A stretch of 62,803 nucleotides of DNA, the filler included, from Craspedostauros australis (taxonomy: Eukaryota): the NCBI GenBank assembly GCA_030167865.1. It is 12 parts of 12 records of this genome, joined end to end, with 100 filler letters (N's around TTAATTAATTAA, not from the genome) between each part and the next. Parts side by side here need not be neighbours in the genome. Positions count along the whole stretch, not along the records: positions 39,884 to 51,376 come from JALAGF010006044.1; 11 more parts are not named here. The stretch is one strand, 5' to 3'. Below the pieces are notes generated by a model. It was not told the DNA's origin. It was given only the letters and a program-made list of their open reading frames with translations, and searched no databases. How positions within the stretch are numbered: the stretch's first letter is position 1; the number at the start of each line of letters is the position of its first letter. Position numbers and translations under genes: made by a program. Shown here in pieces: positions 1-62,803 of this stretch.

Positions 1-849
1 CACAAGGTGCACGACGTGACATACGGCATCAGCTCGAACCCGTTGATGCAGTTCGCCATCGTCTTCGCGGCCGTCATCCATGACGTGGACCACACCGGCC
101 TCCCGAATGCGGAGCTCGTACGGATGCAGACACCTGCCTCCGTGGCCTACCGTGGCAAGTCCGTTGCTGAGCAGAACTCGGTGGACGTGGCGTGGAACAC
201 GCTGATGCTGCCAGAGTTCGCAGGCTTGCGACGATGCATCTACACCACCGTGGACGAGCTGAAGCACTTCCGCCAGCTCGTGGTGAACATCGTGATGGCA
301 ACCGACATCGCTGACAAGGAGCTGCAAGCATTGCGTCGCAAGCGTTGGGCTGTTGCATTTGACAGCGGGTCGCCCACCAGCATCCCGGAGCACGTCGCGA
401 CCGTCACCAGGAATGCCACAGGTGGATTTGGAGGTGGCAATGGCAGCGATAGCGATGGCGGCGACACAAGCAACATGGACCGCCGTGCGACGATCGTGCT
501 GGAGTACATCATCCAGGCCTCGGATGTCGCGCACACCATGCAGCACTGGCACACATACCAGAAGTGGAACGAGCGCCTCTTCTTCGAGCGCTACAAGGCC
601 TATCTGGATGGTCACGAGAACGAAGATCCATCCATCGGTTGGTACAAGGGCGAGATCGGGTTCTTCGACTTCTACATCATCCCGCTGGCGAAGAAGCTCA
701 AGGAGTGTGGCGTATTTGGAGTATCGCACCATGAGTACCTCCGATACGCAGAGGGCAACCGAATGGAATGGGAGAAGAAAGGGCAGGACATTGTGAAGAA
801 GATGCACGCAGCTGCGGTGACGAAGTTTGGCATCGGAGGATCGAAGTGA
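1..849 (+). CDS. 3',5'-cyclic nucleotide phosphodiesterase catalytic domain, 5'-partial; probably the C-terminus of a diatom cyclase-PDE fusion
   Basis: Class I PDE motifs HDVDHTG.PN, ATDI, IIQASDVAHTMQHW and W..GEIGFFDFYIIPL. The frame is open from base 1 to TGA at 847-849. Confidence 0.92.
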   Translation, partial: HKVHDVTYGISSNPLMQFAIVFAAVIHDVDHTGLPNAELVRMQTPASVAYRGKSVAEQNSVDVAWNTLMLPEFAGLRRCIYTTVDELKHFRQLVVNIVMATDIADKELQALRRKRWAVAFDSGSPTSIPEHVATVTRNATGGFGGGNGSDSDGGDTSNMDRRATIVLEYIIQASDVAHTMQHWHTYQKWNERLFFERYKAYLDGHENEDPSIGWYKGEIGFFDFYIIPLAKKLKECGVFGVSHHEYLRYAEGNRMEWEKKGQDIVKKMHAAAVTKFGIGGSK

Positions 850-3315
850 GATGATGCTGCTGTTGAGAAGTAATGGGAGGATGGGCTCAAAGTACTGCGA
901 CTCATGCCATGCCATGCCATACAAGTAAGAGTAAAGTAGGGAATTGGATCGGTTATTATCAGATCAAAAGTCTATATTCACCTTAGTCTATGTCTAGTCT
1001 TGTTCTCCGTAGACTTCTTCAGGTCACGCATGAGACTTTTGGTCATGAACCGTTTTCTCTTTCTCTGTTGACCTCATTTCCCGCAACCCCCGTTGGCGCT
1101 CAGATACCTGTCTTGGTATCTGAAGATGGTAATGAGTTAAAGGATGGATGTCAGGCCCTGCCTGTCATCCTCCTTATGTGCACATGAACATACATGTCTA
1201 CTGTCTTGGTGAGTGAATGTACCTGAGCATCTTGGCTCAGATACAAGCTCATCAATCCCATCAAATTTGGCAAGATCGCATTNNNNNNNNNNNNNNNNNN
1301 NNNNNNNNNNNNNNNNNNNNNNNNNNNNNNNNNNNNNNNNNNNNNNNNNNNNNNNNNNNNNNNNNNNNNNNNNNNNNNNNNNNNNNNNNNNNNNNNNNNN
1401 NNNNNNNNNNNNNNNNNNATGCACTGCACTTCATGCTCTGCTGTGTGTTGCAACACATGTTGCCTCAGCATCATTTTTCATCATTTCATCTCCATCTGCT
1501 CACAATTCAGACTCCAACAGTTCTGAATTGGGCCAGCTNNNNNNNNNNNNNNNNNNNNNNNNNNNNNNNNNNNNNNNNNNNNNNNNNNATTGTTGTTCCA
1601 AGAAGCAAGATCAGTCTTGGAGGTGCCATGAACCTCCTCAGTCTTGCAAACTCGACAACACCTTCATGCTCTGCACTTCATGCACTGCAATTTATGCACT
1701 GCACTTCATGCTCTGCTGTGTGTTGCAACACATGTTGCCTCAGCATCATTTTTCATCATTTCATCTCCATCTGCTCACAATTCAGACTCCAACAGTTCTG
1801 AATTGGGCCAGCTTACATACCATCTAACATCAATTAACCACTCAGAGCACAATAACACTATCACACAGTTTCACTCTACTTCATTGACGGACTTGATCAC
1901 TCCCAATTTTGAGGTAAGTACCCACTTTCATCTGTGTTCTATCAGTTATCATACGTACAGGGACCAACAACTTGAGCAAAGTGGGCGACCTGTGCTCTAA
2001 TTTGTGCATGGCGCAAAGGATGTGCCTACCCGCAGAGGAAGACGCTAGCGGCGACGATGGTAGAGCGCGAACCACAACAAGAGAGTACCCATGCCCAGCG
2101 AACGCGTTAATCATAGGCGAGTGGCGAGAGTGAAAGCAGGTGCCTCTGGGTCCCACCTCTCTAGATCCAACATGTGTTCCTGGACCTGGTATTGCAGTCA
2201 AGGACGTTCGCGAAAGAAGCAGCAAGTCGAAGTTCATCTAAAGAACAGACTGCTTTCCACTTAGTGTGTTCCATGTCGCACCATGAAATTGTTTTGGCGC
2301 GTCAATTTTGGCGCGAAACCTTCCACCTACAAATACGGAAAATGATTCCTTTCCCTCTGTACCCCACTCTGACTCATGAATCACTGCTGACTCAAAATTC
2401 ACTTGAGTCATCGAAATCTATGCACTCCGGGAACTATATGCTCCTCCGAAGTCTCGTATCACAGCTAGCCCTGATTCCATTGTCAGCCATGCCAGCTAAC
2501 AACTCTACATGACAACAACAAGGAGATCCTCCCTGCTTCAACATGAGCAGGGAATCCAACAACAATTCCTGTCGCCTGACAACCTGTGTTCTCAACCATG
2601 ACTTCAATCAAGATGCCAAGCCTTTGTACTCGAACATAGAATTACTACCACAGATAGTGGAGAAAGAGAGAGAGATCGTCTGTTCTCAGCACTGAACCCT
2701 GATGGTCAGTGCAGAGCCGCACCATCCAAATGAACATAGTTTCTTCATCCTACATCTCAAACTGATCGACTCGCAATGCAAACTATTCAGTATAACAAAG
2801 AGCACAACTCAAGATCAGCACAACCATTCTAATCTACTCATTGTCACCAACAACTATCACCCAGACGGTTCATCCTTGCTAACTGCACCATCAGATTCAC
2901 TGAATCTGGCAGTTAGCAAGGTCTTCCCTTTCGGATCGTGTCCCACCAGCACACGAAAATCCAACTCCCTCCATCGTTTTACCTAGCCTCGTTGATGAAA
3001 GTATCCAAATAAAGCTAGCTAATTTCATGTTCGATCAACTCGATCTCATTTCCTTCTCACGAAGGATTCGTCCACGTTTTCTGTGACACGGCACGAAGCA
3101 ACAAAAGAAACAGAAAGAAATCCATCACCCACAAAGAACTCTCTCTCCCTCATGATCGCACTGGCACAAGAGGGCAAAGAAGCAGCACAAGACGATCACT
3201 TTGAGGCACATGGCCAAGAGACACACACACTATACCACAACAAGGAGAGTGCATCAAAGCATCGAAGCATCACAACCGCAAGTTGCAGCAGCGAACGAAC
3301 AACGCAACGATCGCA

Positions 3316-5124
3316 ATGATGGACTCCATGAATGCAGAGCTTCTGCTGAACATCGTTCAGTACGGCAACGTCGCGGATCTGGGGAACCTTTCCGCATGCT
3401 CCAAACGATGGTACTACCTGGTCAAACAATACGTCGAGGTCCTTCGAGGACCGGAGTTGGTGTCGGTGGGACGATGGGATCCCAAGCAGAAGAGAGACCG
3501 CTCAACCTCCGATCTGTTCAACGAGGCACGCGCGGGATTGCAAGGCGCTCCGAACCTCGTGCTTGCCTTCCAATCGGACAGAGGGATGCTGGAGGATCAC
3601 ATTGCGGACTACGTTCCCAACAACTGCACCATCTTGTGCGCGGAGTCGTCGAACATCCAAGTCAACCATCCAGCCGCAACGGCCGAGGACACGCCCACCT
3701 TCGAATGCAACAGCGATGAGGCCGTCATGATGGGACGATTTCCGGGTGCGAACATTTACCCGTTCTGTCTCCATCAGACAGGCGACCATGAATCGGTCGT
3801 GGATCAGCTGAAGGATCAAATCGCAAGAGACTGCGGAACCGGAGACGACAGCGGGAATGCGGATGATCAGACGGATTCTTTCGTGAAGGCCATCATCATT
3901 TATGTTTGTGGCTCGTACCGAGGAGACGCAGAGAGCGTGGTGCAGACGCTGCAGGCTGCCTATCCAAACGCTGCAATTGCCGGGGGAATATGCCAAGCTG
4001 GTTACATCACCATGCCCCGATTCCCCCATGGCGAGCTTCCGGAGAGCAAAGGAGCATTGGGTAGCATGTCAATAAAAAACCTGAAGGGTCTCCACCGGAA
4101 GCTCGCTGCTGGTGGAGAATCTGGCGGCTTTCACGGCATGGAGAAGCAAGATCTCGTCGACCTGGCCTGGGAATCGGTCACTGATTATCAAGCGTCGGGC
4201 GACAAGAACTCCCTCCATTCGATGAGCAACCATCTCTTTGGTGTGGTGCTGGCAGGGCCCGTTCCGATCCGCTCCGTCGTTTCCCGAGGCGTCACGAGCA
4301 TTCTGCAACAGAAACGGGCCGATGAACCGGTGCCAACATCGTCACCCTTCGTCGTCACCGAATCTAGGTTGCACCGCCCGACGGATGACGATTATCCATT
4401 CCGCAGGTCGGGATCTGGATCTGACGATGACATGCCAAGCGTTCACTTGGCAACCAAGATCTGCAACAAGGAAACCAACGACATCATTACCGCACAGCAG
4501 CTGTTTCAGATCTGTCAACAGCGGGAGACGTTCGGTCCGGCCAGCTTCATAGGTCTCAAACGACCCGGCGACAACGGATTCGAGCTGTCCCATCCAACCA
4601 ACCCCACCACCAGCATGAACGCGCTGCTGTTTGACATGGACGAATCGAGGAATCAAGGCGACGCGTCTTTGGTCGGTGCAGAGGTGGACTTCTTCTGCCT
4701 CAGCGGAGAGGCGTGCATGCACGATATGGATCGAACAGCGAAGCAGCTCAAGGAGCAAACGAAAGGGGAAGAAATTCTCGGTGCCGTCATGTTCAGCTGC
4801 AGTGGGCGTGGGCCTTCTGCCTACGGGATGATACCCGAGAAGATGTCCGACGCAACCCGCTTCGGAAACGTCTTCAAGGACGTCCCCTGCCTCGGCTTTT
4901 ATGCCGGCGGCGAGATTGGACCGCAGGCTCTGGCAGGCAAGGAGAATGTCTTCCAACGAGGACGAGCTGCGATGCAGGGCTTCACCGCAGTGTTCGCGCT
5001 ATTCATCGTGCCCGTTGTGGATCGCATCCATTTCGATTTGGATGATCGGCCGGAGCGGGTCAACAAGTTCGTCTCCGAGAAATTCGGAACGTCGGCAGAG
5101 GCGCAACCAATGGAATCAACCTGA
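3316..5124 (+). CDS. F-box + FIST domain protein (FBXO22-like architecture)
   Basis: N-terminal F-box-like MNAELLLNIVQY..ADLGNLSACSKRW; FIST_N-like P...IAGG; FIST_C motifs GAVMFSCSGRG and PCLGFYAGGEIGP. First ATG is at 3316; no introns needed. Confidence 0.85.
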   Translation: MMDSMNAELLLNIVQYGNVADLGNLSACSKRWYYLVKQYVEVLRGPELVSVGRWDPKQKRDRSTSDLFNEARAGLQGAPNLVLAFQSDRGMLEDHIADYVPNNCTILCAESSNIQVNHPAATAEDTPTFECNSDEAVMMGRFPGANIYPFCLHQTGDHESVVDQLKDQIARDCGTGDDSGNADDQTDSFVKAIIIYVCGSYRGDAESVVQTLQAAYPNAAIAGGICQAGYITMPRFPHGELPESKGALGSMSIKNLKGLHRKLAAGGESGGFHGMEKQDLVDLAWESVTDYQASGDKNSLHSMSNHLFGVVLAGPVPIRSVVSRGVTSILQQKRADEPVPTSSPFVVTESRLHRPTDDDYPFRRSGSGSDDDMPSVHLATKICNKETNDIITAQQLFQICQQRETFGPASFIGLKRPGDNGFELSHPTNPTTSMNALLFDMDESRNQGDASLVGAEVDFFCLSGEACMHDMDRTAKQLKEQTKGEEILGAVMFSCSGRGPSAYGMIPEKMSDATRFGNVFKDVPCLGFYAGGEIGPQALAGKENVFQRGRAAMQGFTAVFALFIVPVVDRIHFDLDDRPERVNKFVSEKFGTSAEAQPMEST

Positions 5125-5612
5125 TTTATCACTAACTCTGCTATGCTGGCCGTTGCAGGCGGTATGAGTTCTATGAGCATTGCGGCAGAAACGAGAGGAC
5201 CCATACTCGTGCGGTTCACAACGATTGCGTATTCTCCACACAATGTGCTAAATGTGTTCAATGTGTTTGGATGGTTCGGATCAACAAACTCACGCTTAGG
5301 TCGTCGTGCGCGTAGTGGTATTGATCTCGCCGAATGCGGCAGAGTATAACATATTATACGAGTAGTAATAGAATATTATGGTAGAGTGAACACCGTCAGT
5401 ATCGCAAATGGCACGTGGCTAATCGGAGCAAGATTTATCAGCGTTGTCATCAACAATCCATTCACGATCATTTGAGTCATGGATACACATCATCGAATCC
5501 TTCCTGAGATGTCAAGCCGAAAATCTTTGTGGACACGGACGATGGGCACCACAATGGCGGCTGTGAGGCGAGGCGAGATCAAGCGCAAGAGGGACGCGCT
5601 GCAGCAACGATC

Positions 5613-7551
5613 ATGTTGATAGAGGCGAAGACAGCGCAAGAGGTGCTGCTCCCAACACCCACCCCAGCGTCGTCGTTGCCATCCGCCGCACATACACACC
5701 ATCGACGTCGATGCACAGGAGTGGTTATGGATGCCGTCAATGAGTCCACAGGACTTTTGGATGCGAAACTTCTGAGGAAGAACAGGTCGCAGGAACAGGA
5801 ACAGGAACAGCAACAGGAACAGCAACAGAAGCATCTGCAAGATCCGTACCGCATCTGCATCTTTGTCGAGCCATCGCCGTTCACGTATGTTTCGGGATAC
5901 GCGAACAGGTACAAGTCGCTGTTGCAGCATCTGCGAACGGTGCATGATGCGTCGCAAGCGGAGGGCGAGAGCGATAGTGCGGCCCAACCAATCAGCAATG
6001 CTGTCGCAGCAGTGACCATTGTGACGGTGGAATCGACGATGGCGGAAGATGAGCGGCCGCAATCTGCATTTGGATTTCCGATCCGCTACGCCCGAGGGTT
6101 CACGCTGTGTTGTTACAAGACCATGTCCATCAGCTGCGATTGGACGTTCATGGCGATTCGAACCGTGAGGCAAGCATCACCGAACTTGATACATTGCAGC
6201 AGTCCGTAAGTGAGGATATGGTTTGAAAGGACGTGAGAAGCAGCGGTTTATGCCTAGCGTCTTCGATCTTTTGTATGCCTGCTGATCTCGTGACGTCCTG
6301 CTATGTTGTGTACATGCAGTATCGGTCGAAATATCTCACTTGGTTCGTCGTCTCGCATCGTGACTCATATCGAGGCCATTCATTTCTTCTGGCTCATTGC
6401 CTTCATGGCATCATGCGCGGCGATGCACGGTGGCGCACAGAGGCTTTCTGGTGTTTCCCGCAATCTTCTGTTCCAAGTACTACGACATCCCGCTGGTCTT
6501 GTCGTACCACACACACATCCCCGTCTACGTGCGATCGTACCTCCCATCGTGGTTGCGATGGCTGTCGGCCATTTTGGAATATCTCATATGGACGTACCTT
6601 TGGCTCATCCACTTTTGTTGCGCCGATCTCACCTTGGTCACATCGCCGCAGCTCGCTGAAGAGTTCCGGACGTGCTGCGGCAAGTTTTCTTCGACCACCC
6701 TGCAGGTGTGGAAGAAGGGGATCGACACGATCAAGTTCCATCCATCGCATCGAACGGCTGATATGCGCCAGCGGTTGACATCAGCTTCGCCCTTGCCCGT
6801 GTCCTTGTCTCTGCGATTAGCTGCAACGACGGGCAAGGATGGTGACATCTTTGCGACGGATCCTGAGAAACCCCAGGAAGAGATCGTGCTGCTGTACGTA
6901 GGGCGTTTGGCGACTGAAAAGAGGGTTCACGAATTGAAGGACATCATGGATCGGCTGTTGGAACGCATGGAAGTCCGCAATGCTGCGAGTCCGAACGTGA
7001 GTATGAACAGCAATACGAATGAAACCAGCAGTAGTACCACCCAGAAAGCCGCCAACGCACGCATCCATTTAGCATTCGTTGGATCGGGACCACAAGAGGC
7101 ACAGCTGCACGAACTCTTCCACGATCTCATCAATCAAACGATCGTCACGTTCGTGGGCCAGCTCCACAAGGACCAATTGAGCCAGGCGTACGCATCAGCA
7201 GACATCTTCGTGTTTCCAAGTGACAGCGAAACGCTGGGCTTCGTCATCATGGAGGCGATGGCAAGTCGGCTGCCTGTTGTGGCGGCCAACGCGGGCGGCA
7301 TCCCCAGCATGGTAACGCACCAGGAAACGGGATACCTCATCGATCCTGGCAATCTGGAAGGCTACGTCGACGCGTTGATGGAACTCATCACGGATGCGAC
7401 GTTGAGACAACGGATGGGCAGCAGAGGACGCGAACTGACGGAGAGCTGGTCATGGCAAGCCAGCATGGGCGAGCTGTTGGAGAGGCAGTATCCCATGGCC
7501 ACCGCAACTCACTTTGAGCCGAGGAGATGCTGGGCTAAGAGGAGGACATGA
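5613..7551 (+). CDS. SQD2: Sulfoquinovosyltransferase (SQDG synthase, GT4); exons about 5613-6205 and 6441-7551
   Basis: RICIFVEPSPFTYVSGY, SYHTHIPVY, LLYVGRLATEK and FVFPSDSETLGFVIMEAMAS. A GT..AG intron at 6206-6440 restores IHCSSPGFLVF. The start codon is uncertain (5613 or 5727). Confidence 0.9.
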
Positions 7552-7724
7552 TCATGTAAGTATCATTGCATTACATTGCTGAATTCCGCTCTGGAGCTAT
7601 GCTAAATCAGGCTTCGCTTTCTTGGATATGTAAAGAATGGTTCCTTACTCGTTTCTCCGCACGTTTGATACGAACGAGGATGATCATTTCTCTGCCACTT
7701 CACAGGCTCAGAAGCTCATTTTAC

Positions 7725-10435
7725 TCAAATTGACACTTGCCGCGATGAGATCTCCTCGCCCCTCTCTACCACGATCATGTCTGAGCTTCGTGCTTTGGTT
7801 TTGATTGCGCGAAGTACTGTACCGTCAATGCAATGTTCTTTAGGTCCCTCTTTTGCGGCACCCGGCTGGTGGCCCTTTCTGTTGTATTCTTCATCATCGT
7901 ACACGCCGTGTTTGTCGGCACCGTCGTGTCCATCGTGTTGTGTGCGACGACAGCAAGAACCAAACCACCGCGCCCCGCAGCAGCAGCAGAAGATGGCGAT
8001 GCAAGGCCAAAGGAAGCGTTCGGCATGCTCTATCCCACGTGTCCACATCTTGCTGATGTAGCGGAAACCCCAGTACGTGGGATACTGGCGTTTCTTCTGA
8101 AGGTTGTTGAAGAATGTGGAACACACGATGGCTACCACACTCGCCAGCAACGTCATGCCAATTTGTCCCCACGCGAAGCGACGGGCGCTGAAGATCAAGG
8201 CGGTCGCTCCGGCAGGTGGATGTGTGATTCCAAACTTGACCATGGCGCCGATCGCTAGGGCAGTCGCAAGCGACTGGCGTAGCCACGGATCGATGAAACC
8301 GTCACATCGGGAAATCCCTTGCCCGATGAGCAAAGAGAGGAGTTGTCCTACGATGATGTTGGGTGGCTGCGATGCCGGAGCAGCAGTCAATCCATACTGA
8401 AGCGTCATCAGCGCTCCCATGGGCCTGCGAGGTGCGAAGAGAATGGCATTAAAGACAACTGCAGAGGAACGTGTGTGAGATGGTGGCCGGGCTGATTGAT
8501 CGAGCGCAGATGAGAGTAAAATCGATGACAAGAAACGCTTCAAATGACTTCATCGCCAACAAGCGGGTGTTGAATCGCAAATCACGACCACACGTACCCC
8601 AGCACCATGCGATAATCCCGCCCCAACAAATCTTCAAACCCTTCGCTTATGTTCGTCAAGATTGAGAGGGTGAGGAAGACGCTGACGAAGATCTTCAGCG
8701 CCTGGTCCCAGTTTGATGCCGGCGGAGCCTTTGTGTTGGCCCCCATGGATTTCTTGAGGTTTGCCAGCAACGCCTTGCGAATTCGCTTGGCTCGGTTGGA
8801 AGTCATGATGGACTCGTTGTCGTATTCGCAACCATCTTGAGGCCCATGGTGGCTCTGGTTAAGGCCAATGTGGGGGCGAGATTGGTACCGATGGTGCCGC
8901 AGTTGCTGCTTGCCATGGATCGCCTTGCGCTTGCGCTGTTGCCCGACCTTGGGAGAGCCCGGTGCTAGATGCATGTTTGGTTCGACACAACCCACGCTGG
9001 CTTGGTTATCACTGTTGTTGGCGGCAGTGTTCATGCTAGTATGTAGAGCTTCGGATGAGAGACAGCACTCGTGCATGCTCTCACAATCCTCGATGTCGAG
9101 CTCTTTGATCATCTCCTCGCGTGGTAGCTCCAGGCTGTACGCTGACGCGATGAACTTGGTCATGTGTCTCAAATACGTTTCATGGACGGTGGTCGATATG
9201 GCATCCAGATCAATCCCATCCTCCACCATGTACACCACGACGCCCTCCTTCATGTCATGTTGGTGATGCTCGAAGCCGTACAGCTTGGAGATGACCGTCT
9301 GAAACGGCACGGCAACTGCCCATTTGAGACCGCATGCTGCAATCAGCTGCAATCGTTCATCGTACGGTTGATCCGGATCGTTGGCGAGGGGGACGACTTC
9401 GCGCCATTGGAGCGGGTTGTCTTCGCTGTGGGCGTGCTGGTGCCTGCTGGAGAAAGGTCGGCCTTGCAGGTTGGTCAGGTTGAGCTGGCTTGTGAGTGGT
9501 GAGAGTAAGCGTCGAGTGCGCGAGAAGGTCGACTGGTCCAGCTCTCGAGAATCATCACGCTTGAGCTGGCGACTGCTGCTACCGACGTCTCGGTCGCTCC
9601 AGAACCCGAACAGCTCCTTGCCCTTCGTTCCTTCGAACAGCTGCCGTCGATCAGAGATGCTGAGGCGGAGTTTGCTTCTTTTCTGACCGCTGTTGTCGCC
9701 AGACGTGCCGCCACCATGAGGTGGCCTGACCGCACTGCGCTTCCTGACGAGACCCATGGGGAAGGAAAGTTGGTCATTCGTGCTTGGTGCTTCTGTCCAC
9801 AGCGCGCCCGTGAGGCCACAGCCTGGTGCGAGCGGGGCCGCCTCGATGTGACCTGCATGGTCCTTATGGATGAGGCTTGCCCTTGCGTCGGCAATGTCGG
9901 CATTGCCGGTGTGAAGGAATCCGGGATTTGCTGCCCAGCCATCCTGGACACGGATCAGATGCGTGCCCTCGTCGTTCATCACCCACATCTCGACGAGGGC
10001 GATGCCCTTTCCGAGTGACGTGACTTCCCGCAGTGCTTGGCTGAGGAAGCTATTGGGTTGCATGGCATGCGAAGACACCGAGCTTCCCGTCGTCACGTCA
10101 TCAAACGTTGAAGTGAACGGCTCCGACAGAGTCCTGGGATTGCTCCTGTTTGGCGGTGGAGCGCTTGGCGGAGTGTTTGCGCCGAGAGGAGGATGGGGAA
10201 TTGGAGCATTAGCCGCAGCATTGGTTGCGGCATCAATGTCAACGTCGCCTTGTTTGTCATTGCTGTTGTGGTCGCTAAGAACGGTGGCGTCGCTGCTCCT
10301 TCGTTCGTTGGCGTTGTTGTTGGCGCTGTCGTTGATGCCGACACTTCCCATGCTCACAGTGCGGCGAAAACCAGCATCCTTCCTCACGATGTTGTCGTTG
10401 TCGTTCCTTGTTGGTGTCATGTTGATGCTCTGCAT
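7725..10435 (-). CDS. HPP-family integral membrane protein with long soluble N-terminal region; exons 10435-8598 and 8424-7725
   Basis: Intron 8597-8425 (GTACGT..CGCAG on the minus strand) joins VLG|PMGALMTLQYGLTAAPASQP. The signature ITHPPAGA and several hydrophobic helices follow. Confidence 0.85.
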
Positions 10436-12404
10436 TGAATGTGACGACTGCTGCCACCTGCGCTGCCGTTCTCGCACAAGTGCGCGTGCGAGAATGAATC
10501 AGGTAGTGAAAGTATCGCGCGCGGTGAATTGTGGTCAAGGCGCCCGAGGCTGAGGTGCCTGCTGAGTGGCTTCCCTCCTTTGGTGCTTGGATCGTTGTTG
10601 CGTGTCATCGTGCATCCCGCCCGCGGTATCTGACGCAGTCTTCCTGTGGTAGTTGTTGACGCTCGTCGTCTTCTCTCTGCATCTTGTTTACATCTTGTTT
10701 ACATCTTGTCCGCATCTTGTCTGTGTTTGGTGATGTTGACTCGGGAAGATCGCACGCCTTTGCATCGCACGGACCGGACTGCTCCGCGCGATCACGATGC
10801 ACAAACAGATGATTGAGTGACACAAAGTGGATCCCCTCCCTTCGGCAAATTGTGTCATTGATACGAATAGCGTGAAACGTTTTTATGGACCCATGATGCA
10901 GTCCACCTCAATCAATCCTGTCCACGATTGCTTCTGCTTCAACGTTGCCTTGGCGAATCCACAGAAAAAAGCATGTGGCGACGTGTTCTGTGATGTGCAC
11001 AGAGAACAGCAGAATCAACCAAGCGATGATACCGGAGAGAGCAAGAGAGAGGAAACAACTTTTGCCTTCCACGTTTGCGGGACGGTGTAGTCGTACCTAT
11101 GTGCCCGTCCCATCTCCGTGAGGCCGATCTGTTCGACGATCTGCTGGACTCCAGTTGAACTCGCACATCTGTGAGCGTGGATACGAGCCGCTGCATGCCA
11201 TTTTCTCTATCTGGAGAGAGACATGCGCTCTGGAAAGCATCGCATTTCTCCTCAGGTGTCTTGGTGGCGACATCATCGCTGTAACTCGTTGCTGTGTTGC
11301 GTCATGCGGACTCAAGCGGGTCTCAAACAAACAGGTGCAGCCAACGTTTTTGAATATTTCTGGATATTTTCGCATCAAATTATGAGCCGCCTCCGCGAAG
11401 CGTTCACATGCGAGAAATGAAATTCTCAATTTTCCGAAGGCGGTTATTATGACGTTGACTTCCCCCATTTCATTGAGGGGGTCAGATGAATCTTGCGCCC
11501 TCCATGAAGCGATCTGATTGGCCAATATGATCAGGCTATGAATCTCTCAATCTTACCACCACCTCCAATGTCGCTGCCAAGCCAGCCGCTGGTCGTATTT
11601 TTCTGTGCATTGTGCCAGTGCTGTGAGCAAAAGTTCCTGGCGGGTCATTGGCACCACGAAGCACCAAAACCAACAGAGGACGGCCACGCGCGTTCGGCGA
11701 ACGCGATTTTTTGGATTTTCAGGTGGAGGGGACGTAGCAACGTCAGTCTTCGACGGGAGGTATTGGAACGTTTCGCTTCGGGTGGACCAAAACGTGACCA
11801 TGTTTGATGAAACGAAACAAACGCACGAACACGGTGGAACAATGCACTCTCTCTCCTCTCCCTCCCTCTCCATCGTCGGTTGTCGATGGGGGTATCATCG
11901 CTCGTATTCTGCCTCGTACTCGTTTGGAGAGAGGCACTCGAGAGCAATCCGGATCACTCTTGCTTTCATCGCGTCAGTGGAAGAACTTTCTCGGAGAGTT
12001 TCTGTTTGGTGGAGGGGACGCCAATCTTGGGCGAAAGCGTGACTGTGGTCCGTTAACTCCGAGGACACAGCCCCTTGGGCCCAGTTGCCACCAACCACCA
12101 CTGCGAGCGATGGTAGAACCCTCGTCGAACGAATCACTTGCGATGGTCACGCCACCCTCACGGCCAACGACTGTTTGTGACAATTCCAACCAATGAAAGC
12201 GCAAGCGAAACAGGTCGGTCCCGTCTTTCAAAGTGCCTGGGGCTTCCGGTAAAACGGACTATCGGACTAACGGACAACAACACAATTGCTTTTACGGACA
12301 TTTGCAGCCATGAATGCGAGTTATTTAGTCGCGGTTTGGATGTCGTCTCCGACAGTTTTTAGTTTCAATCCGTGATTGAAATGTCTCTCAGCTGCAGCGA
12401 AACA

Positions 12405-12577
12405 AAACGTGCCCTAATTTAGGGCACGTGTTGAAAAGGTGCCCTATTTAGAGCACGTTTTGAAAAGATGCCCTATTTAGGGCACGTTTTGAAAAGATGC
12501 CCTATTTAGAGCACGTTTTGAAAAGGTGCCCTATTTAGAGCACGTTTTGAAAAGATGCCCTATTTAGGGCACGTTTT
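12405..12577. repeat. Tandem array of six ~29-bp units (RTGCCCTATTTAGRGCACGTTTTGAAAAG), each internally palindromic
   Basis: Read directly from the sequence. Units start at about 12409, 12439, 12468, 12497, 12526 and 12555, with no unique spacers. Confidence 0.95.
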
Positions 12578-12996
12578 CACAGTAGCCCAGAAGCGTGGGG
12601 CACATCTCGAGGAAGCATCTTTGGAGAGTGATGTCCTGCAATCAGCGTNNNNNNNNNNNNNNNNNNNNNNNNNNNNNNNNNNNNNNNNNNNNTTAATTAA
12701 TTAANNNNNNNNNNNNNNNNNNNNNNNNNNNNNNNNNNNNNNNNNNNNACATCCTCGCTCTCCTTGATTCTGATCACACCCCCGATCGTTTCTGTTTTGG
12801 ACCGAAAGTCGACACACGATTCGAATCACTGCGTACCAGCACCAACGCACACAGAGAAGCACACCAAAACACCACGCGAGACACAGCAGAATTCACTGTA
12901 TCACAATTGCTATATTGTACGTTTACTAGAATGATCCATGACTACTCTACGCCCAATACGGGCTGTAGTTCATCATGGATCCTGATGTTCATTCTC

Positions 12997-15224
12997 TCAA
13001 AGCTCCATCCTGTTGACGCTGTTGCTGTCGTTGGCAGCTTTGGTTGCTTTGATTGCTTGTCTCGCTTTGCTTTGTCGGGTTGGTTTGTTTCCCACGTCTC
13101 TCTCCCTCTCAAGAATGAGGGAGTTCAATTGGCCCATGGTGGCCTTGTTGCCGAACTCGTTGCGGATGTGACGACAAACGTCTTGTTCTCCGACGATGTC
13201 TCTCTCAGCGAGACGGTCGAACTCCTCCCAAATGTACCTGCGACGCCCGAAGGTGGACTTATTAATGTTGTCTTGGAGGGCCTTTCCCATGTTCTTCGCC
13301 GGAATCAACCCACTCAACCCCACGAAGTACTCCTCCCAAAGCCGCTCCAACGTGCGGATTTGTCTAGTGAGGACTGCTCGCCCTGGAGCAGGCTTCTTCG
13401 TCTGCTTTGCCATCGTCCTTGCTCTGGCTCTCGCTTCCTTTGCGATTCGCTTCTGCTCTGCAGCCTCTGCAAGAATTCGCTCCAATCTCTGTTCTTGGAG
13501 TTGCGCTTCAGCCTCTGCTCGCTCCACCTTGGATGGTTCTGTTTCGACCTCCATTGGCGCGAATGTTGCGGTTGGTGCAGGTTCTGTGGGTGGTGTGGGT
13601 GGTGCTGCTGGTTCAGGTTCTGCGGTTGGCACAGGCACATTGATTGGCACAGTCGCATTGATTGGCACAGTCGCATTGATTGGCACAGTCGCATTGATTG
13701 GCACGGGCACATTGATCGGCATAGGCACATTGATCGGCACAGTTGCTGCTGGTACCGGATCGATGATGGGAGGTTGATGGTTGCTGTTCTTCGTAAGAAG
13801 ATCGAAGAGGGCGTCGAGCTTNTTTTCNATCCTGTCCAGCTTCGTCTCCATCAGGTCCTGCTTCGTCTCCGTCCTGTTGCTCTTGACCTGGTTGGCCAGG
13901 ACGGTAGACCTGATCTCTTCAACGCTCGCCATGACGTTGCCAAGGACACGCTTTTGGGTATCCAACCTGTCGACCGCAAGCTCTGCGAGCCCGTTGGTGT
14001 GGTGGTAATCCTGGAATGGATTGCCATCCATACCAGCTGCTTGATCGATGCTCGGACGTGGACCCTCTGCAATCTTGAGTGCACCACGCACGTTGCCAAC
14101 GTAGAGGCAGACTCGCTTCACAGGGTTAGCATCTGGGTCCAAGTTAGATTNNNNNNNNNNNNNNNNNNNNNNNNNNNNNNNNNNNNNNNNNNNNNNNNNN
14201 NNNNNNNNNNNNNNNNNNNNNNNNNNNNNNNNNNNNNNNNNNNNNNNNNNNNNNNNNNNNNNNNNNNNNNNNNNNNNNNNNNNNNNNNNNNNNNNNNNNN
14301 NNNNNNNNNNNNNNNNNNNNNNGTCTGTGACCAATTCTGGATTGATCACGTTGTACTTGCATGGCGCACCGATGGTGGACTGGCATGCTACCTCTGCATC
14401 AATGCACGAGAGAGTGACATCAACATAGCGGGCGATCACTTTAGCATGTGGGTCAGCCCACCGAGCTCTCTTGTTGACCTTGTGGGGGCTGCAACCGATA
14501 TTGCTTGCGTGGGTGGCAGCGCACTTCCTGATTGAATGTGTTCCAAGCAGCTTCACTGGCCTGATACTAGAGACGATCTTGAAATCAGGATCGCTAGTAC
14601 AGAAGTTAACGGCATTNNTGGCCATCTTTGCTGTTGCTTTAGGCACTTTTGCGCCGCTTCCGGAGAAAAAGAAGATGTAGGGTTCCTCTTGTTGCGACTG
14701 AGCCAAGGAGACCTCCATATGGATTGCAAGGGCAAGGATCGGACAGTGGGCAATGTCAAACGATCCGACGATGATCTGGAGAGGAATCTTGTGGATGTCT
14801 GTAGAATTCTTTGACTTCATCACCCTGATGCCGATGTGCCCTTCGGCATTTGGGATGGTGTAGAAGTAGGAATACTTGAGGTCTGCAATGTCACTGCAAC
14901 GGCCGATGAGGTGGAATTGCAACTTGAAGAAGGAGGTGAGACCGCACGAGGTTTGCCAATCATTCGCAGCACCAAGCATGGACAACAACTGCTCNNNNNN
15001 NNNGATTTCGAATGGCTCTCTCTCTGTGCTCTCCTTGCAATCGCCCGTCTTCTCCAATTTCGCGACGTGTTTGATCGCCCTGTCGACGTATTTGCTGAGC
15101 ACTGGATTTCCCGTATTAGTGCGATCGCACCAATCGTTGGGTGGCATCTTCGAGGAGATGGCAGATTTGTAGCGCTGCAGAGTACCCAACCTGGCAGAAG
15201 AGGAGGCATCACTGGGCCCAGGAT
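12997..15224 (-). mobile_element. Crypton-like DNA transposon ORF: tyrosine recombinase plus C-terminal GCR1_C-like domain; 5'-truncated by a gap
   Basis: YR catalytic residues in FHLIGRCSD (R), GTHSIRK (HxxR), RARW and RYVD (Y). N-terminal KSAISSKMP..W...GNP. C-terminal RTLERLWEEYFVGLSG..PAK...RRRYIW. Confidence 0.82.
13627..13742 (-). repeat. Coding minisatellite (VPINAT / VPINVP units, 18 bp) in the Crypton linker region
   Basis: Repeated GGCACAGTCGCATTGATT-type units, seen directly. Confidence 0.9.
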
Positions 15225-15663
15225 NNNNNNNNNNNNNNNNNNNNNNNNNNNNNNNNNNNNNNNNNNNNTTAATTAATTAANNNNNNNNNNNNNNNNNNNN
15301 NNNNNNNNNNNNNNNNNNNNNNNNCATATTCGACATCGTAATCGCTCTCTATCGCTCCATGCACCCCTCATTCGGAATGCTAGTTTCATCATCACTAGCA
15401 TCTCATGAAAACTATCATCAGCACGACAAGGACGACTCAACATTGCTGCAAATGAAGAGAAATGATTGGCCATTGGTTTCGTGCCAACACGTGGAAGGTT
15501 GGCTTGCCGGGACTGCAATGTGAAACTCAATTGTGTTTTTGGCTCCTAAAACGCAATCGAGTTTNACTTTCCGAGGGGGAAGTTCGCATGTTGCCCCTCT
15601 AAAAATGTCATTATCAGGTTATTTTGTACCGTGGGACTCCCAATGTGAAATGCGATAGGCCTC

Positions 15664-15870
15664 TATTCTCTCAGAAATCGTTGATTGCAAATTTCCTCCA
15701 GAAATTCTGCTCATTTTCGTGTGTTCCATTTCCACAGTGATTTTGACAAATCAAAGTATACTATCGACACGAATGTAGTTGTACCGTCCGAACACGTACA
15801 AGAGAATAACGGGTGAACGATGCACATATACACGTACATCTTGACATATACACGCATGTACATCTCGACA
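15664..15870 (-). mobile_element. Partial LTR (5' ~200 bp of the window's recurrent LTR family)
   Basis: Reverse complement matches the 23293 copy and ends at CATCTCGACA. Confidence 0.85.
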
Positions 15871-16081
15871 GGTTTCGCCACTCAGCACGCAGAGACCTGA
15901 GCTTTGTGCGCAAGCCTGGATAGAGGGATAAGAAGGAGCTGACGTAATGAATTTCTTACTTCATGCTGAACAACGCAGAACGGCACGGAACGACAATGGA
16001 CAACATTCCCACACAAGGACTTGTCAGTGTGGCTCAAATGAATTAATCGTGTGTATCCCAGCTTGAATGAATGTTCATGAG

Positions 16082-17661
16082 TTAGATGTCGATCGATGCA
16101 GGGATATTCTCTGGCTTGAGGTACTCGTACTTCGGCTCGCCGGTACGTTCGTCCTCCTTGGTGCGCAACTCGATCTTGCTCGCGATTCTGTTCATGTTCT
16201 TCTTGAACGTGCCGTACGCACTCTTTCCGCGCACAGAGAAGTTGTTGTCGAGGTCCATGATGGTGTTCTTGGATGGCAGGGTGAGAAGTTGCACGGTCGT
16301 GGCTGCCTTCTGTGCGCTTTCCAGGTTCGGCATGGCCTCTTCGAACATCCAGCGTTCGCTTCCCTTTGCGCTCTTCCACTGTTCGAAGGACTTGCGCATT
16401 CCGAGTGGCTTGTTGCCTTGGTACGCATAGTACTGTGCGTGGCGGTGGGATGGAAGATGCCAAATGGGAGATGTCGAATGGGACATGTGGAATGGGGAGT
16501 CAACAGTGCAAGGGAGATCGGATGTGATGATGTAATGATGTGAGGCGTGGTGNNNNNNNNNNNNNNNNNNNNNNNNNNNNNNNNNNNNNNNNNNNNNNNN
16601 NNTCGCGATTCTGTTCATGTTCTTCTTGAACGTGCCGTACGCACTCTTTCCGCGCACAGAGAAGTTGTTGTCGAGGTCCATGATGGTGTTCTTGGATGGC
16701 AGGGTGAGAAGTTGCACGGTCGTGGCTGCCTTCTGTGCGCTTTCCAGGTTCGGCATGGCCTCTTCGAACATCCAGCGTTCGCTTCCCTTTGCGCTCTTCC
16801 ACTGTTCGAAGGACTTGCGCATTCCGAGTGGCTTGTTGCCTTGGTACGCATAGTACTGTGCGTGGCGGTGGNNNNNNNNNNNNNNNNNNNNAGATGTCGA
16901 ATGGGACATGTGGAATGGGGAGTCAACAGTGCAAGGGAGATCGGATGTGATGATGTAATGATGTGAGGCGTGGTGTGAGGGGATGCGGTGTGGTTTCGTG
17001 TGGCGTCGCGGGCACAGAGGGGGGCAAGACCTCGTATTCATAAAAATATTCATGTGCGTCAATGCACACAACCAAGTCACAGCACGGTCCATATGCGAGT
17101 TGCACTTACATCGTATTGTGGGAAGTTGACAGCAGCGTGGAATCCGCTGCAGATCCAGAACAGCGTTTGCAGGGTGCGGGCCAGCTGCGGCTTGGACTCG
17201 AATCTCTTTGGAAATCCAGGGATGAAAGCACGGTCCTCAGCAGTGGTTTCGTGAGCCCACAATTGCAGGACGGCGTCGCCTCTGACTTCCGTGTCGTTTT
17301 GGTAGCACTCATCGACATACTGAGTTGCAAAGAAGCCGTATGCCTCCCAAAGCTCCTTGCCATCGTTGCGGTAGCGGTAGTTGTCGAGCTTCACATCGTC
17401 GGTGAATCCGCGCCCTTCCAGCTCTTCGTCGAAGGCGGAAGACTTGAAGAAGTCGTAATCCTTCCAGTACTTGTAAATGAGTACCATGAACTGGCCAGTT
17501 CCGACGGATGTCATGTAATCACCAAGGCTGTTTGGTGCAAAAGCGGCCAAAGTATCACGCGCCGCGAAGTTGAGAAAAAGGGTGTCACGGCACATTGGTC
17601 TGACGAATGGATAGATCTTGTGGTTGTATCTGCGCAGGGTGTTGTGGATGGCGATGATGTG
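16082..17661 (-). CDS. LOX: Lipoxygenase, 3' half; the 5' part is lost at a contig break and the last exon is duplicated across a gap
   Basis: YRYRNDG..LW, SGFHAAVNFPQYD|YYAY (intron 17109-16856, GTAAGT..CACAG) and C-terminal YEYLKPENIPASIDI* with the terminal Ile iron ligand. Confidence 0.92.
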
Positions 17662-19552
17662 NNNNNNNNNNNNNNNNNNNNNNNNNNNNNNNNNNNNNNN
17701 NNNNNTTAATTAATTAANNNNNNNNNNNNNNNNNNNNNNNNNNNNNNNNNNNNNNNNNNNNACGATTCAGAGGAACATCTGCTCGTTGGATATGGTCTCT
17801 GCCTGGAATGCACAGGCCATTCCAACGACTATTGATGGGCAAGACACATCCAAGAGGATACGATGAAGATGCACACGAAGTTTGAGGGTCGGGGGTGGAC
17901 TGGAAGGTGCCCTCCGCAAGAAACAAGTGGAGGGCAAGAGTTTTTTGGTGGGTGGCGGCGGACACACCACGTGACTTCGCTCGTGATGGGTGCCATTGGC
18001 AAGTCACCNAAATCGCAAAGCCACCCATACAAGATGTGTTCGNAATCAACTCAAGATGACCAGGGCGGAGCCTTCTCCACGGATACGGTCTGTAAGAGGC
18101 TGCAAGGTGGGATGCACACAAAATGGTTTTTTTGGGTATCGCAAAAACTCCATGGTGACATCAGCACATGGAGGTGTACCTTTGGAGGTACGAACTCCCA
18201 ACCCATTCTGAACACATCAGTGTGTCGCCATAGAATGTGGGAACGCATGAGGGGCATGTGGAGGAGCTGCAAGGATCGTATCGACGAGATACGGATCCAA
18301 ATCCGAATGGCATCANNNNNNNNNNNNNNNNNNNNNNNNNNNNNNNNNNNNNNNNNNNNNNNNNNNNNNNNNNNNNNNNNNNNTGCAGGGACAGTTTGGA
18401 GTATGAGATGCGGCTATCCGTGGAGAAGCTTCATGGGATGGACAGATGGGGGGTATGCGGAGCTAATTTGGTGCGCAGATTGTGAAAATGCCAGGGATGA
18501 TAATGGTGATCATGGGTGCTGAAGGGAGGGCAGCATGGTGCCATCGAGAATTTTTGCCACCCACCATCTGACTGACAGCAAGCCAAAACGACATTAAAAA
18601 TAAAGTTCATACAAATTTAACTTCGATATTCAGAATAAGCGATAGCCAAGCGTCCGAATNNNNNNNNNNNNNNNNNNNNNNNNNNNNNNNNNNNNNNNNN
18701 NNNNCATCATAAGCAGTTGTTTGGATGGTTTTGGGTGTGCTCTATTTTAGTCTACTTTATCACGACTCATCACGAGTAAAACTCAAAAAAACACTCCACA
18801 ACTAGTGCTATCGCGACACCGTTTTACATTGAGTGCAGGTCGTATTTCGCTGCTGATTGCTGGCGTCGTGGTTGTCCAAACTGCTGCGTGGACCAGCAAC
18901 CGACAACAACATTTAGCCACACCGCCGCATCGCGTCAACTCGGGCGGCGGCATCCATTCTTGCCATCGAGTTTGGCACCAAACATAGAGTAATTGTATTG
19001 ATGAAACATCGCCGACTCCGTCACCTCCCCGCCATGACATTCGAGGCGCGAGTCATCGTCAACCTGTGCTCAACACGCAAGGTCCATGATTCTCCTCGCC
19101 TCCTCTTTTGGTTGACATCACCATCCACCGTTTCGCCGTAACCGTTCAAACCCCACGCGAGAGAGAGAGAGACAGCGACCAGTGTGCGATTGAGAGACAG
19201 AACGGGAACATGCACATGCATGACGGAAATCAGAGTCCGCATACGGCGCACGAACGGGCACCAACACCGGCAGAGTTCAGTCTTGTTGCTGCAGGTGACG
19301 TACATACCAGCACAACCGCAGCCACGACTGTAGACTAGGACTGGGGCAGAGCAGAGCACTTTCTCCAGGATAGACATGCACTCGCATCGCAGTCAAGCTG
19401 GAGCGTATGCATCTTGAAGACGTTGTTGCTTCGTTTGTTTTACTCTATTGTGTTGTATTAGCTCTATATTTGGTATGTTGGTATCAGACTGTCAAAACTG
19501 TTGGTGCCGATGGTTCGTGTGCCAGGACAGAAAGTGTGGTGTGCCGATCTCT

Positions 19553-20227
19553 CTAGGTGGAGATGGAGCTTCCATCCGATGATGACGACGCCTCAGAATC
19601 ACTGGCGTCATGCTCGACCGGTGGAACGACCAGTCGGGCAGCTGACCTCGCATCCCTCTCACCCACGCGGATGGCGTGCTTGACCCAATTTGCGGACGCC
19701 TTGATGCAAGCAGCTGCGATGGTCCCTTCGTCGCGGTGGGATTCCTGTGCATCGAACACCATCTGTCGGGCATGGGTGATCACGGCCTGGCGGTGCTCTG
19801 ACTCCCTGCGTGTGCGACATTCCAACCCTCTGCGGGTGTCGCCGTTGATCGCCTTGTCCTTGTTCATAAGACGGACGACGCGCACCGCGTCGGATCGGAT
19901 CTCCGCCATCTCGTCCTTTGTGATCCAAGTGTTGCTCCTCTCTTCGTCCGTGTAATCGCATCGGCGGATGGTTCTTCGCGAGCGGGTGCGTGGAGCGAAG
20001 GTGACGCACTTTGTGGTCTTCTGCCTCTTGCGAAGGTTCGGGCTTGGCGTAGATGCTGGTGGACAGGCCGGAGCTGAGGTGAGGCCATCCTGTTGCTGCT
20101 TGCCTGCTGGTGCTGTCGTCACGGTGGAGCAGCAGTCATCATCTTGGTGCTGCTGCCTGTCGGGAATGCGGATGATGTTGTTGTTGCTATCGATTTCGAT
20201 GATATCGTAAAGGGAGCGTGGCGCCAT
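19553..20227 (-). CDS. Hypothetical protein of a widespread diatom-type family (V.F...DYT.EE...W....E....RGLE motif)
   Basis: KCVTFAP...DYTDEERSNTWIT..EM..I.......RGLECRT; ATG at 20227 lies just downstream of an (ATC)n tract. Confidence 0.7.
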   Translation of the reverse strand: MAPRSLYDIIEIDSNNNIIRIPDRQQHQDDDCCSTVTTAPAGKQQQDGLTSAPACPPASTPSPNLRKRQKTTKCVTFAPRTRSRRTIRRCDYTDEERSNTWITKDEMAEIRSDAVRVVRLMNKDKAINGDTRRGLECRTRRESEHRQAVITHARQMVFDAQESHRDEGTIAAACIKASANWVKHAIRVGERDARSAARLVVPPVEHDASDSEASSSSDGSSIST

Positions 20228-20629
20228 GATGATGATGATGATGATGATGATGATGTTGGTGTTGTTATTGCTGTGGCTGTTGTGATTGTTGCCGTTGTTG
20301 CCGTTGTTTGTGCAGAATTGCGATTTGTGAGAAAAGCGGTTGGAAGATTTGGAAATGCGCAACCGAGCATGTGTGTTGCCAAACATCTTGCTGCGCTTGT
20401 TTTTGTTGGGAAAGAAGGCAAGGAGCAAATTTTGCTTTGCACCTTGGCCAGAAGACATAACAAGGCAGTCTTGGTTGATGTGGGGTTGTGTTCATGCGGA
20501 AGAGTTCGTTCAGCACAGGGGGGGGGGGGNNNNNNNNNNNNNNNNNNNNNNNNNNNNNNNNNNNNNNNNNNNNTTAATTAATTAANNNNNNNNNNNNNNN
20601 NNNNNNNNNNNNNNNNNNNNNNNNNNNNN

Positions 20630-20842
20630 CGGATTCGCTGTTGATGTCTCGTTGTTTCTCTTGTTGCCCTTGTTGGTCTTCGCGCCATCGACATCGTGCT
20701 TGAGGAGGCGGGTCTTCTCCAATACGGTATGGATCTCTTCCATTGGGTCCACAAGGTTCTTGCTGCCGCGGAGCACAGCATGGGTCGTTGCCATGTTGGC
20801 GGTGGCGAAAAACGCCACGAGAGTTGTCTTCGTGATGCGCAT
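20630..20842 (-). CDS. N-terminus of a secreted protein, truncated at a contig end
   Basis: Signal-peptide-like MRITKTTLVAFFATANMATTHA followed by LRG and RLL motifs; the frame runs into the gap. Confidence 0.6.
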
Positions 20843-23292
20843 GTTTGTTGTCGTTGTCGCTGTTATCGTTACTGCCGTTGCTGCCGTTGCTGTCGTTGTT
20901 GGAAGCTGGGCGATGATGAGTGATGACGAGTGATAATGGTATGGTTTGTAATGTGGCGGTCGATCGATTTTGTGAGATTGACAGGATGGCTTTCTGAAGC
21001 GGAGAAGTTATTTGTTCGAATGAAGAGGCAGCGTGTGATGAGCAGTGCGACGATTCACTAAAAAATGAACACTTCCACTCTACTTGTGTGTGGATCAAAT
21101 CCATCGGCGCGGCATGAAGTTGAACCCATTGTGGCGAGTGCCTCTCTCTATCTCCTTGTTCGATGCGGGTGAGCGGAAAGATCAGGAAGCATTTTCGATT
21201 TCAACCACAGATCATGATCACCTGAAACGGCGACGACCGTGAAGTTGCCACCTCGTTGGGTCTCTCTCTTCTTGTTGACAAGACCAATTGATACATCAAT
21301 TGGTCTGCAGACATACATACGACTACTCCACATAATAAACGGAACATTGTATTCGATGTCAAGCTGCGATGTTGTATGAGCGTCTATCTGATGTGGGTCA
21401 TCTGTAGTCGGAGTGTTGGACCAATACGTTCTCTTCCTGATTCCGCATGTCCGGTTGATAACGAGCAAGTTTTATAATCACCTGTGTTGGCGACATGAAG
21501 TTTATCAATGACAGCCCAAGCCACAATTCTGAGCACTCTTTCGCGAACGTCACCGTTTGTGTTCTGTTCTCACCAAATGTCAAGACAGACGGATTATTTT
21601 GGAAAATGTGGGACCGGGTTCGGTCGTCCAAAATGAGAATCTTGGATCCGTCATTGGCGAATGTGTGATTGATCGTGACTCTAAGTAGAAAATAATGGAG
21701 AACTCGGAAGAACATGGAAAATTGAGATATGGGACCAAAATACGACTGACCAAGATCATGTGATGAGATTCGGAGATCACATGATGAGATTCAGAGCCCA
21801 TGTGATGGAGTCTGATGACTATGTTATGTGACCTATCAACCATGTGTGAGAAACGAGCAACCATGCATGAGAAACAAGCAGATCACCAAGAGGCAAGACA
21901 TCCAATCGTGCAGAAATATGAAGGCATGCCACTACACGGTGAACTGAGTAGAAATTGAAGAATGAAGTGGTTGATTCTGGTTGAGCAACTGCCAGAATGA
22001 CAGGATAAGACGTGGTGAAAGGCGATGATGAATCGCACATCAAGATCCAGAAAGCAGATGAGATGGAATTGATCTCATAATGAGCAGACAACAGAGCTGA
22101 CAACAACACTGACAACCACAACAATAACCACTATTAGTACAGACAACACAAACAAAAGACATCAATATTATCAGGGTCTACTGGGTCAATGTTGAGCTAC
22201 AAAGAGAGACCTGTTTCAACAACCAAAACGGTCACGCGCTGGGCGACATCCTCAGGTTGCGGCCGATCGCAGCTGCTTTTGTGAGTGACAACATGTTGAG
22301 CATGGTGGGAGAGCGGAGGAGGGTGGAGTGAGGATCCCATGCTCCGCTTCCGTTCGTCTCGTGCAGTTCTTGAGAATGGCATTCTTGTGACGAATGATCC
22401 CTCGACGGATACCGGACGTCCGTTATGATCTTGCTTTGTGGTATCTGTTGCTGCTTCAATCGTGGATGAACCAACAATAGAAAGGCCTTATGTGCTGCTT
22501 GTGCAACGCTCAAACTACTGTTAAGTATAGCAGGCCATTTGATACCACCTGCGAAAATTTGATCAATCCCCTGGTTCCTACCGTACCCGTCGTCTGATCT
22601 GCCATGTAGTACTACCTACTCCACAAGTGATCATCCGAACTATCACATACCACAGAGCTTGCAGAGTTGGAGGTGGGGGATCATCGCCGAGGAATGCCCA
22701 TGCTCTACTCCATTCCAAGCGAACGAGATACTATATGCTGCTCCAGTTGGTGATAGGTGATCGGGTATGTGCCGCGATGACGCTGCGGTTGGCGGTTCCA
22801 ATGTGCAAATTCAACAAATCGACGATGGAGGAAGGACGAAGGACGAAGCGGGCTCAGAGATTGGTTAGGATTCGTTGGATTCGTCTGTGTCAGCTACGAC
22901 CTACTCCTACGCTCCTTGCTCCCGTGCACGGGCCAGTCGATGAATGGGTGATTGTGGTGGCGCAATCTTGGTGCGTTCCTTGATAGATACTTGATGCGGT
23001 GGTTCTACCTCTCTCTTCGGAGAAACTACTCTCCTTCACGAACGCAAACAATCTTGGGGAACATCATTTACACTGTGGAACCCCTTCAAATTCTCAACAT
23101 TTTCTGTGAATGAACCTGTTCAGACACCGATGACAAAATGTGGGGACCAATTGGTTGCTGAAAGTGATTTCACGACCGTTGTTTGACACTTGTTTGGATC
23201 AAGTATCCTGTTTGAGGCGAAGGGAGCCACAGCTACACGTCGTGCATGACCTGTTGGGGTGCCCCCACGATAAAGAGTGATCCTGAATTGTG

Positions 23293-24097
23293 TGTCGAGA
23301 TGTACATGTGAGTATATGTCGAGATGTACGTGTATATGTGCATCGTTCACCCGCTATTCTCTCATACGTACTTGGACGGTACAACTACACTCGTGTCGAT
23401 AGTATGCTGTGATTTGTCAGAATTACAGTGAAAATAGAACACACGAAAATGAGCAGAATTTCTGGAGGAAATTTGCAATCAACGATTTCTGAGAGAATTG
23501 GAAATATCGTCCGTCCATCCATCAATGGAGACGCATGGTACCAAGCGAATCTTGAGGTACTTCTCAACTAAACCCCAGATGACGATATCATCTGACAGAC
23601 CATCGCATCATCGATGGAACGTGACATCTGGAGAGCAGAAGGATGCCTACCGACGTAGACAGGATGTCATCGTGTCACCACGTTGACATCTGTCTCCATG
23701 TCAGAAGCAGAAGGTGAAGATTCGATGACAGAAGGGCATTGAGATCATGGATACACTAAGAGGAGTTCAAGTGGTAAGTGCTCATGGAGTAGGAGCCAGT
23801 AGTGAACGAACAGAGTGTCGAATGCGGAGCATGCATCGAACATGGAGTGTCGTGTGACACAAACATGCAACATTGAGAAGAGAGAGAATACAATAGCAGC
23901 AAGAGAGCATCTTGCGTACGGACTCATAGTCGGAGACTGAATCTACAAAACAGACAGACGAGCCAAGAGCATCAGGCAAGAGAAAGGAGACACTGAGAGG
24001 ATTGGAGTGCTCAACTAAATGAAATAGCAAACAGAACGACTATCAACCAACATTGCCTTCCACGATCGCAAGTATCCAATCACGGAACTTGCCAACA
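23293..24097 (+). mobile_element. LTR, apparently solo; TGTCGAGATG...CTTGCCAACA
   Basis: TG..CA termini; homologous to five other copies in the window; no target-site duplication seen. Confidence 0.85.
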
Positions 24098-24834
24098 TCG
24101 CTGCGGAGAGCATGCAGTGGCAACTCATCCATGACGCAGTGTTGACTGCTGACCTGCCAATGTTCCCAGGGATTGTGAACAGAGGATTGCTACACATATG
24201 GGTGAGCATAGCACCTCAGAACATGTCTTGCAATGCAATGCATCGCAAGTTGTGACCATTGTATTCATCGGAGAGAATCCTTGCTGAGGCGTCCGCCCAT
24301 GTGCGAGTGTCGATGGAACCTTGAAGGTAAGATCGCCAGAAGTTTGAAGATTGAAAACGACGCATACTCGAGAGACGCTCCATGCACCTGAAACAAATGC
24401 AATGCCATCTTGGTCACTCCTGCCCCGCAACGTCCGTCCATTCTGCTCGACTCTAGCCTGATGTCTCTCTCTCTCTCTCTCTCTAGTCTGGTGTTTAGAC
24501 TTCGACAGCGATGGACGTGGGGAAACGAATCGCGGCTGGAAAGATCCACAATGAGACCACACAAAACAGATCCGATTCTTGCGTGTCTCTCGTCTCACCA
24601 ATTCGATTCGATTGTGCATCCTTTTCGGTTTGGGTTGGACCATTGATGCCATAGTCGTACGACCTAAGTATATGATACATGTATAATAACTCGCAGGAGC
24701 CACTCATCCACATAGAAGCTGACAGCATCGCCACGGTCTCGCCAGAACCAGTACGAGCTATTCTGGAGCAAGTATCAACAGCAATACCTCCCCGTCCGCG
24801 CATCATACCCACGAGCAACCGATTTTGCGGGACC

Positions 24835-27800
24835 ATGTCGCAAGAAGAGAGCATTGGCGCAGCAGACTCAGCTGCGTTCGCAGTCACTCCAGACGCAAGC
24901 CGGGCGGAGAGAGTCCAGCAGACGCTGGATGGCCTTTCGATCGAAGACAAGCTGTCATTGATCAGCGGTGCATCCATCTGGACCTTGCGCAGCGACATCT
25001 TGCAGCCACCACAACAGCAGCAACCGCTGCCAACGCTGCGACTGTCGGATGGCCCGCACGGATTGCGCAAGACGGTCACGGAGGAGTCGATGCAGAGCCA
25101 CCCGGCAACCTGCTTTCCCACCGGATCGGCTCTGGCCGCAACATGGAACGCGGAACTGATGGAGACCGCCGTGGGAAACGCGCTTGCCAAGGAATGCGAG
25201 CATCACGGCGTCCATGTCCTGCTCGGACCAGCCATGAACATACAGCGCCATCCATGCTGCGGACGGACGTTCGAATATCTGTCCGAGGATCCCATCGTGA
25301 GCGGGAAGATCGCGGCCGCCTTGGTGAGAGGCATACAATCCACAGGCAAGGTCGGGGCCTGCCTCAAGCACGTCTGCGTCAACCATCAGGAGCATCGGCG
25401 TTTCGTGGTGTCGACGGTTGTCGACGAGCGAACGCTGCGGGAAATCTACTTGAAGGCGTACGAGGTTGCGATTTGTGGATCGACTGTGGGCAGCAGCGAT
25501 GGTAACGTCAGCGCCATTGACATGTTTGGCGCCAGCGGAAACGAAGGGCCAGACCAAGGAAGTCGCGCATTGTTTCGTTCACAACCGCAGCAGCAGCACC
25601 GACAACAACCGTGGGCGCTCATGTGCGCGTACAACAAACTGAATGGCACCTACTGCAGCGAGCACCGGTGGCTGTTCCAGGAGTTGATTCGGAATCAATG
25701 GAAGTTCGCCGGTATCGTCGTCACGGATTGGGGCGCGACCAACCATCGTGTCAACGGAATCCAGGCAGGTATCGACTTGGAAATGCCGGGCAGCCACGGG
25801 GTCCATGATGCGCACATCCAAAAGGCATTGCGTGTCGGGCAGATTCAGCCCCAGCAACTCGACGAATGCGTGTCTCGTATCATTGATCTTCATTTCAAGG
25901 TCTGGGATGCCTGCGAGTCCAATGTCGGTAGTGATGACGGTAGTGATGACGCGCAGCGAACGAGTGCCGACAGCAACGAGCATGTCGATGATGTCAACAG
26001 CGAGCATTCCGATGATGGAAAAGAGAGGACCGGCGACGGCAGCACTTCGAGCCTTGCCGAAAACGACAAGGAAAGCGAGATCCCATCCAACAAGTCCATG
26101 CTCGACAAGCATCATCAAATTGCCTACCGAGTGGCGTTGGAGGCTCCGGTCTTGCTGAAGAACAGCCCGATCAGCAGCCGAGGTCTCTCCGCAAATCGCA
26201 AATCGTCTACCAAACCGGTGCTTCCATTTGCGCACGACAGATCGCTGGCTGTCATTGGCGAATTCGCCAAGTGCCCTCGCCTGCAAGGCATGGGGAGCAG
26301 CCAGGTCAATCCGTACCGAACCGACTCCGTCTGGGATAGCATCATTGGCTCTTCATTTGCCATCAACGTGTCGTATGCCCGCGGTTACAGTGCGGATGAC
26401 CCTGGCACTAAGATCCGCCCCAGCGAAATCGACGAGGCTCGGCAGATGGCGGAGGGAGCGGATCAAGTTCTGCTGATGGTCGGCCTTCCTGATATTTGTG
26501 AGTCGGAGGCATACGACAGGACGAGCTGGGATCTTCCGTTGCACCACCTTGCTCTCATCGATGCGGTGTTGCAGGCCAATCCAAACACCGCAGTGGTTAT
26601 CGTGAGCGGCAGCCCGACCATCATGTCACCTTGGATACACAAGGCCGCGTCAGTCGTCCAAAGTTTCCTCCTTGGACAGGCCGGCGGGAAAGCGTTGGTG
26701 GACTTGCTGTTCGGCAAGGAATCATTCAGCGGGAAGTTGGCCATGACGTTTCCAACACCGCAAGGCGTGCACGACGTACCCGCGTACCAGGACTTCCCTG
26801 GACATGACCAGGTGGAGTACCGCGAAGGCCTGCATGTGGGATACCGTCGGTATTGTTGCACGCCGTTGTCGAACGTCCAGAATCATCCACACTCTTCGCA
26901 GACCGACATGAGAAGGATGCAGCGGTACACCAGCGAGGTTCAATTTCCATTTGGACACGGGCTGTCCTACACGACCTTCGACTACTCGAGCATGAGGCTC
27001 AACGTGACCCATGATGAAGACGAGCACAAGCGCGTCGATCTCTCATTCTGTCTGTCAAACACGGGGAGCATGAGCGCCGCCGAGACGTGGCAACTGTACG
27101 TGAAGAAGCCAGGCACGTCGACGGTGGATCACCCGGATCTCGAATTGAAGGATTTTGGCAAGGTGAAGCTGCGGCCGAGGGAAAGCAGGGAGATCTCGAT
27201 CATTGCGGGAATTGACTGTTTCTCTTTCTGGGATGTCGGCCACCAAGCGTGGATCGTGGAACCGGGAGAGTACACGATCATGATCGGTGCTTCGTCGCAG
27301 GACATGCGCTTGGTTGGGACAGTGCGTTTCATCCATGGGCGCCAACCCAGCAGCGAAGCGCAGATCTCGCATCCACCACGCAAGCTCCTTTCATCCGAGA
27401 TCGTTCGCGACCACACAAGCAACAGGTCTTTTCAGCAGATGCTGGGACCGAACCTGGCCTTCCTGGCATCGTCAACTATCGCCGCAAAGGCTTTTCCCTT
27501 CCTGACGACCACCGCAGCCACGACGACCGCATCCGCTGTGGCGCCCTTCCACAGGAATTCGCTCCTTTGCGAAATCTCGAAACGATCATGGATCGGATAC
27601 TGCTTTTCCAGTATGGTGTACGGATCAGTGTGGTTCAAGCTGAAGGTCTGGAGAGATCCGGGGCTGGGCATGGTTGCTAGAGCGATGACGAATGATATGC
27701 CGCTTCGGGGCATCGTGCTGTTCAGCAGCGGCAACCTCTCATTCAACATGATCGATGGAATAATCGATGCGTTGAATGGCCATTGGATCCAGTTGTTTCG

Positions 27801-27864
27801 GAGATGTTGGCGGGGACTGACCACTGCGCCTGGCGATGTTCAAGGCAGCGGCAGCAGCAGTTGA
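24835..27864 (+). CDS. Glycoside hydrolase family 3 beta-glucosidase (GH3_N, GH3_C, Fn3-like), intronless
   Basis: LSDGPHGLRK, ATCFPTGSALAATWN, GRTFEYLSEDP, CLKH, MCAYNK, VVTDWGA (nucleophile Asp), DLEMPG, YREGLHVGYR and FPFGHGLSYTTF. An upstream ATG at 24679 is also possible. Confidence 0.95.
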   Translation: MSQEESIGAADSAAFAVTPDASRAERVQQTLDGLSIEDKLSLISGASIWTLRSDILQPPQQQQPLPTLRLSDGPHGLRKTVTEESMQSHPATCFPTGSALAATWNAELMETAVGNALAKECEHHGVHVLLGPAMNIQRHPCCGRTFEYLSEDPIVSGKIAAALVRGIQSTGKVGACLKHVCVNHQEHRRFVVSTVVDERTLREIYLKAYEVAICGSTVGSSDGNVSAIDMFGASGNEGPDQGSRALFRSQPQQQHRQQPWALMCAYNKLNGTYCSEHRWLFQELIRNQWKFAGIVVTDWGATNHRVNGIQAGIDLEMPGSHGVHDAHIQKALRVGQIQPQQLDECVSRIIDLHFKVWDACESNVGSDDGSDDAQRTSADSNEHVDDVNSEHSDDGKERTGDGSTSSLAENDKESEIPSNKSMLDKHHQIAYRVALEAPVLLKNSPISSRGLSANRKSSTKPVLPFAHDRSLAVIGEFAKCPRLQGMGSSQVNPYRTDSVWDSIIGSSFAINVSYARGYSADDPGTKIRPSEIDEARQMAEGADQVLLMVGLPDICESEAYDRTSWDLPLHHLALIDAVLQANPNTAVVIVSGSPTIMSPWIHKAASVVQSFLLGQAGGKALVDLLFGKESFSGKLAMTFPTPQGVHDVPAYQDFPGHDQVEYREGLHVGYRRYCCTPLSNVQNHPHSSQTDMRRMQRYTSEVQFPFGHGLSYTTFDYSSMRLNVTHDEDEHKRVDLSFCLSNTGSMSAAETWQLYVKKPGTSTVDHPDLELKDFGKVKLRPRESREISIIAGIDCFSFWDVGHQAWIVEPGEYTIMIGASSQDMRLVGTVRFIHGRQPSSEAQISHPPRKLLSSEIVRDHTSNRSFQQMLGPNLAFLASSTIAAKAFPFLTTTAATTTASAVAPFHRNSLLCEISKRSWIGYCFSSMVYGSVWFKLKVWRDPGLGMVARAMTNDMPLRGIVLFSSGNLSFNMIDGIIDALNGHWIQLFRRCWRGLTTAPGDVQGSGSSS

Positions 27865-27958
27865 GTGGCATACTACGAGTGTGCACATATAATATATTAT
27901 AATGGTGTACATTGTGTGTGATGCATTATACTGCGGACCCTTCTCAATGCTATTGGAG

Positions 27959-29377
27959 TTATGTTTCGTGGCACGAGTACTCGTACGCTGCATTCCCAAA
28001 CATGAGGAAAGTGAGCGAGATCATGATGTGGTACAGACAGTAGCCAGTCATTCCGAACAGTCGATCCATCAACTCGAGCCGGATCTTCCAGACTTGGTCC
28101 TGCAGCTGTGACATCGTGCAGGACGTGTTGTCCACAACGAAGTGTGACAATCTCATCTTGAGATCCAATGGATACTGGCTGTCCATGCGTTGCAAGCATT
28201 CCTGCTCGGATATGTCTGGATCTCTTGCCTGCAACCGTCGGTACTGGATGTCGCGATCGGTGATGGCAACGCAGAGGACGACGCCCGAAAACAAATGCCG
28301 CAGCATGCCGGATTCGTACAACAGCGGGATGTCGACGACGGTCAAGTTTTGATGCCTTGTGCAGAAGCAATTCCAAAGTACGTTCTGGAAGATGACCGAC
28401 AGAATCTGGGGATGCGTGATGCCGTTGAGACGTCGACGCAGGGATCGATCTGCAAACACGATGGCGCCCAATTTGCGACGGTCAATGAGTTTTGGAGCCG
28501 CGGTCTGCGTGCTTGTTTTGGGGTTTGCAGTATCATTGTCACCGACGGCGCCGTTGTCGCTGTCGTTGGCATCGTACAGGATGTCATGTCCTTCGAACGC
28601 TTTCAACAGCTTCCTGTAAACGGAATGATGTGGTTTCACGATGTAGGGCCCTTTGTCGTCGACGTCGCTGCTGTTGGCTGCCCGCGATGCAACGACGCTC
28701 TGTTGCAATTCCTCCGATGGCAGCAGGATCTCATGCGAGATGGAATCCGCGCAGATGATGGTGACCTGCGATCCAGCGAAAGCAGCCGCGTCGGCAGTAT
28801 CATTCGTGTTGTGACACAGCATCTTCGTGACGGTGGATTTGCCACAGGCGATGCCACCCGTCAAGCATATCGGCATGTAGGATTCTCCAAAGTACATGCC
28901 GACGGAAAGCAGGAGCATCCGCAAGGCGCAGCAAACGTATCGGAGTGCGAGGTTGTATTGGTGCGGCGTGGAGTCGGAGATGGATGCTGCGTCATCTTGA
29001 CATTGCGATGCAAGGCCGTACATCTGAACGAGCCAGCCAACGACGCTGCTGCTGCCGCTTGGTTGCATCGCATGCTGCTCATGCTGCGCAGCTGCTGCCG
29101 CATCGTCTGTCCAAACCCAGCATCGCAAGGACGCCATCAGCAGCCGGACCAGGACGGAGCTGAGGACGGCCTGGAGGAAGGTCGTCCAGTACTTGGACGG
29201 AATGTACTGCTTTGCTGGGTTCCATTTCGCGCAGAGTCGAACGGCAACCACCCCGATCCAAAATCCAGCGGGTATCAGCAGCAGAATGCCAGCAACGATC
29301 TCCTCCAGCAGCCTGCGTTGTGCTTCAGAGGCTCGCGAGTGTGCATGATGGGAGTCTTCGGTGCCTGTGGCAGCCAT
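27959..29377 (-). CDS. coaE: Dephospho-CoA kinase with N-terminal transmembrane segments
   Basis: P-loop LTGGIACGKSTV, ICADSISHEIL, IDRRKLGAIVF, LNGITHP and VVDIPLLYE. Confidence 0.92.
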   Translation of the reverse strand: MAATGTEDSHHAHSRASEAQRRLLEEIVAGILLLIPAGFWIGVVAVRLCAKWNPAKQYIPSKYWTTFLQAVLSSVLVRLLMASLRCWVWTDDAAAAAQHEQHAMQPSGSSSVVGWLVQMYGLASQCQDDAASISDSTPHQYNLALRYVCCALRMLLLSVGMYFGESYMPICLTGGIACGKSTVTKMLCHNTNDTADAAAFAGSQVTIICADSISHEILLPSEELQQSVVASRAANSSDVDDKGPYIVKPHHSVYRKLLKAFEGHDILYDANDSDNGAVGDNDTANPKTSTQTAAPKLIDRRKLGAIVFADRSLRRRLNGITHPQILSVIFQNVLWNCFCTRHQNLTVVDIPLLYESGMLRHLFSGVVLCVAITDRDIQYRRLQARDPDISEQECLQRMDSQYPLDLKMRLSHFVVDNTSCTMSQLQDQVWKIRLELMDRLFGMTGYCLYHIMISLTFLMFGNAAYEYSCHET

Positions 29378-30828
29378 TGTGTCACATCGGCTATTCGCAG
29401 TGTCTGCTCACAGTGTCTGGCCTGAATGATGGCGTTGCTTTGTCCGTAGTGCGAGCTAGTTGATCCTTCGTTGTTGGCTGGTGTGTTGTCGTCGTCGTCG
29501 TCGTCGTACGAGTATGGTACTTTGACGATCTATCAGTACGACTAGACGTACGTGTGCGGCCGACGATCTGTGCATCGACTGATGAATCTCCAGCGAGGTG
29601 GATTGTGCCGTCCTGTTTGTGTTGCTGCCGCAACGTGTTTGGCGTTTGGTGTTTGATGTTTGATGTTTGATGTTGCCCCCTCCAACGGTCGCTGATGTGC
29701 ACCAAAAGCGACAACCACAACGATCTGTTGGATCTTTAGTCCCGAGCCTCAATTCGTGTGGTGACGCAATAGCTTCCGAGATAACGACTCCCTGTGGTAT
29801 CTTCTTCCACCAATCAGAGAGTTCCATTGATACTCGCACAAGGACAACTTCCAGAATCTTGTGATGCGATGTGACAGCTTAGCTGTTGCGTCCATTCTCC
29901 CAAATGAAGGGGTTGCGCCCTGTTTTCGTTCTTGTGTGGGTTCACGCGTCATCAATCGTGCGTCCATATATACTGGCCAGTTCGCGAATGTCGCATGTCA
30001 ATTCACGATCAACAAGTGCGCGCTGGCTTATATAATGCGAATGACCCGGCGCAGGGTTTTCTCACCATTTTATCGGGCAAGGCGAGCACACGCACGACGA
30101 GTGAGTGTGACAAATTATCCTACCACTCACGGACTCGCAAAGCGCGAAATCCCTGCGGCAACCTTGTGGCTGTGCGAAAGGTGACGAAATAACGGAGGAA
30201 GAAACGAAATTCATCAACGGGCATAAGAAGTTTATCATCGGACACGAAACCAGAATGGAGGAGTGCACCAGCCTCCCACCCAAAGCGAAGCGAAACGACC
30301 ATCCAGTGGATTGGAAGCGTTTTTTGTTTTTCCAGTGATGTCTTGTGCGATGGTTGCGATTGCTATTTCTGCGGGCGTTTTGGATGGTCCTCACACTACT
30401 GCTTCTGCGATGCTGCCAGCACGGCAGCTCGTTGTGCCTGTGGCGGAGGGAAGGGGTTGTTTGCCCTCGGCGGTGGAGCGTTGTGACGGAATTACCACAG
30501 AGGGGGGCTTGGTTTAAAACGTATTTGGGGTTGAAATGCCGCTTCACAAATCCACGGAGAGCAGGAATCTGCCAAGGAGCCAGCCGACGATTCTCATTCT
30601 CGTCAATGTGCGTGGGTCATCGCGCATCGGATGGCACCTTGCACTTGGCGAATTGTCCATTGTGCACAGAGCTATCGGAATCACACAGGGTCACAACACG
30701 GGCGCAAACTGCTTCGGGGCCGTTGTCGGTCTCACTGCAGCAGTCTCTTCGCAACTTCTCTCATTTTCGGAATCCAAACAAACATTGCAACAGCAACCAA
30801 CACAAGCACGATAGCGATAGCGATAGCC

Positions 30829-31920
30829 ATGACGACAACAAATCGCTGCCAGCGACCAGCACGCGGCAACATGTCGTTGCTGTTGGTGTTGACGATCGTG
30901 ATCTCGGCGTTGCTGCTCAACACCGAAGTGGCGGAAGCAGCCAGGCTGCGCTCCACGAGACCCTCTTCCAACCAGTACGCGCAACAGCAGCAACAACAAC
31001 AACAGCAACAACAACAGGTAGCAGCTCCGTCCAAGACATGGCCGCACCGCACCATCGTGCTGGAGCCCAACATGCCGGGAGGCGACGAAGATGACCCACG
31101 TGTGAAGCGCGGTCATCAGCAGGCAGAGGATCAGCAGCAGCAGCAGCAGAATGGCGCTACACAATCACCCATGATTCAGATCTCATCGGTCCAGATGGTG
31201 GATGTCGGTGACCTCGTTCTGGTTGGAGAAGGACATGACGTTCATGTCACTTCATCAGGAATGATCATCATGGAAGGCAACGAGGCCTCCTTCCACGTGC
31301 GCCAAGGCGATATGTACCTGGAAGGTCTGCTCAACGTCGTCCTGGAGGAGCATGGAACGGACAACTCCATCCTGATCCAAGGCGAGCTGGTTCTGGAGTC
31401 CTCCAGAGCACGGTTCAGCATCGACGCATCCTCCTTCGTTGGCCCAAAGCCAACCCAGGCGGACCAGGACAACGTGGTGTTGTCGATGGTGCGATACACA
31501 TCGCACCGTGGATCCTTCGGACTGGACCAGGTCGTCATCATGGGGCTGCATCCTGAATGGTCGGCCGAGGTCGTCACCAGCGACAGTGCCTTGGAGTTGA
31601 TGCTATCGAGAACACCATCCAGCAAGCGCGGTCAGAGCGACCAGCAGCAGCAGCAAAAGTCAGATGAAGCCCTCTCTTCTGCTGATCCGTCGCCTAGCGA
31701 GGGAAAGGCAAGCGATAACCACCACCAGACCCAGCTGTCGAATAACGTGAGCAACAACGGCAACAACAACAACAGCAGCAGTAGCACTGCCATCCATGGA
31801 GATGAGACATCGGCATTTGCAACAACAGAAGAGAGCGCCGTCGACTTTCGAACGGCATACCTCATGTACAGCCAAACCAGCCAGCAAGATACCATGCGCA
31901 GATTCCAGACTTTCGATTGA
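30829..31920 (+). CDS. Secreted hypothetical protein with poly-Q tracts and a beta-rich central domain
   Basis: Hydrophobic signal MSLLLVLTIVISALLLNTEVAEA (alternative ATG at 30871); long open frame. Confidence 0.7.
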   Translation: MTTTNRCQRPARGNMSLLLVLTIVISALLLNTEVAEAARLRSTRPSSNQYAQQQQQQQQQQQQVAAPSKTWPHRTIVLEPNMPGGDEDDPRVKRGHQQAEDQQQQQQNGATQSPMIQISSVQMVDVGDLVLVGEGHDVHVTSSGMIIMEGNEASFHVRQGDMYLEGLLNVVLEEHGTDNSILIQGELVLESSRARFSIDASSFVGPKPTQADQDNVVLSMVRYTSHRGSFGLDQVVIMGLHPEWSAEVVTSDSALELMLSRTPSSKRGQSDQQQQQKSDEALSSADPSPSEGKASDNHHQTQLSNNVSNNGNNNNSSSSTAIHGDETSAFATTEESAVDFRTAYLMYSQTSQQDTMRRFQTFD

Positions 31921-34900
31921 GGTTGACATTGGATGTCAACCGGGATCGGATTCTGGAATCAGCGCAACGGGGAGAGCGATGTCGGTCACAAGCAAGCCTG
32001 CATGCATGCAATAACAGAAGGGTGTGGGAGCAACATCAAACAAATGCGCAGGTACGCAAATGGGCAGGTACACAGGGACTTGTCTTCACCAAGGCAAGTA
32101 ACATCAAAAGTATAGTACAATAGATCAGAATAGAAAAGTGCTCCTAGCTCGCATAGAGCTAACAGTCTCTCGTCGCATAACTTCACGCCGCGTGTTTCTA
32201 CAACGCTTCCCTCCTTCCTATCCTGCCCTCGATTTGGCAGAGCAATGTCACCCATCTCTTTGGGACGGTCGAAACAATCCCTTGCCTCTCCATTGTGCTT
32301 TGGTTCGACATTGCCGGATCGTCCATCATTGCGACAAAACCAACCAGGGAGGAGAATGACAGAGGCGGCCAGCCGGTCACAAGCGAAACTGGCAAAGTGC
32401 GCACTCGTGTCCATGCATCTTTCTCACCAATTAACCAAGGGTGCAATGGTGCGCACTCACACCAAATAATTCGCGTAGTCGCAGAGCATGGGAGGAATTG
32501 AGAGCAGACTGCAGCTATGCGCCATCCTCCAAGATTCGTTGGATTGCTTCACATCCTTGGGGCAGCCTGCGGAGACCAACACAATTTGTCGGAGCAGAGT
32601 CTCGGCATTTTGCCGAACGCACGCATCTGCTCTCCTCAACATCACCCACCACAATCACCACCGTTGGCAGAACCGCGGAGTTTAAATTCGCTTCTGTTCT
32701 CCAATTTGTGTGACCCGCTGATGCCGATGGTGTGAAGGAATTGCCTGGGAGGCGCGGTAATCCCCAGGAATGGCAGCAGTGGCTCCATTGTTCCATTTTT
32801 GGTAAATTTGACAAGGTTAGCCAAGTTGATGTTGGTTTGGATCATTCGTGTAGCTTTCCAAATCGTCTTGGCATTCGCTGCAAGCCCGGAAACGGTTGGA
32901 GACTCGTTGGCGTTTCACTGAAAAGCACTTTTTCGGGTCACGCATCGATCAGTCACGCCCACTATAGTCAAGCAAGTCATCTCATGCAAACGCCACGGAT
33001 AAATAGTACTTCCTTTGTTCCTTTCGAACCTTGCGCGAAGACTCGACAGATTTCTGGGAAATTCGCTTTCGATGAATTGCTTTGGTGCTTCCGAGTTCGT
33101 CCACGCCTCTTTTGCGTCCCGCTCCGGCTTCATGTTCCGTTTTGTGTGTTGTTGCATGATGCATCACAACAACAGGCAGCAGCCTCCTCATCTCCCTTGC
33201 ACCACACACATTTACTGTGCATCCTGATGTTGATGCAATCCACGCTATTGAGTTGTCTGTTTGTCTGACTACTAGTAGTAGTATTAGCAGGATTATTATG
33301 CTTAGTAGTGTATTAGTAGTGGTAGTAGTAGTGCCAGTGGCGGTAGTAGTTGTGGTGGTAGTGATAGTTGTAGTATGCTTGTCTGTTCAACACGACCTCA
33401 CACACGAGATGATGTCGCGTTGCACGACACGTTTGACGCAAGTGTCAGCAGGAGCGCCTCTGGAACCCAAAAGAAGCCACGCTTCATTCCCNNNNNNNNN
33501 NNNNNNNNNNNNNNNNNNNNNNNNNNNNNNNNNNNTTAATTAATTAANNNNNNNNNNNNNNNNNNNNNNNNNNNNNNNNNNNNNNNNNNNNTCGCAATTG
33601 ACATTTTACATGCACAAATGGTCGAGTTACTGTACAGTTTGATGCGTAGCTCACAGTACTGCCACACACAGGATCGCATGATATCCAGATCCATCGATAT
33701 GAGTACCTTCCAGACGGATTAGAGGCCTCAAACTTCGTGGCCGTACCCTTTGGAGTGTGCTTGGAGTGATGCGGTTAATAGAATCAAGTATGCTTGACCT
33801 TTTGCATGCACATATAACCAACACAATACACACTGCGACCGAATGGTATCACAGGAACTGACTACATGTGATCTGAATCNTNTTCCAGTTGGATGTAGAA
33901 TGTTCCAAGGTAGGNACATGCCAATGGCTGATGTCAGTATGCAATATAGCAGGTCCGACCCTCTGCTCAACAGCATTCATCAACAACATCATGAACTAGA
34001 GTACTCTACGCTGTCCAACAGGGAAATGGTTGATGTGTCGACTTCGTGGCTAAGTTATTATTTTCGAGTCTGTCGCAGTGATACGCCGGCCATTTCATTG
34101 ATCCAATCATCGTGCCAGGCACCAAAACGACCTGGTTANNNNNNNNNNNNNNNNNNNNNNNNNNNNNNNNNNNNNNNNNNNNNNNNNNGTATTGGCATGC
34201 GCGCAGATGAGCCCTATGTAACGACGCCAGTCATTTCCATTCGATATCTGCATCCGTAGATTTCGATCCTTTGCAACCCGAGTCTAGACTTCAAATTCCA
34301 TATCCGTACCCTTTGGAGTGTGCTTGGAGTGGTGGTAGTGTTGGATTGGATCGCAATTGACATTTTACATGCACAAATGGTCGAGTTACTGTACAGTTTG
34401 ATGCGTAGCTCACAGTACTGCCACACACAGGATCNCATGATATCCAGATCCATCGATATGAGTACCTTCCAGACGGATTAGAGNCCTCAAACTTCGTGGC
34501 CGTACCCTTTGGAGTGTGCTTGGAGTGATGCGGTTAATAGAATCAAGTATGCTTGACCTTTTGCATGCACATATAACCAACACAATACACACTGCGACCG
34601 AATGGTATCACAGGAACTGACTACATGTGATCTGAATCTTCTTCCAGTTGGATGTAGAATGTTCCAAGGTAGGGACATGCCAATGGCTGATGTCAGTATG
34701 CAATATAGCAGGTCCGACCTCTGCTCAACAGCATTCATCAACAACATCATGAACTAGAGTACTCTACGCTGTCCAACAGGGAAATGGTTGATGTGTCGAC
34801 TNCGTGGCTAANTTATTATTTTCGAGTCTGTCGCAGTGATACGCCGGCCATTTCATTGATCCAATCATCGTGCCAGGCACCAAAACGACCTGGTTAGTGA

Positions 34901-35105
34901 ACTTTGGCCTCAAAAACGACCTGGTTAGTGAATTTGCTCGAAAGTAATACCATTTCAATGAAAGTATTAAATTCAACGTTACCGCATATACCGTCCGTTT
35001 AACGTTCTATTAACCACCTTCTGTCGTCAAGTGCTTGACTCGATGGAGCCCACAGATGCGACAAACCGAACATGTCTGTTGGGAGCAGTCTGTACGTCGT
35101 CCAGA

Positions 35106-35211
35106 CCCACTTTCGACGTTTTTCCTGTGTCTTGCTTGTTGGTGAATTCTCTCGTGAATCCCACTTTCGACTTTTTCCGTGTCTTGCTTGTTGGTGAATT
35201 CTCTCGTGAAT
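35106..35211. repeat. Tandem duplication of ~54 bp
   Basis: CCCACTTTCGAC..GTGTCTTGCTTGTTGGTGAATTCTCTCGTGAAT occurs twice. Confidence 0.85.
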
Positions 35212-36191
35212 CTCCTGATGGAACAATCAACGAAGGAACTCACCGGTTGACAGAAACCTGAAGTGGGAGTGCGCCGACTCGCTGAAGAAGTGGCCAGTGG
35301 CTCAGCGAGATGCGCCGTAAGGAACAGATTGCTCTGCACAACGATGCTTACCGCACGAGCTTTCGCCTTCCCAACTGCTCGCAATTTCAGTCCGAGGGCG
35401 AACAGCTTCACAAATCAAGCAATGCAGCAAGATCAAAGCAACCGCAACACCCGCATCACATCTGCTAACGCTCCTTCGCATCAACAGCATATCCCAACAT
35501 GAGTATCCCATCGCCACCCTCCAACATCAACCCCGCCATTGCTGCCGATGATATCGAAGCCAGCATCGTCAACGTCATCACCACTGAGCATGAAATCATC
35601 CACCAATCCATAAAGGAGAAGTCTTTCATCGACCATATCAAGTTCGTCGTCGAGCTCAAGTCTGTCAGGAATCGGGGGTACGACTTTGCAAAGATACCCT
35701 ATTCTACCGCAGCTCCCATGAGGACTGACTGGAACAGGAATGGTANNNNNNNNNNNNNNNNNNNNNNNNNNNNNNNNNNNNNNNNNNNNTTAATTAATTA
35801 ANNNNNNNNNNNNNNNNNNNNNNNNNNNNNNNNNNNNNNNNNNNNTTCAATTGATACCATTATATACACATTGTTGTTGGTGATAAGGGTTGGTTGTTTT
35901 TATCCGGGAAATTTGTAGCCCCATGTGGCTCATTGTAGCCCCTTTGCGCCCCTTTTCGGCAAAAAAGCGGATAGGCAGTAGAGTTTTGGCCCCTTGTTGG
36001 CACTGGTTTGCTTGCTTTGGGGAGAAACGGTGATTGAATAGTTAGAGCTATTTTGTGTTGGCTCGCCCTGATCCGTCTTCTACGTCACAGGACGGATTCG
36101 ACGTCATGCGAAACCACTCACAACACAAGATGTGAGTGCGTCTCGCAGCACGTGGCCCTTGCTCCGCGGCACAACGCGATGGCTCCGCGGC

Positions 36192-37035
36192 TGTTGGCAA
36201 GTTCCGCTCACGGTAGCCTACGATCGTGGAAGATGGTGTTGGTTGATAGTCGTTCGTTTGCTATTTCATTAGTTGGCTACTCCGATCCTCTCGGTGTANN
36301 NNNNNNNNNNNNNNNNNNNNNNNNNNNNNNNNNNNNNNNNNNNNNNNNNNNNNNNNNNNNNNNNNNNNNNNNNNNNNNNNNNNNNNNNNNNNNNNNNNNN
36401 NNNNNNNNNNNNNNNNNNNNNNNNNNNNNNNNNNNNNNNNNNNNNNNNNNNNNNNNNNNNNNNNNNNNNNNNNNNNNNNNNNNNNNNNNNNNNNNNNNNN
36501 NNNNNNNNNNNNNNNNNNNNNNNNNNGACACTCCGTTCGTTCAGTACTGGTTCCTACTCCATGAGTACTTACCATTTGAAGTTCACCTTCTGTATCCATG
36601 ATCTTCATGGATCATCGGATCTTCGCCTCCTGTTCTGACTTGGAGACAGATGTCGACGTGGTGACATGATGACATCCTGTCGACGTCAGTAGGCGTCCTT
36701 CTGCTCTCCAGATGTCACGTTCCATTGGTGATGCAGGAGTCTGTCAGATGATATCGTCATCTAAGGTTTAGTTGGGAAGTACCTTGAGATTCTCTTGGTA
36801 CCATTGATGGATGGACGGACGATCTTCCAATTCTCTCAGAAATCGTCGATTGCAAATTTCCTCTAGAAATCTTGCTCATTTTCGTGTGTTCCATTTCCCC
36901 TGTAATTCTGACGAATCACAGCATACTATCAACACGAATATAGTTATACCGTCCAAGTGCGTATGAGAGAATAACGGGTGAACGATGCACATATACACGT
37001 ACATCTCGACATATACTCACATGTACATCTCGACA
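36192..37035 (-). mobile_element. LTR copy in reverse orientation, with an internal gap
   Basis: TGTTGGCAAG...CATCTCGACA on the plus strand; near-identical to the reverse complement of the 37598 copy. Confidence 0.88.
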
Positions 37036-37581
37036 CAGGCCGACGTGACACATGAGTTGTGGCACATGGTACTTCAGCAGTGGGCCAGTCGCAACCACGC
37101 GCTCGATGAAGAGGGCCAGCAGAGTGAGATGACGCGGCGCATGCGCTCATATTACCAGGCGATTTGGGAGCTTCCGTTGCCGTCGTTTCCTCCTCATTTG
37201 CGCCAGCTCGCCAGGCAAGCCCCGGTCACCGAACCTCAGCAAGCAGAATGGCTGCTCACCATGCTCCACGCTATGCCACACATCAAGGCCACCATTCCTG
37301 CAGAGCAGGTGGCATGGATGCGGCAGCGAGTGTCTCAGCCAGCGCCAAGTGACACCGCGGCCACCGCACGCCTCTTGCCCTAGCCAAACGCCGGACCTGA
37401 GTGGCATCGATTATGACAGCCGATGGTTCTCGACGCGCCCACGCCCAGGACCACCGCTATTGTCATGCATACATATTCCACATTTCCGTTCCCGCTGTAT
37501 GACTCATGCAGAATAAACGAGGCGGCACAAAAGCGCCTTCGGCGCATAGTTAAAAGGCTATAGTCTATGTGGTACAACAAC
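37036..37581 (+). pseudogene. Possible 3' end of a non-LTR (LINE-like) retrotransposon
   Basis: ELWHMVLQQWASRNH resembles the LW...W..RN motif at LINE pol C-termini. Stop at 37383, AATAAA at about 37511, short ACAACAAC tail. Confidence 0.4.
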
Positions 37582-37597
37582 ATGCACACAGGAAGGG

Positions 37598-38540
37598 TGT
37601 CGAGATGTACATGTGAGTATATGTCGAGATGTACATGTGAGTATATGTCGAGATGTACGTGTATATGTGCATCGTTCACCCGCTATTCTCTCATACGCAC
37701 TTGGNNNNNNNNNNNNNNNNNNNNNNNNNNNNNNNNNNNNNNNNNNNNNNNNNNACATGTGAGTATATGTCGAGATGTACGTGTATATGTGCATCGTTCA
37801 CCCGCTATTCTCTCATACGCACTTGGACGGTATAACTATATTCGTGTTGATAGTATACTGTGATTCGTCAGAATTGCAGCAGAAATGGAACACACGAAAA
37901 TGAGCAAGATTTCTAGAGGAAATTTGCAATCGACGATTTCTGAGAGAATTGGAAGATCGTCCGTCCATCCATCAATGGTACCAAGAGAATCTCAAGGTAC
38001 TTCCCAACTAAACCTNNNNNNNNNNNNNNNNNNNNNNNNNNNNNNNNNNNNNNNNNNNNNNTGACATCTGGAGAGCAGAAGGACGCCTACTGACGTCGAC
38101 AGGATGTCATCATGTCACCACGTCGACATCTGTCTCCAAGTCAGAGCAAGAGGCAAAGATCCGATGACCGAAGAGGATCAGCATCATGGATACAGAAGGT
38201 GAACTTCAAATGGTAAGTACTCATGGAGTAGGAGCCAGTACTGAATGAACGGAGTGTCAAATGCGGAGTACGCATCGAACACGGAGTATTGTGTAGCACG
38301 AGCACACGATGTTGAGAGAGAGAGAGAGAATACAGAGAGGAGCGAGAGAGCATCTCGCGTACCGACTCATAGTCGGAGACCGAATCTACAAAACAGATTG
38401 AATCACCGAGAGCATTGGGCAAGAGAATGGGCATACACCGAGAGGATCGGAGTAGCCAACTAATGAAATAGCAAACAAACGACTATCAACCAACACCATC
38501 TTCCACGATCGTAGGTTGCCGTGAGCGGAACTTGCCAACA
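37598..38540 (+). mobile_element. 3' LTR preceded by a polypurine tract (AGGAAGGG), abutting a Copia RT
   Basis: The 16-mer ATGCACACAGGAAGGG directly precedes TG here and in the 59982 copy. One extra 24-bp head repeat is present. Confidence 0.88.
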
Positions 38541-39030
38541 AAGGTGGTCGCATCGGTGTGGTCAATGAAGCGGAAACGCCGAATCAAGACCAGAGAGGTG
38601 TACAAGTGGAAAGCAAGGCTCAACGTCCACGGAGGCCAGCAGGTCAAAGGAGTGAACTTCTGGGAGACATACGCCCCAGTCGTCACCTGGATGTCCATCA
38701 GACTCATACTCATCCTCTCAATTGTGCACAAGTGGCACACAAGACAAATCGACTTCGTGCTCGCATATCCTCAGGCGGAAGTGGAGACAACTATCTGCAT
38801 GGAAGTGCCAGTTGGAGTGAGCATCGGAGACAGAGACACGAAGGACTACGTCCTGAAGCTGGTGAAGAACCTGTACGGCCAAAAGCAGGCCGGGCGAGTC
38901 TGAAACCAGCACCTGCGCCGGGGATTGAGCGACATCGGATTCACACAGAGCAAAGTCGACGAATGCGTCTACTACCACGGAAAGACAATGTTTCTGGTGT
39001 ATGTGGACGACGGCATCCTCGCAGGCCCAA
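38541..39030 (+). pseudogene. Ty1/Copia reverse transcriptase fragment
   Basis: KWKARLNVHGGQQ..G.NFWETYAPVV, QIDFVLAYPQA, LYGQKQAGRV*(W to stop) and LVYVDDGI. It is truncated on both sides by other elements. Confidence 0.93.
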
Positions 39031-39783
39031 GGGGGGGAAGGGAAAACGTCGTTTTTTGCGAATTGCGACGAAGGAAAACGAAAGAAAAAAATGGATGCGG
39101 GCAACCAAATGGTGAAAAATTCTTACGTATTTTCGAAAGGGACTTGTGGCTTTTCTGCTTATTCTTGTGTTGTGCATGTACTGCATTTTGTCTTTTTTTG
39201 GATTTTGTCATTCTGGTCTGCGGATCCTCCACCCCTCCATGAAATTCCACACATTCGACAGCCACAGAGCCAGCATGTTACCCTCTCTTCGAATGGGGGT
39301 TGCGGATGTTGTTCGAACTCTATCGCCACTTGACTTGTTGCATTTCCACCAGCAGGATTCATCTAGTTACAACAAGCAAAAGTTGCACATTCTGACTCCA
39401 CTATTTATGCCATTCTCTTCTACATCTACAACTTTCGTTCGCCATACTGAAGGCAGTCAACTTGCATTACCACGGCGCTGTCGTGCTGACCTCCCTCGAG
39501 TCCTCATCCCAGTAGCAGTTGCCTCCCCTTGCTCATTCTCCTCATTGGCATCGTCATGTTGAGGGTTGTGTTCTTCCATCCCTCCTTCTGTTGATGGTGT
39601 TGATGTTGTCGATGCTACTTCAACCTCCAGGGCTTCTTCAAAACTTCCTTCCGCTGCCTCCCCTGCTCTTGTATCATCTTCAGGGACCGTTGCAGTGGAT
39701 TCCAGCATTGCTGTTGGCGATGTCATTCCGATTCTGGTGCTTTCGGCTCCTACTGTTGCTGCTGTTGGTGATGGCATTGCCTG
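39031..39783 (-). mobile_element. End of an unclassified element with a G-rich terminus, carrying the 3' end of an ORF homologous to 51732-54573
   Basis: Sharp junction in the Copia RT at GGGGGGGAAGGGAAAACG. 39181-39520 is similar to 51477-51795. ORF ends ATGMRTRGRSARQRRGNAS* versus TTGMRTRGRAARQSRGDAS*. Confidence 0.65.
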
Positions 39784-40906
39784 NNNNNNNNNNNNNNNNN
39801 NNNNNNNNNNNNNNNNNNNNNNNNNNNTTAATTAATTAANNNNNNNNNNNNNNNNNNNNNNNNNNNNNNNNNNNNNNNNNNNNTGGTCGGTTTCGCACGA
39901 GGGATTGTGGAACTTTCACACTTTCTCAGAAATCACGTATTGAGCAAATAAACTGCAATTTTTACGTGCAGTATCTCCGTTTAAGTATCTCGAGGCGACA
40001 AACTCCATTGTCGTAACAGAACGACAATTCCGGCCGATACGTTCATGATATCGTTGCGATGGTACTATCTTATGCTCAGTATTGTTGTCGTTTATTACTA
40101 GTATTACCGCAATAGTACCAAGACATACGCAAAATTGACAAAATTGTTTTCTACAAAATCCCAACAAAACAAGGACAGAAGTGTTCCTTTGATGTGAACG
40201 GCGACACAGCAGTTGGCTGTTGAGATACTTCTGNCGGTAGTATCCGTTTTGGTATCATGTCGTCGGCTGTGACTTTGTGAACACAGTTGTGAGCGAGATT
40301 CTGGGTCTTTGTGTGACACCAGAAAACAACAACAACAACATCGGCATCAAGATCGACAATGGCATCGGTGCTGTCGCCAGGTACAAGTACCCACAGGTCT
40401 GTGTTAGCTAGCAGGATGAGCTCACGCTACAAATGTACACAATACTTGGCACACCGGTCATATGCAACACATGTGCACATCACAGCAAACCAATAGNNAA
40501 AATGACAATGNTGATTACAATGGCNTAAACANGCTGCTGTCGGTCACAGTCACCACTGTGGNCTGCAATATGGGTTGAATTCAGGATTGCAGCTTTNGCA
40601 ACTTCACTGANGGGGCATCTGNTTTGGTGGTGGGCATGCCATATTGGCCGCAGCACAGGACCCACCCACCCATCTATTCATCCATGAAGATCATCCATCC
40701 TTGTACCAGTTCCGGCGATGGCATCCAGGTTGGGATCTTTCCTCTACATTCAATGGGCAGAGATCCTTTGAAAAGTGTATGATTGTTGGTGTTGGAAAGA
40801 GTNNNNNNNNNNNNNNNNNNNNNNNNNNNNNNNNNNNNNNNNNNNNNNNNNNNNNNNNNNNNNNNNNNNNNNNNNNNNNNNNNNNNNNNNNNNNNNNNNN
40901 NNNCTG

Positions 40907-41712
40907 TGTCGAGATGTACATGCGTGTATATGTCAAGATGTACGTGTATATGTGCATCATTCACCTGTTATTCTCTTATTCATGTACAGATGGTACAACT
41001 ACATTCGTGTCAATTGTATACTGTGATTTGTCAGAATCCCAGTGGAAATGGAACACACGAAAATGAGCAGATTTTCTGGAGGAAATTTGCAATCAACGAT
41101 TTCTGAGAGAATCAGGAACATCGTCCGTCCATTCATCAATGGAAACGTATGGTATCGAGCGAAGCTCGATGTACCTCCCAACTAAGCCCCAGATGATGAT
41201 ATCATCTGACAGACCACAGCATCACCAATGGAACGTGACATCTGGAGGAACAGGACGACGACAGCTGACATAGACAGGATGTCATTGTGTCACCACATCA
41301 ACATCTGTCTCCATGTCAGAAGCAGAAGGTGAAGATTTGATGACTGAAGGGCATGGAGATCATGGATACATGAAGAGGAGTTCAAGTGGCAAGCACTCGT
41401 GGAGTAGAAGTCAGTAGTGAACGAATGGAGTGTTGGATGTGGAGTATGCATTGAACACAGAGTATCATGTAGCACGAACATGCAACATTGAGAAGAGAGA
41501 GAATACGAATAGCAGCAAGAGAGCATCTCGCGTACCAACTCATAGTCGGAGACCAATCTACNAAACACAGAGACGCGCCAAGAGCATTGGGCAAGAGAAC
41601 GGAGACACAAAGAGGATCGGAGTGCTCAAGGAATGAAATAGCAAACAAAACAACTATCAACCAACACCGTCTTCCAAGATCGCAAGTTATCCGTCCACGG
41701 AACTTGCCAATA
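40907..41712 (+). mobile_element. Older, decayed LTR copy
   Basis: Homologous to 23293-24097 with many CG>TG/CA changes; terminal CA has become TA. Confidence 0.85.
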
Positions 41713-43779
41713 TGTGTGCTCTGTTCTCTGGATACTCTGGTGTTGCAGATTTGTAGCTTGTTGGTTGTTGCTGATTGCTGATTGCTTTGCAGTAGGTTCA
41801 ATGTTCAATTCTCGATGCCTTGCCTGCTGCTGGTTGCTTTCTCCTGGATCCTTTCCATGGATTTGTTGTTTGTGGCTGCATGCCCAGCTCTCTTCTNGAT
41901 ATGCTTTTCTGGAATCTCTTGGTTGGGTAAACTGTGGATTCTCTGGTTGGGTCAAGTGGTGTGCTGGATGCTCCTCCCTCTCTCTCTCTCTCTTGTAAAT
42001 CATCACTGCCAATTCACTACTGCTTACCAAATGACATCTGGCAAGGATCACTGCTGATGCATTGATAGCTGGTGGTGGCAGAATACTCTGATCGATGCTC
42101 AGCCGTGTGTGAAGTTGTTGGGTGTGATCAGAAGCTCCCCAGCTGCTGTCTGGAGCCGCCCACTCATTGTTGATCGTTGGCAGATGTTTCAGCTCCTGCC
42201 GCATGCTGTGTTCTGATTGGCAAGTTGTTTCAGAATACAGAATGCAGTCTGCATGTTGGATAATGCTGACAAATTCATTGTACATTGGTGTCTGGCAGAT
42301 GCTTCGCTGCATGCTTTGCCTGTTGTTTTTGCATTGGCAATGTGTGGTCTGATGAGATGGTGAAGACAGAGCAAAGGAACAATGTATAAACCATGCATGC
42401 CCACTTGATTGTTGCAAAGGATGATGGTGTCATTGCTGAAACGATCAGTGACGTAAGCATAGCATGCCAAGTCCATGACTTGGTGCACCGCACATCTGCG
42501 ACAGNCAGGAGGTTCTGCAATGAATGACAACTCTGTTGCTTTGCTACAGTGAGGAAATGTGTGACNGATCCCATCAGGTTGTCCACTACAGCTGGGACAG
42601 TCTTTGTTTGGTGTGATGTGAGACAGGATGGAGCATCCCCCAGGTGTTGATACTATCTATCTCTAGAGGCACAGTGGCATGGCATGGCGTGGCAGGGATG
42701 GATAGATGGATGGGTGTTTGTTGAATGCCAAGTCTGGCGTGGCTGAGTATGAGAGGGTGGGAGACTGTTGTGTTGGAGTCTATTTGTTGTTGGGGATTGT
42801 TTGTCGGCATGGCTGGGGTTCTTGGCATGGCATGTTTCTTCTTCCACTCTCGATCCCACTTCCACATGAGCTACATACTTGCTCTGCAGATGAAGTTGAG
42901 TTGGAAGGAAGGGAGGGAGGAGGTAGCGTCAATTGGCAGTGTTGTCAACGAGTTTCTGAATGAGTTGTGTTGAGAGTTGAGCATGGATTGCCACACAAGA
43001 AACCAACGCTCCTCCTCGTTGCCAACAACGCGAATAGACCACAGATCAAAGTACTCAAGTTTTGGCATTATCGTCCTTATTTTTGAACAGTGGCCACTGT
43101 TTTGACAGAAAGAAACAAGAAGAGACAAGAATCATGCGATGATTTGCGTACAAGAGATGCAAAAAGAGAGATCTGGACAATCGAATCAATCATTTTGGTT
43201 CAGATTGGGCAAAAATGCGAAAAGCCATGTTGGTACCATGAGGAAACAAACAGTTTGACGAAACAGTGTGGGAAACAGGAAAGGAAGAAAGCGAATTGTG
43301 ACGTCACATGGGCATTGCAAAGACCTAAATCCCCATGAAAGTGGCTGTCTCCATTGCGTCCAGACAAGTTTCAATAGCGGGGCTCCCCCTGAAATTCGGA
43401 CAGCCCGGCGTGTCCCAGTACCCAAGTTCTGGGGCCACTCGAACCCATCACGAATCATCAATCAAGCAGGCTTTTACATCAGAGTGTTTGACCCGATCGA
43501 CTCAACAGGCTGGATGCACGACCCACGTATGGTACTCAAACAGGCCAATCAACGAACAGATGGCACACTGCCCTTTCCTGACACTAGGCTTAATAGGGGC
43601 AGGCCTACTGGAACTATCAACAACAACAACAACCATGCAAGGCCAACATCAGAAAGTCACAACACAAGCACATAAGATCACAGGAATTCATCAGTCACTG
43701 TCGTCGCATGATCACGGCGCACAGTACTGCATGAAACTTCACTGCTGATCTCCTCTCTTCCTTTTTGGTTTTCCTCGTC

Positions 43780-45930
43780 ATGTCCGGCCTCCAGGACCTC
43801 TCTCGCCGCTTCGCCGACTCCCTCTTCGAGGACGATGGTGGTGGGGGGGACGATGATGCGTTTGCAACACCGCAGAAGGCAGCTTCGGTAACGTTCAACC
43901 TTGGGAAGACGGCTGTCTCCGGTAAGCGTTACAAGCTGTATTGTGTTCCTACGACCGACGACGAGTATGAACGAGCATGTTTCACGATGATTGGGAAGGG
44001 AGAAACCTTCTGCACAGACCCAAGCTGTTCCAAAACACATCAAGGAGTTGCATGGGACCCACCCAAAGGGGAGCTGCACATTGCAAAGACAGCAACAACT
44101 GCATACTTCACACCCAGCCTGCCACTGTCACGTCTGCACGCAGAGCTAGCCAAAAACATGACCGCTGCTTCGTTGTCTCTTGATGATTGGCTTCGTTTCT
44201 TCACTGCTGCCACAGGCATACCACCGGAACTGCCCATTACCACCGAACTCCTTCAGGCAGAATACGAAGACATTGCACAAGCCCACCTTCAGCGCACTCC
44301 TCGCAAAAGCAAGACTCTTTCTGCAATGGAAGATGCTGCAGGCAACCCTGCTTACACCAAACAAGTGAATGATCCAACCGACCTTGAACAACAGGGCACA
44401 CTGAACGATGTCGCCAAGACGCTGTGTTCCGTTGACAACGAAGTAGCCAAAACCTCCAAAACCCTCAACGATACAGTACGCCTCCTCCTCCAAGAACAAC
44501 AAACCAACCATACTGCACACAAGACGGCTGCTCATCGTATCCATGAGGTGGAGTCCAGTCTTGGCAAGCGCGGCCGGAACCAATTCGAAGGTTTTGAGTC
44601 AGTGACTGTCTGGGGCACCCTCGCAACGGTCTTGGACATGATGGCATCATTCGACGACGCGCTCACAGACCCGCCCTCTAGCGAAGATGTACTCGCGTTG
44701 GAGCAGAAGATGATATCCGAGATCGCAGCCGCAAAAACAGAATCTCAAGCGTCTGTGTCTCGTTTGGAATCCTCAACTGTTTCCACGATGTCCCAGCTGT
44801 ACGACCGTTTCAAGGAACTCGCGGCGCGGTCGTCCGGGGGAAGCAATCCTGAGATTCAACGCCTCTCAAACACCGTCGATGCCATGCAAGCACAAGGCAA
44901 CCCCACTGAACGACTGAACCAACTCGAAACCGCGTTCGCACGCATCCAATCAACAACTGATACCACTCGAGTTCGATTTGGAGGTTTGGGTTTCGGTTCC
45001 TTCCCGGAAGCCAGTCTCTGGCTCGACACTGAGTGCCCTGATTTCGATTGTGGCCACTTCGTGGATGCTCATGTGCTTTTCCAACACATCCTGGTTCGGA
45101 TGACTGGCGGAAGCAACCTCAAGATGCTGACAACACTCAAGAAAGCTGGCATTGCTACAGGCAATTTTGCCACAACAGTGGAATCATTTGATCACACCAT
45201 CCCTACCTTCTTCTGCTCCCCTGGTGTAGGCAAGCCCATCGATGTCACGCACTCATTCTTTGACAAGATCCCATCATATGCAGATTGGTCCATCGTGTCC
45301 ACAGGGTACAAGGACAAACTGGAGCTACACTTGCGTGACGTCCGCTTCGACATCGAGTCCTCCATCCGTGATGTTTATGATTATTCATCCCGCCAAGCCA
45401 GCCTCATGCAAGCTGCACTCAGCAGATCCGCGGAGTGGATTCATGGGTTCGTCCGATTCATTGATGACTACTACAACGACCTGAACCGCTCACGCTACAG
45501 CACAGCCAAGGCTTGGCACCTGGTCACCTCGCTGGGTTACCGTCTCATCAGTGAGATCGCCAAGCCTCGTCGAATGGCACCTGGTGCACTGAATGCCGAC
45601 AATCAAGCAAGCAACAACAAAGTCATGTTCTTTGCTATCCTTCGCAGCTTGGATATCATGGAAGAAATAATGGACAAAGGATTTCGTGACCATCCAATTG
45701 TGGCAAACGAACTGGTTCGCTTCCTCGCAAAGAATACCGGTCAAGAAGCCATTGATGTACTGCAACGCAAAATGGCAGCTGCAGAAGACGTGATCAAACA
45801 GCAAGCGAAGGATTTGAATGCACAAGAGAAATTAATCACCACATTGAAGAGCACCGCGAAAACCAATGGAGATGAACTCAAGGCGCTCAAATCGCGCATC
45901 ACGAAGCTGGAACAGAAGGCACACAAATGA
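43780..45930 (+). CDS. ORF1, gag-like protein (716 aa)
   Basis: N-terminal C-x10-C-x4-C-x3-H (CFTMIGKGETFCTDPSCSKTH), coiled-coil-like C-terminus, and position upstream of pol. Confidence 0.75.
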   Translation: MSGLQDLSRRFADSLFEDDGGGGDDDAFATPQKAASVTFNLGKTAVSGKRYKLYCVPTTDDEYERACFTMIGKGETFCTDPSCSKTHQGVAWDPPKGELHIAKTATTAYFTPSLPLSRLHAELAKNMTAASLSLDDWLRFFTAATGIPPELPITTELLQAEYEDIAQAHLQRTPRKSKTLSAMEDAAGNPAYTKQVNDPTDLEQQGTLNDVAKTLCSVDNEVAKTSKTLNDTVRLLLQEQQTNHTAHKTAAHRIHEVESSLGKRGRNQFEGFESVTVWGTLATVLDMMASFDDALTDPPSSEDVLALEQKMISEIAAAKTESQASVSRLESSTVSTMSQLYDRFKELAARSSGGSNPEIQRLSNTVDAMQAQGNPTERLNQLETAFARIQSTTDTTRVRFGGLGFGSFPEASLWLDTECPDFDCGHFVDAHVLFQHILVRMTGGSNLKMLTTLKKAGIATGNFATTVESFDHTIPTFFCSPGVGKPIDVTHSFFDKIPSYADWSIVSTGYKDKLELHLRDVRFDIESSIRDVYDYSSRQASLMQAALSRSAEWIHGFVRFIDDYYNDLNRSRYSTAKAWHLVTSLGYRLISEIAKPRRMAPGALNADNQASNNKVMFFAILRSLDIMEEIMDKGFRDHPIVANELVRFLAKNTGQEAIDVLQRKMAAAEDVIKQQAKDLNAQEKLITTLKSTAKTNGDELKALKSRITKLEQKAHK

Positions 45931-45936
45931 CAATTA
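45928..45936 (+). promoter_or_regulatory. Putative programmed stop-codon readthrough signal TGA-CAATTA (CARYYA)
   Basis: It is the only stop between in-frame ORF1 and ORF2, and the hexamer equals the TMV-type readthrough context. Confidence 0.7.
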
Positions 45937-48900
45937 AACAGTAGCAGTGAAGTGAATGAACCCACCTCTCTGTCTGCGGCTTCTTTGTCTTTTGTTTCGG
46001 ACCGTTCTCTTCTCCAACCCCCAGCACAAATGCATATCGTGCTGGCATACGAACACTTTCCTTTCTGGCTCTTATCTATCCAGAAGGTTTGTGTGTGTCG
46101 CATCGAGCTGATGGTACCTCAGGGTGCTCCATTGTCACATGGCATCGAACTTGCCTGGCGGCCACTCTTCCAGGCCTGCGTGGAATACTTCGGAGATCTC
46201 ATCCAACCGTGGAAGGGGCCCACTGCCTCCTATCATTTGGCTCTTGTCACTGGTTCACAGCTCTTCATCGAGCAACATCGAACGCGGTGCGATGCCTCCC
46301 AGTTCATTGGAGTGATTGACAACCATGTCATTGATCGAAGACGAACTCACTACAGCGATGAGTGGCACCAGATTCAGCATCCACGTGTTGGGGGAGCCAC
46401 AACTTTCACCACCTGGTGGCTTGCAACCCCAGCACTCAACCCGATGCAATTCTCTCAACACAATGATGTCCAGTCTTTGCTGCACCGGGGGTTCCCTGTG
46501 AAAATCGATAGGATGAAAACAGTGGCGGCTGTCACTCATCGCCTCCGTATTGGCCAATGGTCACCTTCGGTGGTCACCACTTCATATTACTCTCGAACGA
46601 TAGCAGGGACCAGACGTCTCACATCCATTGAGCTCAGCACCATTTTCAACATCCCCAACATCTACGCCCGTGTCAGGGTACCTCCGTCTCTCTACCCCTT
46701 TCTACCCATTGGCATACTCAATGCATTCATGGCAATCGCTGCACGTCAACCCATGATGCACCAACCACTCGTTCACCGAAGCGCAACGTCAGTGAACAAC
46801 ACCAACAAAGACGTTTGGTTGCCTTCCATACAACGATGGCTACCGAGTGCATGGAACAACATTGGCTGGGTTTCGACAAAGGCGGCGAAAGGCGATGATG
46901 CTGACATCCATTTCTCTCTATGGGATGATCGCATTCGACTCGTCCTACCTGATGCAATGCCATTGGTTCCGCTGCTCAGGGGTCTACTTCTACGATATTA
47001 CAGGCGTTCTGTATGGAAGGAGATGCGGCAACACCTTCGGGTCTCTTTTGGTCCACGCTGGTGGGTGTTGCTCATGTACATAAAACATCGGCGACACCAC
47101 AATCGGTCAAGTCATGGACGCTTTCTGCAAGCACTACAGTCCATGGAACTTGATGGGTATGATTCTGATGCCACTGTCGCGACAACTAACCTACAGAGCT
47201 GTTCTGTGACACATCTACAGCACCAGGAGCGAACCATGGGCAAGCAGATGATGGCTGCCACGACCGTCTGCGCGCGCATACTCATGCAACTCGCCACGGC
47301 CTCGTGGTGGAGGTGGACGCGTGGGTCGTCGCTCCTATTCTGGCGGTGGTCAGCGTATGCGGAAATAGCACGTGAGGGCATACCTCCATGTATCACAGGT
47401 ACCTTGCCACACTACCGCCCAGCACCAAAACGCTTCACCCTGTCCGACTACGCGCTTATGCTTCCCAAGATGAAAAAGATGTTGGACAACGGGTATATGG
47501 TTGTTCCAAGGCTGCAGCGAAGCATCCGCAGTTGCATTGATTACTTCCATGTGCCGAAGGATACAGACATCCGACCGGTGTACAATGGCACCAGCTGTGG
47601 GCTTAATGAGGTGTTGTGGTCTCCCAAGTTCTGGCTCCCAATGGCCAAAACTGCGGTGCGGGCTATGGACTTCGGCTTCGTCTCGTCCGACCTGGACATC
47701 GGCGAAATGTTCCACAATTTCCCGCTGCACGCCGACCTCAAAGCGTGGTCGGGTGTCGATCTCTCCAACTTCGCTGCTGATCTCCCTGACTACACAACTC
47801 CTCATCGACGTCAATTCCACGTTGTTTGGGACCGGTGCTGGATGGGAGCTCGCACAAGTCCGTACACGGCTGTTCGTTTCTACTATCTGGCAGAAGACTT
47901 CGTGTTGGGCGATCGACGCAACACCCACAATGCCTTTCGATGGGATCAGCTTCGGCTCAATCTCCCTGGGTCATCGCAGTTTGATCCATCCAGGCCACGC
48001 GTCATCAAGTTCAATACTCGCACTCAACGTATGGCTACGCAAATGCTGGTCTATGTTGACGATGTCAGAATCGTTTCGACAGACATTAATGCGGCGTGGC
48101 TGGCCACTCATCAGGTCTCCACGCGACTGCAGCATCTCGGAATACAGGATGCTCTCCGTAAGCGCCGCCCTCCATCCGCCGTGCCTGGTGAATGGATTGG
48201 CTGTGTATTTCGGGCCTCCACGGATCAAGTCTCGGTGACGGTCTCCCTGGCCAAGTGGGAGAAAGCGCGTGCACTCATCCAGCAATTGTGTCAGCAGTTG
48301 CGTTCATCAGATGCTGGAGTCGTCAACTACAAGGATCTTGAGCGCACACGCGGTTTTATGTGCCATCTCTCGATGACGTTCCCGCAGGTTGCGGTGTTCC
48401 TCAAGGGGTTTCATTTGACTCTGGCTTCTATTTGGCCTGGTCGCGACGAACAAGGGTGGCGCATTCCTTCTCGTTCTCTTGCTGCGGCTCTTCACCATTG
48501 TGATGACGGAGGTCCTTCGCCACCGAATATACCGGAGACCATTCTTCCGGTCGCCCGGTTGCACGATGATCTTCGTGCGCTGACGCAGCTCTTCGCTCTG
48601 GAGGCTCCGCCCTGCATTTCGCACCGTGCTCGCACGATGCTTCAGGTGATTTATGGGTTTGTGGACGCCTCTGGGTCCGGTTTTGGGAGTTCTTTTGCCC
48701 TAACCAGCGGCATTTCTTGCCGTCTGGGCTCATGGGGAAGGGACACGGAGAGTCTCAGCTCCAATTTTCGCGAGTTTTCCAATCTCGTTGAATCCTTGGA
48801 GGAGGAGGGCAAACGTGGCAGTCTTCGTGACGCAGTCGTCTACGTCTTCACTGACAATTCCACGGTGGAACGGGCTTGCTACAAGGTCAACACCAGCAGT

Positions 48901-49824
48901 CGTCTGCTCTTCGACCTTGTGGTTCGTCTCAAGCTTGTGGAGTTTCGACATGGCTGTCAGCTTCATGTCTACCATTGCGCTGGCGATCGCATGATACGAC
49001 AGGGCACTGACGGCCTCTCTCGAGGCGATGTACAAGGAGTTACACAGGGTGATGGCAGTCTTCTCTCTCACATCCCCACACACCAGTCAGCAATCGAGAG
49101 GTGTCCGTCTCTGCTGCAGTGGATGCGTTCATGGTTACCTGCTACCCCAGTCGTACTTAGTCCCACAGACTGGTACGAACGGGGTCACGACATCAACGGT
49201 TTCGTGACAGGTCCTCGCGGTCTCTCCCAACCACTTATCTCATCTGGAACATACATCTGGCACCCTCCTCCTGCGGCTGCGGATGTGGCACTTGAGGAAC
49301 TACGCAAGGCAACGCTCAAACGACAGCGATCCATGCATGTGTTCGTTTGTCCACGTCTGATGACGTGTGAATGGATGCGTCAAGCTCACAAAGCTTTTGA
49401 TCTCATTTTGCGCATTCCTCCCAATCATTCCTTTTGGCCACCGAACATGTTCGAACCATGCATTCTGGGTATTGCTTTTCCTTTCTTACCATATCGTCCA
49501 TGGGAACTCAGGGCCACACCGAAGCTGCTCCAGCTGGAGCGGGACGTGTCGTCGATGTTCCAAAATTCGGACGTGGACGGAGGGCATCTTCTGCACGAAT
49601 TTCTATTGGAGCATCGCAGGTTTTCCAGCCTGCAAAAGCATGTGGTGTGGAGGATGTTATACTTCCGAGAACCGCCTTGGATTTCATCAACATCATCTCC
49701 AACCAACAGACGCAAGCGGAAGCGATCCCAACGAACGCCTCGAGATGAACTGGAACATGAAGCACACCAACAAACACTTGTTCAACCAAGGGCGAAACGG
49801 AGATCATCTGCTGATTCCATTTGA
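45931..49824 (+). CDS. ORF2, pol: reverse transcriptase + RNase H + degenerate methyltransferase-like region
   Basis: RT motifs VPK..DIRPVYN, DLDIGEMFHNF, WMG..SPY and YVDD (48052-48063). RNase H motifs FVDASGSGFG, NFRE, FTDN and DGLSRG. Downstream YIWHPPP...VFVCP....W. First ATG is at 46030. Confidence 0.93.
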   Translation, partial: QLNSSSEVNEPTSLSAASLSFVSDRSLLQPPAQMHIVLAYEHFPFWLLSIQKVCVCRIELMVPQGAPLSHGIELAWRPLFQACVEYFGDLIQPWKGPTASYHLALVTGSQLFIEQHRTRCDASQFIGVIDNHVIDRRRTHYSDEWHQIQHPRVGGATTFTTWWLATPALNPMQFSQHNDVQSLLHRGFPVKIDRMKTVAAVTHRLRIGQWSPSVVTTSYYSRTIAGTRRLTSIELSTIFNIPNIYARVRVPPSLYPFLPIGILNAFMAIAARQPMMHQPLVHRSATSVNNTNKDVWLPSIQRWLPSAWNNIGWVSTKAAKGDDADIHFSLWDDRIRLVLPDAMPLVPLLRGLLLRYYRRSVWKEMRQHLRVSFGPRWWVLLMYIKHRRHHNRSSHGRFLQALQSMELDGYDSDATVATTNLQSCSVTHLQHQERTMGKQMMAATTVCARILMQLATASWWRWTRGSSLLFWRWSAYAEIAREGIPPCITGTLPHYRPAPKRFTLSDYALMLPKMKKMLDNGYMVVPRLQRSIRSCIDYFHVPKDTDIRPVYNGTSCGLNEVLWSPKFWLPMAKTAVRAMDFGFVSSDLDIGEMFHNFPLHADLKAWSGVDLSNFAADLPDYTTPHRRQFHVVWDRCWMGARTSPYTAVRFYYLAEDFVLGDRRNTHNAFRWDQLRLNLPGSSQFDPSRPRVIKFNTRTQRMATQMLVYVDDVRIVSTDINAAWLATHQVSTRLQHLGIQDALRKRRPPSAVPGEWIGCVFRASTDQVSVTVSLAKWEKARALIQQLCQQLRSSDAGVVNYKDLERTRGFMCHLSMTFPQVAVFLKGFHLTLASIWPGRDEQGWRIPSRSLAAALHHCDDGGPSPPNIPETILPVARLHDDLRALTQLFALEAPPCISHRARTMLQVIYGFVDASGSGFGSSFALTSGISCRLGSWGRDTESLSSNFREFSNLVESLEEEGKRGSLRDAVVYVFTDNSTVERACYKVNTSSRLLFDLVVRLKLVEFRHGCQLHVYHCAGDRMIRQGTDGLSRGDVQGVTQGDGSLLSHIPTHQSAIERCPSLLQWMRSWLPATPVVLSPTDWYERGHDINGFVTGPRGLSQPLISSGTYIWHPPPAAADVALEELRKATLKRQRSMHVFVCPRLMTCEWMRQAHKAFDLILRIPPNHSFWPPNMFEPCILGIAFPFLPYRPWELRATPKLLQLERDVSSMFQNSDVDGGHLLHEFLLEHRRFSSLQKHVVWRMLYFREPPWISSTSSPTNRRKRKRSQRTPRDELEHEAHQQTLVQPRAKRRSSADSI

Positions 49825-51049
49825 GTGCGACACATGTGTGTTCATCAAACTGAAATCACGTCGTCCTATCCCACAAGATCACACTGATGAACGTCTACTC
49901 CAAGCCATTCGCAGAGTTAACCTTGATGCTTTCTGGAGCAGAGCGACCACTACAGTGAAAGCCAATGCGGGTCGAGCACGACGCATGATCCACATGAGCC
50001 AAGGCCTGGGGTTGGAGGGTCCATTTGAAGCGCATGGACCATTACCTCCGTTCGATCATTGCGGCTACCAAGTCGCAATCTTGATGGTATTGATGTCGCT
50101 GAAGCCTGGACAACACTCGAAAACGCATACACAGTATGATACTATCCGCAAGGCACGAGCAACCTATTCAAATCACATCAGAGCATCCGCTGCATCCACT
50201 CAACATTCCTTGAGCATGGGTGATCAAAAGGGTCGGTACCAACGTATCACCTCTGATCCATGCGGTTCTTTCTGGTTCACCAGGTTCAACGAAGGCTGCA
50301 GGTATCGTATGGGACAGGATTGGCGACCAAACAAGGGTTTCTCTACAGACCTTGTGTTGGCCATATTGGACATTGCACAGGAACGTCTGGATGAGTGCGA
50401 ACCGTTGGACGCAGATCAACATCGGTGGGCCGCGTTTATGGCATACGCAACGCTGTCATACGTTCTCTCTCTGCGAGGGACGGAAGCTCAAATGCTTGAC
50501 TTGGGAGCTACGCTCAAGGAATGGTCACGTCCCAAACCAAAAGACCATTTCACTATCGTGTTACAAGGCAAATTCAAAGGGGAACATCAGTCATATCAAC
50601 ACATCATCCCGGTGTCTACCAACACTAAGTCTGGCATCAAGGTGCAACACATCGTTGCAGAGCTTCTTCATATAAAAAACAAGGCACAGCAACGTTTCGG
50701 ACCGGCAATCTCTTCCAAGGACGGAGTTCTGTATACTCTCAAGGAATTGGATGACGCACTCCACGACATTTTGGAGAGCATCTGGGAATCCAATCGCGCA
50801 CTCTTTCCTCCCGACATCACTCAGTCTTCCAAATTGCGAGAAAACTACCATTGTTTTCGCTCTTTTCGACGAGCCTCCGACACTCGAGCTCTGGATCAAA
50901 AGGTAAGCGAATCTGACATCAAATTGGTCAATCGTTGGGAAAAACGAGGACCAGGAGGTGGGCGTCGAAACGAGACAGACATGAGGTTTCACTACGCTCA
51001 GTTTGACCTTCTTGTCCAGCCGTTTCTGCGCTACACCGCTGCCATGTAA
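49367..51049 (+). CDS. ORF3, tyrosine recombinase, overlapping the pol 3' end in the +1 frame
   Basis: SLRGTE (R), GKFKGE (K), RSFRR, VNRW and HYAQ (Y), plus an N-terminal Cys cluster. 49367 is GTG; the first ATG is at 49640. Confidence 0.88.
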   Translation: MNGCVKLTKLLISFCAFLPIIPFGHRTCSNHAFWVLLFLSYHIVHGNSGPHRSCSSWSGTCRRCSKIRTWTEGIFCTNFYWSIAGFPACKSMWCGGCYTSENRLGFHQHHLQPTDASGSDPNERLEMNWNMKHTNKHLFNQGRNGDHLLIPFECDTCVFIKLKSRRPIPQDHTDERLLQAIRRVNLDAFWSRATTTVKANAGRARRMIHMSQGLGLEGPFEAHGPLPPFDHCGYQVAILMVLMSLKPGQHSKTHTQYDTIRKARATYSNHIRASAASTQHSLSMGDQKGRYQRITSDPCGSFWFTRFNEGCRYRMGQDWRPNKGFSTDLVLAILDIAQERLDECEPLDADQHRWAAFMAYATLSYVLSLRGTEAQMLDLGATLKEWSRPKPKDHFTIVLQGKFKGEHQSYQHIIPVSTNTKSGIKVQHIVAELLHIKNKAQQRFGPAISSKDGVLYTLKELDDALHDILESIWESNRALFPPDITQSSKLRENYHCFRSFRRASDTRALDQKVSESDIKLVNRWEKRGPGGGRRNETDMRFHYAQFDLLVQPFLRYTAAM

Positions 51050-51731
51050 TGGGCGGTACTATTGGGGATCAGGAAGTGCATAACATGGAGTTGGGATAGA
51101 TTCGTCAAAAGCCGGTACAACTGGTGGACTGGTTCGATGCCGGAAGGCTGCGGTCATACTCAGAGTAGCATTCGCTACATGGGGACCAAAACCTACACGC
51201 CGAACTCTAGTCAACATACGACATCGCATCCAGCTCCAATAACAGCATGAACTGACATGGTATTACACATGCAACGCATGCTACACACCAACCCAATAGT
51301 GCACATATCTTGTGATATACTCTACTACTGACTTTCTGCACTACCATTTGCTCTTCAGCTGTATGATCGACCACCGNNNNNNNNNNNNNNNNNNNNNNNN
51401 NNNNNNNNNNNNNNNNNNNNTTAATTAATTAANNNNNNNNNNNNNNNNNNNNNNNNNNNNNNNNNNNNNNNNNNNNCTGCATCTTGTTGTTTTTTGGCTT
51501 TTTTCATTCTGGTCCACGGATCCTTCGCCTCTTCATGCCATTGTACACATTCGACAGCTACAGAGCCAGCATGTTCCCCTCTCTTCGAATGGGGGGTGCG
51601 GATGTTGTTGCGACTCTCTTGCCAGTTGACTTGTTGCATTCCAACAGCAGGATTCATCTAGGTACGACAAGCAAACGTTGTACATTCTGACTCCACTATT
51701 TATGGTATTCTCGTTTGCCTTGCTGAGGCGG

Positions 51732-54573
51732 TTAACTTGCATCACCACGGCTCTGTCGTGCAGCCCTTCCACGGGTCCTCATCCCAGTAGTAGTCGGCTT
51801 TCTTCGTGCTTTCTCTTTGTCATTATGCTGGTGCTGTGATTGTTGGTCTCCTATTGCTTGTTCTGCCATTGTGGGATTATTCGTGGCTGCTTCCGCTGTT
51901 GTCGTTGGTGCTGTTGCGACCTGCGGTGGCTGTTGGCTACTTCCTTCTGCTGTCTCTCCTCTTGCATCATCTTTTCGGACCGATTCAGTTGATGCCAAAG
52001 TTGCACTTGGCGATGGCATCTGGACTCCACCTGTTTCGGCTCCTCTTGTTGACACCAGTGATGGCGGTGATGGCAAGATCACCACCTCTGTTTGGGCATC
52101 TGTTCGTGTTGTATGCTGCTTACCGCCTGCCTGGGCTGGTAGGATCCGTTGAGGTGATCCCACTACAGCAATCACCTCTTCTGGTGCCCGTCCTCCTCCA
52201 CTGTCCAAGACTTCCGAAATTCTGGCTGCTGGTGATCGTGGTGGTGGCATTGTCTGCATCTCCGTTCGGGAATCTGTTCCTGTTGTTTGCTGCTCACCGC
52301 CTGCCTGGGCTGGTAGGATCCGTTGAGGTGATCCCACTACAGCAATCACCTCTTCTGGTGCCCGTCCTCCTCCACTGTCCAAGACTTCCAAATTTCTGGC
52401 TGCTGGTGATCGTGGTGGTGGCATTGTCTGCACCTCCGTTCGTGTTCTGTGGTGGGCATTGCCTGCCTGGGCTGGTAGGATCCGTTGGGGTGATCCTGCT
52501 GTTGCCATCTCGTCTGGCCATGCCCGTCCTCCTCCACTGTCCAAGACTTCCGAACGTCTGGCTGCTGGTGATTGTGGTGGTGGCATTGTCTGTGTCTCCG
52601 TTCGGGCATCTGTTCGTGTTGTTTGCTGTGCACCGCCTGCCTGGGCTGGTAGGATCCGTTCGAGCGATGGGTGAATGCGACTGCTCTGGCTTCTTTCGTC
52701 CATAGCAGAGCGACGGTATGTGTACTGGTCTGCGCTGACTCTCACATCTGCTGCTGCTGGATCTTTACCACCTGATCTGCTTGCCAAGTGGCCAGCAGCA
52801 TCAACCAATGCCGCATCNNNNNNNNNNNNNNNNNNNNNNNNNNNNNNNNNNNNNNNNNNNNNNNNNNGATCCCACTACAGCAATCACCTCTTCTGGTGCC
52901 CGTCCTCCTCCACTGTCCAAGACTTCCAAACTTCTGGCTGCTGGTGATCGTGGTGGTGGCATTGTCTGCATCTCCGTTCGTGTTCTGTGGTGGGCATTGC
53001 CTGCCTGGGCTGGTAGGATCCGTTGGGGTGATCCTGCTGTTGCCATCTCGTCTGGCCATGCCCGTCCTCCTCCACTGTCCAAGACTTCCGAACGTCTGGC
53101 TGCTGGTGATTGTGGTGGTGGCATTGTCTGTGTCTCCGTTCGGGCATCTGTTCGTGTTGTTTGCTGTGCACCGCCTGCCTGGGCTGGTAGGATCCGTTCG
53201 AGCGATGGGTGAATGCGACTGCTCTGGCTTCTTTCGTCCATAGCAGAGCGACGGTATGTGTACTGGTCTGCGCTGACTCTCACATCTGCTGCTGCTGGAT
53301 CTTTACCACCTGATCTGCTTGCCAAGTGGCCAGCAGCATCAACCAATGCCGCATCAAGGGAGATATCCTCATGCTCCCACCATCTGTTGGCATTTTGGGA
53401 GACGTTCACATTGATGTTGGGGCCACCTGCTGGGGCCATTTCGATGGCAAGGCGGGGCTTCTTTCTTGGTCCACTCACTTCATTGTTCTCTGCCAACATT
53501 CTGGGTCTCTGTTGCAAGGCGTCTTCCCGTGCCCGGATTATGCGCTTTTCCTCCACCTTGAGAGCCAGCTCAGCTTCCATCATCTCAAGTGCTACCCGCT
53601 TGATTTCAATGCGGTCTCGTATTATGTCGGTACTGTCCGTAAATACCGACATGGTGTCGTCAGTGGCAGTCCGGGTTGCTGTCTGATGACTGATTGCAGA
53701 AACCGTGGGCGTGGCTTGTTGGCCATGCAGCCTTGGCTGTGTTGCTGATGGTAGCTGTCCGGTGTTGTTGCTTGCAAGGCTTTGTGCTGCTGGGATGTGG
53801 CTGTGGCCTCCTGGCTTGGTGGTGGGTGTGGGTATTGCAGGTGTTGTGCTGTAGCCAGCAGCATTTCCTGTGGTGTCCACTGTCTTGCTCACCGTGCTCG
53901 TCATTGTGTTGTTGATATTGTGGGTGGTAATGTCAGTGGTGCAGCTTTGTGTGTTAGTGACTTCATCACGGACACCCGGATGGCTTCCATCACCATCTGC
54001 AAAGCCGAGACCATGGCATACAGAAAAGTGCCGGGTCACACCCACGTTGGTTGCTTCCTTCAAACGTACCGTTATTGTGAGGATGTTGTGAGTGGCGCCA
54101 TCATTGTCCTTCACAGCATGANNNNNNNNNNNNNNNNNNNNNNNNNNNNNNNNNNNNNNNNNNNNNNNNNNNNNNNNNNNNNNNNNNNNNNNNNNNNNNN
54201 NNNNNNNNNNNNNNNNNNNNNNNGCAAAGTCTTCATTCCGAAACTGCTGCACATGGGCAGCACGTTTCTGTCCTGCATCAGAGAATGGATGGCCCAACTT
54301 GTCGATTAGAATGTCCACGATGCTTCCATCTTGACCGAAAGCTGATGGTGGCTTGTACAGCAGCACCAGGAACATCCGAGGTACTCCGCCCACCTTCCGA
54401 CTTTCAATGGTCACTGTTGCGTCATTCCTTGTAGTACATGCAGGCAGGTGGAAATCCACCCCAACCATGCGATATCGTTCACCACGAGGTCTCCACACTT
54501 GAGTTGTGTGAAAGACCTCGATGGTGCGGCTCAGCTTCCGAAACTTGGCAACTCGTTGGGGCTCTGATAGCTC
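51732..54573 (-). CDS. Large hypothetical, probably transposon-borne ORF with ~57-61 aa tandem repeats; 5'-partial and partly duplicated across a gap
   Basis: The frame is open from the gap at 54574. Repeats read QTMPPPRSPAAR.SEVLDSGGGRA....GSPQRILPAQAG. The 3' end and flank are homologous to the element at 39031-39783. Confidence 0.6.
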
Positions 54574-54743
54574 ANNNNNNNNNNNNNNNNNNNNNNNNNN
54601 NNNNNNNNNNNNNNNNNNTTAATTAATTAANNNNNNNNNNNNNNNNNNNNNNNNNNNNNNNNNNNNNNNNNNNNTGATAGTGCTGGGTACACATTGTCCG
54701 AGAGCTCTCAGCCTCCATTGGAGCCAGCACATTGTCACTTGTC

Positions 54744-57052
54744 TTACACGCGAGGAGAATCCTCTTCATCCTCTTCCTTTCCTTCGGGATCCTCCATGCC
54801 CTTGTTGGAGATACCGTCGCCTTCCGAACCCTCATCGCCGTCCTTGACTGCTACTCCAGCCGCGGCGGCAGCTCGGAGATCGGTCTGAGAGAATCGATGG
54901 GAGAATTGACGGGACAAGCGTTCCGCCATCAAAGCGCGGTCATTGCTGGCGGCGTCGTACTCGTCATGGCACTGCATGCGAAGAAAGAGTGAACGGCAAC
55001 AACACGCATGTCATCGAGAGCATTGAGAGCATCGCAGAATGCGTTGGCGGGTGCAAGTGGCAACAGGCAAAGCAAAAACAGGAATCAGGGGGGTTGGCTC
55101 GTGAGAAAGATGGTGTTCCAGATCATCCACGATGAACATGACGAACTCGAACTTTATCTGGAAACACAGCGTTGCATGACCCCGCCATGCCTCGCCGTAC
55201 CGTCCAAACACAAGGCAACACAAGACAACTCAGAAGACCATCGAACGACCTCAACCTCAGCCCGGTCTGATTTTGCCAGATCACACACACCACAGCAAAG
55301 CACAGCACAGCACGACACAACACACCGAAACGCATCATATCGAACTCACCTGACCCATGAAGGCACAAAACTCCAAAAAGTCAACATATCCATTTCCGTC
55401 CGCATCCATGACCGCCCACAACGCCTCGAAGTCGTTGCGGTTCATCTCCACGACCTTGCCAGAGCTCAAGAACTCCCACATGCCCTCCTTCGTGATGTTG
55501 CCCACAGCGCTGGCACGACGGTTGCCCTTGTCGGCTGCTGTGGATTGAGCATCGATCTTCTGGAACTCCCGAGCCAGCGCGGCGGCATCCATGCGCTTGG
55601 CTGGGAGGCTGATGCTCATGGTCTGTGCGACGCGCGCAGCGAACACAGCGCGGTATCTCTTTGCCTGCTGCTTGTTGTAGATGATGACTGCAGCAGCGAC
55701 CACGATGAGGAAGAGAAGGACGCCACCGATGGTGAAGCCGGCGATGACGCCTGCCTTGACGGGGGTGGTTGGCTCATCGTATGGGTTGGTGGCACAGTTG
55801 GGATCGTACTGCAGGACAAGGGAAAGTAAGGGAAGTCGGCGATGAGTAACGAATGATTCGTGACGAATGGATGCAAGGAAACCGAGAGGCGTCCACATGA
55901 ATCAAGTCGAACAAAGTGAGAGAAAGAGTACATACAACGCATATGGACACCGATGAAACCACTCCATCTGCTTCTGCGCGGTTCGCATTGCTTTCGCGGC
56001 AGAGCTTACCTGGCACCACTGTTCCTCCGTGGGGAACATTCCAGACGCAGATGGACCAGTCATGGGGACAACTGGGCGCGCTGGCACCGGGACCGCAGAA
56101 GCTTCGTAAGAGGCCTTGATCTGATCGACGAATTCTTGCTCCGTCACACGCTTCTGGCGACAAGCCTGGAAGAATACGAGCTCGGAATTGTTATAGAACG
56201 AGACCATCTCGTGTGCATTGTCGCAAGTGGCATCAGTGCAGGTGATTACGGCGATGACATTTGTGCCTGCGGAGAACGTCGCAAGACCTTGCGTTACGAC
56301 CGTATTGTTTCCAATCGAGTACGTGATGGTCGGTTCCAAGCTGTCGACGGTTCCATCCGGACCAGCGATGTTCTGTGCGGATGGCAACGTGACAACCGTC
56401 CCGTCAAGCTCGAAGGTTGACGTGCCATAGATATCCACGGCCTGCACTAACCCAGGGTTGGTGCTTCCAGGTGGTGCTTTGGACACTCTGTAACGGTGGT
56501 TGAAGGCCCTGGTGCCGTCGACGGTGTAATTGTTGAAGATCTTGTAAGGGAAGGACTGAAGGGCAATTGGACCGAATCCAGGAAGGACCCCTCTGCGGAC
56601 TTCCATCGGCTGCCCGTCCGGCCCGTATGCAAACATGTCGCACATGTAGTATCCGGTGAAGAGAGCCTGGAAGCAATGATTGAAGTGGTTGTCGAAGCAC
56701 GGATGTATGCATGCATGGATTGATGGAGAAAGTACAATCACCCAAAGCGATGACAATGGCAGCAAGGCAAGACGCAAAAGGTTAGAGCGGATCATGTCTC
56801 CTCACAGCAAGCGACGGATATGGAGGACCGGGACACTCAGTGGCGATACCATTTCCACTGTCGCAAACGCACCTTGACTTTGTTTTGCTCAATGATATCA
56901 TAATTGAGGCCCGACTTGTAACGCTTGTCAGCATCGGAGAGGCATGGTTCGCGCCATGGATCGCCGCACTTGCCATCTCCTGCTGCAGTCTTCGTGAGGA
57001 TGCTCAACACGAGCGCAACCAGGCAAACGAGGTTGGTTTGGGAGATCTTCAT
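54744..57052 (-). CDS. Type I single-pass membrane protein with a cytosolic EF-hand; exons 57052-56873, 56666-56010, 55808-55350 and 54971-54744
   Basis: Signal peptide MKISQTNLVCLVALVLSIL; three phase-0 GT..CAG introns join the ORF pieces in frame; TM GVIAGFTIGGVLLFLIVVAAAVIIY; EF loop DADGNGYVDFLE. Confidence 0.85.
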
Positions 57053-58108
57053 GGTGTCGGAGAGTTGCGTGATGTTTCGAATTTGCTCGATTGTTTTGTG
57101 CAGGGCAGATGTTGTTGTGTTGGATCTTCGGAGAAATTGTGAGAAGGGTTTTCATCTTCGGATGAGGGATGCGGTGCCTCTTGTTTCATCCCAGCGCGCA
57201 TTCGCACGCAATTGTGTGTATGTCATGGTACGACCTACAATACTCGTACCTACCATACACGCAGATGCACAGCAGCAGCAACATTCATGATGCGAACTGC
57301 AACTGCAGCACAAGCGTCCTCATGTCACCACGTCCTCAGCTGTCGTTCTGTTGTTCTGTCGTTCTGTTGCAGTTGTATCTTCCTTCGCCTCGTCTTGTCT
57401 CATCCTGTGTCGGGGGAGATTTTGTCCACTCTCCTTCCGACCGTGTCAACATCGTTTCACCGACTTGATTCCTCAAGAAGGGAGCGAAGAATGAGAGTAT
57501 GCATTGCGATACGTGATGTCATGAGTTGTGACGAGATGAGGCGATTGTGTTGATCGAAGCCCACTATGTGTGATACTATGCTGAGCTTCCCCACTGGTTG
57601 CCGCCAATTAAGAGAGGGCAAGCGCGGAACAAATGCATCACGGTATGCCATCATGGTATAAATGCCAGCACTTTATCAAAGTGGACGGGTCCTTCTCTTC
57701 TTTTGTGGACACGGCATCGCCTCACTGGTTGCCAACTTCTGGTTGTTGTTGTTGGAAGTTCGCAGATGATGACACACAAGCGGCCCTGGGTGGGCGCCCT
57801 CGAGCGATCCTTCATCCGCAAGANNNNNNNNNNNNNNNNNNNNNNNNNNNNNNNNNNNNNNNNNNNNTTAATTAATTAANNNNNNNNNNNNNNNNNNNNN
57901 NNNNNNNNNNNNNNNNNNNNNNNGATGACAACAATGCAAAGAAGAGGTGCTAATCTGTTTGTCTCATAACACCTGTCGTCCTACAACCAATAACAACTAA
58001 CAAACAACAGAACAGCAAGACTTCAGTCCATCTCCGTGCGCGGAGTTTTCTAACACGTTTATAAACGATAGGTCGAGAGAGCCCTGCGTGACGGAACCGA
58101 ATGGCTGA

Positions 58109-59198
58109 ATGAGCGAAGAGTCCGAAGAGACTGAATACCCTCTCACACCGGTGATCGAGGAAGAGACAGAAGGAGAGCAAGGCGCGCCAACACTCCCAAC
58201 ACCAATCCAAGAAGCAGCGATTGACGAGACAGAACAAGAGAGAGCNNNNNNNNNNNNNNNNNNNNNNNNNNNNNNNNNNNNNNNNNNNNNNNNNNNNNNN
58301 NNNNNNNNNNNNNNNNNNNNNNNNNNNNNNNNNNNNNNNNNNNNNNNNAAGATCGAAGCCTACGAACAAGAGACGAGCAGACAGACAGAGAGAGAAGGCC
58401 AGCAGACAGCCAAGCAACCATCAACAGCAACACCCGGCGCGAGCGCACGGACAGGAACATCAACCATGACAACAGAGACGAACAGGAGACGCAACAAGGC
58501 GCCTCTGTTCAGTGGCAAGAAGGAGGACTTCAATGCGTGGGAGACGCAAGCCAAGGCGTACGCGCGAGCGCAGCGCACGAAGAACATCATGATCGGGCTG
58601 ACGCCGATCCCAACCCAAGCTGAGGTGGCCGCGGCCGAAGGCGNCGAGAAGGAGACCCTCTCNAAGACCCACGAGTTGGCCGGCGACTGCTTCGGAGACC
58701 TCGTGCTGATGATGGACACGACAAAGGGAACGGGCAAGAAGGCCCTCCAAATGATCACGAAGTGTGTCACCACCAACTATCCGGACGGCAATCCAGCTGA
58801 GGCTTGGAAGTTGCTGATGGCGAAGTTCAAGCCAATCGACACTTCGACCAAGATGCGATTGAAGTACCAATTCAATGCTGAGAAGATGAAGCGTGACACT
58901 GACCCCGACGACTACATCACGCAACTGGAGCTACTTCGAACCCGACTTGAAGAAGTCAATCACACCATCGACGATGACGAACTGATCATGCAGGTGCTGA
59001 ACACCGTGAGCGGTGAGTACCGTCCAGATGTGCGAACCATCGAACAACAGCTTCGCCTCGACCCAACCAAGGTGACCATCGAAACCATCCGGTCCCTGTT
59101 CAACCTGACCTACTCCCGCAAAACTGGAGGCAAGGCTTATGTGGATGACTTCGCGAGCGAGGAGTCCAACCAAGATGATACCGGCCTGACAACCACAG
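58109..59198 (+). mobile_element. Ty1/Copia gag (UBN2-type), truncated by a gap; a probable LTR end (..TTCTAACA, 58055) lies upstream
   Basis: PLFSGKKEDFNAW, AWKLLMAKF, DPDDYITQLELLRTRL and DELIMQVLN...EY. Confidence 0.85.
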
Positions 59199-59248
59199 NN
59201 NNNNNNNNNNNNNNNNNNNNNNNNNNNNNNNNNNNNNNNNNNNNNNNN

Positions 59249-59998
59249 GTTGATAGTCGTCTGTTTGCTATTTCATTACTTGGCTACTCCGATCCTCTCG
59301 GTGTACGCCGTTCTCTCGCCCGATGCTCTTGGCGCTTCAATCTGTTTCGTAGATTCAGTCTCCGACTATGAGTCGGTACGCGAGATCCTCTCTCGCTCCT
59401 CTCTGTATTCTCTCTCTCTATATCGTGTGCTCGTGCTACACGATACTTCGTGTTCGATGCGCACTCCGCATTCGACACTCTGTTCATTCAGTACTGGTTC
59501 CTACTCCATGAGTACTTGCCATTTGAAGTTCACCTTCAGTATCCATGATCTTCATGGGTCATCGTATCTTTGCCTCCTGCTCTGACTTGGAGACAGCTGT
59601 CGACGTGGTGACATGTTGACATCCTGTCAACGTCAGTAGGTGTCCTTCTGCTCTCCAGATGTCACGTTTCATTGGTGATGCTGTAGTCTGTCAGATGATA
59701 TTGTCATCTGAGGTTTAGTTGGGAAGTACCTCGAGATTCTCTTGGTACCATTGATGCATGGACGGACGATCTTCTGATTCTCCCAGAAATCGTTATTTGC
59801 AAATTTCCTCCAGAAATCTTGCCCCTTTTCGTGTGTTCCGCTTCCTCTGTAATTCTGACGAATCACAGCATACTATCGACACGAGTGTAGTTATACCGTC
59901 CAAGTGCGTATGAGAGAATAATGGGTGAATGATGCACATATACACGTACATCTTGACATATACTCACATGTACATCTCGACACCCTTCCTGTGTGCAT
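59249..59998 (-). mobile_element. 3' LTR (59982 to 59249, truncated) with its polypurine tract
   Basis: Reverse complement of the 37598 copy, including ATGCACACAGGAAGGG. Confidence 0.88.
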
Positions 59999-60114
59999 TC
60001 GGTCATTCGAATGTNNNNNNNNNNNNNNNNNNNNNNNNNNNNNNNNNNNNNNNNNNNNTTAATTAATTAANNNNNNNNNNNNNNNNNNNNNNNNNNNNNN
60101 NNNNNNNNNNNNNN

Positions 60115-61538
60115 CCATCATCGCTGCTGCTTCCGTTGCTGCTTCCATCATCGCTGTCGCTGTCGCTGATACCGCTGAGGGTGGGTGGGCACTTCGAAGG
60201 CTTGAATCGGATCTCAGCGATGGATCCAGATCCGAAGTACTCAAATTGGATTCGTTGAAGGTCGGAATACATGGTCTTCTGGTTTTCATCTTGGTCGAAG
60301 GAGTCCGACCACAGCCCGTTGTTTCCTGCCAGGGCCGTGTCGTACTCATTGGTGCGAGGGTCTTTGGTCACATCTTCACCGGTCTTCCAGACCCTGATCT
60401 TTGGTGCGTTACCGTCGTCAGAGTCAAGAAGCTTGGCGTATGTGAATTGCACATCTCCAGCGATGGCATCGTTGAAGTCAAACGTGATCCATCCACCCGC
60501 TCCAGTGTCATCGGGGCATGACTTGGCTCCTTCTTGGATGACGAGGACATTTCCAAGGAGTTCGGATGGGCAGTTTCTCCAGGTCCCAGACTCACCTCCT
60601 TGTCCTTGTCCAGGTCCCGATGACTTCTTTCCAGGCGTTGACAATGAGCATTGGTTGTTGGGAGAGCCAAGGCTGAAATCACCATCATCGTCGTCCTCCG
60701 GATTGCACTTGGTGTTGCCACCGGCTGCGTTTGGCTTGTTGGTGTTGAAGACACGAACCGCGCCTCCTGCTTGGCTGTGGAGCGACTCATCCCATACATC
60801 GTCGGTGTACTTGGTGGGATTGTGCTCCTCGAAGCCGTATCGATCTTCCCAGGCAGAGCCGATGGGGAATTGCTTCTTGGGCAACGGGGTGAACCCGAGG
60901 CCAGAGTCGCTGGGCTTGGATTCGCCGATGATCTTCACACCGTACTTGTTCCAGTAGTCATCGAAGACGTAGGAATACTCCGGGAGGTCGTTGAAGTCCA
61001 AGACGACCTCGGGACACTCTGGATCTGGTCCGCCCAATGTTCCGATGCAAGTTGGGCTGCACATGATGCCGTAGGTGTACTTCACGGTCTCCTCGGAGGT
61101 GGAAACGTGACAACAGCCCGGAATGTGGGCATCTCCTTCCACACTTGGATCGACGACGAAGATATCAACGACTGTGATGGGATTGAGCATGGTGCAGCTG
61201 GCGGTGAAGGTGAGTGCGTTCCCGCCTGGTACGTTTTCGAAGGCTTCGCACTCAGATCCGCCCATGCCTCCTGTCTTGTATTGCACGATGACGTTGTCGG
61301 CTTCTTGCGGAGTCCAAACCTGGCTGACCTTGAACTTGACAGAGCTGCCATTCTGCTCGAGGATCTCGATAGCTGGGGCTGAGGTTTGCGTGCTGCCGAC
61401 TTGATGGATCTTCTGGAAGTCGTTGGGGCAGATTGCGGGCCCATCAGACGTTGTGGTCGGCGGGAGAAGATCGAAGATGGCGTTGGCCGGTGCGGGCGAC
61501 ATCAACGACACGGCGGCCGCGGAGAGGAAGAGCTTCAT
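60115..61538 (-). CDS. Secreted Cys-containing multidomain protein, diatom cell-surface type; 3'-truncated
   Basis: Signal MKLFLSAAAVSLMSPAPANA; domain 1 VKFKVSQ.W...VVDIFV.D...CC...YTY...C.P.C; domain 2 LDF...LGSPN..C...GPG.G.GG....NC...LGNVLVIQE....PDD...GG.I.FDF; Ser/Asp-rich tail. Confidence 0.8.
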
Positions 61539-62803
61539 GTTGCTTCGATGTTGTGCTTGTGTTTGTTTGTGTGTTTATTTGAGTTTTTGTTTTTGTGTGT
61601 GTGTGTGTTTGCTTGCTTGCTTGCTTGTTGATGATGTAATAGCGAAACTTGTTGCTGATTGTTATTATATGATCAACTGCCAGCACTCTCTGCGGACAGG
61701 ATATACTACCGTGTTGGAAGTTTGTTTTATTTGCGTGATAACTGTTTTTTGTGGATGCTTCGCAAGTTTCGGTGTTGTGAGATTGTGAGATTGTGAGAGT
61801 GAGAAGTCGTTGGCGAGTTGCGAATCCTCTCCCTCGTTTTCGTCGAAGGTGGGTCATTGTCGGAGAAGCTGCCTGAGAGGTGCGTTGAGCAAGTCGATCT
61901 CCTTCTCGCAAGATGTTGGGTATCTACCTACTAATCGTGTACTCTGCCCTGCACGCGCATCTACGAACTGTGGAGGTGAGTGAGGCACGAGCTTGCGGTT
62001 AGTGCCACGTGCCCAAGCAGCCAGAGTAGCCATGAGAAACTGAAAATCCCAGCTTGATAGCCCCTTGTTTGAATCGACCTGGTGAGATCTATCGACATCT
62101 GCTAAGCCGGTATGCAATGTCAGGCAAGAAGGGTTGATCTTGGGAGGGGCTTGGGTATTGCGGAGCTCGGTGGCAGATCGAATGGACACTGGGTCTTTTC
62201 TCAGTTTGCCCGGCCACGACAACATAACAAAGGACACAAAATCAGTCACTTATGCGCCGACGCAACAATCCATTTTGCCCAAGTGAGTCTGTCAAAGTGG
62301 AGTCTATGAGAAAGTGCTGCAAACGTACTTGGTCTTGGCACTCGAGTCTAAGAACTGGAATGACCCAAGCAGAGAGGGGGAGAGAGAGTTGTTGGCCTTT
62401 GCATGTTGACCTCTTGTACTGCTGGCCACCTACCATATAATCAGCGTCACATGAAATTGTTCTTGGTTCCGGTCGCACTTGTGCCAAGAGAAGAGGAGAG
62501 AAGCGAAACATCCAACCCTGCATGGTTGCTTGTCATCGTCTATCTGGATGAAAGATTGCTGTAGATGTGTGTTCGCGTTATTTCGTGTCTTGGAATCGCG
62601 GACCATGCGGGTCTTCGCCTTGCCATGTGTTCGGATTTAGCACCAGCACGAAGTGATTTCGTGAGCAAGACATGGCAGGCAGTTCGGCGGCTTCGCAGGG
62701 TCATCATTTTAACTGGTGAAGGGCTCAGGCACGTGCCCGGCGGGAACAACGGTGTCATAAATGACTATTTGCGCAGTCGCGCCTGCCATGATGCGGGAAT
62801 GAC

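Follow-up and report, generated by a model that had tools for sequence, protein, structure and literature searches.

In a tyrosine-recombinase retrotransposon of Craspedostauros australis, the polymerase (pol) is most likely made as a fusion with the preceding ORF1 protein through recoding. The in-frame TGA between the two reading frames is probably a programmed leaky stop yielding an ORF1-pol fusion, which is the best explanation of the sequences compared here, and this layout appears to be ancestral to the family. Dozens of distant relatives have retained the stop, with a knotted RNA fold behind it, suggesting occasional readthrough by ribosomes as the route to the polymerase. Five observations point to a recoded fusion when taken together, namely the conserved in-frame stop, the open spacer behind it, the missing ATGs, the covarying pseudoknots and the -1 heptamers of some lineages. 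The window, i.e., the whole stretch of DNA analysed (62,803 nt), consists of small scaffolds chained via N/TTAATTAATTAA linkers, and the element lies within one piece (39884-51376). Its features are collected in Table 1.

Table 1. Features of the retrotransposon, with positions counted along the window
Feature	Position	Strand	Remarks
ORF1 ("gag" by position only)	43780..45927	+	716 codons from ATG 43780
In-frame TGA between ORF1 and ORF2, proposed leaky (recoded) stop	45928..45930	+	Single stop; equivalent in 47/57 relatives
CAATTA hexamer	45931..45936	+	Directly 3' of the TGA; fits the CARYYA consensus
Linker, TGA to first ATG	45931..46029	+	33 codons; open in the ORF1 frame
Imperfect 12-bp hairpin	45941..45977	+	Starts 10 nt after the stop; 63-nt fold
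First in-frame ATG of ORF2, rival start site	46030..46032	+	Directly before the first conserved pol block
ORF2 (pol)	45931..49824	+	1297 codons plus TGA stop at 49822-49824
Reverse-transcriptase core, ORF2 residues 586-739	47686..48147	+	Pfam RVT_1, E 0.0016, 18.6 bits (below the 29.6-bit cut-off)
RNase H-like region, ORF2 residues ~905-1032	48643..49026	+	Invariant acidic columns D912, E948, D975, D1027
ORF3	49364..51049	+	+1 frame relative to ORF2; 461-nt overlap with ORF2; Cys-rich N-terminus, then tyrosine recombinase
Conserved Cys-rich segment of ORF3	49541..49660	+	First ATG of the frame (49640) comes ~100 nt after the start of the segment
Tyrosine-recombinase DNA-binding and catalytic domains, last 350 residues of ORF3	49997..51046	+	AF2 and Foldseek

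In the window copy, ORF1, ORF2 and ORF3 are each intact, together over 7.3 kb, and no second copy of the element was found within the window. The ORF1 frame is open from stop to stop from 43735, the codons right after its TGA are CAA TTA AAC AGT, and the same frame then runs free of stops through 45931-49821. An open frame of 1297 codons immediately after such a stop is far longer than chance would produce. Readthrough would give a product of 716 + 1 + 1297 = 2014 residues. The coordinates, the shared frame, the TGA with the four codons after it and the length of ~2014 aa given in the original prediction were all reproduced on the sequence. The +1 relation of ORF3 to ORF2 was found in 77/77 cases.

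The relatives were sampled as 80 metagenome loci, in 57 of which ORF1 and ORF2 are adjacent. Their identity in pol is 30-46%, most of them stem from a small number of metagenomes, they are phylogenetically non-independent, and two pairs have identical pol rows. Pol follows in the same frame as ORF1 with exactly one stop between them in 47/57, 46 times a TGA and once a TAG; a sense codon at the junction was found in 0/57. Eight relatives instead have pol in the -1 frame. Each deep clade of the pol tree has the in-frame stop, and so does the long branch of the window. TGA is used at 47/48 in-frame junctions (window included) versus 1/8 in the -1 group (Fisher p 3e-7, the lineages not being independent). 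It is found at only 46/76 ORF2 ends and 25/61 ORF3 ends, so that these hosts use TGA for normal termination.

The first pol homology lies 99-1872 nt downstream in the 47 in-frame relatives. The spacer that separates the stop from the first conserved pol block measures 64-164 codons, which implies many indels, all of them frame-preserving, and it is always stop-free in the in-frame group. There is no ATG between the stop and this block in 15/33 relatives, and some ATG within the spacer in 18/33. In 21 close pairs compared over 150 nt on each side, pN/pS is 0.16 before the stop and 0.70 after it, and pS drops from 0.635 to 0.39, which indicates constraint at the nucleotide level. Full-length ORF1 relatives stop where the window ORF1 stops (e.g., ORF1 residues 42-713 align with 64-739 of a protein of 739 aa), and none of the best 150 of 829 relatives at E<=0.001 is longer than 956 aa.

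Covarying hairpins and loop-to-downstream helices (pseudoknots) start 7-10 nt after the TGA in two alignments of relatives. In the 9-locus alignment, 97.1% of cells are paired versus 29-44% with the partners slid, changes on both sides are seen in 17/34 pairs with a score reached by 0/500 shuffles, and the structure contains two loop-to-downstream helices. In the alignment of 19 other loci (plain MAFFT), the corresponding values are 76.9% versus 33-45%, with double changes in 15/18 pairs and a covariation score that was again reached by 0/500 shuffles. A pseudoknot scan averaged -16.1 kcal/mol over 48 junctions versus -8.6 kcal/mol over 1440 in-ORF controls, and 23/48 junctions fell within the best tenth of their own controls. 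The eight -1 relatives carry a different kind of junction. ORF1 and pol overlap by 34-49 nt in seven of them and not at all in L053, and 6/8 (five found by script, L053 by eye) have a canonical X_XXY_YYZ heptamer that is in phase and lies immediately upstream of the ORF1 stop, with GC-rich hairpins behind it. These junctions indicate that the family conserves translation as a fusion.

At the junction of the window copy, the hairpin is enclosed by an outer 5-bp helix (45929-45933 with 45985-45989). The 63-nt fold has an MFE of -17.8 kcal/mol and a z of -2.55, with 3/200 shuffles as good, and the 103-nt fold has a z of -0.26. The hairpin ranks in the lowest 5% of 181 GC-matched element windows and in the lowest 16% of all 1994. 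The pseudoknot scan found no loop-to-downstream helix above background at the window junction (47% of the controls for this junction reach an equally low score), where the covariance model R1 also had no match. The original prediction read the hexamer as a leaky stop-CARYYA context. However, CAATTA follows the stop at 1/48 junctions, the window's own alone; a chance CARYYA match is expected at ~1 in 512 sites, so that at least one in 48 has a chance of ~9%, and CAATTA was noticed post hoc. None of the 47 in-frame relatives has the hexamer, so that it is not the signal of the family; the relatives carry the covarying pseudoknots instead. Of the proposed programmed readthrough, the fusion stands as the best reading, with a stop that is family-wide, and the CARYYA reading is weak.

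In the mechanism that we propose, most ribosomes would end at the TGA and release the 716-residue ORF1 protein, and a minority would insert an amino acid and stay in frame to give the 2014-residue fusion, which would supply RT/RNase H at a low ratio. The stimulator in most relatives would be a hairpin 7-10 nt past the UGA whose loop pairs further 3', i.e., an H-type pseudoknot, with a second hairpin often next to it. In the window copy, where no pseudoknot is recognisable, CAATTA and/or the modest hairpin may raise the leakiness. The large family of tyrosine-recombinase (DIRS-like) retrotransposons to which the element belongs, for the most part undescribed, would have had the in-frame single-stop layout as its ancestral state, and a few of its lineages may have exchanged stop readthrough for -1 frameshifting. 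That readthrough actually takes place we infer from the comparison, and its efficiency, the residue inserted and the signal acting in the window copy are to be read in the same conditional way.

Pol could also be translated alone from ATG 46030, whether by reinitiation past the TGA, by an IRES-like entry or from an RNA that is subgenomic or has an internal promoter, in which case the shared frame would be irrelevant in the window copy. We consider this unlikely, although the ATG immediately precedes the first conserved pol block and no pseudoknot is detectable at the window junction. A precedent is Tca2 (pCal), a Ty1/copia element of Candida albicans with gag-UGA-pol in one frame and a candidate 3' pseudoknot, whose junction alone contained a minor promoter and gave no readthrough in a Saccharomyces cerevisiae reporter, and whose pol is made from full-length RNA, according to the accessible part of PMC2194720. 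The present element is like Tca2, as described there, in its in-frame UGA before pol, and its relatives are so in the candidate 3' pseudoknot, with pol likewise expected to come from full-length RNA; the evidence here is comparative only, yet broader, comprising covariation, variable in-frame spacers and missing ATGs. An independent start leaves unexplained that 47/57 relatives keep the frame over a length-variable spacer without a second stop, that 46 of these 47 use TGA, that 15/33 relatives offer no ATG before the conserved block, and that the RNA structure covaries 7-10 nt after the stop. In addition, reinitiation after a 716-codon ORF is not expected in eukaryotic translation.

Removal of an intron across the stop, by which splicing alone would join ORF1 to pol with no recoding, is very improbable. 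ORF3 likewise lacks an ATG of its own before its conserved start, and some RNA processing in the family is possible. However, splicing needs no open in-frame stretch from the codon right after the stop, yet this is seen in 47 loci, and it would neither prefer TGA to other stops nor call for a pseudoknot at ribosome-spacing distance. Even less credit can be given to decoding of the UGA by rule, either as selenocysteine via a SECIS or, if the host has a variant genetic code, as a sense codon. Some selenoprotein mRNAs do carry structured RNA directly 3' of the UGA, and retroelements that encode selenoproteins reportedly exist. However, TGA occurs once in ~2000 codons and ends ORF2 in the window and in 46/76 cases overall, so that it is a normal stop; the site lies within a poorly conserved linker, and the -1 lineages manage without a UGA junction. 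Rfam gave no match to SECIS or any other family in the window and 9 loci at gathering scores, and none at E<=5 across the element. Finally, a private nonsense mutation (or assembly error) that left a dead copy of a once-fused ORF, named in the original prediction as a case that would overturn it, might be suspected from a single copy in a draft scaffold piece, but it has almost no probability and is already largely refuted by the lack of any sense codon at the junction in 57 relatives, the same-frame single stop common to 47 (TGA in 46), the ORF1 relatives that end at the same residue, the three intact ORFs of the window copy and, as weak evidence, the finding of no fused ORF1-pol protein among 1873 candidate proteins scored (1254-3580 aa).

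The domains of the predicted proteins are in agreement with a tyrosine-recombinase element. ORF2 contains, in order, a conserved N-terminal domain of unknown function, the RT, the RNase H-like region and a conserved C-terminal domain. RVT_1 was found by Pfam in 7/19 aligned relatives, and the D710/D711 columns of the RT are invariant in the alignment. No family match was obtained for the RNase H-like region, which we take to be RNase H from its motif pattern. The AF2 model of the ORF3 recombinase (pLDDT 79.9) has XerH, Cre, lambda integrase and Tn1549 integrase as top Foldseek matches (E 1e-4, probability 1.00), and R160, K194, R288 and R291 are invariant and Y333 nearly invariant in a 24-row alignment. 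As modelled, ORF3 thus carries a tyrosine-recombinase fold, and with an RT adjoining in ORF2 the element is of the type originally predicted. Pfam detected no Dam/MT domain; Dam is present in 11-19% of members among the Atlas neighbours. In its AF2 model (pLDDT 76), the ORF1 protein starts with a small beta domain, continues into long coiled coils and a helical C-terminal half, and closes with a long helix; the alignment columns of C67, C78, C83 and H87 in the beta domain are invariant. ORF1 had no Pfam family match, and structure comparison of its model gave no capsid-like fold match; the "gag" label comes from position only.

Readthrough between gag and pol in murine leukaemia virus (MLV) uses a stop codon, a spacer of ~8 nt and an H-type pseudoknot. 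The element resembles this type in having a single in-frame stop between a structural ORF and pol, and its relatives do so in the hairpin 7-10 nt after the stop, whose loop pairs downstream with compensatory changes; a low ratio of fusion to ORF1 protein would likewise be expected. Unlike the MLV type, it is a retrotransposon of the tyrosine-recombinase kind, in which neither protease nor DDE integrase was detected. Nearly all of the stops are UGA, one clade has support for two knotted hairpins in succession, and the window copy has no detectable knot. In tobamovirus-type readthrough the context is stop-CARYYA, which the TGA and CAATTA of the window match in full, unlike all 47 in-frame relatives. 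Programmed -1 frameshifting is known at the gag-pol junctions of retroviruses and LTR elements, and the eight relatives with -1 pol, six of them with in-phase X_XXY_YYZ and then hairpins, are similar to these systems, whereas the window copy does not use the -1 frame.

The DIRS1-like, PAT and Ngaro elements, as described in the accessible parts of PMC3266345, PMC3783388 and PMC6681497, share with the present element a gag-like ORF, RT/RNase H, a tyrosine recombinase, the lack of a detected protease or DDE integrase and a long overlap of the pol and recombinase ORFs. The terms "stop codon", "readthrough" and "read-through" do not occur in those parts of the three papers. The gene order here is ORF1, pol and YR, with large extra domains, and the unit, for which no terminal repeats were defined, is 8-9 kb, compared with a mean of ~5 kb in the accessible text of PMC3266345. 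The ALOG-type DIRS1-like retroposon occurs in Ectocarpus and marine animals, and section 6 of PMC3537659, the part accessible, contains no description of a readthrough junction for it. Unlike that retroposon, the 16 ORF3 proteins scanned with Pfam have no ALOG, FCS zinc-finger or integrase family. However, according to the same section, the two are alike in a unit of ~9 kb, a zinc-binding motif in ORF1 followed by RT and RNase H with a further domain, zinc-ribbon-like Cys clusters before the recombinase, and marine hosts.

The junction between ORF1 and pol in the window was re-found in the sequence as the original prediction had laid it out, with the TGA, the CAATTA hexamer and the long open reading frame in the same frame all at their places. 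The TGA is followed by the codons CAA TTA AAC AGT, and the ORF1 frame stays open past it for 1297 codons, a single in-frame stop parting ORF1 from pol in this copy. The first ATG in the ORF2 frame is at 46030, and the readthrough product computed from the ORFs would have 2014 residues. The element is confined to the scaffold piece 39884-51376, and no second copy was found in the window by blastn or tblastn. The window is built of about 12 small scaffolds linked by N-runs around TTAATTAATTAA, with many more N gaps inside the pieces. Because it is a chain of joined scaffolds, the neighbourhood of the pieces is biologically meaningless. The long intron-free ORFs on other pieces are ordinary host genes; for a neighbouring glycosyl hydrolase, the Atlas returned bacterial clusters only.

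Features of the retrotransposon and host genes in the window, in coordinates of the whole stretch
Feature	Position	Strand	Remarks
F-box/FIST protein	3205-5121		long intron-free ORF, ordinary host gene, other scaffold piece
GT4 glycosyltransferase	6364-7548		long intron-free ORF, ordinary host gene, other scaffold piece
Family-3 glycosyl hydrolase with Fn3-like domain	24676-27861		intron-free ORF, host gene, other piece
Dephospho-CoA kinase	27962-29407		long intron-free ORF, ordinary host gene, other scaffold piece
ORF1	43780-45930		starts with ATG; stop TGA at 45928-45930
CAATTA hexamer	45931-45936		directly after the ORF1 stop; full CARYYA match
Stop of the ORF2 frame	49822-49824		TGA
ORF3	49364-51049	+	+1 frame, overlaps ORF2 end

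The ORF1 search covered 1.84 billion representatives and returned 829 relatives at E ≤ 0.001. The longest of the best 150 has 956 aa, and the full-length proteins among these 150 terminate within a few residues of the end of the window ORF1. No fused ORF1-pol protein of more than 1253 aa was found, which is weak evidence. Scanning metagenome contigs with the pol alignment gave 80 loci out of 434 confirmed relatives. These loci are not independent: many stem from a small number of metagenomes, and the pol rows are identical in two pairs. ORF1 lies directly upstream of ORF2 in 57 of the loci, 21 have no ORF1 match, and two contain both ORFs at non-adjacent positions. A comparison of homologues, as proposed with the original prediction, revealed that the in-frame stop is kept: in 47 of the 57 adjacent loci, ORF2 is in the frame of ORF1 with exactly one stop between them (TGA in 46, TAG in one), and the first pol homology is found 99-1872 nt downstream of ORF1. 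ORF2 is in the -1 frame in nine further loci, including L038, an apparently broken near-copy of an in-frame locus. The sole +1-frame ORF2 among the 57 belongs to L004, in which the frame changes within ORF1. The in-frame stop occurs in every deep clade of the pol FastTree, the long branch of the window included, and the in-frame and -1 states require a minimum of three changes on this tree.

In the relatives, a spacer of 64-164 codons leads from the stop to the first conserved pol block and is always in frame, which suggests that many indels have all kept the frame. Across 21 close pairs, the last 150 nt before the stop had a pN/pS of 0.16, with 146, 84 and 468 differences at the three codon positions. 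The corresponding values for the first 150 nt after the stop were 0.70 and 304, 284 and 329, and synonymous divergence was lower there (0.39 vs 0.635 before the stop). The stretch before the stop is under strong purifying selection, and the pattern after it is characteristic of a linker peptide under weak constraint with a nucleotide-level constraint on top. We infer from these comparisons that the relatives translate the sequence behind the stop in the ORF1 frame.

It is possible that pol starts independently in the window copy, at ATG 46030, which sits just before the first conserved pol block. An independent start cannot, however, account for the pattern of the family. No ATG is present between the stop and the pol block in 15 of the 33 loci in which the block was located by pattern; one doubtful pattern match among the 33, L008, lies outside these 15. 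Splicing across the stop, by which ORF1 would be joined to pol, is without support. The same is true of a decoding of UGA by rule, as selenocysteine or through a variant code: TGA ends ORF2 in 46 of 76 and ORF3 in 25 of 61 cases and is a normal terminator in these elements, and no Rfam family was found across the element, where the search gave just three chance-level rows (E 3.6-4.3). A private nonsense mutation, which had been named as an alternative for the TGA, is ruled out by the relatives, as 47 of the 57 have the stop and no sense codon occupies the junction in any of the 57.

We suggest that programmed bypass of the ORF1 stop, as originally predicted, is right in substance, in that the conservation in the relatives argues for an ORF1-pol fusion, which for the window copy is a prediction. 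The part of the proposal that probably does not stand is the signal. Conservation of the CARYYA context had been proposed as a check, and the hexamer was found at one of 48 junctions (47 in-frame relatives and the window), namely that of the window, whose closest available relative has 46% pol identity. The signal of the family is probably formed by pseudoknots instead. The junction sequences suggest a hairpin soon after the TGA, the loop of which is complementary to a stretch 20-35 nt beyond, and then a second hairpin; the main stem begins 7-10 nt after the stop in the relatives.

Two junction alignments of relatives were examined for covariation. In the gap-free alignment of nine loci (A2), with five helices including two loop-to-downstream helices, 97.1% of the cells are paired vs 29-44% when the partners are slid; changes on both sides occur in 17 of 34 pairs, and none of 500 shuffles reached the score. 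In the more diverse alignment of 19 loci (A5), an untouched MAFFT alignment with three helices, 76.9% of the cells are paired vs 33-45% with slid partners; some rows are visibly misaligned, a point against the structure. Changes on both sides are present in 15 of its 18 pairs, and its covariation score was again reached by 0 of 500 shuffles. In an H-type pseudoknot scan, the 48 junctions averaged -16.1 kcal/mol vs -8.6 kcal/mol for 1440 in-frame control positions inside ORFs (Mann-Whitney p 5e-13, with values that are not independent), and 23 of the 48 junctions ranked in the top tenth relative to their own 30 controls. A covariance model made from the nine-locus clade (R1) re-found its own nine junctions, 11 more ORF1-pol junctions weakly, and one off-target row. 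No Rfam family matched the window or nine loci at gathering scores.

At 60-110 nt after the stop in the L008-L033 and L012-L031 clades, RNA helices also encode a conserved peptide (approximately P-H-S-S ... D-V). The helices concerned are the 3' strand of the loop-to-downstream helix and the second hairpin. Since the helix strands double as peptide-coding sequence, RNA and peptide constraints overlap in these clades; the compensatory changes favour the RNA reading.

In the window itself, an imperfect 12-bp hairpin begins 10 nt beyond the stop. With an MFE of -17.8 kcal/mol (z -2.55, 3 of 200 shuffles as good), the 63-nt fold ranks in the lowest 5% of 181 GC-matched element windows and the lowest 16% of all 1994, and the 103-nt fold does not stand out (z -0.26). 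At the window junction, the pseudoknot scan was at background, with 47% of its own controls as low, and the R1 search gave no match in the window.

Eight loci carry ORF2 in the -1 frame apart from the broken near-copy: L047, L053, L058, L067, L068, L071, L075 and L080. In seven of the eight, the ORF2 frame opens 34-49 nt upstream of the ORF1 stop. ORF1 ends with TAG or TAA in seven of the eight. Six have a canonical X_XXY_YYZ heptamer in phase (five found by script, that of L053 by eye), in most cases right before the stop, and L058 and L080 have no canonical heptamer. Strong, GC-rich hairpins lie downstream. The ORF2 frame of L053 is blocked downstream, and this copy may be damaged. L075 and L080 have a common stem with compensatory differences. 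Some lineages have an in-frame UGA and others a -1 slippery site, which speaks for translation of pol as an extension of ORF1 being the conserved trait of the family.

In the window (overlap 49364-49824) and the loci L001-L080, ORF3 is in the +1 frame of ORF2 in 77 of 77 cases, with an open overlap of 191-689 nt. The conserved Cys-rich start of ORF3 (49541 in the window) lies upstream of the first ATG of its frame (49640), and in several relatives just 30-51 nt without an ATG separate the upstream stop of the ORF3 frame from the conserved motif. As the conserved start precedes any ATG, a second recoding event or splicing seems to be needed. Many relatives have a pyrimidine-rich run ending in AG before the entry spot into ORF3, a run which also encodes a conserved peptide.

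The assignment of the element as a tyrosine-recombinase retrotransposon was borne out. A model of the C-terminal 350 residues of ORF3, made with 23 relatives (pLDDT 79.9), has XerH, Cre, lambda integrase and Tn1549 integrase as PDB matches (E 1e-4, probability 1.00), and the recombinase Arg, Lys, Arg and Tyr columns are conserved in the ORF3 alignment; this assignment follows from the fold matches together with the conserved residues. The ORF3 sequence profile gave two chance-level rows (E ~0.5) against PDB sequences. The sole Pfam match of ORF2 is RVT_1 at residues 586-739, with an E of 0.0016 and a score that falls short of the Pfam cut-off; among 19 aligned pol relatives, Pfam found RVT_1 in seven and nothing else, and the columns D710/D711 are invariant. 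At least 166 ORF2 relatives were obtained at E ≤ 0.001 among 8000 candidates scored. Their length is about 1250-1350 aa and their identity 30-46%; conserved blocks span roughly residues 40-1245 and include a conserved 260-residue domain after the putative RNase H. The cluster names of the five NCBI-sourced pol relatives are all "hypothetical protein", and a scan of viral contigs with the pol alignment gave 48 pattern matches and no true relative. No Dam domain, the methyltransferase-like domain that comes after RNase H in the DIRS1/PAT subgroup, was detected by Pfam in the 19 pol proteins; the language-model (Atlas) neighbours of pol include RVT_1 clusters, with Dam in 11-19% of their members. 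Pfam found no integrase or protease family in the proteins of the element or the scanned relatives.

The name "gag" for ORF1 is a label by position only. Across 32 ORF1 relatives, the residues C67, C78, C83 and H87 do not vary, and this Cys3-His cluster is a predicted zinc-binding motif in a small beta domain before long coiled coils. The C-terminal half of the predicted ORF1 model is helical, with the long coiled coils upstream of it. Foldseek gave no match to the ORF1 fold at E ≤ 0.001, and a wide VIA search returned long-helix or coiled-coil rows only (Z ≤ 7.1), with no capsid-like match.

Leaky stops set the gag:pol ratio in gammaretroviruses and a few LTR elements, and the mechanism suggested here would resemble the gag-pol readthrough of gammaretroviruses. 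The kind of recoding is well known, and the element class is one in which its description is apparently lacking so far. The DIRS-order literature searched describes, in the portions available, tyrosine-recombinase retrotransposons with separate or overlapping ORFs only, and the available text of three of these papers speaks of frameshifts and overlaps with no mention of a stop codon or of readthrough (PMC3266345, PMC3783388, PMC6681497). No report of a readthrough junction in tyrosine-recombinase retrotransposons was found in the full-text literature searched, and an earlier mention elsewhere is possible. As the Tca2 study (PMC2194720) cautions, readthrough of a UGA in a heterologous reporter does not necessarily follow from the presence of a candidate pseudoknot. 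The gene set of the window element is similar to that of the ~9-kb ALOG-type DIRS1-like retroposon of Ectocarpus, as far as the latter is described in the available text (PMC3537659). That retroposon has an ALOG domain with a zinc-ribbon insert at the N-terminus of its recombinase, whereas none of 16 ORF3 proteins of the elements analyzed here had an ALOG, FCS or integrase match by Pfam at E ≤ 1; ORF3 contains Cys-rich segments, and divergence may mask a kinship with ALOG.

A wider reading, which we put forward tentatively and regard as rather doubtful as a whole, is that these elements form an undescribed 8-9 kb lineage of marine protists in which the complete set of genes would be expressed from one RNA through two successive recodings, with the signal swapped in some lineages. 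The first would be UGA readthrough, with one or two covarying pseudoknots as its driver, and the second entry into the +1 recombinase frame, which has no ATG of its own before the conserved start. At least three times, -1 frameshifting would have replaced the first signal in individual lineages, and in that of the window a tobamovirus-type CAATTA hexamer would have taken its place. The lineage would be large and essentially undescribed, its hosts being marine microbial eukaryotes. 

Already without this wider reading, a conserved UGA with covarying pseudoknots in dozens of diverged elements would carry the readthrough strategy into a third major class of retroelements, and lineages would be seen switching among readthrough, -1 frameshifting and possibly a hexamer context. 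The relatives would also provide natural test constructs, rich in compensatory mutations, for readthrough in marine protists, in which translational recoding is, to our knowledge, almost unexplored. For annotation, the consequence would be a single recoded gene that joins ORF1 and pol, in place of two separate genes or a pseudogene.

DIRS-order elements characteristically end in inverted terminal repeats with an internal complementary region or in split direct repeats. In the window, 40000-55000 yielded no terminal repeats, and the scaffold piece stops 327 nt past ORF3. Some relatives are arranged in head-to-tail units: L051 has ORF1 at 875 and 8988 (period 8113), positions 149-448 of L027 are repeated at 9346-9645 (period 9197), and L045, L052, L056, L057 and L078 show head-to-tail units or ORF3 followed by the next ORF1. 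Tandem arrays, long direct terminal repeats and circular forms are the candidate explanations of these units, and the assembly does not separate them. The 127-nt end repeats of L033 resemble assembly k-mer overlaps. In the window, a repeat of ~700 nt (41001-41713), 2 kb upstream of ORF1, has copies in other pieces, including 23387-24098 (86%), 59249-59888 (80%), 37840-38538 (75%) and 36528-36939 (81%), among others. The next scaffold piece (51994-53206) contains direct repeats of ~174 nt and ~300 nt, the copies of which are 83-100% alike.

What the first reader, a model, noticed from the sequence alone, without database searches (positions are those of the whole stretch)
43780..51049. Intact, possibly unclassified lineage of YR retrotransposon
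Seen: 7.3 kb with three uninterrupted ORFs (Zn-knuckle gag-like; RT/RNase H; YR with an extra N-terminal Cys-rich domain), in a neighbourhood where other TEs are decayed. I could not find DIRS-type inverted termini or Ngaro/PAT-type split direct repeats in the visible flanks; the 3' flank is cut at 51376. Inference: this is a recent insertion of a stramenopile-specific YR clade whose terminal structure is undetermined.
Basis: partly seen in the sequence, partly recalled or inferred. Interest (0 to 1): 0.72.

Follow-up and report, generated by a model that had tools for sequence, protein, structure and literature searches.

The report
Diatom recombinase retrotransposon, recoded and spliced
This is an intact jumping gene of a known but rare kind, probably from a diatom, that pastes itself in with a recombinase; its family carries a disabled DNA-methylation enzyme and seems to make its enzymes by reading through a stop codon and by splicing, much as some retroviruses do.

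Summary
The three open frames are real, but 'Zn-knuckle' is wrong: ORF1 has a CCCH-type motif. Copies in the genome put the ends at 43446 and about 22 nt into the assembly gap, with a shared 1-bp C and no target duplication. The termini are most likely ordinary split direct repeats (A1-ORFs-B1-A2-spacer-B2): relatives show that layout; this copy's A2-B2 is unseen. No RNA evidence was obtained. It works like PAT/SymbioDIRS-Dnmt3 elements; clade membership was untestable. The scan had noted the repeats, dead DNMT and leaky UGA on other DNA, but my look-ups showed no pseudoknot or splice.

The parts
41877..43445 (+). Unrelated multi-copy host repeat; the element sits a few bases inside its 3' end
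   Evidence: Dozens of matches stop at window 43449. Six uninterrupted copies end ...GAACCCCTC followed by TA. Contig C2581 carries the element's right end followed by CTCTA, the missing end of this repeat.
43446..43767 (+). A1 terminal repeat / 5' UTR (322 nt); left end starts CATCACGAATC
   Evidence: 10 left-end hits with 7 different flanks share this start. The same 322 nt precede the spacer in C980 and C6164.
43780..45930 (+). ORF1, putative Gag, 716 aa: CCCH-type motif at 43978-44040 and C-terminal coiled coil; no CCHC knuckle
   Evidence: Gag role inferred from position only.
43919..43927 (+). Predicted phase-1 splice donor (exon ends 43921, GTAAGC)
   Evidence: Phase-1 GT[AG]AG before the CCCH motif in 32 of 35 ORF1s; background 0.07 per 250 nt. 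Coordinate; also present in copy C3341. Here it lies 18 codons before the motif, against 31-40 in relatives.
45928..46010 (+). ORF1 UGA stop (context UGA-CAA-UUA) with ORF2 directly in frame; site of the family's pseudoknot, here only an imperfect hairpin
   Evidence: window scores 0 in the strict search; hairpin, z -0.77.
46009..46764 (+). DNMT3-like cytosine-methyltransferase fold without catalytic motifs, at the N-terminus of Pol
   Evidence: Model pLDDT 76. Foldseek best DNMT3A/B, E 7.6e-7. VIA Z 14.2, rmsd 4.0, 216 aligned; the first 21 rows are all DNMT-family. No Pro-Cys motif IV in 37 of 37.
47305..49026 (+). Reverse transcriptase (YVDD at 48052-48063) and RNase H
48997..49674 (+). C-terminal Pol domain with W-x-PPP, probably a DIRS-type N6-adenine-methyltransferase-like (MT) domain
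   Evidence: Atlas features 0.92 to clusters with Pfam Dam on 11-27% of members (lead only). Pfam and PDB sequence searches were blank. No structure was predicted.
49482..49512 (+). Predicted splice acceptor (pyrimidine tract, CTCAG; exon starts 49512, phase 1)
   Evidence: The first AG after the tract is a phase-1 YAG in 54 of 55 loci, against 97 of 1003 control positions.
49364..51049 (+). ORF3, tyrosine recombinase with N-terminal Cys-rich domain (from 49547); R371, K405, R499-x-x-R502 (Arg in place of the usual His), W525, Y544 invariant
   Evidence: Residue roles assigned from recalled YR motifs, not from a superposition.
51064..51376 (+). B1 repeat / 3' UTR (first 313 of about 335 nt); copies end ...CAACGGCC
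   Evidence: 8 hits, 6 with different flanks.
51377..51476 (.). Assembly gap; expected to hide the rest of B1 and probably A2-spacer-B2
   Evidence: Inference; not observed for this copy.

Best explanation
An autonomous YR (DIRS-order) retrotransposon with split direct repeats, A1-ORF1-Pol-YR-B1-A2-spacer-B2, of a large diatom-associated lineage. Shown by sequence or tool: the frames, the ends, the 1-bp C core without target duplication, the YR and DNMT3 folds, and the loss of DNMT catalytic motifs. Shown in relatives but not in this copy: the B1-A2-spacer-B2 end and the clean pseudoknot. Inferred: full-length RNA is translated to ORF1; occasional UGA readthrough, helped by a downstream pseudoknot, gives ORF1-Pol (pseudo-DNMT, RT, RH, MT-like); a spliced RNA joins the first ~47 codons of ORF1 to ORF3 and gives a ~559-aa recombinase; RT uses the internal B1|A2 junction to rebuild the ends; the YR joins that junction to a target at a single shared C. 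Solo A-spacer-B units and copies ending ORF3-B-flank would come from A1xA2 and B1xB2 recombination. The dead DNMT fold is most likely kept as a DNA-binding or decoy module.
For: Ends. The C count at both junctions plus the empty host repeat fits conservative exchange. The same right-end ..CC / left-end C.. rule holds in two other families of this genome and in L118. SDR: L118 = ORF3-B1-A2-x-B2-flank; L106 and L151 = A..ORFs..B1-A2-x-B2; L081, L110, L122 = R-x-R (6 of 55 long loci show the spacer). Contig C1646 closes right end onto left end. The 74-nt spacer of this family occurs in 3 contigs and not in the window. Precedents: SIRE = A2+~30 bp+B2 of VIPER (PMC6681497); solo AB of Cafeteria Ngaro (PMC8547959). 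Readthrough: in frame 46 of 49; stops TGA 46, TAG 3, TAA 0; first Met up to 408 codons in. Pseudoknot 39 of 42 vs 28 of 210; stem 2 is 96.8% paired with 11 double changes, 0 of 500 shuffles reach this. Splicing. All three frames were kept across proteins only about 24-48% identical.
Against: No B-to-A junction of this family was found in the assembly (0 of 10 left and 0 of 8 right hits). Several decayed copies run ORF3-B-flank directly (C6145, C3197, C5797, C6555, C4768, C5904, C4181). L088, L117 and L132 have ~10 kb of 3' flank without a second B. The window copy fails the strict pseudoknot search, and its CAA-UUA context is shared by none of the other 48. C1646 has no GT[AG]AG donor. No spliced contig: 0 of 68 loci. 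In Tca2, UGA plus a potential pseudoknot did not direct readthrough in yeast (PMC2194720 abstract). DIRS-1 cDNA is mostly linear single-stranded, and its circle junction was not amplified (PMC7192593 passages). Many loci come from one metagenome and are related, so counts are not independent; the 21 rows were picked by me for an RTGAG loop.
Confidence: 0.72

Rival explanations
1. The lineage has no terminal repeats: the element is A-ORFs-B only, A-spacer-B units are separate non-autonomous derivatives, and B-A junctions are circles or tandem insertions.
For: No repeat in the assembled element. Many copies run ORF3-B-flank. Circular contigs C1646 and L137 hold one A and one B. C980 is a gap-free flank-A-x-B.
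Against: Six metagenome loci hold B-A-x-B contiguously, with a similar C-rich spacer in unrelated families. Breakpoints always flank the ORFs. Many element-length contigs start at the last 127 nt of A, as a collapsed repeat would. VIPER/SIRE is a published case of the same confusion.
Confidence: 0.12
2. An SDR element as above, but Pol is made without readthrough (junction promoter, reinitiation or a spliced RNA), and the pseudoknot serves packaging or reverse transcription.
For: Tca2 precedent. The 3' context of the stop is not conserved. The window copy lacks the perfect pseudoknot and has an in-frame Met 33 codons in.
Against: Strict frame conservation, TGA bias, and first Met deep inside the conserved DNMT fold in many relatives. 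The pseudoknot starts about 6-16 nt after the stop.
Confidence: 0.2
3. The element belongs to a family already catalogued (Repbase/Dfam or RepeatModeler 'LTR/Ngaro' of diatoms), and the extra features are by-products of coding constraint.
For: 'LTR/Ngaro' is already reported as a repeat class in Chaetoceros (bioRxiv 10.64898/2026.04.27.720831, passages). The acceptor region overlaps ORF2 codons.
Against: The acceptor YAG shifts in steps of 3 nt and stays in phase 1 while ORF2 residues change. The donor sits in an otherwise unconserved stretch. Being catalogued would not explain these.
Confidence: 0.25

Closest known systems
SymbioDIRS-Dnmt3 (de Mendoza et al. 2018, PMC5890265; passages and section 6 read)
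   Same: A-coding-B-A-B repeats, a DNMT3-type domain inside Pol with RT, YR in a separate ORF.
   Different: There the key DNMT residues are conserved; here the Pro-Cys motif is absent in 37 of 37. Host is diatom-like, not dinoflagellate. Common origin was not tested.
PAT-type DIRS elements (Toc3, echinoderm-form Pat1; key in PMC4157794, passages read)
   Same: Split direct repeats with internal repeats after a forward YR; RT-RH followed by a probable MT domain.
   Different: Extra pseudo-DNMT; no CCHC zinc finger; MT only a lead; in-frame ORF1-stop-Pol; Cys-rich YR N-terminus without a start codon.
Ngaro of the stramenopile Cafeteria burkhardae (PMC8547959, passages read)
   Same: A1-ORFs-B1A2B2, ORF order gag / RT-RH / YR, solo AB units.
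   Different: Ngaro lacks MT (PMC3783388, PMC4157794); the Cafeteria YR keeps His-x-x-Arg and hits Pfam PF00589, whereas this one has Arg-x-x-Arg and no Pfam hit; about 8 kb against about 6 kb.
VIPER/SIRE of trypanosomes (PMC6681497, passages read)
   Same: SDRs with a short exclusive spacer between A2 and B2, and free A-spacer-B units.
   Different: VIPER ORF order is gag-YR-RT/RH (order as listed in the paper's figure legend), with no MT.
Gammaretroviral gag-pol readthrough (MuLV; recalled) and Tca2 (PMC2194720, abstract read)
   Same: In-frame gag-stop-pol with a 3' pseudoknot a few nt downstream; spliced RNA for the 3' gene (retroviral env; recalled).
   Different: Unrelated element order, UGA rather than UAG; in Tca2 the junction alone was insufficient.

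Membership tests
DIRS order (YR retrotransposons) | RT plus RNase H | tested here: met
   (RVT_1 weak, best E 2.8e-6 in relatives).
DIRS order (YR retrotransposons) | Tyrosine recombinase instead of DDE integrase | tested here: met
DIRS order (YR retrotransposons) | No true target duplication; short shared core | tested here: met
   1-bp C core; the right junction is taken from contig C2581, assigned to this copy by a 72-nt overlap and the continued host repeat.
Dirs1-like | Inverted terminal repeats plus ICR | tested here: not met
   Longest inverted repeat 14 nt in the element; none at the termini of relatives.
PAT-like (Pat1/Toc3) | Split direct repeats A1-B1-A2-B2 | tested here: inconclusive
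   Met in 6 relatives; not assembled for this copy.
PAT-like (Pat1/Toc3) | MT (Dam-like) domain after RNase H | tested here: inconclusive
Pat1-like | Zinc finger in Gag | tested here: inconclusive
   No CCHC in 24 of 24; a different CCCH-type motif is conserved.
Kangaroo | YR inverted, internal repeats between MT and YR | tested here: not met
   YR on the same strand and overlapping Pol.
Ngaro | Absence of MT domain | tested here: inconclusive
   A conserved ~230-aa domain follows RNase H; it may be MT.
VIPER | ORF order gag-YR-RT/RH | tested here: not met
   Order is ORF1-Pol-YR.
SymbioDIRS-Dnmt3 | DNMT3-type domain in Pol | tested here: met
   Fold only; DNMT3 and bacterial C5-MTases are within 1 Z unit.
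SymbioDIRS-Dnmt3 | Catalytic DNMT residues conserved | tested here: not met
   motif IV Pro-Cys 0 of 37; an EN[VP] string anywhere in the region in 2 of 37.
Any named clade | RT/YR phylogenetic placement with named references | not testable with these tools
   No named reference sequences were available; the tree holds only unnamed relatives.

The most novel reading that the evidence does not exclude
A widespread diatom lineage of YR retrotransposons runs a retrovirus-like expression programme not found in my paper searches for the DIRS order: pseudoknot-stimulated UGA readthrough for Pol and a spliced subgenomic RNA for the recombinase. It also keeps a catalytically dead DNMT3 fold as an anti-silencing or cDNA-shielding module. 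It would merit its own clade beside DIRS1, PAT, Ngaro and VIPER.
Probability: 0.35. Interest if true: 0.78.

Novelty: new variant of a known kind. Interest (0 to 1): 0.58.

Why it matters
How DIRS-order elements express three ORFs is poorly studied. This family offers exact, testable signals: a covarying pseudoknot, a donor and an acceptor. A dead DNMT3 fold kept across a very large lineage (1529 clusters at E<=1e-30 to the RT-RH profile, fragments included) points to a non-catalytic role against host methylation in diatoms, complementing the active SymbioDIRS-Dnmt3. Practically, standard domain libraries miss these elements, and short-read assemblies hide their repeats or turn them into circular contigs.

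Tried and rejected
Sequencing runs: none was listed, so no reads were laid. IMG/VR and prokaryote contigs: no relatives. Rfam: 5 chance-level hits, no ribozyme. Pfam/PDB sequence searches of YR, DNMT-like, MT-like and RT profiles: nothing informative. A search for proteins carrying the whole YR Cys domain gave no hit; 0 of 120 called YR proteins include it (that query began downstream, so it is biased). My first reading, 'no terminal repeats plus MITE-like derivative', was dropped. A conserved TMV-type CARYYA context was rejected: 1 of 49. RNAalifold on the MAFFT alignment found only 4 pairs because stem 1 shifts register. An inverted terminus for the host repeat was not found. In the tree, 11 of 34 rows failed my trimming rule and were left out; it shows only that the window groups with 6 marine relatives (99/96) and far from a sister lineage. 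The fold searches do not list any match for the YR Cys-rich domain; it was not folded alone. No complex was predicted.
Full report
Observation. The three frames exist without interruption: ORF1 43780-45930, ORF2 45931-49824, ORF3 49364-51049. Pfam sees only a weak RT. An AlphaFold model of ORF3 (pLDDT 81) matches XerH, Cre and lambda integrase. In 40 aligned sequences R371, K405, R499, R502, W525 and Y544 are invariant; by recalled YR motifs the usual H-x-x-R reads R-x-x-R. ORF1 has no CCHC knuckle (0 of 24) but a conserved C-x10-C-x4-C-x3-H. The host is diatom-like by inference: one relative's cluster holds a Skeletonema menzelii protein and an MMETSP transcript (1 of 10 clusters looked up carried names).

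Ends. A DNA search of the own genome showed an unrelated repeat stopping at 43449 and several partial copies. Ten left-end hits with seven different flanks start at 43446; six flanked right ends stop about 22 nt beyond 51376 at ...AACG(G/A)CC. Contig C2581 overlaps the window's last 72 nt exactly and continues with CTCTA, the missing end of the host repeat seen in six uninterrupted copies. Counting Cs gives a conservative exchange at one shared C. The scaffold places a different contig after the gap, so this assignment is likely, not proven. Two more families in the genome follow the same ..CC / C.. rule, and contig C1646 (8502 nt, 83-nt terminal overlap, three intact frames) joins right end to left end through one C.

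Split direct repeats. Within 43446-51376 there is no repeat above 14 nt. But C980 and C6164 hold A (322 nt) + 74-nt spacer + B, and C1093 begins in the spacer; the spacer is absent from the window. Of 80 metagenome loci (best 80 of 270), 55 were long enough to inspect. Six show the spacer between repeats: L118 as ORF3-B1-A2-x-B2-flank, L106 and L151 as A..ORFs..B1-A2-x-B2, and L081, L110, L122 as R-x-R. Seven are permuted with ORF3 ahead of ORF1. Spacers are C-rich in all families seen. This is the A1-B1-A2-B2 layout of PAT, Ngaro, VIPER and SymbioDIRS; VIPER's SIRE is A2 + ~30 bp + B2 (PMC6681497, passages) and Cafeteria Ngaros leave solo AB units (PMC8547959, passages). I put SDR in the lineage at about 0.9 and an intact A2-B2 in this copy at about 0.6.

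Pol. The first ~280 residues of ORF2 fold as a C5 DNA methyltransferase, best DNMT3A/B (model; Foldseek E 7.6e-7; Z 14.2, rmsd 4.0, 216 aligned, M.HhaI 13.8). Motif IV reads G-S-x-x-F, with no Pro-Cys in 37 of 37; the FxGxG, ENV and RxR motifs (recalled) are not recognisable. SymbioDIRS-Dnmt3 has the same layout with conserved key residues (PMC5890265, passages and section 6). After RNase H lies a conserved W-x-PPP domain with an Atlas lead to Dam-bearing clusters (0.92; Dam on 11-27% of members). If it is MT, the structural key (PMC4157794, PMC3783388, passages) puts the element with PAT rather than Ngaro.

Expression signals. ORF2 continues in frame after the ORF1 stop in 46 of 49 elements; stops are TGA 46, TAG 3; the first Met can be 400 codons in. 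A fixed-rule search for an H-type pseudoknot in the 90 nt after the stop scored >=24 in 39 of 42 elements (39 of the 49, after dropping 10 near-duplicates or a deleted copy, plus 3 added) against 28 of 210 windows in ORF2. Divergent members change several stem-2 pairs together. On 21 hand-picked rows stem 2 is 96.8% paired with 11 double changes, 0 of 500 shuffles, though only 2 of 6 pairs vary on both sides. The window copy scores 0 and shows only an imperfect hairpin, with a UGA-CAA-UUA context recalled as a leaky-stop motif. ORF3 often lacks a Met before its Cys domain. A phase-1 GT[AG]AG lies before the ORF1 CCCH motif in 32 of 35 (35 phase-1 against 3 other sites; background 0.07 per 250 nt). 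The first AG after a pyrimidine tract ahead of the Cys domain is a phase-1 YAG in 54 of 55, against 97 of 1003 controls. In the window the pair 43921|49512 would give 559 aa. No transcript was seen: no run was listed, and 0 of 68 loci are spliced. The loci are related and many come from one metagenome, so the counts overstate independence.

Literature. Nine searches. Readthrough + pseudoknot + retrotransposon + DIRS gave 0 papers. YR + DIRS + spliced + subgenomic gave one, on Dictyostelium DIRS-1; I read passages for other terms and did not check its uses of 'spliced'. Also seen as passages: PMC3212892, PMC12344493, the Chaetoceros preprint; abstract only: PMC2194720. No supplements were read; subscription papers, Repbase and Dfam were out of reach and may already hold such families. 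MuLV readthrough and the DNMT/YR motif names are recalled.

Earlier scan notes (AI notes, leads only) describe SDR YR elements, dead DNMT folds and a leaky UGA on other diatom-like DNA. I had reached those readings. None of the notes shown mentions the pseudoknot or the splice.

Verdict. A real, intact member of a known order in an undescribed or thinly described variant. The interest lies in the pseudo-DNMT3 and the predicted readthrough-plus-splicing programme, which remain untested at RNA level. Interest 0.58.

Noticed in passing
L173-L176 (G000 C4191, C777, C997, C2887): A distant sister lineage of YR elements in the same genome, several with intact ~1145-aa Pol: similar DNMT-like N-terminus (weak profile hits), Cys-rich YR that keeps H-x-x-R in L173, ORF1 overlapping Pol out of frame instead of an in-frame stop.
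   Followed up: partly
L031 (G000 C1646) and L137: Element-length contigs with exact terminal overlaps (83 and 120 nt): collapsed repeat loops or true circles.
   Followed up: partly
L110:2859-2894, L122:4241-4277, L151:9554-9597, L118:~6290-6350: The spacer holds CCCAC(T)TACC, complementary to a 5' splice site like the element's own GGTGAGT donor; it could shield the donor in full-length RNA or be an antisense donor. Absent from the window family's spacer.
   Followed up: no
window 41877-43449: Abundant non-coding repeat with a GC hairpin near its end, followed by CTA(A/T)T in six copies; Helitron-like by recalled pattern; no inverted terminus found.
   Followed up: partly
window 51477 onward vs L162 (G000 C2581): The scaffold continues with a repeat also found at 39181-39417, while C2581 looks like the true right flank: possible mis-join.
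   Followed up: partly
window 51732-54618 (-): Low-complexity frame built of 162-174-nt tandem units, partly duplicated across gaps.
   Followed up: no
window 40904-41729, 23291-24098, 37755-38540, 59249-59983: A second ~800-nt repeat family (79-89% identical), also inserted into several decayed YR copies.
   Followed up: no
window 1-846, 3205-5121, 6364-7548, 24676-27861: Host genes: cyclic-nucleotide phosphodiesterase, F-box/FIST_C protein, GT4 glycosyltransferase, GH3 glycosidase.
   Followed up: no
L022:3123-5264 / 1674-3119 (G000 C3648): A near-complete copy of a second family with one in-frame TGA inside RT.
   Followed up: no
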